A DNA stretch of 34,981 nucleotides. Source: Fidelibacterota bacterium. Its GTDB lineage: Bacteria; Fidelibacterota; Marinisomatia; Marinisomatales; UBA1611. Shown here one piece after another: positions 1 through 34,981 of the stretch. Positions within the stretch are counted from its first letter, which is position 1; each line of letters starts with the position of its first letter. The stretch covers positions 1 through 34,981 of the forward strand of contig JAYNUL010000006.1 of NCBI GenBank assembly GCA_038281125.1, read 5' to 3'. Below the pieces are notes generated by a model. It worked only from the letters and a program-made list of their open reading frames with translations, did not search any database and was not told where the DNA came from. The translations under genes and the position numbers were made by a program.

Positions 1-983
1 TTTTGGTTGTGATATAATAATATACCATCTCCGCCTGCCCAAAGTTCATTATCATAATGAATCAAAGAATACAATGGTGTTGGTGTCATATTTATCGTCT
101 CTTCAAATGAGAATAAATTCGAAGATGAAGAGCTCAAGTTATACTCTGAAATTCCTTTTGAAGTAGAAAAGTCTTGGCTACCAATGTATAAAACGTCATT
201 CGAATGAAATAATGATTGGACATCAGTATTAGTTATGTGGTCTGGTATGATTGAAAAAGACTCCATAGTTTTTGTTCCGTGAAATATATTTCCATCATCA
301 TCGCCAAAAAAAATATTTCCGTGATTACCAATGTATCCTGTGGTAATACTAGTCCTTCTTCCAAGTCCATCAATTAATTCATTACCATTAAAAATCCAGC
401 CATCGATTATAGTATAGGTACCTAGAATTTCACTTAAAGATTTTTCACCAAAATAGGGACCACTGCTCCATTCAACTTCAAATTCATCTGGATTAGGATA
501 AATACCAATTAGCAAACCAGATGAGTGATCAACTTTCACATAGGATGACCTTGCATGAAGCCATACAAATTTCTCACTAGACCCAATCCTTTGAATACGG
601 TCATATTTTGAAAGTCCTAGATTTTCTAGTTCTATTGAGTACCAATCACCTTCCCGTGAAAAAGAGTATTGTAAATAGTTCGTTGAGGCAGCCCATAAAA
701 GTCCAGTTACCTTATCAAAATGTACTGCACTAACAAAATTATCTTTTAAGCCTTGTGCTGTTGTAATTGGCTCATCAAAATAATTTCCAAATAAGTTAAA
801 TCTTTTTATTCCTCCCATACTTGTTGCGACATAGGAAAATGTGAAACCTTCAGTTATAGAATTTATTTTTCCACTGCCCTTAAAAATGACCCAGTCAAAT
901 GGTCTAAATCTTGGGTCTGGTTGGCTTTTTATCTGAATGATAAATATTAGAAAAAGTAGAAAACTTTTAACCTCTTTAGACAT
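1..983 (-). CDS. Secreted beta-propeller repeat protein (two-component-regulator-propeller-like repeats). Partial: the 3' end lies beyond the window start
   Basis: Not in the ORF track. My manual translation of the minus strand from ATG 983..981 is open to position 1. The N-terminus MSKEVKSFLLFLIFIIQIKSQ looks like a signal peptide. Repeats such as GLKDNFVSAVHFDKVTGLLWAAST resemble Reg_prop-type propeller blades. It starts 11 nt after the stop of the upstream ABC-like gene. Confidence 0.5.
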   Translation of the reverse strand, partial: MSKEVKSFLLFLIFIIQIKSQPDPRFRPFDWVIFKGSGKINSITEGFTFSYVATSMGGIKRFNLFGNYFDEPITTAQGLKDNFVSAVHFDKVTGLLWAASTNYLQYSFSREGDWYSIELENLGLSKYDRIQRIGSSEKFVWLHARSSYVKVDHSSGLLIGIYPNPDEFEVEWSSGPYFGEKSLSEILGTYTIIDGWIFNGNELIDGLGRRTSITTGYIGNHGNIFFGDDDGNIFHGTKTMESFSIIPDHITNTDVQSLFHSNDVLYIGSQDFSTSKGISEYNLSSSSSNLFSFEETINMTPTPLYSLIHYDNELWAGGDGILLYHNQ

Positions 984-994
984 CAAATTATTTA

Positions 995-1750
995 TTACCT
1001 TTTTGGACTTCTTCTCCTATTTCTGGACCAATTTCTATTTCGATTATTTTTATCATTGTTTTGGTTTCTATTGTTTCCTCTAGATAAACCAGGACGAATT
1101 TTCCATATATGTCCATGGTCTAAAAATATAAGTACTGAAGCAAAATGCTTTAAATCTCTGTCAGTCGGAGATGATAATATTATTGTTGTACCAAGTGTAC
1201 GGTTCATGGATGTGATTTTTGACCTGAAATCCTTCTCCATTTTACTATTAAAGTACACTGAATAATCATCAATTAATAGAACACGGGGATCTGCTTCGCA
1301 CGCAAGAATCATACCTAACCAATTCATTTCACCTTTTGAAATACTTTTAAGATTTCTAGACCAAAGATTTTTAAAACTTCCATCTTTAAAGTATCTATTT
1401 TTGATTATGTTTTTCTTTTTCCCAAACTTATCTGCTATGTAGGATGATACTTTAGAATTAGGTGTATTTAAAGATAAACTCTTTGTGTAAAAAATGTCAT
1501 CGGGTGTTTGGATCTTGCCGAGCCAACTTTTTTTATATGTATCATCCTCATACAAAACTGTTCCAGATGACTCTTTTTCAGTACCAGCAAGTATATTTAA
1601 AAGGGTCGATTTTCCACTTCCAACATTGCCAACTATACCATAAATAGTACCTGGATGGATATCCAACTTTTTTAAGTCTAATGCAGTTATTGATCCATAT
1701 TTCTTTTCAAGATTATCAACCTTGAAAATTAGCCTTTTCATTTTTGCCAT
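995..1750 (-). CDS. ABC-type ATPase-like protein with degenerate catalytic motifs and an Asn/Arg-rich C-terminal tail
   Basis: Walker A is GNVGSGKST. The signature-like motif is ISKGE instead of LSGGQ. Walker B is VLLIDDYS, with Asp where the catalytic Glu normally follows. No clear H-loop His. The C-terminal roughly 35 aa are GNNRNQNNDKNNRNRNWSRNRRRSPKR. No permease gene is adjacent in the window. Confidence 0.75.
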   Translation of the reverse strand: MAKMKRLIFKVDNLEKKYGSITALDLKKLDIHPGTIYGIVGNVGSGKSTLLNILAGTEKESSGTVLYEDDTYKKSWLGKIQTPDDIFYTKSLSLNTPNSKVSSYIADKFGKKKNIIKNRYFKDGSFKNLWSRNLKSISKGEMNWLGMILACEADPRVLLIDDYSVYFNSKMEKDFRSKITSMNRTLGTTIILSSPTDRDLKHFASVLIFLDHGHIWKIRPGLSRGNNRNQNNDKNNRNRNWSRNRRRSPKR

Positions 1751-1816
1751 TTTCTAAGTTCCTTTTGGAAGCTTTAATTCCATATGATAAAGGAAAATAA
1801 AAAGCGAAATATTATT

Positions 1817-2740
1817 CTATTGTTGCTCCAACCATCTTTCTGCGTCTATAGCAGCCATGCAGCCTGATCCAGCTGCTGTTACAGCTTGCCTGTATACATG
1901 ATCCTGTACATCTCCACATGCAAAAACTCCATCAAGATTTGTATGTGTTGAGTCCGGATTTGTAATAATATATCCTGATTCATCAAGATCAATCATGCCT
2001 TTGAAAAGTGATGTATTTGGAACATGTCCTATAGCCATAAAAATACCATCACATGCTTCATTTGACATCTCATTCGTTAGTGTATCCTTGAGCATGACTG
2101 ATTGGACACCCGTGTCTTTTGTGCCAATAATTTCATCAATGGTTTGATTATACCTGAATGATATTTTAGGGTTTGAGACTGCCCTCTCTACCATTATTTT
2201 TGATGCACGAAATTCTTTTCTACGATGTATAATAACAACCTCAGAGGCAAACTTTGTCAAAAAAGTAGCCTCTTCCATAGCTGAATCTCCACCACCAACG
2301 ACCAAGACTTTTTTATCTTTGAAAAAGAATCCATCGCAGGTTGCACATGCTGATACACCATGTCCCATTAGTCTGGTTTCAGACTCTAGACCTAGTAAGC
2401 GTGCAGATGCACCAGTAGATATAATTATTGCTTCTGCAGAATATTCTTCATTATTCGCATTAACAACAAAGGGACTCTTTGAAAAATCAACGCTGTCAAC
2501 TGTTTGAAACACACATTCAGCTCCAAAACGTTTTGCTTGTTTTCTGAACTCGTCCATCATCTCTGGACCCATGATGCCGTCTGGAAACCCTGGGTAGTTT
2601 TCAACATCAGTTGTAATTGTAAGCTGACCTCCTGGTTGGGCTCCTTCAAAAACAAGTGGCTCAAGATTTGCTCTTGCTGCATAAATAGCAGCGGTCAAGC
2701 CTGCAGGTCCAGACCCAATGATGATAATTTTTCGCTTCAT
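1817..2740 (-). CDS. trxB: Thioredoxin-disulfide reductase
   Basis: 307 aa. FAD motif [16 protein letters not shown], redox-active CATCDG, NADPH motif [12 protein letters not shown], and the typical low-Mr TrxR C-terminus GDVQD...[14 protein letters not shown]. Confidence 0.95.
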
Positions 2741-2755
2741 TTCCTTTTTATTTAT

Positions 2756-3082
2756 TTAAATAACTTCGTTTAAAACCTCGGTGATATTCCCTTTAGGAAC
2801 GGCACCTACAATCTGATTTACTACCTCCCCATTTTTCATAACAAGGAGTGTGGGAATACTCCTTACACCATATTTCATGGCAGTGTTTTGGTTTTGATCG
2901 ACATCAACTTTCCCAACCTTAACCTTTCCATCATATTCTCCAGCTATTTCTTCAATCACAGGTGCAATCGCCTTGCAAGGGCCACACCAAACAGCCCAGA
3001 AATCAATTAAAACTGGTAGGTCGGATTGTGCAACGTCAGACTCAAAATTTTCGTCTGTGAATTCATGTACATTAGTAGACAT
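2756..3082 (-). CDS. trxA: Thioredoxin
   Basis: 108 aa with the canonical WCGPCK active site. It lies 15 nt upstream of trxB on the same strand. Confidence 0.95.
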
Positions 3083-3219
3083 TGTATCTAATTCTCCCGA
3101 ATGTTAATAAATTATAGAATCTAAATTAGTTTATCTATAAACACGGTTGGTATATAAAAATATTATTATTTCTTAAGACCTAACGCTGATTTTAATATAA
3201 CCTCACCAACAAATGTTCA

Positions 3220-5352
3220 TTATTGGAGTGTTGTCCTTATATCAATTGAATATTTTTTCTCATCAGTTATGATATTATCGATAAGGACTGTATCATTCCC
3301 CAAGTTTTCTCCAGTTAAACTCAGTACAATATTTATCATTTTGTATTGAATTGATTTCGATATTTGAAGGCAATAGTTGACATTATTTTGAAACTCCTGA
3401 TCTATTAACATGTTTGAACTATTAATATACGTTAAGCTTCTCTTTCCGTTGATAATTGCAGCTAAATTGAAATCAAAGTATTTGTTATGAATGAAAAGTT
3501 GATTTTTAAAAATTTTATCAGGCATCATTTGCAACTTTGAAAAATTGCTAGAGTTAAAATAAATAACAGTTGATGAAAACCTAAAACGTTCGACATATGG
3601 TTGCAGCTCAAAATGAATACCAGTTCCTGACTTATTTACCTTTCCAGTATTTTGCGGGATATTCATAGCATTTCCGATAAGTGGGATTTGTTTTATTTTA
3701 TCTTGGTAGGTCTCATTAAATAGGTTAGCTCTTAATAGATATTTCCATTTGTATCTTTCATAATTGACACTTTTTTGATAAACAAGTTCGATTGATGATT
3801 TTTCTTCTGGCAAAAGCCTTTTATCATCAAAAAGTATCAATGAATAAAGCTTGCTCTTTATAACATCCTGCAAATAAGGAGTTCTATTTGATTTTCCAAA
3901 TGATAAATAGACAAAACTATTTTTGTTCTCTTTTTGACTTTCTAATTTTGTACTTATTTGAAGGCTATGATCGTCCCAATAATTTGAAACAATATCAATA
4001 TCTGAGTTGGGGTCTTTTACATCGGTGGTTCTTTCCTTACTAAAAACTGCTTTAACATTTTTAAAAGATATTTTAGTATCATTATTGGGATTGGGAAAAA
4101 ATGATTGAAGTGACCAGGTCAAGATTGAATTTTGTCTATCAATTAAAAGTATATTTGAATCTTGGTTCCATTTAGATTCAATAATTTTTGAATTTGTAGC
4201 GAATGTTAACATATGGTTGTTGAAATCTTTTTCAACCGTAAATCCTAATGATCTACAAATATCATCGATTTTGAGCGCGTCTAATTGATTATTATTATAA
4301 CCCAATCTATCTTGATATAATCCGTTAATTCTGATTCGACCTGTTAATGGACTCCATTGGTCGACTTTAGCAAGAACAGTATTCCTACGGTACTCTAATG
4401 AATCTTGGCTATAGAAATCATATTGATTTTCAAGGTTTTGAAAGCCTGATACACTTACTTCAAGATTTTTTCGATTAGTAAATCCAACACTTGAAAAGTA
4501 TTTTCTTCCGAATGTACTAATTAATGAACTTGCGGAATCTGCATAATGAACAACATGATCCCTTTCTTTAATTCCTCCATTAACCATTACTTTTTTAAGG
4601 CTGATGGCTCCAAATCCATCCAATCCTGAATTATTATCTTTATTACCGTATCCATTTATGGATAATTTGTTTTCATAACTCATTATTGGCAGGTAGTGAA
4701 TTGATTCTGATGATGCCGAAAACTTGCTATGCCCTCCTTTAGAAATGATTACCTCAGAAAGGCCTGTGGCAGATATTGGAACAAGAGTATTAAGTGGGCC
4801 TTCAATGTTATTTATTTTCACACCCCCAAACAACACATCCATCTCATTGCTTGGTAATCCATCAATCATGAACATTTTTTTTCCATTCATCTTCTTTTCA
4901 ACCATGATTGATTTATCCCATTGAATCACAGATTCTATTCGATTTAAACCTCGCTGGAGCATGTCATTCATATCATAAGATGTTATATTGTCTCCATCCC
5001 TCGATATTACAAACCCAATTGATGTATTTATGGAATCGAGGTAATTCACTTCAATTATTTTTACCAATTCAATTACAGTATTGTTTTTATAAGGAATCAC
5101 ATTTATCTCTTTTGGATGGAAGCCATTTAGGTCGAAACTTAATCTTTTGTCTTTAATAGGAATTTCAAAAAAAAACATTCCATTTTCATCAGTTTTTGTG
5201 GTGGTTTTTGAGGGTAATGATTCTATGTGAACATTTGATAAATAAGTATCAGAGTCGCTTTTAACCCTACCACTAATTGGTTTGGATTTTCCTAATAATT
5301 GAGATGATATAAAAAGTAAAACCAGAATAGTATTCATTGAAAATTTCAGCAT
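3220..5352 (-). CDS. TonB-dependent-receptor-like outer membrane protein (CarboxypepD_reg-like N-domain, plug, beta-barrel)
   Basis: 710 aa with an N-terminal signal peptide. ISGRVKSD...NVHIE...TDENGMFFFEI is typical of the carboxypeptidase-regulatory-like domain. A plug-like segment follows (LNRIESV...IDGLP...GPLNTLVPISATGLSEVIISKGG), then a long alternating beta-strand-like sequence. The C-terminus lacks the usual terminal aromatic residue. Confidence 0.6.
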   Translation of the reverse strand: MLKFSMNTILVLLFISSQLLGKSKPISGRVKSDSDTYLSNVHIESLPSKTTTKTDENGMFFFEIPIKDKRLSFDLNGFHPKEINVIPYKNNTVIELVKIIEVNYLDSINTSIGFVISRDGDNITSYDMNDMLQRGLNRIESVIQWDKSIMVEKKMNGKKMFMIDGLPSNEMDVLFGGVKINNIEGPLNTLVPISATGLSEVIISKGGHSKFSASSESIHYLPIMSYENKLSINGYGNKDNNSGLDGFGAISLKKVMVNGGIKERDHVVHYADSASSLISTFGRKYFSSVGFTNRKNLEVSVSGFQNLENQYDFYSQDSLEYRRNTVLAKVDQWSPLTGRIRINGLYQDRLGYNNNQLDALKIDDICRSLGFTVEKDFNNHMLTFATNSKIIESKWNQDSNILLIDRQNSILTWSLQSFFPNPNNDTKISFKNVKAVFSKERTTDVKDPNSDIDIVSNYWDDHSLQISTKLESQKENKNSFVYLSFGKSNRTPYLQDVIKSKLYSLILFDDKRLLPEEKSSIELVYQKSVNYERYKWKYLLRANLFNETYQDKIKQIPLIGNAMNIPQNTGKVNKSGTGIHFELQPYVERFRFSSTVIYFNSSNFSKLQMMPDKIFKNQLFIHNKYFDFNLAAIINGKRSLTYINSSNMLIDQEFQNNVNYCLQISKSIQYKMINIVLSLTGENLGNDTVLIDNIITDEKKYSIDIRTTLQ

Positions 5353-5447
5353 TACAGTTTTTTCAGTCCTTTAAAAGACTAGATAGAGGTATGTTTTCCT
5401 TTTTTTCATGAATTAGACAATTACTCTTTCATGATTTTTGAAAAGGT

Positions 5448-5612
5448 TTAATTTTTATCCTTGAAATAAAACCACCCCATCATACAAAGTGCATATATTA
5501 GAGCATAAAGGATTGCATTTTGAAAAGTCAGGTTATCATCAAAGTAGCGCCATAAAAGTAGAGAAATTACCAGAACCTCTACAATTATAAATTGCCTTTG
5601 TATTTTGTTCAC
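5448..5612 (-). CDS. Hypothetical small membrane protein (54 aa, GTG start overlapping the serC stop)
   Basis: Manual translation gives VNKIQRQFIIVEVLVISLLLWRYFDDNLTFQNAILYALIYALCMMGWFYFKDKN. It has two hydrophobic segments, and the GTGA overlap with the serC TGA suggests coupling. There is no homology evidence and the start is non-ATG. Confidence 0.2.
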   Translation of the reverse strand: MNKIQRQFIIVEVLVISLLLWRYFDDNLTFQNAILYALIYALCMMGWFYFKDKN

Positions 5613-6694
5613 AATGATTTTGAGTTTTCAAATTCTTGCATCGCAGATACTAGAGCATCCACACCCTCTTCAGGCATAGCATTGTATAGTGATGCCCTAA
5701 ATCCTCCCACAGAGCGATGTCCTTTTAAAGTTTTTAGACCTTGCTGATTGCAAAATAATAAAAATTGGTTATCCTCCATGCTTGGATCTGTATGAACAAA
5801 AGGAATATTCATCATGGAACGATCCTCTTTATTTACTAATGAGGTAAATATGCTATTCCTCTTGATCTCTGCATATAGCTTCTCTGCTTTATTAATATTT
5901 CTCTTCTCCACCTCTAGAACACCACCCAAATCTTCTATCCATTTTAAGGTTTCATTTACCACAAAAACTGATAACACAGGAGGAGTATTAAACATAGAGT
6001 TCTTCGCAACATGAGTTTCATAGTTTAGCATAGTTGGAATTTGTCGATATTCATTGCCTATCAGATCATCTCTTATGATAACCAATGTAACTCCAGCTGG
6101 CCCAATATTTTTCTGAGCACCTGCATATATGACCCCAAATTGACTGACATCAATACATCTAGATAATATGTCCGAGGACATATCGGCGACTAGGATTTCA
6201 CCATCAGATTTGACCTCAGGAAATACATTGTATTGAGTTCCATAAATGGTATTATTACTAGTTATATGAAGATATGACGAATCATGATTTTGATCGTATT
6301 CTTTTGGTATAAACGTATAATTTGAATTCCTGGAGCTTGCTATTATTTTCCCAGTTCCAAATTTATTACATTCTGCTGCCGCCTTGAATGACCATGAGCC
6401 TGTATCTATATAATCTGCGCTACCATTTTCAGATAGAAGATTGAAGGGAACCATAGAAAATTGAAGCGATGCACCTCCCTGTAACCATAATACATGGTAG
6501 TTTGATGGTACATCTAGTAAATTTCTAACTCTGTAAGAAGCTGTTTCAAATAAATCAACAATAGGCTTTGACCGATGACTCATTTCCATGATACTCATTC
6601 CGGATCCTGAATAGTCTATAGCAGCATCTCCTAATGCCTGCAAAACCGTCTTAGGTAGACATGCTGGTCCTGCACTAAAATTATATATTTTCAT
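5609..6694 (-). CDS. serC: Phosphoserine aminotransferase
   Basis: 361 aa. N-terminus YNFSAGPACLP, internal GAQKNIGPAGVTLVIIR (PLP-lysine region) and C-terminal GGFRASLYNAMP are all hallmark SerC motifs. Confidence 0.93.
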   Translation of the reverse strand: MKIYNFSAGPACLPKTVLQALGDAAIDYSGSGMSIMEMSHRSKPIVDLFETASYRVRNLLDVPSNYHVLWLQGGASLQFSMVPFNLLSENGSADYIDTGSWSFKAAAECNKFGTGKIIASSRNSNYTFIPKEYDQNHDSSYLHITSNNTIYGTQYNVFPEVKSDGEILVADMSSDILSRCIDVSQFGVIYAGAQKNIGPAGVTLVIIRDDLIGNEYRQIPTMLNYETHVAKNSMFNTPPVLSVFVVNETLKWIEDLGGVLEVEKRNINKAEKLYAEIKRNSIFTSLVNKEDRSMMNIPFVHTDPSMEDNQFLLFCNQQGLKTLKGHRSVGGFRASLYNAMPEEGVDALVSAMQEFENSKSL

Positions 6695-6752
6695 AATTGA
6701 TTCTATATTGTAAAAATAACATTATTATAAATTACTGTTTAAGGGGCATCAT

Positions 6753-6796
6753 ATAAATAAAAACCCCGTCAGCTTACAGGATTTTTTCTGACGGGG
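6753..6796 (-). terminator. Rho-independent terminator after the ECF-sigma operon
   Basis: On the minus strand a 9-bp perfect stem, CCCCGTCAG (6796..6788) with CTGACGGGG (6772..6764), encloses a 15-nt loop. It is followed directly by TTTTTATTT. The element sits 26 nt after the stop at 6822. Confidence 0.6.
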
Positions 6797-6821
6797 TCTA
6801 ACTAAGCTAACATATTGAAAC

Positions 6822-7826
6822 TTATGGTCTCTCTACTCTATATGGAATTGACCATATGCTGGTATTATATCCTCCATCTGAAACAAACATAGTGGCAAGG
6901 TCAATTGATTCTGTAAAACTCCGGAATACTCTATGCGATTGCCCTAACCCCGGTCCATGTATTCTTATTGCACCCGAATGAATATTGTCGTTCATTGATT
7001 CATCAATAAATACACCAGAATCTCGTAAGTGCACTCTGCCCCTTTGTTGACGGTTTTTTCCATAATTAAAAAATACCCACTCGCCCACTCCGGTAGAATC
7101 ATTTGTGTATTCAGGGCCAGTATTTTCAACAGTCGCATGCGCAACAACCCTCGTAAATGCAGTAAAACTAGGCAAAGATTCACGGTCAATGAATAAGTCT
7201 CCCAATTCATTTGCAGTAAAGGAATAGAGTAATTCACCTGCTTGAAGACTGTCACCCAACGTGTATAGAGATAGTCCGTTAATAGAAACCTTATCTCCCG
7301 CACCTCCAATCATAGGCGTTAGAGCATCAATCTTCCAACGATATCCATCTGGATTAGAATCGTCTTCAACTTTTATAAAACGAATTTTACGAGTTAGTAA
7401 CGTTGAAAAATCTTTAGTAAAACTAAGAGAGTCCACCTGTACTTGACTTGTATCAATCACATTAGCGATAAATGTACCACTTATTTGATGACTTACCAGG
7501 CCAATTGCTGTATCCTCACCAGTCTCAAACTCAACACTTGTTTGACGGTCTAAGATATTTCTTCCAAATCTAACCCGATATCCTTGCCCGTGAGTTAGTG
7601 TATCGCTAAGGATGCGTCCTGAACCATCAGTCTCAAGCCCTACCTCATAGTCAAGATCCATAGCCCCATCAGAATCAAATCCATCTATACCAAAAACTTC
7701 ATCACTATCAATTAAATCTAATAGTAAAGTCTCAATTGCATTTTCCTCATTTGTTGAGGAGCTATCCACGCAACCAGGAATGATGATCAGTACCAATAAA
7801 ATGGCTAAAACAATTATGTTTTTCAT
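6822..7826 (-). CDS. Hypothetical lipoprotein (last gene of the ECF-sigma operon)
   Basis: I chose the internal start MKNIIVLAILLVLIIIPGCVDSS (lipobox IPGC). It is preceded by AAGGAGAT at a proper spacing. The longer track ORF (to 7868) would overlap the upstream gene. I recognised no domain. Confidence 0.6.
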   Translation of the reverse strand: MKNIIVLAILLVLIIIPGCVDSSSTNEENAIETLLLDLIDSDEVFGIDGFDSDGAMDLDYEVGLETDGSGRILSDTLTHGQGYRVRFGRNILDRQTSVEFETGEDTAIGLVSHQISGTFIANVIDTSQVQVDSLSFTKDFSTLLTRKIRFIKVEDDSNPDGYRWKIDALTPMIGGAGDKVSINGLSLYTLGDSLQAGELLYSFTANELGDLFIDRESLPSFTAFTRVVAHATVENTGPEYTNDSTGVGEWVFFNYGKNRQQRGRVHLRDSGVFIDESMNDNIHSGAIRIHGPGLGQSHRVFRSFTESIDLATMFVSDGGYNTSIWSIPYRVERP

Positions 7827-7842
7827 AATCTTTATCTCCTTA

Positions 7843-8379
7843 TTAAAATCCGCGGCGTTTTCGACCACCCCGTTTCATTTTCTTACGGCTTTTCTTTCGA
7901 TCTTTATCCATTCGATCTCTAAAATTTCCCTGCATTTCGTTCATCAACCTTTGTTTGAACACGCTCAATTTAACCATTTGGTTTGGATTGAGTATGTCCC
8001 CCATTCCTAGAATGAATTTATGCTCTAAGTCTACACGATCTTTTCGTAATTCTGCTACCTTTTTTATCGTTCTTTCCATCTCCGACTTTGAGATTTTTTC
8101 TTCATCTCGAATTTTAACGCGTACATCCATTAAAATTTTTCTCTCATCTTTGTTAAACTCATCAAGTATGGCTCGATGTTCACGGAATCTAGGGAAAAAC
8201 TTTTCTGCCTGCTCAGATGAAAGATCTAGGTCTTCGGTTAGCCTCCATATCACCATGCTCTCTATTCTTTCTGACCTTGCTTCTCCATCGTTTGACCACT
8301 CATCCTGGTCAAAATCTCCTCTAGTATCCTTTTGTGCAATTGTAAACGATAGTATGCACGCCAAAAATAGCTTATTCAT
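7843..8379 (-). CDS. Periplasmic Spy/CpxP-like (LTXXQ motif) protein
   Basis: 178 aa with signal peptide MNKLFLACILSFTIAQ. It has two LTXXQ-like motifs (LSSEQ, LNPNQ) in a helical, charged sequence, and a basic tail KKSRKKMKRGGRKRRGF. It starts 2 nt after the anti-sigma stop. Confidence 0.55.
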   Translation of the reverse strand: MNKLFLACILSFTIAQKDTRGDFDQDEWSNDGEARSERIESMVIWRLTEDLDLSSEQAEKFFPRFREHRAILDEFNKDERKILMDVRVKIRDEEKISKSEMERTIKKVAELRKDRVDLEHKFILGMGDILNPNQMVKLSVFKQRLMNEMQGNFRDRMDKDRKKSRKKMKRGGRKRRGF

Positions 8380-8381
8380 AG

Positions 8382-8765
8382 TTAAATCTCCTTTTTTTGT
8401 TCAAATTCAGTTATCAGATCGTAAGTCTCCCAAACATAGCCCTCTTCAAGAAGTAAAAATGCCATATCACTGAAATAAGAATCATAATTATTTAAAGAAT
8501 CTCCATTAATATTCCAGAAGTCTGTCTCCAATATATTTTCCACATCATCAGCCGCAAACATAGTCTCTAAATTGTTTGGAGTACCATTTTGAGTAATAGT
8601 CAATGTGAAGATGACAATGAACATCATCACTGAGACCATTAATGTCCTGCGATTGTCCTTAGAATGTTGCAGTCTCATCTCAAGTTTGTAAAGGAATTCA
8701 TCCTCATTTACAACTTGATTTTCTTTAATACGAGCATCCTTTATTTGTTTTTCAAAGTCAATCAT
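8382..8765 (-). CDS. Putative anti-sigma factor (single-pass membrane protein)
   Basis: 127 aa with one TM segment, LMVSVMMFIVIFTLTIT. Its ATG overlaps the sigma-factor TGA (ATGATTGA, an 8-nt overlap). The position is typical of a cognate anti-sigma. No recognisable zinc-binding anti-sigma (ZAS) motif. Confidence 0.5.
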   Translation of the reverse strand: MIDFEKQIKDARIKENQVVNEDEFLYKLEMRLQHSKDNRRTLMVSVMMFIVIFTLTITQNGTPNNLETMFAADDVENILETDFWNINGDSLNNYDSYFSDMAFLLLEEGYVWETYDLITEFEQKKEI

Positions 8766-9282
8766 GATTAAGCCTTTGCTTTAAGGTCTTTAGCGCGTGG
8801 TGAAAGTTTACCTTAGCAGACCCCTCAGCCATTCCTGTTATCTTAGAAATCTCTTTATAGGAAAGCTCTTCTGCAATACGCATTATAACCACGCTGCGTT
8901 GTTTTTTTGGTAGCTTACTAATTTCACTCCAAAGTTCTTTTCGATTCCATTCATCTTCCACATTCGTATCTCTATATCCCTTATCAGCAGCCTTTTCAAG
9001 AGACAGAAAACTCTTCCACTTGTTTCTGGTAAACCAGCTATTTGCTGTATTAAGATTGATACGATAGAGATAGGTAGAGAAAGAAGATTTAAAACGAAAT
9101 TTTTTAAGGTGCCTGAATAGTTTGAAGAAAACATCCTGAGCGAGATCCTCTGAAACCATTCTGTCTTGTGTAATAGTATAAAAGAAACCAATCGTATTTG
9201 ATAGATGTCTTCTAACAATCTTATCAAACGCTGAGCGGTCGCCGTTCTGATATTCTTTAATGAGTTCTTGGTCATTTTGCAT
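8758..9282 (-). CDS. ECF-type RNA polymerase sigma-70 family factor
   Basis: 174 aa. Region 2 is SEDLAQDVFFKLFRHLKKF...FSTYLYRI. Region 4 helix-turn-helix is QRSVVIMRIAEELSYKEISKITGMAEGSAKVNFHHALKTLK. Confidence 0.9.
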   Translation of the reverse strand: MQNDQELIKEYQNGDRSAFDKIVRRHLSNTIGFFYTITQDRMVSEDLAQDVFFKLFRHLKKFRFKSSFSTYLYRINLNTANSWFTRNKWKSFLSLEKAADKGYRDTNVEDEWNRKELWSEISKLPKKQRSVVIMRIAEELSYKEISKITGMAEGSAKVNFHHALKTLKQRLNHD

Positions 9283-9414
9283 GTCATTTCAAACCATTAG
9301 ACACTTGTTAGTGGTAGAGGTTAAAAAAAAAAATTCATCAAGGCCATTCACAATTTATTGAAATGAGAATAATGCTTATCTTTTATCAATTCAAAAATAA
9401 GATTCATCACCCTT

Positions 9415-12390
9415 ATGGTTATTCAAGAAATTAAAATCTCACCAAATAGTAAACAACGATCTGCAATTGAGCATCCTCCTGCTCCATTAATGATCCTTGC
9501 TGGAGCTGGGACTGGAAAAACTTTCACCCTTGAAAACAGGATTGTATACCTTATTAAAGAATATAAAGTGGATCCAAAACATTTATTGGCGATTACCTAT
9601 ACAGAAAAAGCAGCTAAGGAATTAAAAAATAGGGTAATAGAAAAGGTTGGCGCAAAAGCTCATTCTATGACAGTGAATACCTTTCACGCCTTTTGCTATA
9701 AATTATTAAGAGATAATGATTTTAGTTCCAAACAACTTTTAGACGAAAGTGAAGCAGTACACATGTTTTTAACTAGATTTGATGAATTAAAGCCATTTGA
9801 ATCGACCGAATTTCCGCTGGACCCTCAGAGGGCAATTACTGAGAGTTTCATGCCCTTTTTTAACCGTATGAGAGACGAGCTCATTGATCCAGAAAAGGTA
9901 AAAGTATCGCAACTAAAAGATGATGATACACTTACAAACGAAACCCGCCAACAACTGTCTGATTTAAAAAGAATTTACCCTCTGTTTCAATCATGGAAAG
10001 AAGAGTTGAATGTTGTGGACTACGGAGACATGATACTATCTGCATACCAGATGATATCAACAAATAAATCTATTCTTAAAAACATACAGGATAATTACAG
10101 GCACATAGTTATTGACGAATTTCAAGATAATAACTTTGCACTCAATGAAATTGTAAACCTTATTGCTGGTAAAAGAAACTATGTTACTGCTGTTGGAGAT
10201 GATGACCAGGTCATTTATAGTTTTAGAGGGGCAAATAATTTTAATATTCAAGCATTTAGAGAGCGATATGGTGACCATGAAAAATATCAATCTATAGCTC
10301 TGGAGACCAATTATCGATCCAACCAGGCAATACTTGACCTTGCAAATGAGAGCATCAAAAATAACCCAGAACGAGTAGAAAAAACGCTTACATCTTACTT
10401 AAAAGCAGGTGGTGAAAAGCCAGTGAGATTCTGGGGAGAAAAGAGTCAGCAATTGGATTACCTTATAAATGAAATACTCCATTTGAATAGTGAAGGCATT
10501 AGATGCAAAGATATTGCGGTTCTGTGTAGAACCCACGGACAGGCTACGATTGTAATGGACGCGCTATCTCGTTCGGGTATACCAACCATACCCCACTATA
10601 TGGGGCTCTTGAATTGTTCAGGAGTAAAAGATATCATAGCATGGTGTCAAGTTATAGCAGACGGATCTCATCAGGATTCTGCGATGTATAGAATAATTTA
10701 CAATAACCTTGGGAAAAAATTTGCTTATGAAATTTTTTCAAAATTTAAAAGGAATGATCGCAATACTCGACATGATCTAATAAAAAATGATAAAAGTATT
10801 CGTCAAAAGTATCCCAAAATTGATACTATTCTATCAACCATTACAAAACTAAAGGATGCAGCAAAGAAAAAGTCAGCAGGTGAAATGACATGGATGATAG
10901 CTGAGCTTCTCAATAAACTAAAAACTCATGCAGATAGTTACACAATGGATGATCAATATCAAATATTAAATGTTGGGAATTTTTTAAAAAGGTCTCAAGA
11001 CTTTACAAAAAGAAATAGAAAAAATGATAACCTGAGATCATTTAACAAATACTTAGAAGCTATTATGAGATCTGGAGGGCTTCCTGGTCTCAAACCACAA
11101 TCCTACAGAGATCAAGATGGTATCATTGTCAATACTGTACACGGGGTAAAAGGCGCTGAATTCCCAATAGTTTTTATTCCGTTTTTAAGGTCTGCAAGCT
11201 TCCCGTTGAACTTTCGCAGTATTAAGCGTATAAATAAGCCGCCTGATGATTGGCTAAACTATGCCCAAAATACAGATTTAACGCAAAAGGAGCACCACCA
11301 GTGTGAAGAAAGAAGACTCTTTTATGTTGCTGTAACCCGTGCAAAACAAAAGCTTTATCTTTTGGTACCCAAAAAAGCTACATCACCATTTATCAAAGAA
11401 CTACCAGATACACTAATGGAGGATCATGAAATGTCCGCTCAAGATAAAAACCTTAAATATCACTCTGATCTAAAGGTTAAATATGAAACCAGTCTCCAGA
11501 AAGCATTGGCAAGAGAAGATTATGACCGTGTAAATGAATACAGTCGCGCCTTAAAAGTGATTCATGAACACGAAAAGGGTAATGAAATCAACCTCGGTGA
11601 ATCAGATTGGGAAAAACAGTTAAAAACTGAATTTAAATCTGATTTTCAGCCACCTGTTCCTGATAGAGTGCACCTTTCAGCAAGTGCCATCGAGACCTAT
11701 GAATCCTGCGCATTAAAGTTTAGACTGGGACGGATTGATGGAATACCACAAACAGCAAACAAACCGGAGCTTGTCTTTGGGAATATCATCCACTCTGTGC
11801 TCCAGAGATACCACGAGCATGGTAAGGATCAGAGCCTAGAAAGGATACTTAGACTCTTAGACGAGGAGTGGAAAGAAAACTCCTTTGATTATCAAGTAAG
11901 AGAAGAAAAGTTTAAGGAACAAGGGATTGAAATGTTGACTCGATATCAATCCAATGTGTCGATTAATCCGCCTGTTGTAGTAAGAACTGAAGAGCAATTT
12001 ACTTTTGACATTGGGCCCATAACAATAAGAGGAGCCATTGATAGAATTGATAAAACATCTGAAGGAATTACTATCTTGGATTATAAAACTAGTAAAACTT
12101 CATCATCCGCAAAGTCGAACCTTCAGCTTGCAATATATTCAATGTATCTTGAACAGCTAGAGGATGATGAAATTGGTGGTTTACCTGAATCATCCATGCT
12201 CTACTTTTTAAGAGATGAGGAGGAACCAGTTCGAGATCATTCCTTTACTAGTGAGGAGATTAATAAAACAAAGGAAAAAATACTAGCTGTTGCAGCTGGG
12301 ATCAGAAAACGAGAATTTAGTGCTAAAAAGGGTAAGCACTGCGATTGGTGTGATTATAAAAACCTTATTTGTCCAGCTTGGGAACAGTAA
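9415..12390 (+). CDS. UvrD/PcrA-family SF1 helicase fused to a C-terminal PD-(D/E)XK Cas4/AddB-like nuclease with a 4-Cys cluster
   Basis: 991 aa. Helicase motifs: AGAGTGKT (Walker A), ITYTEKAA, DEFQDNN, VGDDDQVIYSFRGA, TNYRSN, TVHGVKGAEF, LFYVAVTRAK. The C-terminal roughly 230 aa carry a Cys in ETYESC, GAIDRID, ILDYKTSK, QLAIY and the terminal CDWCDYKNLICP. Confidence 0.9.
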   Translation: MVIQEIKISPNSKQRSAIEHPPAPLMILAGAGTGKTFTLENRIVYLIKEYKVDPKHLLAITYTEKAAKELKNRVIEKVGAKAHSMTVNTFHAFCYKLLRDNDFSSKQLLDESEAVHMFLTRFDELKPFESTEFPLDPQRAITESFMPFFNRMRDELIDPEKVKVSQLKDDDTLTNETRQQLSDLKRIYPLFQSWKEELNVVDYGDMILSAYQMISTNKSILKNIQDNYRHIVIDEFQDNNFALNEIVNLIAGKRNYVTAVGDDDQVIYSFRGANNFNIQAFRERYGDHEKYQSIALETNYRSNQAILDLANESIKNNPERVEKTLTSYLKAGGEKPVRFWGEKSQQLDYLINEILHLNSEGIRCKDIAVLCRTHGQATIVMDALSRSGIPTIPHYMGLLNCSGVKDIIAWCQVIADGSHQDSAMYRIIYNNLGKKFAYEIFSKFKRNDRNTRHDLIKNDKSIRQKYPKIDTILSTITKLKDAAKKKSAGEMTWMIAELLNKLKTHADSYTMDDQYQILNVGNFLKRSQDFTKRNRKNDNLRSFNKYLEAIMRSGGLPGLKPQSYRDQDGIIVNTVHGVKGAEFPIVFIPFLRSASFPLNFRSIKRINKPPDDWLNYAQNTDLTQKEHHQCEERRLFYVAVTRAKQKLYLLVPKKATSPFIKELPDTLMEDHEMSAQDKNLKYHSDLKVKYETSLQKALAREDYDRVNEYSRALKVIHEHEKGNEINLGESDWEKQLKTEFKSDFQPPVPDRVHLSASAIETYESCALKFRLGRIDGIPQTANKPELVFGNIIHSVLQRYHEHGKDQSLERILRLLDEEWKENSFDYQVREEKFKEQGIEMLTRYQSNVSINPPVVVRTEEQFTFDIGPITIRGAIDRIDKTSEGITILDYKTSKTSSSAKSNLQLAIYSMYLEQLEDDEIGGLPESSMLYFLRDEEEPVRDHSFTSEEINKTKEKILAVAAGIRKREFSAKKGKHCDWCDYKNLICPAWEQ

Positions 12391-12405
12391 TAAGGTTAAA
12401 TAAAA

Positions 12406-12843
12406 TCACAGTGATGTTTTAATTATTTGGTATTCAAGCCTACCCGAAAAATTATCTGCATTGAGAATAATCATTTCAGGAATTCCAATCACAGATATTG
12501 AATCCTCACTTGTAAATATCAATTCTGAAAATAAACCAGCACTGAGAATGGTATCCCCTTCTTGATCTACAAGAAATAAATAAGAAGAGTCAGAGGCTCC
12601 AATAGAAAGATCTTTTACGATCATTGTTGTTAAAATTTTATCTAGATCTGTGGTACTGAGTGATAGATCCCATTTGGTCTCTTCGGAGTACTTATCTCCA
12701 AGGAGAGATAAGGAAAAAAAGTCATTTTCATTTATGATGGCAGGTACATTCTCAATCAGACCATCTGTATAGTTCGGAGGACCAACACAAGAGCACAGGG
12801 CGAGACAAATCGAAATAATCAATGGGTTTATATTCTTACTCAA
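12406..12843 (-). CDS. Hypothetical secreted protein or lipoprotein
   Basis: 145 aa. The N-terminus LIISICLALCSCVG is signal- or lipobox-like. Its start overlaps the rmuC stop by 8 nt. No recognisable domain. Confidence 0.5.
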   Translation of the reverse strand: MSKNINPLIISICLALCSCVGPPNYTDGLIENVPAIINENDFFSLSLLGDKYSEETKWDLSLSTTDLDKILTTMIVKDLSIGASDSSYLFLVDQEGDTILSAGLFSELIFTSEDSISVIGIPEMIILNADNFSGRLEYQIIKTSL

Positions 12844-13939
12844 TAGTCATTCCTTTTTGTGGTTTATCTTGTCCTAGTTGAAGCTCAGAAATTTTATCCA
12901 TTGGCTTTTCAAGCTCACGCAGCCTGGGTCCTTTTAGATCCTCATAATGATTTGATAAAGCACCTAGGGATTTCCCCAGTGAATCAATTTTCCCTGTAAA
13001 AAGATCCCACTGTTTTTTAAATAATCCTACAAGTTCCTGCATCTCTCCAGCCTTTTTTTCCATGGCAAAATTTGATACCGCTTGACGAATCAATGATAGG
13101 ATTGCGTACAAGGTAATTGGAGAACAAAGAAGAATCTTTTTGCCTAAGGAAAAATCTATAAGTTCATGATCCTCCTGATTTAAGAATGCGTAGATACTCT
13201 CATTCGGAATAAATAAAAGAACGTAATCAACCGTACTGCCCTTGGGATCGATATATCCTCTTTTTGAAACCTCATTCACTCTGTTTCGAACATCAGTTAA
13301 AAATGCTTTTTTTTCAGATTCTTTTTCCGTATCAGATTCAGCAGAAACATATTTTTCATATCGAGATAATGGAAATTTCACATCCATATTAATGACTTTT
13401 TCATCGGGTAAAAGAAAAGTGAAATCTGGACGGTCTTTACCATCGGACATTTGTTCTTGTTGAGTGTAGTTAATTCCCTCAACCAATCCAATAAAATCTA
13501 AAATGTCCTTAACCATCCTCTCGCCCCACTGACCTCGAGCTTGTGAGCTTGATAAAATTTGTCTTAGCTGGGATGTTGTATCGTTTAACTTCCCAACACT
13601 TTCCTTTGACTCTTTCATTTGTCCTTCCAGTGCAATTGTATTTTTAGACAAATTATCGAGGTTATCTTTCATCTCTTTTAGGGTCGAGTCAATCAGCTCT
13701 TTTTTACCATCCAGTTCTTTAACAGAATTTTTATTTAGTTGTTCAAATTCTGATTTAGCTAGATTGAGAAATTGATTTTGATTTTCTAACAAAACCTTGT
13801 TTGAAATATTTTCAAACTCTTGTTTCATCTCCTCTTGACTTTTTTTCAGAGATTCCATTCCCTTTCGACGAACAAACCAAATAGTTAATCCACCAGAAAG
13901 GAGACCAAGTAAAAAAATTATGATCCCAGTAAAATCCAT
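12836..13939 (-). CDS. rmuC: DNA recombination protein RmuC
   Basis: 367 aa with an N-terminal TM helix and a long coiled coil. The RmuC-type C-domain follows (RPDFTFLLPDEKVINMDVKFPL, YVLLFIPNESIY, LCSPITLYAIL). Confidence 0.85.
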   Translation of the reverse strand: MDFTGIIIFLLGLLSGGLTIWFVRRKGMESLKKSQEEMKQEFENISNKVLLENQNQFLNLAKSEFEQLNKNSVKELDGKKELIDSTLKEMKDNLDNLSKNTIALEGQMKESKESVGKLNDTTSQLRQILSSSQARGQWGERMVKDILDFIGLVEGINYTQQEQMSDGKDRPDFTFLLPDEKVINMDVKFPLSRYEKYVSAESDTEKESEKKAFLTDVRNRVNEVSKRGYIDPKGSTVDYVLLFIPNESIYAFLNQEDHELIDFSLGKKILLCSPITLYAILSLIRQAVSNFAMEKKAGEMQELVGLFKKQWDLFTGKIDSLGKSLGALSNHYEDLKGPRLRELEKPMDKISELQLGQDKPQKGMTIE

Positions 13940-13940
13940 T

Positions 13941-15263
13941 TCAAAGGGTTAGAGCAAAACTATCTACTAATATACCAGGACAGGTTGTTGCCCCCAGAGA
14001 GCGTTGCCCATAGGTTGAAACCTCGGGAACTACAGTGACTTTGTCTTCGACATCAACTAATTTTTCACCAAAAAACCGATAAAAAGAATCATCAAACCTC
14101 ATCGTCTCGATTGGGGCAACAATTTCTCCGTTCTCAACCCAGAAACAAGCATATCTGGTTAAACCTGTAATTCTACCACCTGCGTTGTCGCTCCAATTGA
14201 GATAGTGTATATTTGAAAGATAAAGACCTCGGTCTATTTCTTTGGTGACATTTTCTTGATTTAGGTTACCAGGTTCCATTCTAGGAGATCTAAGATATTC
14301 ACCGCCCTCTGCAAAGTTTGATTCAACACCATATTCTTTGGCAGATCTTGAACTGACAAGAGTATTCTTTAGGGTTCCGTTTTGAATCAATGGAATTGAG
14401 TTTGGAGACACCTCTCCATTTGAATTGAATTTGGGGCAAAATCCAGGTGAAAAATCTTCTAGGATCGAAAATTTAGTTGACAGCCTGACGTCGTCATTAC
14501 GCATTCTACCAAATCCACTACAGCCCTGCCGCAGCGATGCTTCACTTATCCCATTCCAAGAAAACATGCCTAAAAAATCTGCAACAGCTGCTGCTTCAAA
14601 CCATGTTCTATACTCTCCGGTATCAATCTTCATGGGTTTTTTCTCCATAAGAGAAAGCTTTGTTCTACTTTGGCTTACATAATCCTCATACTCACTCTGG
14701 TTCCAGTCACTGCCAGCATAACAGCCTTTTACCATTTGATGTTCAGGAGTTACCAACGAATAATCCAGGCAAAAAGACTCAGTCTCAAACCAATGTTTTT
14801 GACCAAGATTATTTGCGCTCCCTCGATACATTTTCCCATTGGCCAATATTCCAACGAAATCAGTTCCTTTCATAGCAGGAAGGATCGCATCAACAGCATT
14901 TTCAAAAGCCAGCCCGTTAGCATTTTTGATTTCATGACTAGATCCAGTATCAGCTGGCATTACTAGAAATGGATCCTCTGGTATTTCTTTGGACTCTTTT
15001 CTCATTCTTTCAATTTCATTGAGCCCTCTTTTTTGATCAACATTATAATCTCCTGAAATGGTGAAACCTCCATTGCAGGTACGCCCATTAAAAATAAATT
15101 TGAGACCAAGGTCTGCATCATCAACCATTCCTGTCTGGCGAACAGAGGCATTGTTAAAGCGAACAAACTGACTGTTTTCACCATTTAGTGAAAGCACAAG
15201 GTTTTCACCGGGCATTAGTTGGGAAAAAAGTGATTCACATAGGTTGTTAAAAGTTTTTTCCAT
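13941..15263 (-). CDS. pmbA: PmbA/TldE-family metalloprotease partner subunit
   Basis: TldD/PmbA-fold sequence without an HExxxH motif (GGRITGLTRYACFWVENGEIVAPI near the C-terminus). I chose the start MEKTFNNL at 15263, 1 nt after the tldD TAA. The longer track ORF (to 15323) overlaps tldD. Confidence 0.85.
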   Translation of the reverse strand: MEKTFNNLCESLFSQLMPGENLVLSLNGENSQFVRFNNASVRQTGMVDDADLGLKFIFNGRTCNGGFTISGDYNVDQKRGLNEIERMRKESKEIPEDPFLVMPADTGSSHEIKNANGLAFENAVDAILPAMKGTDFVGILANGKMYRGSANNLGQKHWFETESFCLDYSLVTPEHQMVKGCYAGSDWNQSEYEDYVSQSRTKLSLMEKKPMKIDTGEYRTWFEAAAVADFLGMFSWNGISEASLRQGCSGFGRMRNDDVRLSTKFSILEDFSPGFCPKFNSNGEVSPNSIPLIQNGTLKNTLVSSRSAKEYGVESNFAEGGEYLRSPRMEPGNLNQENVTKEIDRGLYLSNIHYLNWSDNAGGRITGLTRYACFWVENGEIVAPIETMRFDDSFYRFFGEKLVDVEDKVTVVPEVSTYGQRSLGATTCPGILVDSFALTL

Positions 15264-15264
15264 A

Positions 15265-16707
15265 TTACATTCCTCCAAAAACTTGAATATTGCTGAACAG
15301 GCAAGCTGGCGACGCATGTCCAACCCTTATGACCTGATTAGGCTCACCTTTTCCACAATTTGGTGTACCATAAATACCAAACGTATTGAGATCCCCTACT
15401 CCTTTCAAGCTATTCCAAAAAGGAGTGGATATACCACGATAGTTAGGATTCTTAACTGTTTTGGTCAGTTTTCCATTTTCGATGAGCTTCCCGTATTCAC
15501 AACCGAACTGAAATTTGTTTCTGTAGTCATCTATCGACCAAGATTTATTACTTTCCATATACACACCATTCTCAACCTGCCCAATTAGTTCATCAAAACT
15601 TGAGTCGCCTGGTTCCAGGTTTATATTAGCCATTCTGTCAATAGGAGCTCTATTCCATCCACTTGATCTAAAATTAGCAACTCCATCAAGCCCGGAACGA
15701 ATCTGACTCTCCTTTCCACCCAAGCCCCGAACAAGAAGACCCTCTTTTATCAGATATTCCTTGGAGGCTTTTAGACCTCCATCATCAAATGCATAAGAGG
15801 CAAATTCAGATTCTAGAGTTGGATCAAAAGTAATGTTCATTAGCTTAGATCCATATTGAAGAGTTCCAAAATCCTCAAGCTTTACAAAACTCCATCCAGC
15901 ATAGTTCCTCTCATCTCCAAGGATTCTATCAACCTCCAATGCATGGCCAATACTCTCATGAATTTGTAACATCATTTGATCGGGTGCTATCACTATATCC
16001 ATTTCTCCTGTTGGGCAGTCTTCAGCATCCAAAAGTTCTATTGCTTGTTCACCGATTCTGTTTGCATTTGCCATAATCTCATATTTATCAAAATACTCTA
16101 GTCCCATTTGTCTGCAAGTTCCTCTCATTCCTCCAAAGGTTCTTGTCTGTTGATTTGAACCGTCCACAGCTGTTGCACTCAGATCAAACTCAAGCATTAA
16201 AAATTCCTGATTTATATCGCTACCATTTGAGCTCACATATCTAAAAGACGTCTCAATTAATTGGCACAAGGATGACGCGCTCACAATCTTGTCTGATACC
16301 TTTAGATTTTCATATGCTTCTAAAAGAATGCCATTCAAATTACCAGCAGACAGCGCTCTTCTATCCTTTGTGTATGGTGATTTATATTCGCCTTGAAAAG
16401 ATGGTCTCGCGGACTCATCAAACCTGTATAAAGAATTCTTTGATGCAATTTTTGCCTGTTGGAATGCATGCTTTGCAGCAAGAGATACTCCCTCTGGTGT
16501 CATATCTGGAGTTCCATAATACCCAAACTGACCATCAACTAATACCTCTACCATCAGACCGTGAGTGGATGACCTAGCATTGGCAACAGGGACACCATCC
16601 CTGATCATTCTCGGAGTATGAGCCTCGTAGACCTCTCTGATACCAACCCATTGCGCAGGAACATCAATCGCACTCAAAAGATCTTTTATTTCAATATTTA
16701 ACTTCAT
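15265..16707 (-). CDS. tldD: TldD-family zinc metalloprotease
   Basis: 480 aa with HESIGHALE (HExxxH) and downstream conserved TldD blocks (NYAGWSF, GCEYG, GEPNQVIRVGHASP). Confidence 0.9.
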   Translation of the reverse strand: MKLNIEIKDLLSAIDVPAQWVGIREVYEAHTPRMIRDGVPVANARSSTHGLMVEVLVDGQFGYYGTPDMTPEGVSLAAKHAFQQAKIASKNSLYRFDESARPSFQGEYKSPYTKDRRALSAGNLNGILLEAYENLKVSDKIVSASSLCQLIETSFRYVSSNGSDINQEFLMLEFDLSATAVDGSNQQTRTFGGMRGTCRQMGLEYFDKYEIMANANRIGEQAIELLDAEDCPTGEMDIVIAPDQMMLQIHESIGHALEVDRILGDERNYAGWSFVKLEDFGTLQYGSKLMNITFDPTLESEFASYAFDDGGLKASKEYLIKEGLLVRGLGGKESQIRSGLDGVANFRSSGWNRAPIDRMANINLEPGDSSFDELIGQVENGVYMESNKSWSIDDYRNKFQFGCEYGKLIENGKLTKTVKNPNYRGISTPFWNSLKGVGDLNTFGIYGTPNCGKGEPNQVIRVGHASPACLFSNIQVFGGM

Positions 16708-16832
16708 CTGACTTGTCTCCAGGTTTACTGCATTAAAGAAAAATGCATTATGAATAATTAAGCCCGAAAAATTAGTTATTTATAACGCAATTATCCAATG
16801 TCGCAAATCATTTGTGTCATTATTTGTTGAAC

Positions 16833-16903
16833 TAATTAATATCAATTTATGCCTTTTTGGCAGTTTTAAAGCATCTGGAAATGTTAATTAGTGTCAATTA
16901 TGC
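16833..16903 (+). repeat. Two copies of a roughly 19-20 bp direct repeat upstream of the hsp20 promoter (candidate enhancer or operator sites)
   Basis: TAATTAATATCAATTTATGC (16833..16852) versus TAATTAGTGTCAATTATGC (16885..16903). There are 17 identical positions and one 1-nt indel. The starts are 52 bp apart and lie about 35-105 bp upstream of the -24 element. Confidence 0.35.
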
Positions 16904-16937
16904 ATATAATATGAAATTTTGTAATACTGCTAGCTAG

Positions 16938-16953
16938 TGGCACCTTAATTGCG
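16938..16953 (+). promoter_or_regulatory. Sigma-54 (RpoN) type -24/-12 promoter for hsp20
   Basis: TGGCAC-CTTAA-TTGCG matches the TGGCAC-N5-TTGCW consensus, with correct GG/GC spacing. The GC lies 45 nt upstream of the hsp20 ATG. AAGGAG (RBS) is at 16985..16990. Confidence 0.5.
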
Positions 16954-16996
16954 TAAGGGTAATTGAATATATTTAAACTAAATAAAGGAGTTACAA

Positions 16997-17437
16997 ATGA
17001 CGTTAGTAAAATGGACACCAAGACCAATGACAGTCTTTAATGAAATGGATAACATGATTAACTCAGTGTTCGATCGTGATTGGAACCTGGAACCCATACA
17101 ATCAACAAAATGGAATCCAGCAGTGGATGTTAAAGAAACAGATAGTTCTTTTTTAATTTCTGCTGACATACCAGGTCTAACTAAAAAGGATATTAACATT
17201 GAAGTTTCCGATAACGTTTTATCAATAACTGGGGAAAGGACAGAAGATAAAGTAGAGGATTCCGATCTTTATCACTACAGAGAAAGATCAAAAGGAGCTT
17301 TTACAAGATCTTTCCATTTACCTGAGTCGGTGGATGAAAAGAAAATCTCAGCAAACTTCAAAGATGGAATTCTGAGCATAGATCTTCCAAAAACAAAAGT
17401 CATCGAGCCAAAATCGAGGAAAATTAAAATCAGTTAG
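16997..17437 (+). CDS. Small heat-shock protein, Hsp20/alpha-crystallin family
   Basis: 146 aa with an alpha-crystallin domain (WNPAVDVKETDSSFLISADIPGLTKKDINIEV...FTRSFHLPESVD...ANFKDGILSIDLPK). A strong RBS is present. Confidence 0.93.
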   Translation: MTLVKWTPRPMTVFNEMDNMINSVFDRDWNLEPIQSTKWNPAVDVKETDSSFLISADIPGLTKKDINIEVSDNVLSITGERTEDKVEDSDLYHYRERSKGAFTRSFHLPESVDEKKISANFKDGILSIDLPKTKVIEPKSRKIKIS

Positions 17438-17454
17438 TCTATGGATTGTTATGA

Positions 17455-17487
17455 AGGGGCAGCAATGCCCCTCCATAATTTATTTTT
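17455..17487. terminator. Hairpin terminator between convergent hsp20 and the EF-hand flavoprotein gene
   Basis: A 7-bp stem, AGGGGCA (17455..17461) with TGCCCCT (17466..17472), carries a GCAA tetraloop. It is followed by CCATAATTTATTTTTATT on the plus strand. Confidence 0.5.
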
Positions 17488-17493
17488 ATTGAA

Positions 17494-18972
17494 CTAAAAT
17501 TTGCCTTGCTTGAGCTTGAAGCCTGATTTTTTACATGCTTTTTTCAGTTTCCTACTGTGCTTATTTGGACCACTGTAAAATACCTTCTGGATGGTGTCCT
17601 CTCCAAATTCAGAAAATATTTTTTCCCAGTCTGGTATTCCAAAACTAGATTTGCTCCACAGATTATCAACAAGGTCAATATTTGTTTCACTTTCTAAAAC
17701 ATCAGTAGATATATACATCATCTTTCTTGATATTTCGTCAGGAGATCGTTCCAAAAAATAAATATGATAATTAAAGAATTTTGGAGAACCATCTTCATCC
17801 ATCTCCTTTAGCATTTTAGTAAACCATTCAAAGTAGTTCCTTTCTTCTATCAACCAGTAGAGGTCAACTCTCTTTAGCTTGCCAATATCTGATCCATTTT
17901 TAAGTCGAATAACGATATCCTGGAGGATAGGTGCAATTCTTGAAATCCCATGACCTGCACCAACCAGTATTGCGTGACTGGTATCTAATAAATCCTGACT
18001 TGAACTGCCATAAGGGCCATCAATCCTTATGGTCCAGTCAAGTGTCTTATCACTACCTACAACCTGCAAGGTTGAATCATATAAGCGATCAGACCACTGG
18101 TTGTTCGATTTTACATGTAAAATTAAATCTCCCTCCTCTGTCTTTTTGATAATGTTAAAAGGATACCACTCTCCAGATGAGATTTCTTTACAATTGAGAT
18201 ACAAATAGTCACCTGGGGTATAGGTGAAGTTTTTTGGTGCAGATATGGTTAACTCCAGCACCTTTGAAGGCAGCAAACTGATTGAATGTAAATCAACAAA
18301 GGTTCGATTCTTTTTTCTGTTGACCAAAACATTATAAATAAAAATAATCTTTGGAATCATTAACCATTGAAAAAACCCTATGTCCTGGACCTGTATCGAT
18401 GAGATCATTGAACTAGACTTGTCTTCTATCACTTTAGAATCCACTTTTTGGTATCGATCAGGAACAAGCCAGTGTAATGGATTCACAGCAAAACCCTCCA
18501 TGAAATCAGGATAATCATTTGCTACATCAAGAAATTCACCAAAGTCAATGGTTCCACTGAAATCTTTATCTGCTTTTTGGAAAAATTCATCCACTAATAG
18601 ATCCAATTGAAACTCATCATAGTCTAAATTGTTTTCTAAAAAACTTTGTTTAATGAGTATTTTTAGCTCATTCCGATCTATAAATCCGTTGTTATCAAGG
18701 TCATGTAATTGAAAAGCGAATTTGATTTTATCTTTTGCAGATCCATCTACCATGGACTGAATAGTAGTTACGAATTCTCCATAGTCTACAGATCCGCTAG
18801 AGTCTTGATCAAATAGTTCAAACAATCTATCAGAGATTTCATAGTTTTCAATTCCAAGACCATTACGAAATTCTTCCTTATCGATGAGCTGGTCCTCCCC
18901 CGCAATCTCTCTAAATCTATTTTTAAGATCAATTAGGAATGGACCAACTAATTTTTTTGACTCGTTAATCAA
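17494..18972 (-). CDS. EF-hand Ca-binding protein fused to a NOX/ferric-reductase-type FAD/NAD(P)H dehydrogenase domain, with a single hydrophobic helix and no heme domain
   Basis: 492 aa with three canonical EF loops: DQDSSGSVDYGEF (aa 55-67), DLDNNGFIDRNEL (91-103) and DKDFSGTIDFGEF (135-147). One hydrophobic segment spans aa 199-217. NOX-like blocks follow: WYPFNI (HPFT-like), IDGPYG, ILVGAGHGISRIAPIL, LYWL...FEWF, VFYSGP, and a C-terminal Phe. Confidence 0.8.
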   Translation of the reverse strand: MINESKKLVGPFLIDLKNRFREIAGEDQLIDKEEFRNGLGIENYEISDRLFELFDQDSSGSVDYGEFVTTIQSMVDGSAKDKIKFAFQLHDLDNNGFIDRNELKILIKQSFLENNLDYDEFQLDLLVDEFFQKADKDFSGTIDFGEFLDVANDYPDFMEGFAVNPLHWLVPDRYQKVDSKVIEDKSSSMISSIQVQDIGFFQWLMIPKIIFIYNVLVNRKKNRTFVDLHSISLLPSKVLELTISAPKNFTYTPGDYLYLNCKEISSGEWYPFNIIKKTEEGDLILHVKSNNQWSDRLYDSTLQVVGSDKTLDWTIRIDGPYGSSSQDLLDTSHAILVGAGHGISRIAPILQDIVIRLKNGSDIGKLKRVDLYWLIEERNYFEWFTKMLKEMDEDGSPKFFNYHIYFLERSPDEISRKMMYISTDVLESETNIDLVDNLWSKSSFGIPDWEKIFSEFGEDTIQKVFYSGPNKHSRKLKKACKKSGFKLKQGKF

Positions 18973-19055
18973 GTATGTTTTCCATGTTAAGATTGATTGA
19001 AGTCCTTTAATTTATAGAAAGGTTTATAATCAAAATGATAATTTTTATTACTTAA

Positions 19056-20009
19056 ATGATACACGATAACATACTTAGTACTATCGGAAACACTCCAGTG
19101 GTGAGGATGAATAAAATAGGCAATGAACTAGAGTGTGAACTTTTCTCAAAGTGCGAGTTTCTTAATCCTGGTGGATCAATAAAAGATCGCATAGGCTGGA
19201 AAATGGTTGAGGACGCTGAACAATCTGGAAGAATTAAACCCGGAGACACGCTCATTGAACCTACTTCAGGTAATACTGGACAAGGGATAGCCCTCGCGGC
19301 TGCGGTAAAGGGATACGAGTGCATTATCACTCTACCAGAAAAAATGAGCAAAGAAAAGCAGATAGCTTTGGAGGCCTTGGGTGCTAAGATCATACGTACG
19401 CCCACTGAAGCATCGTTTGATTCACCTGATAGTCATATCGGGGTAGCAAAAAAGCTACAGGAAGAGATCCCTAATTCACATATTTTAGACCAGTATGCAA
19501 ATCCTTCAAACCCTGAAGCTCATTACGATGGCACTGCTCAGGAAATCTTAGATGTTTTCGGAAAGGATCTTCACATGGTGGTAATGGGTGTTGGTACCGG
19601 GGGAACCATTACAGGGGTTGCAAAACGATTAAAAGAAGAGATCCCTGATATTGTCATAGTAGGTGCAGATCCCGTTGGATCTATTCTTGGTGGAGGAACA
19701 GAGGTAGAGCCTTATTTGGTAGAGGGTATAGGATATGACTTTTTTCCTGAAGTGTTAGATAATAATCTTGTGGATGAATATGTAAAGACAGAGGACGAAG
19801 AATCATTTATTATGGCACGCAGACTAATAAAAGAAGAAGGGTTTTTGTGTGGCGGATCTTGCGGATCTGCAATGGTTGCAGCACTAAAAAGTGCAAAACA
19901 TTTAGACAAAGACAAAAAATGTCTGGTCGTTCTTCCTGATAGTATTCGAAACTACATGACCAAGTTTCCAAACGATCAATGGATGAAAGACCAAGGGTTC
20001 AAGGTCTGA
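19056..20009 (+). CDS. Cystathionine beta-synthase-like / cysteine synthase family PLP enzyme (catalytic core only)
   Basis: 317 aa. The block [66 protein letters not shown] closely tracks the CBS catalytic core as I recall it. The C-terminal [18 protein letters not shown] is also CBS-like. There is no Bateman (CBS-pair) domain and no heme domain. Confidence 0.9.
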
Positions 20010-21865
20010 AATCAATCGTTAAAATTTTAGCCTATACTTTAGGCATCATGCTATCTCTATGGGCAATGACTGTGTCCTACCTATCAAATGCACGTCCTGA
20101 TATAACCTGGGACTGGGACAGCATCAATACCAGAGATATACATTTCCCATCAAATTTCGCATGGGGCACTGCTACTGCGGCACACCAGGTTGAGGGCAAC
20201 AATTCCAATAACAACTGGTACCAGTGGGAAAAGGCAGTGGATGAAAACGGTGTCTCTAGAATCCATAATAATGATAGCTCTGCTATGGCAGCAGATCACT
20301 GGAATCGATACCCTGAAGACATCCTTTTAATGAAAGATCTGGGTGTTAGCCACTATAGATTTTCCATTGAGTGGTCTCGAATTGAGCCACAAGAGGGATA
20401 TTATGACCTTGAGTCACTTTCCCACTACCGTGAAATGTGCTTGGCAATGATAAAGGCTGGGATAACGCCAGTGGTAACCTTACATCATTTTACACATCCT
20501 ATTTGGTTTGAAGAGTTAGGGGCCTTCGAAGAAGAAACGAACACGGAGCACTTTACAAAATTTGCAAAACTTGTCTTCCAAGAGTTAATGGACATTGTTC
20601 CCATCTGGTGTACGTTTAATGAGCCCTCTGTTTTTGTTGCACAGGGATATTTTAATGGTATATTCCCTCCTGGTAAAAAGGATCCAGTATTAGCTGGCAC
20701 CGTTCTGGAGAATATGCTAAATGCGCACGTAGAGACCTACCATTTATTGAAAGCTATTCCAGGATCTGAAAAGGTTAAGATTGGCCTTGTTAAAAATATA
20801 TTTCAATTTGACCCTTTAAGGAGGTGGCATCTACTTGACTGGGCATTCAGCAAGATACTTAACGATGTTTATACAAATGCACCTTTAGAATTTCTAAAAA
20901 CAGGAAAATCTTCTTTCTATATGCCAGGTATGGTAGATAATGAAATGTTAAATCCAGAGGCACCTGGCACCCTTGATTTCATAGGCCTAAACTACTACTC
21001 CAGGATGCACGTTAAGGGAAGTCTTAATCCTAAAGAGCCATTTGTTTTTGATACCCGGCAACAGGATATTATGACTGATATGGGATACCCGCTATATGCA
21101 GAAGGATTTTACAGAGCACTTAAGACAATTAGTAATGTGGGGGTTCCGATATACGTCACAGAAAATGGCCTCGCAGATGATAAAGACACCGTTCGCCCTC
21201 TTTTTATAGAGAGGTATCTGTATGCGCTCAATCAGGCTCTCAAGGAGAGAATTGACATCCGTGGTTATTTCTATTGGAGTTTAATGGATAATTTTGAATG
21301 GGCAGAAGGCTACAGCATGAAGTTTGGCCTGTATGAGGTTAATCTGGAGACCCAAGAACGTATACTCAGAAAAGGTAGCCAGCCATTTATTGATATGGTG
21401 ACAAAGAGAGGAGCTGATGAACGAGGATATTTGGTAAGTGTAGGCGAAATAGCTCCAAATTTTACTATGGAATATATTACCGGTGAAAAAGTAAAACTGT
21501 CTGACCTCAGAGGAAAGGTTGTAGTATTACAGTTTACTGCGAGCTGGTGTTCTGTATGCAGAAAAGAGATGCCTCACCTTGAAAAAGATGTATGGCAGGC
21601 ATTCAAGGATAAGGATGTGGTTCTAATTGGAGTCGATCGAGATGAACCGCTGGATGTAGTCTTAAAATTTCAAAAAGAAATGGGAACAACATACCCACTC
21701 GCACTTGATCCTGGTGCAAACATATTTGGTCTCTTTGCTGACAAGAATTCTGGTGTGACACGAAATGTAGTCATTGACCAGAATGGAAAAATAGTATTCC
21801 TTACTAGACTTTTTGAGGAAAGGGAGTATCAGGAAATGATTAAAAAAATAGAGTCTCTTCTCTAG
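19979..21865 (+). CDS. Membrane-anchored GH1 beta-glucosidase fused to a C-terminal TlpA/AhpC-TSA-like thioredoxin-fold domain (WCSVC)
   Basis: 628 aa with an N-terminal anchor [23 protein letters not shown] after basic residues. GH1 signatures: [34 protein letters not shown] (acid/base Glu), YVTENG (nucleophile Glu), [13 protein letters not shown]. From about nt 21430 comes [41 protein letters not shown], typical of TlpA/ResA-like proteins. The start overlaps the CBS-like gene by 31 nt. Confidence 0.85.
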
Positions 21866-21870
21866 TTTTA

Positions 21871-22437
21871 TTATTCAGGCGCTGCAACGCTTGATGATCC
21901 CTTCATCCTGTCCATAGCCTGATCCAGTGCATCAAATGCCTGCCGTGCCTTAAACTCATTGTAGAGTGCCTCTTCTTTTTTTGCCTCTAGCCTTGCAGCA
22001 GCTTTTGCCTCTTCTTTAGCCTTATTTGCGTCATACGTTACCATAACAAAAACCCTATCCTTGAAAATTTCTGTTTTTTCTATGACACAACCTTTGAGTG
22101 TTGTGTTAACTAAAGATTTGGACACAGACTCAGTAAACTCTGTAGCACTTGCATCAGAACCCATTCCAGAGGCTTGCATATGATCATTTAATGCAGAATT
22201 AACTGTGGTCTCAACCGCTCGTGCTACTTCCACTCTAGCTCTCTCTGTTGCTACCTGTTTTGATAGATTAAACTGAGGTCGAAGAGCGTCTCCTACTCCA
22301 ACAAACTTATCATCAAATTTTGGAGGATTTAGATACCATTCAGGGAGGTCCTTATTATTTAAGGGTTTGGTCTTGGACCCTGCGCATCCAAAGAAAATGA
22401 TAGTTGCAACGATTGGTAGTAAAATATTTTTATACAT
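21871..22437 (-). CDS. LPP20-like lipoprotein
   Basis: 188 aa with lipobox IFFGCAGS. PEWYLNPP...FVGVGDA...ATERARVEVARAVETTV fits the LPP20-family pattern as I remember it. The C-terminus is an Ala/Lys/Glu-rich helix. Confidence 0.5.
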   Translation of the reverse strand: MYKNILLPIVATIIFFGCAGSKTKPLNNKDLPEWYLNPPKFDDKFVGVGDALRPQFNLSKQVATERARVEVARAVETTVNSALNDHMQASGMGSDASATEFTESVSKSLVNTTLKGCVIEKTEIFKDRVFVMVTYDANKAKEEAKAAARLEAKKEEALYNEFKARQAFDALDQAMDRMKGSSSVAAPE

Positions 22438-22520
22438 TATGACCTCTATGAATTTTTCTCAGAAAATATACTCTTAAAAGTTATAACACCATAGGATGAA
22501 TTTTGTTCCTGATATATAGC

Positions 22521-23624
22521 CTATTTCCGCATCATCAGATCATTACACTGTTCTAGTGCTTGGTTAACATGCTCAAGCATTTCAGGGTCATCCTTGATTT
22601 TGGATTCCATTGCAACATTTTGAAAGCTGATGCTATTGGATCTTAGGCTCAATACCTCTTTCATTTCCCTGATGGTTTCTCTGCTTGATCTAATATTAGT
22701 AAGAATGCTTGGACTATCTGCATATAGATCGTCTAGGGGAATGGTCGGGTCTTTATCCTGATACCTTTCGATGCGTTTCTTTAAATATCTGATCTTTGCC
22801 TCGTAATATGAACGATTGATTATGCGATCATTTTCGTCAATGATAGATACATCTACTTGATTTAAATAGCGCCCTTCCCTGCCTGATGAAAATACAAAAG
22901 GACCATTCTCTTTTTGATCCATCATTGGCCTAGTCATAAAGGTACTTCCACTTGTAAAAATTAAATCTGCCGATGGAAAAATTTCATGTAAATCACCATA
23001 AGTAGAGCGATCACTGTTAATAAGTAAAACAGTCATGTCTACCCTTCCCTCCATAGCACTTAAATAGATGTTGCCGGCAATGGTATAGTCATCTAAGATC
23101 AATTGTTCAATCGTATCAGGAACAAGATCAGTCAGTCCGATTACACCAAACCTGATTCCACCACGATTGATAAGGGTATAGGGCTTAAAAATTGGCTCTT
23201 CAGTATTTGGATCCAATAGGTTTGCAGATATGAAAGGTATGGAAGTCTGAGAAGCAATTTTCATCAGAGTATCAAGACCTGCAGCCAGCTCAAATTGTCC
23301 CACATTGATGGCATCACAGCCAATTTTATTGAATCCCTTGATCATAGCAGATCCACGATAGATTTCTGAGGATCGATTAGAGTCAACCAAAGAAGATGTC
23401 GTAAACAATAAGTCACCAGCATCAAGGATGATGGGCTGTATTCCTTGATTTCTTAGTTCATTTATTGCAGTTATTTTTCTAGACAGACCGCCCAAAGGTT
23501 TATTTGGTCATCCACATGGATCTAACTGACCATGAACACTGCCGGTAACAACTATGGTTGCAACATTCTGTGATAGCACCATGGTTGAAATCAGAAAAAG
23601 CCATGGAACTAATTTATGGATCAT
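22521..23624 (-). CDS. Exported metallophosphoesterase / 5'-nucleotidase-like protein with an in-frame TGA at 23510..23508 (candidate selenocysteine; alternatively a nonsense pseudogene)
   Basis: The track ORF starts at TTG 23495, but the frame continues upstream through one TGA to ATG 23624..23622. That ATG overlaps the giant ORF stop (ATGA). The upstream 38 codons, MIHKLVPWLFLISTMVLSQNVATIVVTGSVHGQLDPCG, supply a signal peptide and the first phosphoesterase motif region. Downstream are ILDAGDLLF (GD motif) and a degenerate GNHE-like VGQFE. Confidence 0.6.
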
Positions 23625-26600
23625 TTTAATAGCATAACCTTGTGGGTTCTAAAATTTGTACCATCATTGATGACTACGAAATAGATACCTGACGAAAGTG
23701 AGCTACCATCATCATTCCTACCATTCCAGACCACCTCATGTCGTCCCATATCCTTCCATCCACTCACCAACTTAGCTATTTGCTGTCCCTTTATATTTAC
23801 GATCGTCATCCTGACATTTCGAGGTTCAGGAAGTCCATATCTTATGGTTGTTGAAGGATTAAACGGATTTGGAAAGTTGCCAGAGATAGATAGTTCCTCA
23901 GGAATCATGGACAATACGTCACCAATTTTGGCTACCACATCAGACTCATCTCCTGCCACTATCTTCACTCTTCTATCATAGCGAGGATCGAGGGTTCCAA
24001 AGAAAAGTTGAGTGTCACTTTTCATGTCTATGACGTTTCTGGTTGAAAGGTCTACCAAACGAATATCAACGTCTACAGGTAAATCCTGAATCACAGACCA
24101 AGATAGATCAACATCAGAGTCTGTATCACTCCTGACATGCATATCCCAAACGTTTACCTGCTGGCCTAGAGAACGTATGTCAGAGGTAAGCTCAAGTGCC
24201 TCTCCCTCTAACCTGAAAAATAATGACACACCAGTGCCTGGAGATCGTATCTCAGGGTTATCATGCCACTCTAGCGCATCCTCGGCGGTCTCAAGCGCCC
24301 CTAATGTATTAATATGATCACCATGGGCACCAGAGCTCAAGCCTAGAGATACAAGCCAACCGCTTTCTTCCACTTTTCTTGCAACAGTAGTACCAGATCC
24401 AATGGATGGGTCTAAGGTTATGATCTGGTCAGTGGACATTCTGTTATATACCACATACCCATTCCATGGATCAAGCTCTGTGACCACAGGGCTCCAACTT
24501 TCTCCACTTATCCCATAAGTAAGAGGACCATAGAACTGTACCTGGTCCAGTTGCAACGGAACCTGGAATGGATAAGGGGAGCCGATAAAGTTCCATCCTG
24601 TTTTTAAAGTAATCTCTGTTCCAGCCATGTCACCTGTTTTACCTGCTGGGGTATCCATAGTTAGATTATCCTCAGTCTTCTGATAGATCCAATAGGATTC
24701 GGTACTGTTAAGATCTACCGGATTATCTTTGTAAGTGTTTGAAACATCATCATACCTAAACACTCTCCAAATGGTGTTATCCTGCGTACCTAATTCATCA
24801 AAAACCTGAGTGAGTCCAGTCTCATTTAATACAGCAGGCGTAGAAATAAGTCTCCATGCATCCATGGGAAGCCCTGTTGGATAGGCACTACCACTGGCTG
24901 AGTTTGTGGTGAGTGTCCCTGATGCAAAATTGACAGGAGCGCCAAGAGTATCGGATGAACTTGAAAATCCCAGTACATCCTGAGACATTACAAAGTACAG
25001 CAATCCACTCTGAGTAACAGAGCTACCAGGTATTGTTCCGCTGTAGGTACCCTGACCATCATTGACCATTGCGGTAGAGGAATAAGAATCACTTCCTCCT
25101 GGGGCATAGTAAAGAGTAACACTCTCAATTCCTGTATCATCAAAAACATTCACACTTACCTGAGCATCAACCAAAACGCCAGGTTCTACTGGATTCAGGG
25201 TTAGTGATGTGGCGACTGGACCCTTTGTATCCATAAAACTATTATCAGTCGAATTAGAAATGAGAGCCCACTGACTAAAGGACGACTGATTTTTGGCAAC
25301 TACTTGACCAGTAACCGTATCAACCTCAGTTTCTGATACTGCAATCACTTGCCATGGTTCCGAAGTTCCTGAATTACCTGGTCTCTTTGCTATACGTAAA
25401 GTATTAGGTGAATCAATTCCTGGTAAAATACTATATGACAATCTTATATCGGTAACAAAATTACCTTCAATATCCGTGGATATTTCGTAGTACTGTTCTG
25501 GGTATACTGGGTCTGTTAGAATACCGTCTGGGTCTACAAATGGAGTATTTTCATCAACGGGTGGTAGTGTTGATACCCCCTGAACAGTAACGGTTCCCCC
25601 AGCAGAGTTTACAAAATCCAATACCAGACCAATCGACTCTCCATTCTCATTCGTAAAGGTAATCGGTGGTGTGTTTCCTGATGGAATTGTTACCGTAGTA
25701 TCAGTTATTTGGCTGTCATCTCCTAGAAGATTTAAGAAAATATCCATCACATGGGTGTTTGATAATAATTCTGAAGGATTCTCTCCTGTATTTGTGTCGA
25801 AATAGATATTCCCATTGTAGATACCCGGGTCCAGGTTTGCGGTGTTAACAACGTTTACTACTATTGTGCTGTCGGTGGTACCAAGAATCTGTCCAGTTGA
25901 TACTGTTTCAAGCCATACCCATCCTGCAAAATCTGCACTGACTGAGGAAGCATAGTTCAATGGGTAGTCTCCACTATTGGTTACCTCAAGATCAAAAGAA
26001 AGATCATTGCCTTGATAGGTAACTACCGAGATTGAGGTTGCGGCAAACTCCGCAGTTGGAGGTATCCATCCTTCTCCTGCTGCACTCACTGCCACTATCT
26101 CATTTGGACTTGCAGGTGTGGTAAAGATTATGTTTCCAGCCGCAGAACCTCTCGCAGATGGCTGAAAGGTTAGATTCAATTGCCCCGCTGCATCAACGGG
26201 AAGAATAAGGCTTGTGGAAACATCTGTTGAAAAGTCGCTTGAACTCTCAACTGATATAGTAGCAATGGTAAGGTCAACATTTCCATTATTTTCAAAAGAA
26301 AGTACCTGTACTGAATCCTCCCCAATGAGAACCCCGGAAAAATCAATATTTTGAGTTGGTATTTTCAATCCAGACAACTCAATAATGGAACTTCCTGTAA
26401 GGTATGTATCGCTGAGAATAGTCAAATTCTCCTCATAGTAGCCACTAAGTTCAGGTGAAAAGGTCACCGTTAACTCACCGGATGCTCCAGGATCTAATGC
26501 CGTTGCTGTTGGACCCTCCCATGCTTGATCAAAAACTGCAAGAGGAAGATCAATTTCACTAATCGTTAATGTATCCGTTCCTGTATTTGTTAGGGTAAAT

Positions 26601-29600
26601 ACATAGTCTGCACTATCTAGTACATTACCAAAAAGGTGAGCTGAACTACTGATGGATAAAACAGGAGCAACGCTTCGACCATGAATCGGAATAGATAGAT
26701 CTCCATTACCAAGAGGATCATCACTTGTTATCTCTAAGGTAGTGCTTACCGTTGCAGTATCCGGTCTTGAAAAAGAAACATCAAGCCCGATGGACTCACC
26801 CGGCATAACCTCCACTGACAGATGTATTCGGTTTTGTATATTTCGGTTAGCTGAAGATTGTTTTTCCTCAGTGGTGTGTACGGAGCTTATTAAACCACCT
26901 AAGCTTGGCATGTGAGGGGTCTCACTATTTTGAATGTCGCCAGATCCTCTAGAGTCTTGGATAGTATTGCTTCCTATGTTTTCACCATTATTTGTTGGAT
27001 TTTGATTATCTACTCCTCCCTGATTGACTGAAACAGCATGATTACTCTCTTTTGATAAAAACGGATGTAATATATTAGCAATTCGGGATGAAGTTCTTCC
27101 CTCAGCTATGGCTACAGAAAACCCAGATAAAGTATCTTGAACAAATACACTATCAACAAATAAGGTATCTGTACCACTATTCGATATATCCAAAACCAGA
27201 GTTTCCACTACATCTACCCTCACGTTTCCATGATCCAACTCTTCCTCTGACAGAACAAGCACTGGCCATGAACTCGTTCCAGATAGCTCTATCTCTACGG
27301 TTGGAGCATCTAGATCATCCGTGGTAATTACCAATGTATCCAACAACGATCCAGGGGTGAGATCAGGATCAAAAGTGACCAATAATGTATCTGTTGTAAA
27401 CGCTGGAATCACCATCGAAGCCTCACTAACGCTATACCAATCAGAGGATACCTGGATCGAACTCAAGGTCAGATTACCGTTTCCAGCATTTTCAACTAAA
27501 AGTTCCCATACAGAAACTTGGTCATGATCAACAGAACCAAAATCGTTAATCGTATCACCATCCATCAAAGCAATAGTACCACCAATTGGGATTAAGGTAA
27601 GGGTATCATTCACAGGACTAAATAGATTAGAAGTATCCTGCGGAATCACCGCATAGTGGTACTCCTGACCATTAAGCAGATGTCCATCTTGTCCAGAATC
27701 CAAATAGCTAACAACATCATCTGCAAGCACAGCAAGTGTATCATAAGTACCGGTACCAATTGCTCTTATTATTACTAGCTCTTCAATATCACCATTGGCA
27801 TTACCACGAGGATCCAATGGGTATCCCCACGTTAACTCAATTTGGCCATTCCCACCTGTTCCAGAAAAGGCTGTAACTGCATCTGGTGGCTGTAACGTTT
27901 GATCATAAGGCAATGCACCCATATCCATCACTGTACCATCAAAATCTACAGCTCCCTCAGGATTTCCTGCATCAATCGCCAAAGATTCCCAGTTTAATGA
28001 AAAATTCAGTGCAGGACCATTTACAAATAATGGATCAACATCAAGATTACCTTCTCCATCTGCTCCACCACTAACAATAGAAAAGGATGTTGCCACGTTT
28101 CCAAAACTTCCAATTTCAGAGGCTCCATTTCCAAATAATATGGAATTATCTATATTGACAGAAGCCCCTACAGCAGCATAAACTGCTCCACCACTTCCAA
28201 CAGACGAATTGTAGGCAATTGTCATGTTGGACATGTCTGCTCCACCACTGAGAACTGCAATTCCTCCTCCACTTCCTGATGCTGCGTTTGCGGCAACGAT
28301 AACATGATCTAAACTTGGACTTGCACCACCATCAATCTTGATTCCACCACCTTGTGTTCCACCACCACCTAAAATGGTAAAGTTTGAAATTTTGGTGGTT
28401 TCATTCTGACCACCATCGATGGTTAGCACTGGACCAGTTCCATCTCCTTGTAGCATGGTCTCAATAGGATCGCCACCTCCACGGAATACTAAGTTCTTAT
28501 CCAAAAGCGATATACTACCTGAATAGGTTCCAGGAGCAACCTCAATCGTGTCCTGCTGATAGGCAGAATCAATAGCAGCTGCAATAGTCGGGTACTCTGA
28601 TGGAACAAAAAGAATGATATTTTCTGCAGCCTGCCCAGAAAGCGACATGGTGTAGCTCGGCTCGTCTGGGTCATTGCTACCAAAAATAAGTGTTGCGGTG
28701 TTAGAACCTTCCTCGGATGGCTCGTACACTACAGACATGGATAATGTATCTAGAAAGGATAATATAGACGCATCCACATCAATGGAAAACTCAGCATCTC
28801 CTTCAAGAATAATTTCTTCAATTTCAAGATTCGGGGTACCAATATTTACAATATCTAAGTTTAGTGTTCTTGAAAAACCCAGCCTGGTAAATGGGAACTG
28901 ATAACTGGATAAACTATCATTCCCATCACCATTGACTACAATATCTGCAAATTCATTGATAGAATTGCCTAAAAAAGAAACCTGTCTGACAGGGTTATAT
29001 GGATCATCTGTGTAGACCGTAAGCGTATCGGAATAGACCTCTACTGTTTCAGGAGAAAAAGTCACTGAAACTTCCAGTGAGTCTCCTGGTGGCACAATGC
29101 CACTAGTTGGTGTCAAAGTAAAATAATCGGTCTGGTTCATCATAGAATCAATTACCAGATCTGCAACGCCATAGTTGAGAATCCAAAAAGATAATTCAGA
29201 CTCTGTGCCTTCAGTCACGTATCCGTAGTCAAGCGCAGCACTTGCAAGAAGGAATGTACCAGAGAAGGCAGCATTTCGCTCTCCCGGAGTTCCCATGTTT
29301 CCACTTTCACCATAGGGTAGGCCTGCTGCCAACCAACTTTCAGCCAAACTATTATCATAATCTGGTCTAATGAGTTCCATGGAAGCTCCTGAGGAAAAAG
29401 GAAATGTATCATCGAAATCCACAACATCCATGATTTGCCCAGAACCATCTTTAATAGAAAGCGCTTCTCCAAAGTTGCTCAAACTGATAGTGGTACCATA
29501 TTCGTAATCGGGATCATATCCGCCATTTGATTCTATATCTGAGGATTGCCCGAGTAGGCTATACCCTCCACTTGGAATTTTTACATTTCCATCAAAAACA

Positions 29601-32600
29601 TGTGATTCTGTTGTAGAACCGCCCTCCAGCGTCCAGCCACTTAAGTGAATAGGTGTAAACCAGCCATTGTAGACCTCGAACCATTCCTTACCTCCATCAC
29701 TTCCTGAAGGATTTGGCATAATCTCATTGATGGTTATTGCATTTTCTGTATCAATTCTATGGGGTACATCTTCCATGTATGCTGACTCATTTAATTCACC
29801 TGGCCTCTCTACCAACACTATATGGTTGCTATTACCACTAATATCATAAAAAGCAGGAAAGTCACTTTCCAATGAACCTTCATTCATTCTCCAATATCCA
29901 AATGTTGTTTCATCAACCCCAAATCCTGCTACAGGCACGAATGGTTGATCATACAATGCTGAATAAGAAAATCTCAATTCATCAATTTGTTGGCCAGATG
30001 AGAAAGAAAAGTTATCTCCATAAACTAGATAAGTGGTTGTCATTGCTGGAGTACCATCAATCCAAACAACTGTATTTTCCTCTTTACCAACAATAGCTAC
30101 ATGGTGCCAGGAAGATGTATCTACCATATGAAATAGATCTGACTCCCCTGAGCTTTCTTGAACCTGCGGCAGATCTAAAGAAAGGCGTATACTGTCTCCT
30201 TCAACTGACTTTTTAAGAATTAGTTCTGTTGGAATTCCAAATAAATCCTCAGGAGACTCATCATTCGTATATTTGAAAAATCCTTCTAAAGTATATTGCA
30301 CCTCTCCTGGAATAATTAACTGATTTAAATCAACGATAGCATCAAATCCCTCTAGGAGAATAGAGGTACTATCTTGACCTAACCTATGATGTTCCATAAA
30401 ACCCAACAGGCCTTCATCACCATCGCTTTCAACAGCTGAAACACGATAAAAATAGGTCTGATCTGGAGCTGGTGAAGATTCAACATAAATGGGACTATTC
30501 ACTGTAGTATGAGGAGCGGCATCATACCAGTCCTCATTCAAATCAAAGGATCGATAAACATTGTACTGATCTATATTTGGTTGATTTTCTGTATCCCAGG
30601 TTAGCTCAACCCTTTGGTTATTTTGAACAGTCTTAAGGTTTTGGACTCTTAAGGGTAAGCCTGTTTGATCATAGAAAAATGCACCAATGTCTGATCTTGT
30701 ACCATCAATGTCCAATGAATCGGGATGGCCTGCATCAATCATTCGCGAATCTGGAAGCAGATGATAATCACCTGCTAAAAGATCTACGAACAATGGATCA
30801 AACTCAATATCTGCTACGCCCAGAGTTGTATTTGCATCAGGAGTAAACTGGCCCACATTATTATCAGAGTAGTTTATCAGACCTACAGTCCCGTATGTAA
30901 AACTGATATTATTCTCCTGATCGTAGAGATCCATCATAACATCCCCAGATGGATTATTACGGATGATGGTGTTTGAAATGTGGTGATCATTATCGTTGTG
31001 AAAGGATACACCATCCCCTCCAATATTATTTACAATGGTTGCTCCGTGCATGTGTATCTCATGATTAATAAAGATCCCTGATCCCCAGCTAACAGATGAA
31101 TTCCCACTGATCTCTGAATTCATTATTTTAGTCTGACCCTGGTTTTGTAATTGGATTCCTCCCCCATCGCCCTGGGAAATGTTTCCAGATATTTCTGACT
31201 CCCTTATGGTTAATTCAGCATAATTCGTGTCTTCATATATTCCTGCACCACCACCTTCAGAAGCATTACCAGACACAACCACATTATCTAGAGTGACGGT
31301 TCCCGTGTTTATGGACATACCACCACCATGCCCAGCGCTGTTTGAATTGATCGAGCTATTTAAAATGTTAACATCGGCATTTTCAACATGCATTCCACCG
31401 CCTCTGGTTCCAGCTGTATTATTACTAAAAAGGCTATTTTCAATGTACAGGGTCTCAATATTTGGATTCTGTACTTCGGAACCAAATAATATACCTGCAC
31501 CAAATTGATCAGCCGTATTATTAAGAAGGTGAACATTATTCATATCTAAAGTTGATCCAAGCGAATAGATTCCTCCACCATCCCATGCACTGTTACAATT
31601 CTCTATGATTAAATCCCTGAGTTTTACTAGAGAGTATCCTTGATATATCGATATTCCACCTCCTCGGTTCCAAGTGTAATCTTCCATAGCCCCATTTGCA
31701 TATCCATTACGTATAGTAAAGCCTTTTACTAGGGGAGATGAATACCCGTTCATTGGGAATTTGATGCAGATGCCTTTATCCTGCCCATCTATGATGGTGG
31801 ACTCTGTGCTTTCTCCCACAAGGCTTACATTTCGGACACTCTCACTCTCGTCACGACGATATACAAGGTTTTCATTATAGGTACCCGCAGACACAAATGC
31901 TGTATCACCATCACTTCCAAAGTTTAAAGCAGCCTGAATCGATCGAAAAGGATCATCGCTTGCACCGGTTGCGGTTAAATCATTCCCACTTTCGCTTATA
32001 TACCATTTAGGTCCATTATAATTGTTATTATAAGGGTAAGCTCCAATATCTGCTCTAGTACCGTCTACATCCACAGAATCAGGATGACCCGCATTTACCA
32101 GCATTGAATAGGCAAATAAATTAAAGTTATTGGTTGAGATATCTATAAAACTTGGTTCAGAGTCAACAACACCAAGATCGCTTATTGACCAGCCTCCATA
32201 ACTGTTTATATCATCAATACCACCCTGCAGGTTAGAATATTGAATAGAAAGATTGCTATTATCACCAAGTTCTGTAAATATTTGACTAAGTTCATTATTG
32301 GACTTTTTATTTTCATAGAAAATTGAATTCACAATTGTTGGTGATGAAGCATGGATTATGGCTAGCCCGCCTCCAACGTCCTGTGCTGTGTTGTCATAAA
32401 GATTTACTCTATCCAAATGAATAGTACTTGAGAATGAATAAATTCCTCCACCTCTATTTGATGCATTATTATAATTAACTAAAGTTCTTTCAATTTGGCC
32501 TGAGGAATTATCAAAATGCAATCCACCACCATCCAAATAAGAAATATTTGCAACAAATGATGAAACGTTTATGCTCACATCAGAATTTTGAACATACATT

Positions 32601-34981
32601 CCTCCACCTTTCCATGAAGAATTTCCATATACCTGAACATTAATAAAGGTAGGTCCACCATCTGATGAGATATCATCAACATGGATACCTCCACCATAGC
32701 CATCTTCAGCGCTTGAAGTATTATTAAAAACCTCTACATTCTCTAAGGTAGCACTACCATGAACCAACAGCCCTCCCCCTCGATGACCTGCATGGTTATC
32801 AGTGACAATAAGGTTTTTTAGTGTGGGGGACTCCTTAATCATTCCTCCAGCACCTTGATAACCCTCACCTCCTGTCAATGTAAATCCATCAATCGTAATA
32901 TTACTTCCATCAACCGTTAAACAATTTCCCTGATCTGCATTTGGTGCATCAATAATGGTTGACTCAGGTCCATTTACAGACTTTATCGTCAAATGATCAT
33001 AACCATTTGGCCCATAAGTATATATAGATTCATGGTAGGTTCCATCATGAACCAGTATAGTGTCCCCACCAAATTCACTGATAGCATCAATAGCATGATT
33101 AATTGTTGGAAATGGATTATCAGAAGATCCATTCCCGTATGGTTGTTGAGCAGAAACATTCCACTTTCTATTTTGATAGAATGCGACCCCATTGGAGTTC
33201 TCATATGCACCAATATCCACCTTTGAATTGGGTGGATTGATTCGATCATTTCCTTCTAAGTCAGTGTCGGTGACCTCATAAAAAAAGAAATCCTCTACAC
33301 CAGAAGGATAATTAAAAAATCCTTCTTGAATAGAATTTCTACCGCTTGAAATAGCAACTGATTGGTCAGATAAACGGTAATTACCACTGGAGGTATCCAC
33401 AAAGGAGGGTTCAAAGTAGTAATTGGAGGTGCTGAAAACATTGGTATTCTCATTAAAAACTCCTCCAATATTTATCCCACTTTTTATAAAATTATTGAAA
33501 AGATAGACATTTACAGCTTCTGAGGGTGTAAAGTTAGGACGGCTTCCTTGCCCATCATGCCATGTCAAAATAGAATTTGCAAGCAACAGCCTTGGATCTT
33601 GAGCGTATGCATGAATGGGATACCCATGATTGTTTGCAATTGTATTATTGATAAGCTTATAACGACCACTTCCAAATGCCAATGCAGACGCAGCATTTGA
33701 AAAATCTGATTGATCACCGACATAGCTATTATTGTAAATGAGTGAGTTGGTCGAAATAATATTTCCAGCCAATTGCCAGATGGCTGAACCTCTATAGGTT
33801 GAGGAGTTGCTATGCATGATGACATTATTGAGCGTTACATTTGCATCCTGAGCAGCTAATGCTCCTCCACCATATGCACTGTTATTTGAAAATGAGACAT
33901 TATGGAATTCCGCCATCGACGTTTGAAAAACGTATGCTCCTCCTCCAAAAGGAGTATCATCACCATCAGGGATCGTCCAATTTTGCATACCTGTTCCATT
34001 AATTATTGATGCACCATGAAGTTGGAAATTCTCAATGGATCCAAAATTAAAATTAAAATCCTCTAAACCAGTTACTACGATTCCTGTTCCAGAAAAATTT
34101 GCATCAATAACAGTTGCTTCTTTGCCTGCACCAGAAACCACAAGGTTTTTACCTCTCACTACTAAATTTTCTTGGAAAGTGCCACCCGATACAAAAATAC
34201 TGTCACCATTATCTGCAAGGTTTAATGCTGCTTGAATGGATGAAAGTGGAAACTCTGTGTTGCCAATCCCAGATGTATCATTCCCCGCAACCGATACATA
34301 CCATTTATCATTATTCGAAAATGGAGATAGGTACGCCCCAATACTAGAACGTTTTCCATTTACATCAGTGGAATCAGGGTGACCAGAATGTACGAGAAAT
34401 GAGGAAGGTAATATGTTGAAATTATTATTTTGGCTATCGATAAATTTCGGATCGATATTATCCAGATTTCCTATACCCCAATTTAATGTCCCGTTGTTAG
34501 TCTCAACGCCATCCTGTCCGCCTTGGATAAAACAGTAATCTATATTTACAGTACCGGGATCATCTGATTGTTCAGAAATATGGATATTTTGATCACCATT
34601 ATTGGTAACAATAGAATTAACCAGTGTTGGTGATCCTCCTGGGTATGTGAAAACACCGTTTAACGTATTATTTGCAATAGTGGCATTGTTTATAATTGGC
34701 TCACTATACCAGGAAAAAATACCGGATTCATTATTATATATATGCACATTATTAATTATGCTTTGGGAAGGTCCTTGAATACCAACAGATCCAGCCGATC
34801 CAATATTATTTTTAACGATCAAGTTCTTTAGTGTTGGACTAGAAAGGTTAACTCTGATGCCTCCACCAGATGGATAATTAGTGTCTATTCCATTTTGTAT
34901 TGTAAAATTATCTAATAACGCAGCACTTGTTTCTCCATTGATAAATTGTACTACGCTGGTGATTTGATTACCATCAATGAT
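23621..34981 (-). CDS. Giant modular cell-surface protein (more than 3786 aa; N-terminus beyond the window) with parallel beta-helix modules, FN3, LamG, lamin-tail and Ig-like domains, and a T9SS C-terminal sorting domain
   Basis: One uninterrupted frame. Translating upstream of the track start (TTG 34822) stays open to nt 34981 and continues the same repeat type (NFTIQNG...PSGGGIRV). Many GGG[IMLA] beta-helix rungs are present, and there are five cap motifs of the type DP.F.D...NY.L...S..[13 protein letters not shown].DIGA. Confidence 0.9.
   Translation of the reverse strand: [3786 protein letters not shown]
23624..23899 (-). other. T9SS (Por) type C-terminal sorting domain of the giant protein
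   Basis: The last roughly 90 aa are [43 protein letters not shown]...[22 protein letters not shown]. This is the characteristic pattern of FCB-group secretion-tail domains. Confidence 0.8.
29330..29745 (-). other. Lamin-tail-domain (LTD)-like module within the giant protein
   Basis: [40 protein letters not shown]...[19 protein letters not shown]...ASMELIRPD matches the LTD pattern (INE...P.......EW.E.yN......L.GW.L). Boundaries are approximate. Confidence 0.6.
29930..30370 (-). other. LamG/concanavalin-like module within the giant protein
   Basis: YTLEGFFKY...[23 protein letters not shown]...[12 protein letters not shown] is typical of LamG-type jelly-rolls (W.HVA......... .y.DG, DE.R.). 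Boundaries are approximate. Confidence 0.5.

What the first reader, a model, noticed from the sequence alone, without database searches (positions are those of the whole stretch)
17494..18972. NOX5-like EF-hand plus FAD/NAD(P)H dehydrogenase protein that lacks the six-helix heme domain
The N-terminal 150 aa carry three canonical EF-hand loops. The C-terminal roughly 260 aa carry the diagnostic blocks of NADPH-oxidase/ferric-reductase dehydrogenase domains: YPF (for HPF), IDGPYG, VGAGHGISRIAPIL, LYWL...FEWF, VFYSGP, and a terminal Phe.

In NOX5, RBOH and bacterial NOX5-type enzymes these two parts flank a six-helix, bis-heme transmembrane domain. Here only about 50 residues with one hydrophobic helix (FFQWLMIPKIIFIYNVLV, followed by NRKKNR) lie between them. 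It looks like a retained equivalent of the last NOX helix.

Without hemes the protein cannot move electrons across the membrane. A single span would also put the EF-hands and the NAD(P)H domain on opposite sides, and there is no signal peptide for the 198-aa N-terminal part. It may therefore be a Ca-gated soluble or peripheral flavin reductase, or it may need a separate heme partner. Either way this would be an unusual prokaryotic Ca-to-redox signalling architecture.
Basis: partly seen in the sequence, partly recalled or inferred. Interest (0 to 1): 0.65.

Follow-up and report, generated by a model that had tools for sequence, protein, structure and literature searches.

The report
Heme-less NOX5 relative in Marinimicrobia
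This marine bacterial gene encodes a calcium-binding NADPH-oxidase-5 relative that lost five of its six membrane helices and both hemes in one ancient deletion yet is kept under strong selection, so it probably works as a calcium-responsive flavin enzyme inside the cell rather than as an oxidase.

Summary
ORF 17494-18972 (-) encodes 492 aa with four EF-hands (three canonical), a ~55-residue connector holding one hydrophobic helix, and NOX-type FAD- and NAD-binding domains. There is no Ferric_reduct heme domain. Human NOX5 is the best PDB match (E 9e-70), and the alignment skips NOX5 residues ~168-371 (TM1-TM5).

It is not an artefact. Independent assemblies span the junction. At least 118 protein clusters (42-95% identity, 478-507 aa) share the architecture, and 38 loci from Candidatus (Neo)marinimicrobiota MAGs carry the complete gene (37 intact) in conserved synteny. 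dN/dS is 0.12 overall and 0.03 in the TM6 remnant. The clade is monophyletic inside bacterial NOX5. A canonical full-length NOX5 coexists in one MAG.

New caveat: the cofactor motifs are re-tuned, not merely retained. HPFT became YPFN, the GxGxxP proline became Arg/Lys in all 118, and CGP became SGP. These are positions where NOX2 mutations abolish activity. Basic residues of the NADPH site are lost, and one Asp needed for Ca activation of csNOX5 is not conserved.

No heme-domain gene lies within 10 kb in any locus. Best reading: a Ca-responsive, cytoplasmic or peripheral NAD(P)H (perhaps NADH) flavoprotein reductase. A non-catalytic sensor and a split-NOX subunit remain open. It is a new variant of a known kind.

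The parts
17494..18972 (-). Whole gene: 492-aa EF-hand + TM6-remnant + FAD/NAD(P)H dehydrogenase protein (stop codon 17494-17496)
   Evidence: ORF list. Pfam. PDB phmmer best hit human NOX5, E 9e-70. 118 homologous clusters of the same length. dN/dS 0.12.
18925..18972 (-). Conserved N-terminal peptide (res 1-16, M-I-N-x-S-K-K-L-x-G-P-F-L), role unknown
   Evidence: N3, S5, K7, L8, G10, P11, F12 and L13 are each >=90% conserved in 118 sequences. 27 of 38 loci use a TTG or GTG start at this position.
18463..18924 (-). NOX5-type EF-hand domain (res 17-170), including the pre-TM1 remnant AVNPxxWLxPDRY (res 162-174)
   Evidence: Aligns in register with human NOX5 residues 14-167, 94 bits. V163, P165 and W168 are invariant. 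dN/dS 0.09.
18871..18906 (-). EF1, non-canonical NOX5-type loop (res 23-34, IAGEDQLIDKEE)
   Evidence: G25, D27, I30 and E34 are invariant in 118/118. Same pattern as human NOX5 IAGEDGEISLQE.
18775..18810 (-). EF2, canonical Ca loop (res 55-66, DQDSSGSVDYGE)
   Evidence: Loop positions 1, 3 and 12 are invariant; position 9 is D in 117/118.
18667..18702 (-). EF3, canonical Ca loop (res 91-102, DLDNNGFIDRNE)
   Evidence: D91, D93, G96, D99 and E102 are invariant in 118/118.
18535..18570 (-). EF4, canonical Ca loop (res 135-146, DKDFSGTIDFGE)
   Evidence: D135 and E146 are invariant; D137 is 117/118 and D143 is 115/118.
18394..18447 (-). Junction linker (res 176-193) that replaces the ~200 residues of TM1-TM5. 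Variable and predicted disordered.
   Evidence: Alignment with full-length bacterial NOX5. pLDDT < 50 for residues 177-193. dN/dS 0.38-0.94, near neutral.
18301..18393 (-). TM6 remnant plus hinge (res 194-224: QVQDIG-FFQWLMIPKIIFIY-N-VLV-NRKKNR). The most constrained part of the gene.
   Evidence: Aligns to NOX5 TM6, residues 372-391. P207, R/K208 and N214 are fixed in 118/118. dN/dS 0.03. KD19 maximum 1.55, borderline for a TM span. Helix 200-216 in AF2 with pLDDT ~50-59.
17998..18294 (-). FAD-binding domain (res 227-325) with YPFN in place of HPFT and an invariant DGPYG
   Evidence: PF08022, E 2e-19. Foldseek to the csNOX5 DH domain, TM 0.81-0.86. Y270 98/118 and N273 101/118. dN/dS 0.08-0.11.
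17497..17970 (-). NAD(P)H-binding domain (res 335-492) with GxGxx(R/K), WL(I)(E/D), DNLW, SGP and a C-terminal Phe. Includes the REFBD-equivalent segment at res ~413-436.
   Evidence: PF08030, E 8e-18, 65 bits versus 102-121 bits in full-length relatives. Motif statistics. dN/dS 0.15-0.17.
17449..17478 (.). 13-bp GC-rich hairpin between the convergent EF-DH and hsp20 genes. Likely a shared, bidirectional terminator.
   Evidence: RNA fold -20.6 kcal/mol, z -4.25, 0 of 200 shuffles as good.
18973..19055 (.). 83-nt divergent intergenic region shared with the cystathionine-beta-synthase-core gene (19056-20009, +)
   Evidence: ORF coordinates. The same divergent arrangement, with an ~88-95 nt gap, occurs in loci at 42-62% identity. 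The sigma-70 scan was uninformative.

Best explanation
The gene encodes a heme-less descendant of a bacterial NOX5. One ancient in-frame deletion in a Marinimicrobia ancestor removed TM1-TM5 and all four heme ligands, so it cannot carry electrons across the membrane.

What remains is the complete cytosolic module of NOX5: the four-EF-hand Ca sensor, the pre-TM1 stub, TM6 with its hinge, and the FAD/NAD(P)H dehydrogenase domain with the REFBD-equivalent segment. In intact NOX5, Ca acts inside this module by letting NADPH reach FAD. An isolated bacterial NOX DH domain (SpNOX) works as an NAD(P)H:flavin reductase.

The most likely mechanism is therefore as follows. Cytoplasmic Ca binds the EF domain. 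The EF domain repositions on the DH domain. Hydride passes from NAD(P)H to a flavin, and the reduced flavin passes electrons to a soluble or membrane-surface acceptor such as free flavin, Fe(III) chelate, quinone or O2. The loss of basic 2'-phosphate-type residues and the gain of an acidic residue after beta-2 suggest the donor is NADH rather than NADPH.

The former TM6 no longer spans the membrane as part of a bundle. It is a short, very strongly conserved hydrophobic helix with a fixed central Arg/Lys. It most likely tethers the protein to the inner face of the membrane or forms a specific protein-protein or oligomer contact.

Shown: architecture, ancestry, Ca-ligand conservation, purifying selection, absence of a neighbouring heme partner. 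Inferred: flavin binding, catalysis, donor, acceptor, Ca gating and the role of the helix.
For: Architecture and homology.

Real and selected: 118 clusters of 478-507 aa. 37 of 38 complete CDS are intact. Independent contigs cross the junction. dN/dS is 0.12 overall, 0.09 in the EF domain, 0.03 in TM6 and 0.08-0.17 in the DH domain. 110 alignment columns are conserved in the same residue class in both the truncated and full-length groups. Low-level metatranscriptome coverage appears in four runs.

Single origin inside bacterial NOX5: 100% bootstrap for the clade and for bacterial versus metazoan NOX5.

Ca binding: all ligand positions of the four EF loops are invariant or nearly so.

Flavin and nucleotide fold kept: DGPYG and G342 are invariant, G340 is 96%, and the C-terminal aromatic is F in 95/118. 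The csNOX5 DH domain superposes at rmsd 2.8 A. AF2 gives pTM 0.74. Whole-chain TMq to Ca-bound human NOX5 8u85 is 0.59, against ~0.45 for DH-only hits, which hints at a NOX5-like EF-DH arrangement.

Literature: Ca gates NADPH-to-FAD transfer through EFD-DHD contacts (PMC11088703, PMC7317449). The isolated SpNOX DH domain is a flavin reductase using NADH or NADPH (PMC11031084).

Not a TM bundle: KD19 is 1.55, R/K208 is fixed where full-length proteins have V/L/I, and there is no signal peptide for the 198-aa N-terminal part.

No FRD-like ORF lies within 10 kb in any of the held loci carrying the gene, and synteny shows no membrane redox gene.
Against: The residues changed are those whose mutation kills NOX2 (H338Y, T341K, P415H/L, C537R; PMC4550764). 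Here they are Y 83%, N 86%, R/K 100% and S 88%. A few members have V or I at the Thr/Ser position, which cannot hydrogen-bond flavin N5.

The NAD_binding_6 score is about half that of full-length relatives.

In SpNOX the TM domain contributes to FAD binding (PMC11031084), and that part is missing here.

The Asp equivalent to csNOX5 D631, essential for EF activation, is D in only 24/118. The D611 equivalent is acidic in 57%. The canonical coupling may therefore be altered.

AF2 places the helix with low confidence.

No biochemical data exist, and expression evidence is thin. The NADH inference rests on recalled rules for Rossmann and FNR folds, not on a test made here.
Confidence: 0.5

Rival explanations
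1. Non-catalytic sensor or regulator (pseudo-oxidase). The EF domain still binds Ca, and the DH fold still binds a nucleotide or flavin. Hydride transfer has been lost or is vestigial. The protein signals Ca and/or redox-nucleotide state to another protein through the conserved TM6 helix or the N-terminal peptide.
For: There are fixed substitutions at all four NOX2 loss-of-function positions (PMC4550764). V or I occurs at the N5-contact position in some members. Arg/Lys residues of the NADPH site are lost. 16 columns invariant in full-length NOX5 are relaxed here, including the activation Asp. The NAD-domain profile score is halved. The most constrained segments are the non-catalytic ones: TM6 at 0.03 and EF at 0.09. 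27 of 38 loci use a non-ATG start and RNA depth is low, which fits a low-abundance regulator.
Against: The replaced residues are themselves strongly conserved (R/K345 100%, S467 88%, N273 86%). That pattern is re-tuning, not decay. The glycine-rich loop, DGPYG and the C-terminal aromatic lid are kept. FNR-family enzymes tolerate Cys-to-Ser, and Fre lacks the GxGxxP proline (recalled, not tested here). The FAD domain has dN/dS 0.08-0.11.
Confidence: 0.27
2. Subunit of a split NOX. The EF-TM6-DH protein docks through the conserved TM6 helix onto a separately encoded membrane heme protein. Candidates are a stand-alone FRD/MsrQ-like protein, or the coexisting full-length NOX5 or multiheme cytochrome system. 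It would supply that protein with electrons, as Fre supplies MsrQ in E. coli.
For: The TM6 remnant is the most constrained region (dN/dS 0.03) and has invariant polar residues (P207, R/K208, N214). This suggests a specific partner rather than a generic anchor. AF2 cannot place the helix on its own chain. There is a precedent in the two-component MsrQ+Fre system (PMC11031084). At least one MAG (SI053_bin69) carries both the truncated gene (L015) and a full-length NOX5 (L045).
Against: No FRD-like ORF lies within 10 kb of the gene in any of the held loci that carry it. The conserved synteny contains no membrane redox protein. A single membrane span would put the EF and DH domains on opposite sides. 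Only 3 full-length NOX5 loci were found against 41 truncated ones in the genome scan, though the scan patterns favoured the truncated family. A profile search for stand-alone TM1-TM5 proteins found none, but that search was insensitive because it also missed known full-length NOX5s. The one apparent split NOX5 (L050) is a scaffold-gap artefact.
Confidence: 0.18
3. Artefact or decaying pseudogene: an assembly deletion or a recent inactivating deletion of a NOX5 gene.
For: Only the bare fact that ~200 residues are missing relative to NOX5. One MAG copy (L047) has a premature stop.
Against: 118 clusters down to 42% identity keep the same length and an open frame. dN/dS is 0.12. Independent assemblies from several studies cross the junction without indels. 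The clade is old and monophyletic.
Confidence: 0.01

Closest known systems
Bacterial NOX5 (Cylindrospermum stagnale csNOX5 and relatives in Planktothrix, Tychonema, Acaryochloris, Kapabacteria, Myxococcales, and full-length NOX5 of Marinimicrobia)
   Same: N-terminal four-EF-hand domain, pre-TM1 motif, TM6 with its Pro, FAD_binding_8 + NAD_binding_6 domains, REFBD-equivalent segment and C-terminal Phe. Identity is 29-36% over the shared parts. The truncated clade groups with these proteins at 100% bootstrap against metazoan NOX5.
   Different: It lacks TM1-TM5 and hence both hemes and the O2 site. HPFT, GxGxxP, CGP, WxNR, TGLK and GRPDW are all altered. The hinge Glu is Asn, and there is an Arg/Lys in the middle of TM6. 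It cannot be a transmembrane oxidase.
Human NOX5 (PDB 8u7y/8u85/8u87)
   Same: Best PDB sequence match (E 9e-70) and best fold match (E 8e-25). The EF domain aligns in register. The mechanism of Ca gating at the NADPH-to-FAD step lies wholly in the parts retained here (PMC11088703).
   Different: No TM domain, no CXXC zinc insertion and no PhosR insertion. One activation Asp is not conserved.
Isolated SpNOX dehydrogenase domain and E. coli Fre (NAD(P)H:flavin reductases of the FNR superfamily), including the Fre + MsrQ two-component NOX-like system
   Same: A NOX/FNR-type two-domain dehydrogenase without a heme domain. The SpNOX DH domain alone reduces free flavins with NADH or NADPH (PMC11031084). 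Fre, like this family, lacks the GxGxxP proline (recalled). There is a weak NCBIfam similarity to Fre and LuxG.
   Different: Fre and the SpNOX DH domain have no EF-hand domain and no TM6 helix. The NCBIfam scores are far below cut-off (23.7 versus 230 bits), so this is not a Fre orthologue. No MsrQ-like partner is encoded nearby.
Calcineurin B / CBL / NCS-type EF-hand Ca sensors
   Same: A four-EF-hand, two-lobe sensor domain. PDB hits at E 1e-22 to 1e-15.
   Different: Here the sensor is fused to its target enzyme domain, as in NOX5.

Membership tests
NOX / NADPH oxidase family (NOX5 subfamily) | Six-helix ferric-reductase transmembrane domain (PF01794) with four heme-ligating histidines on TM3 and TM5 | tested here: not met
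   No PF01794 hit at E <= 1, whereas all full-length relatives hit it. The alignment shows TM1-TM5 replaced by a ~25-aa linker. There is only one borderline hydrophobic segment.
NOX / NADPH oxidase family (NOX5 subfamily) | NOX-type FAD-binding domain (PF08022) followed by a NOX-type NAD-binding domain (PF08030) | tested here: met
   69.9 and 65.5 bits against cut-offs of 22 and 22.2. Fold match to the csNOX5 DH domain at TM 0.81-0.86.
NOX / NADPH oxidase family (NOX5 subfamily) | N-terminal regulatory domain of four EF-hands (NOX5-specific) | tested here: met
   In-register alignment to human NOX5 residues 14-167. Loop ligands are invariant.
NOX / NADPH oxidase family (NOX5 subfamily) | Canonical cofactor motifs HPFT, G-x-G-x-x-P and C-G-P | tested here: not met
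   The motifs read YPFN, GHGIS(R/K) and SGP. Family counts are Y 98/118, N 101/118, R/K 118/118 and S 104/118. All are canonical in 12/12 full-length bacterial NOX5.
NOX / NADPH oxidase family (NOX5 subfamily) | Transmembrane electron transfer from NADPH to O2 (superoxide production) | not testable with these tools
   Needs biochemistry. It is excluded in principle by the absence of hemes.
Ferredoxin-NADP reductase (FNR)-like superfamily | Two-domain fold: a beta-barrel flavin domain plus a Rossmann-like NAD(P)H domain with a glycine-rich loop and a C-terminal aromatic lid | tested here: met
   Foldseek hits to FNR, Fre, flavohemoglobin and NqrF at E 1e-9 to 1e-11. G340 and G342 are conserved, and the C-terminal residue is F in 95/118.
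FNR-like superfamily | Ser/Thr at the fourth position of the R/H-x-(Y/F)-(S/T) flavin motif (contact to flavin N5) | tested here: not met
   Asn in 101/118, Thr in 11, Ser in 2, Val or Ile in 4.
Fre / LuxG NAD(P)H:flavin reductases | Match to the NCBIfam equivalog models above their cut-offs | tested here: not met
   NF005963 scores 23.7 bits against a cut-off of 230. NF052252 scores 19.2 against 340. It may work like a flavin reductase, but it is not a member.
Two-component NOX-like systems (FRD membrane protein + soluble FNR-type reductase, e.g. MsrQ + Fre) | A separately encoded FRD/heme membrane partner | tested here: inconclusive
   None within 10 kb in any held locus carrying the gene. 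The genome-wide search was insensitive. One MAG has a full-length NOX5 elsewhere.
EF-hand Ca-binding proteins | 12-residue loops with D/N/S at positions 1, 3 and 5, Gly at 6 and Glu at 12, arranged in pairs | tested here: met
   Three canonical loops plus one NOX5-type loop. The ligands are invariant in 118 sequences. Pfam EF-hand_1, _6 and _7 score above their cut-offs.

The most novel reading that the evidence does not exclude
The family is a new class of bacterial signalling enzyme: a cytoplasmic, Ca-gated, NADH-dependent flavin reductase, and hence an Fe(III) or O2 reducer, made by removing the heme domain from a NOX5. Its ultra-conserved ex-TM6 helix would serve as a docking element that hands electrons, or a Ca signal, to a specific partner. 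That partner could be the full-length NOX5 / multiheme-cytochrome module also found in Marinimicrobia. If so, this would be direct evidence for Ca-to-redox signalling in an abundant, uncultured ocean phylum. It would also provide a natural soluble model of the NOX5 EF-DH switch.
Probability: 0.2. Interest if true: 0.8.

Novelty: new variant of a known kind. Interest (0 to 1): 0.62.

Why it matters
NOX enzymes are defined by their heme membrane domain, and published surveys of the superfamily collected members through that domain (PMC3591440). A conserved lineage that discarded it would therefore have been missed. I found no description of one in the searchable literature. Public records call these proteins 'hypothetical' or 'EF-hand domain-containing'.

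If the protein is active, it shows that the Ca-sensing EF-DH module of NOX5 is a self-sufficient functional unit. It would also be a naturally soluble system for studying how Ca gates hydride transfer, which is hard to do with the membrane enzymes.

The fixed substitutions fall at the positions that cause chronic granulomatous disease in NOX2. They are a natural experiment on what those residues are for.

The family also adds a concrete, testable case of intracellular Ca signalling in bacteria, in Marinimicrobia/SAR406, an uncultured marine lineage that the gene places in many estuary and seawater metagenomes.

If the protein is inactive, it is a clear bacterial example of an enzyme turned into a sensor.

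Tried and rejected
1. Assembly or frameshift artefact: rejected.

2. Pseudogene: rejected by dN/dS.

3. Adjacent heme or membrane partner: none found in six neighbourhoods at 42-62% identity. None found by scanning all 2385 ORFs of 51 held sequences with a TM1-TM5 HMM.

4. Stand-alone TM1-TM5 proteins in the 5.8-billion-protein database, searched with a 12-sequence profile. There were only two hits and it missed known NOX5s, so this negative result carries little weight.

5. P0337/L050 looked like a natural EF+TM / DH split. It is a scaffold N-gap with duplicated flanks.

6. Sigma-70 promoter scan of the divergent intergenic region: fewer hits than in shuffles, so uninformative, and this phylum may use other promoters.

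7. Sister-group placement of the truncated clade among bacterial NOX5: unresolved (support <= 51%). Whether it arose from the Marinimicrobia full-length gene cannot be said.

8. Mapping of Q196 to the last TM5 heme histidine: seen in alignment A2 but not in the joint alignment, so I do not rely on it.

9. Amphipathic in-plane helix: the hydrophobic moment is modest (0.52), so this is neither supported nor excluded.

Only pLDDT, pTM and Foldseek TM-scores were used.

11. Citation for the NOX2 ribose and adenine NADPH-binding subregions: not found in PMC8228183. That mapping is therefore argued only from conservation in full-length relatives.
Full report
**1. The observation**

The ORF is at 17494..18972 on the minus strand: 492 aa with a TTG start. 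Pfam finds three EF-hand stretches, FAD_binding_8 (residues 227-325, E 2e-19) and NAD_binding_6 (335-480, E 8e-18). It finds no Ferric_reduct domain.

A phmmer search of the PDB gives human NOX5 as best hit (E 9e-70) in three collinear stretches:
- q17-170 = NOX5 14-167 (EF domain)
- q199-301 = NOX5 372-476 (TM6 plus FAD domain)
- q315-491 = NOX5 519-718 (NADPH domain)

NOX5 residues ~168-371, which are TM1-TM5, have no counterpart. The crystallised csNOX5 dehydrogenase domain matches at E 5e-49.

An AlphaFold2 model built on 118 homologues has pLDDT 79.5 and pTM 0.74. The linker 177-193 is disordered, and there is a low-confidence helix at 200-216. Foldseek returns the human NOX5 cryo-EM structures first (E 8e-25).

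**2. Is it real?**

The protein database holds 166 relatives at E <= 1e-10. The best 120 are 422-507 aa (a few are contig-cut fragments), 42-95% identical, and carry the same Pfam set without PF01794. I aligned 118 of them, all 478-507 aa.

An exhaustive HMMER scan of 1.84 billion representatives shows only two full-length 50%-identity clusters with this architecture. The next relatives are 630-690-aa proteins with EF-hands, Ferric_reduct, FAD and NAD domains. These are cyanobacterial (Planktothrix, Tychonema, Cylindrospermum, Acaryochloris), Kapabacteria and Myxococcales NOX5.

Aligned to them, the family lacks ~200 residues, replaced by a ~25-residue variable linker. The edges are sharp: AVNPxxWLxPD upstream, and QVQDIG-x-F-Q-W-L-L-I-P, the start of TM6, downstream.

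Further evidence that the gene is genuine:
- Contigs from independent estuary and seawater metagenomes of three studies cross the junction with no indel.
- 37 of 38 complete coding sequences extracted from related loci are intact.
- For seven close pairs (dS 0.2-0.85), dN/dS is 0.12 overall. By region it is 0.09 (EF domain), 0.03 (TM6 remnant plus hinge), 0.11 (FAD domain), 0.15 (NAD domain) and 0.38-0.94 (junction linker).
- Pieces of the gene appear at low depth in four metatranscriptomes, next to a much more abundant hsp20 transcript.

It is neither an artefact nor a pseudogene.

**3. Who has it and where did it come from?**

A scan of one genome per GTDB species found 44 loci, 41 of them with the truncated form. 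All taxonomically named records are Candidatus (Neo)marinimicrobiota, also known as Marinimicrobia or SAR406.

The gene sits in a conserved block: GH1-TlpA fusion <- cystathionine-beta-synthase core <- | -> EF-DH <- hsp20 -> (DegT) TldD PmbA RmuC ... AddA-like helicase. This holds from 42% to 95% identity.

Three further loci (L044-L046) encode canonical full-length NOX5 of 662-664 aa in the same phylum. One of them (L045) is from the same MAG, SI053_bin69, as a truncated copy (L015). The two forms are therefore paralogues that can coexist.

In a neighbour-joining tree on 490 shared columns:
- The truncated clade is monophyletic (100%).
- Bacterial NOX5 plus the truncated clade separate from metazoan NOX5 (100%).
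- The sister group of the truncated clade is unresolved.

This fits one ancient deletion in a bacterial NOX5.

**4. What has been kept**

- All four EF loops keep their Ca ligands in essentially all 118 sequences.
- The pre-TM1 motif (V163, P165, W168) is invariant.
- The flavin-domain DGPYG, the glycine-rich loop (G340 96%, G342 100%), W373, Y380, W383 and the C-terminal Phe (95/118) are kept.
- The segment equivalent to the NOX5 regulatory EF-binding domain (q~413-436) is present, with a conserved K-M-M-Y-I-S-T-D core.
- In a joint alignment with 12 full-length bacterial NOX5, 110 columns are conserved in the same residue class in both groups.

**5. What has changed**

Nineteen columns are conserved in both groups but with a different residue class, and 16 are relaxed. 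They concentrate in the cofactor sites.

| Site | Full-length bacterial NOX5 | Truncated family |
|---|---|---|
| HPFT | HPFT | Y(98)/H(17)/F(3)-P-F-N(101)/T(11)/V,I(4) |
| Pro of GIGVTP | Pro | Arg (69) or Lys (49), 118/118 basic |
| CGP | Cys | Ser (104) / Cys (13) |
| GPYG(T/S)P | Pro | Ser |
| W-x-N-R | Arg | W-L-(I)-(E/D), acidic in 75/118 |
| T-G-L-(K/R) | Lys/Arg | D-N-L-W |
| G-R-P-D-W | Arg | G-(I/L)-P-D-W |

In NOX2, the mutations H338Y, T341K, P415H/L and C537R in 338-HPFT-341, 410-GIGVTP-415 and 535-FLCGPE-540 abolish activity (PMC4550764). The family therefore carries non-canonical residues at all four positions, including the identical H-to-Y change.

The new residues are themselves strongly conserved, so this looks like re-tuning rather than decay. 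An acidic residue after beta-2 and the loss of basic residues is the usual signature of NADH rather than NADPH use in Rossmann and FNR-type folds. That rule is recalled knowledge and was not tested here.

Two Asp of the DH domain are essential for EF-dependent activation of csNOX5 (D611/D631; human D638/D658; PMC7317449, PMC11088703). They map to q413 and q433 by my indexing of the alignments. Position 413 is acidic in 57% of the family. Position 433 is Asp in only 20%, against 12/12 in full-length bacterial NOX5. Ca binding is retained, but the coupling contact may differ.

**6. The helix**

The former TM6 is the most hydrophobic segment, but it is borderline (KD19 1.55, family median 1.53) and is only ~17 residues long in the model. 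Pro207 is inherited from NOX5. Position 208 is V/L/I in full-length proteins and Arg/Lys in 118/118 here. The hinge Glu, the E283-R284 pair of NOX2 (PMC11031084), is Asn in 118/118.

Three facts argue against a simple membrane span:
- dN/dS is 0.03.
- There is no signal peptide for the 198-residue N-terminal part.
- A single span would separate the EF and DH domains.

They fit a specific contact instead: an inner-leaflet tether, an oligomer interface or a partner-docking element.

**7. Mechanism**

In human NOX5, Ca binding to the EF domain frees NADPH to approach FAD. The EF domain acts directly on the DH domain through the REFBD segment (PMC11088703, PMC7317449). The isolated DH domain of SpNOX is an NAD(P)H:flavin reductase. 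In the intact SpNOX enzyme, part of the FAD site is supplied by the TM domain (PMC11031084).

The protein here is the cytosolic module of NOX5 with nothing downstream of the flavin. My best explanation (0.5) is a Ca-responsive NAD(P)H flavoprotein reductase, probably using NADH. It would act on a soluble or membrane-surface acceptor at the cytoplasmic side.

Rivals:
- A non-catalytic Ca/nucleotide sensor (0.27). It is favoured by the altered catalytic residues and by the fact that the non-catalytic segments are the most constrained.
- A split-NOX subunit that docks on a separate heme protein (0.18). It is favoured by the ultra-conserved helix. Against it, no FRD-like ORF lies within 10 kb in any locus, and there is the topology problem.
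- An artefact or pseudogene, which is excluded.

**8. Comparison and novelty**

The protein is homologous to NOX5 but fails the defining feature of the NOX family, the heme domain, and three canonical motifs. It should be filed as a NOX5-derived, FNR-superfamily EF-DH protein, not as a NADPH oxidase. It is not a Fre or LuxG orthologue, because the NCBIfam scores are far below cut-off.

Public records name it 'hypothetical' or 'EF-hand domain-containing protein'. The main survey of the superfamily collected proteins through the FRD domain (PMC3591440) and so could not have seen it. Full-text searches found no description.

Verdict: a real, conserved new variant of a known kind, with moderately high interest (0.62). 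Its functional proposal is plausible but unproven, and it needs the caveat that the cofactor sites are re-tuned.

Noticed in passing
L044 1843-7920; L045 6026-11968 (also L046): The canonical full-length NOX5 of Marinimicrobia (662-664 aa) is the last gene of a cluster: porin-like protein, then a 320-aa protein with several CxxCH heme-c motifs, then a ~490-aa protein with many CxxCH motifs, then NOX5. In L045 the NOX5 start overlaps the preceding stop codon. This suggests that the outer heme of this NOX5 feeds periplasmic multiheme cytochromes rather than O2, i.e. NAD(P)H-driven extracytoplasmic electron transfer.
   Followed up: partly
window 19979-21865 (+): A 628-aa fusion of a GH1 beta-glucosidase-like domain with a C-terminal ResA/TlpA-type CxxC thiol-disulfide oxidoreductase (AhpC-TSA/Redoxin) domain, with an N-terminal hydrophobic anchor. 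The fusion is conserved next to the CBS-core gene in all related loci examined. It is an odd domain pairing of unknown function.
   Followed up: partly
window 23621-34822 (-): A 3733-aa ORF with a beta-helix region, HYDIN/ASH/DUF1573 Ig-like repeats, a lamin-tail domain and a C-terminal T9SS sorting domain (Por_Secre_tail). Probably a giant secreted surface protein or adhesin.
   Followed up: no
window 18925-18972 (-) and family N-termini: The first 13 residues, M-(I/L/V)-N-x-S-(K/N/H)-K-L-x-G-P-F-L, are nearly invariant across the family. One member (P0073) starts MGNTSNKL, which resembles the N-myristoylation-type N-terminus of eukaryotic NCS/calcineurin-B proteins. 27 of 38 loci use a TTG or GTG start codon here.
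   Followed up: partly
window 17449-17478: A 13-bp GC-rich hairpin (-20.6 kcal/mol, z -4.25) lies between the convergent EF-DH and hsp20 genes. It is a probable bidirectional terminator without a clear T-tract.
   Followed up: yes
window 16997-17437 (+): The adjacent hsp20 gene is covered at 9-15x word depth in three of the four metatranscriptomes examined, against 2-3x for the EF-DH gene. The hsp20/EF-DH convergent pairing is conserved across the whole family.
   Followed up: partly
L047 10001-11456: In one MAG (LRMED-178) the copy of the gene ends in a premature stop after 361 aa. This is either a sequencing or assembly error or a rare inactivated copy.
   Followed up: no
L050 5980-8003: An apparent natural split of a full-length NOX5 into EF+TM and DH genes is a scaffold artefact: a run of N sits at the junction with duplicated YFEVF on both sides. 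It should not be counted as a two-gene NOX.
   Followed up: yes
window 1817-2740 (-), 8758-9282 (-), 9415-12390 (+), 12836-16707 (-): The remaining context is ordinary bacterial housekeeping: thioredoxin reductase, an ECF-type sigma factor, an AddA-like helicase-nuclease, RmuC and the TldD/PmbA pair. It is syntenic with other Marinimicrobia loci.
   Followed up: yes

Follow-up and report, generated by a model that had tools for sequence, protein, structure and literature searches.

The window considered here, a stretch of 34,981 nucleotides from a Fidelibacterota bacterium, raises the question of how a gene should be read when its frame is open from an ATG to a TAG except for a single TGA. The mechanically produced list of ORFs opens this gene at TTG 23495, as had been pointed out in a preliminary description of the DNA, which proposed instead that there is one gene, beginning at ATG 23624, with its sole in-frame TGA (23510..23508) directly after a Cys-Gly pair; all of these elements were found where they had been placed (Table 1). 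In that description the gene was taken for a selenoprotein hidden by ORF truncation and equipped with an fdhF-like SECIS, and a conserved UGA, a covarying hairpin and homologs with Cys now speak for the same reading. The UGA in the window is very probably a selenocysteine (Sec) codon with a functional SECIS, in an UshA-like gene of the Pro-Cys-Gly-Sec type.

Read from the ATG, the frame consists of 38 codons, MIHKLVPWLFLISTMVLSQNVATIVVTGSVHGQLDPCG, the single TGA, and then PNKPLGGLSRK, with 328 further codons between the TGA and the TAG. The ATG is part of an ATGA whose last three letters are the TGA stop (23623..23621) of a very long upstream ORF (3733 aa). Export of the product is suggested by the predicted signal peptide; similar hydrophobic N-termini are present in the orthologs, and the paralogs have a lipoprotein signal that ends in Ser-Cys.

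Table 1. Features of the UshA-like locus in the window and the aligned stretch of its nearest published sequence
Feature	Position	Strand	Basis or remark
Predicted UshA-like selenoprotein CDS, complete	22521..23624	minus	367 codons including UGA-Sec as codon 39; translation
True start, ATG	23622..23624	minus	38 N-terminal residues conserved in homologs
Predicted signal peptide, MIHKLVPWLFLISTMVLSQN	23565..23624	minus	read directly off the sequence
Cys37 codon UGU, putative Sec partner in the C-x-U motif	23514..23516	minus	15/15 full-length homologs and every locus
UGA codon 39, read here as selenocysteine	23508..23510	minus	UGA in 77/77 informative loci; Cys codon in distant homologs
Probable SECIS hairpin	23478..23496	minus	homolog pair counts, RNAalifold, fixed Gly codons, fdhF comparison
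Hairpin 5' arm, UUUGGGC	23496..23490	minus
Hairpin apical loop, GGUCU	23489..23485	minus
Hairpin 3' arm, GUCUAGA	23484..23478	minus
TTG taken as start by ORF callers; really Leu44, within the SECIS 5' arm	23493..23495	minus	ORF list
TAG stop of the selenoprotein gene	22523..22521	minus
Upstream 3733-aa beta-helix/Ig-like secreted protein with T9SS C-terminal sorting domain	23621..34822	minus
Downstream 188-aa predicted lipoprotein, no recognised family	21871..22437	minus
JCVI_READ_1020539			VLSQDVATIVVTGSVHGQLDPCGUPNKPLGGLSRKITAINELRSQGVEPIILDAGDLLF
Window protein, same stretch			VLSQNVATIVVTGSVHGQLDPCGUPNKPLGGLSRKITAINELRNQGIQPIILDAGDLLF

A search with the joined protein returned 360 relatives, and the few of them with a source name are proteins from metagenome-assembled genomes (MAGs) of Candidatus Marinimicrobia. 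Most of the relatives had been called as proteins of 310-324 aa that are cut at the same place and start with MGGLS, and a minority are full length with Trp at the column of the UGA; alignments with the full-length homologs take in the window protein from end to end (100%). Exactly one internal stop was present in each of nine homologous contigs that were checked. A scan for loci, with one genome taken per GTDB species, yielded 79 loci at 26-73% identity, nearly all of the taxon-named ones being from Marinimicrobia, Neomarinimicrobiota or Fidelibacterota. One of the homologs, L081, is located on the complete Fidelibacterota chromosome CP070656.1. The N-terminus is included in 77 of the loci, the informative ones, and the TGA stands directly after Pro-Cys-Gly in all 77. 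The comparison with homologs that the preliminary description had recommended thus gives the same answer at each point: the 38 N-terminal residues are common to the homologs, the UGA occupies the same column throughout, and the distant homologs have Cys there.

Constraint downstream of the UGA extends to the choice of synonymous codons. In the 70 distinct sequences compared, the sixth and seventh codons after the UGA, both for Gly, read GGC (70/70) and GGU (69/70), respectively, against a background in the other Gly codons of the same genes of 14.7% for GGC and 37.8% for GGU. The 54 Ser-type sequences share a 6-bp helix, formed by alignment columns 31-36 with columns 42-47 around the loop GGUCU, in which 96.9% of the positions are paired. 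One of its pairs, 33:45, connects the third letter of a Leu codon with that of a Ser codon, both synonymous sites, and it was encountered as GC in 30 sequences, AU in 19, CG in 2, GU in 2 and UA in 1, with none unpaired. The covariation score for this type was reached by none of 500 shuffles, and registers that were slid along the alignment gave at most 54% pairing. The 17 Ala-type sequences have the 3' arm shifted by one base, with the loop GGUCUN, and are 100% paired with compensatory changes. RNAalifold, run unguided, predicted the same helix. A second helix around the UGA (GUGG with CCAC) was considered and rejected, there being no covariation and pair 12:30 being unpaired in 34 of the 54 sequences. 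A scan of the window and the related loci for other in-frame UGA codons accompanied by GGUC hairpins detected the UshA-like family only, and another 352 in-frame UGA candidates proved on clustering to be antisense or off-frame shadows only.

The genes that encode Cys in place of the UGA provide a control for these observations. When 1.84 billion representatives were searched exhaustively with a profile, more distant relatives of full length emerged whose residue at the Sec column is Cys, in sequences such as PCGC, DCGC, PCEC and similar, along with many proteins of ~470-490 aa that start with MGGLSKK, which represent long forms cut off at this UGA. DNA was obtained for seven Cys-form loci, and all seven have real TGC or TGT codons at the Sec column; a narrower Cys-form alignment used in the locus search had led to three loci. 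The Gly-Gly codons vary in the Cys forms (GGC in 2/7, GGU in 3/7) and the hairpin is absent in register from 6 of the 7 genes, which ties the nucleotide constraint to the UGA. These comparisons indicate that the hairpin structure is maintained by selection and is specific to the UGA-containing genes. The seventh Cys-form gene (L097) keeps CUUGGC-GGUCUU-GCCAAG and has its FMN-dehydrogenase neighbour in common with one subgroup of Marinimicrobia; in this gene Sec seems to have been replaced by Cys only recently, the hairpin being left as a fossil SECIS.

In the window itself the hairpin begins 12 nt and its loop 18 nt after the UGA, the stem comprises 6-7 bp, and the element overlaps the codons for Leu-Gly-Gly-Leu-Ser-Arg. 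The fold UUUGGGC-GGUCU-GUCUAGA with this spacing had been drawn by hand in the preliminary description, where the stem was judged to be weak on account of three G-U pairs, and both the fold and the judgement hold, the computed energy being -5.3 kcal/mol, a value similar to the -5.7 of the minimal stem-loop of fdhF. Folding of the single sequence 23440..23515, which had been put forward as a check, gave a z-score of 0.13 and a minimum-energy fold that favours other pairings; the expected helix emerged, however, when RNAalifold was applied to the homologs. The significance of the hairpin thus derives from the comparison across homologs, the window sequence alone being no better than chance or shuffled sequence. 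The string given earlier for the E. coli fdhF SECIS, with its GGUCU at 18 nt, was correct: the 48-nt sequence TGACACGGCCCATCGGTTGCAGGTCTGCACC is present with 100% identity within the annotated fdhF of 5419 of 5426 complete E. coli genomes. A small apical loop that contains G is typical of bacterial SECIS elements (PMC1088965), and the window hairpin fits this description. Rfam gave no match at the gathering threshold in the window, and a permissive Rfam scan of the hairpin element gave chance snoRNA-like matches only.

Other readings of the UGA need to be weighed against its decoding as Sec. A conserved UGA with a hairpin might be a programmed stop, a site of regulatory read-through, or a place of near-cognate insertion of Trp or Cys, with no involvement of Sec. 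Such a reading could draw on the results of searches for the Sec machinery in the window plus ~0.7 Mb of related loci, an amount of DNA that covers under 1% of each genome: tblastn with E. coli queries detected no selA, selB or selD in it, and ARAGORN detected no tRNA-Sec among its 77 tRNAs (a tRNA scan of the window detected none). It could also draw on three SAR406 single-cell genomes in which an "orphan" SelD was recorded and SelA and SelB were not detected (PMC5029168), the table in question being the only item found in the literature on Sec use in Marinimicrobia, SAR406 and Marinisomatota. Those assemblies are incomplete, however, and they do place SelD in SAR406. The fdhF SECIS moreover has this very loop sequence and the same 18-nt spacing, the Cys at this column in distant homologs is the classic Sec/Cys signature, and the family is curated as a selenoprotein. 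Since the evidence for the machinery consists of SelD in SAR406 only, we leave a small probability to a recoding signal of the non-Sec kind. The preliminary description had itself named a nonsense pseudogene and an assembly error as alternatives, to which an error of sequencing at 23508..23510 may be added; in their favour are the presence of a single stop and the fact that TGA is one transition away from TGG. The same TGA occurs, however, in 77 of 77 independent loci, in different species, assemblies and single cells, and both of its flanks are still under protein-level conservation; a pseudogene, an assembly error or a chance stop is therefore excluded to within a minute residual probability.

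A reassigned genetic code, with TGA for Trp or Gly, would account for the database proteins (at least 15) that have Trp at the column of interest. The nine contigs that underlie three of these proteins all have TGA at this column, however, and translation by code 11 does not give the stored proteins; because the DNA has TGA, the Trp is to be regarded as an artefact of gene calling under code 4 on short contigs. In the window, moreover, TGA ends 6 of the 21 long ORFs, and read-through of these would yield extensions of only 1-42 codons, which indicates use of the standard genetic code and agrees with the earlier argument, from TGA as a genuine stop, against recoding throughout this DNA. We consider a reassigned code to be extremely unlikely. 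The same can be said of the division of the locus into two genes, with a leader peptide of 38 residues followed by an enzyme whose start would be TTG 23495. The manner in which ORF callers have annotated most of the homologs is in its favour, but the truncated product would be deprived of the signal peptide and of the invariant HGQLDPCG, which is metal motif I of the fold, and the TTG is a Leu codon in the hairpin whose counterpart in other family members is CTG, CTA, ATG or ATC.

The gene belongs to a family that is already known, with a published description and its own NCBIfam model. The preliminary description had anticipated an unusual selenoprotein; the protein belongs instead with the "COG0737, UshA-like" family of motif CxU, for which Zhang & Gladyshev (2008, PMC2398784) reported 76 Sec sequences from 20 samples of the GOS collection together with 92 Cys homologs, and which they counted among 20 major marine selenoprotein families. 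The finding is thus not new. Their GOS Dataset S1 contains 71 DPCGU sequences under COG0737_UshA, including reads that match the paralog groups described below, and one of them, JCVI_READ_1020539, is nearly identical to the window protein (Table 1). The family is also included in two reviews that credit the 2008 study (PMC9312934, PMC13188914), the latter of which, from 2026, lists NCBIfam NF041198 for this family and NF049981 for a second UshA-like family; selenoproteome papers of 2005, 2006 and 2007 do not mention it. The joined protein has NF041198 (UshA_like_PCGU, "UshA-like (seleno)protein") as its best NCBIfam match, with E=1e-57, and matches positions 17-381 of the 519 in the model at 195.9 bits, compared with a curated cutoff of 275. 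Short marine forms in general score 170-230 bits (positions ~17-385) and the long forms 490-530 bits, so that it is the shorter length of the marine form that keeps the window protein under the cutoff. The protein represents a shorter, divergent subgroup rather than an equivalog of the long form on which the model was built. Because the curated cutoff misses the short form, its members are annotated as "hypothetical protein". The motif in the window, HGQLDPCG-UGA-PNKPLGGLSRK, is of the same kind in all loci, that is, Pro-Cys-Gly-Sec followed by GGL[SA]R. Membership in SoxB was considered and rejected, since 47.8 bits is far short of the cutoff of 550, and Pfam gave no match with the joined protein.

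Profile and fold searches of the PDB assign the N-terminal ~270 residues of the protein to the 5'-nucleotidase/UshA fold. An AF2 model of an ortholog that is 65-66% identical has a pLDDT of 82.7 and a pTM of 0.83, with lower confidence for the Cys-Gly-Sec stretch and a low-confidence helix at residues 2-16, and Foldseek ranks E. coli UshA and CD73 highest among its matches (E near 1e-17, TM about 0.55-0.63). The metal ligands of UshA are D41, H43, D84, N116, H217, H252 and Q254, and its catalytic dyad is H117-D120. The identities of these residues were checked on the E. coli sequence. At the seven ligand positions the window protein has S, H, D, Q, N, G and T, so that only H43 and D84 are kept, and the dyad is replaced by Phe-Ala; the partly degenerate metal motifs that had been noted from the translation are thus confirmed. 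The whole CxU/CxC clade is similarly degenerate at the metal site, whereas a relative that lacks CxC has all the ligands except Q254, which is His, together with H117, and has Asn for D120. The C-terminal nucleotide/substrate-binding domain is absent, as the protein ends at 367 aa and UshA models match its N-terminal domain only. Cys37, Cys103 and Cys360 are conserved. Because only two of the seven metal ligands are kept, the chemistry of the protein is most likely Cys/Sec redox or sulfur/selenium transfer, and not phosphoester hydrolysis. No published function was found for the family in its literature.

The neighbours of the UshA-like genes differ between groups of paralogs. In the window's own group (group 1) the signal peptide is of the plain type and a His tail is lacking; a large upstream protein recurs in related loci, and L010 and L012, the two orthologous loci nearest to that of the window, have the downstream lipoprotein at the corresponding place. 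Group 2 proteins carry a lipoprotein signal, and most of them have a tail rich in His (HxGHxH); the gene order in most of their loci is SUI1, the UshA-like gene, rhodanese and MauE/DoxX. Group 3 has rhodanese and MauE upstream and group 4 has neither neighbour. Taken over the family, rhodanese (PF00581) and/or MauE/DoxX (PF07291) adjoin the UshA-like gene in 47 of 72 loci; the association is a property of the paralog groups, and the copy in the window does not show it. Wherever a genome carries a copy of group 1, it carries one of group 2 as well. Rhodanese and DoxX are partners in the DoxX-SseA(rhodanese) membrane oxidoreductase complex of Mycobacterium tuberculosis, and DoxD is a subunit of thiosulfate:quinone oxidoreductase. 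One tentative reading, which we regard as possible rather than probable, is that the short marine UshA-like Cys-x-Sec proteins are metal-free, "dead" phosphoesterases that might have been turned into periplasmic Sec-based sulfur or thiol relays, working with the membrane-anchored rhodanese and MauE/DoxX proteins in the handling of thiosulfate, persulfides or disulfides in SAR406/Marinimicrobia; the copy in the window might then be a second, specialised paralog that is tied to the giant T9SS surface protein.

The sequence of events that we envisage for the window gene begins with translation through UGA codon 39, which would be decoded as selenocysteine. The hairpin 12 nt downstream would recruit SelB with Sec-tRNA(Sec) in the manner of the E. 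coli fdhF SECIS, a role for which the conservation of the RNA argues. The product keeps the N-terminal 5'-nucleotidase (calcineurin-like) fold, having lost most of the dimetal ligands, the His-Asp dyad and the C-terminal nucleotide-binding domain, and having gained the loop Cys37-Gly-Sec39 directly after the first metal motif. In the periplasm it would most likely serve as a redox or sulfur/selenium-transfer protein based on Cys and Sec instead of as a phosphoesterase. Gene callers that treat UGA as a stop would truncate such a gene at the internal TTG, and those set to code 4 would put Trp at the position of the Sec. Hundreds of copies in the public protein catalogues are either truncated at the UGA or carry the false Trp, and in Marinimicrobia genomes the gene is annotated as a headless "hypothetical protein", so that the present result has some practical value for annotation. 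Its value as a discovery is small, since the 2008 publication already contained the family, its CxU motif and a near-identical sequence, and a dedicated NCBI model exists. For the function of the family, a testable lead comes from the lost metal site and from the rhodanese and MauE genes nearby.

Comparison with known systems can be made at the levels of gene neighbourhood, protein and RNA. The DoxX-SseA and DoxD systems exhibit the same pairing of protein families as the loci of the UshA-like paralogs, in which the pairing is one of gene adjacency alone. With the COG0737 UshA-like/NF041198 proteins, the window protein shares the Pro-Cys-Gly-Sec motif, its place in the protein and the fold. 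Another Sec-containing derivative of the UshA fold (PMC13188914) is only a weak match (E=7e-8; 32 bits, the cutoff being 140) and differs in the spacing of its Sec motif. The N-terminal calcineurin-like dimetal phosphoesterase fold is common to E. coli UshA, the CD73 5'-nucleotidases, SoxB and the window protein, which differs from the other three in having a five-residue insertion, Asp-Pro-Cys-Gly-Sec, after motif I. As for the RNA, the SECIS of E. coli fdhF has the same GGUCU apical loop at the same distance of 18 nt from the UGA, and in both cases the loop is small, contains G and lies inside the CDS; the element in the window differs in consisting of the 6-7 bp upper hairpin only, with no supported lower helix around the UGA and no bulged U, and in overlapping the codons for a conserved Leu-Gly-Gly-Leu-Ser/Ala-Arg.

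Among the database homologs P0001-P0120, some public catalogue entries of the UshA-like selenoprotein gene are truncated at the UGA, so that they comprise 310-324 aa with MGGLS... as their first residues. Other entries (also at the homologous loci L001-L009) are full length, but their residue at the Sec site is wrongly given as Trp because the short contigs were gene-called under genetic code 4; translation of the source DNA under code 11 does not yield these stored Trp-bearing proteins.

The 3733-aa protein encoded next to the selenoprotein in the window has N-terminal right-handed beta-helix repeats and Ig domains of the HYDIN/VesB-like type, and its C-terminus bears a Por_Secre_tail domain (T9SS sorting). 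The ATGA overlap suggests that the two genes are translationally coupled. Directly 3' of the selenoprotein gene lies the gene for a predicted lipoprotein, which keeps this position at the two most closely related loci, L010 and L012, and for which no family match above threshold was obtained.

Two other ORFs of the window deserve mention. The 628-aa product is an unusual fusion of a GH1 beta-glucosidase (residues 56-466) with a C-terminal TlpA/ResA-like thioredoxin domain (residues ~485-620, WCSVC motif), and its ORF overlaps the end of the upstream ORF for a PLP-dependent enzyme by 31 nt. The 492-aa product exhibits weak EF-hand/lanmodulin-like calcium-binding matches (residues ~45-147), and its residues ~228-379 are flavin-reductase-like; every one of these hits falls far short of its family cutoff.

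Features of the window and of homologous loci
Feature	Location	Strand	Remarks
PLP-dependent enzyme ORF	19056..20009		
628-aa ORF	19979..21865	+	
492-aa ORF	17494..18972	-	two weakly matched regions
188-aa predicted lipoprotein	21871..22437	-	lipobox FFGC
3733-aa protein	23621..34822	-	stop overlaps selenoprotein gene start as ATGA
Paralog operon	L020-L059		SUI1 upstream, selenoprotein paralog, rhodanese ~+1.07 kb, MauE/DoxX ~+1.5 kb
Paralog operon	L066-L073, L087		rhodanese and MauE upstream of selenoprotein paralog
Cys-form homolog	L097:1129-2250		ETEPCGC-RTPLGGLAK

At 47 of the 72 loci, a selenoprotein paralog belongs to a conserved operon with a rhodanese-domain protein, whose N-terminus is hydrophobic, and a MauE/DoxX membrane protein containing a CGC motif; the window's copy is not part of such an operon. 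Homologs of groups 2 and 3 (e.g., L021, L022, L030 and L066, P0035 and P0043) have His-rich C-termini such as HSGHDH, HHGHNH and SHHNHNHSKKHGKK, which suggest that they bind metal, and group 2 homologs possess a lipoprotein signal peptide besides. The window's group-1 protein has no His-rich tail.

In the homolog at L097 the hairpin (CUUGGC-GGUCUU-GCCAAG) is still present although Cys occupies the Sec column, and an FMN-dehydrogenase neighbour is common to this locus and Marinimicrobia subgroup 4. Apparently, Sec was replaced by Cys recently in L097, and the hairpin is a leftover of the former SECIS.

The window protein and homologs P0009, P0035, P0043, P0140, P0141, P0149, P0156, P0168, P0215 and P0232 were scored against NF041198 (UshA_like_PCGU), for which the curated NCBIfam cutoff is 275 bits. 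Within this set, only the long form (~520 aa), at 490-530 bits, exceeds the cutoff, and all short forms (~370-400 aa), every Marinimicrobia subgroup included, score 170-230 bits, so that the model would leave the short forms unnamed.
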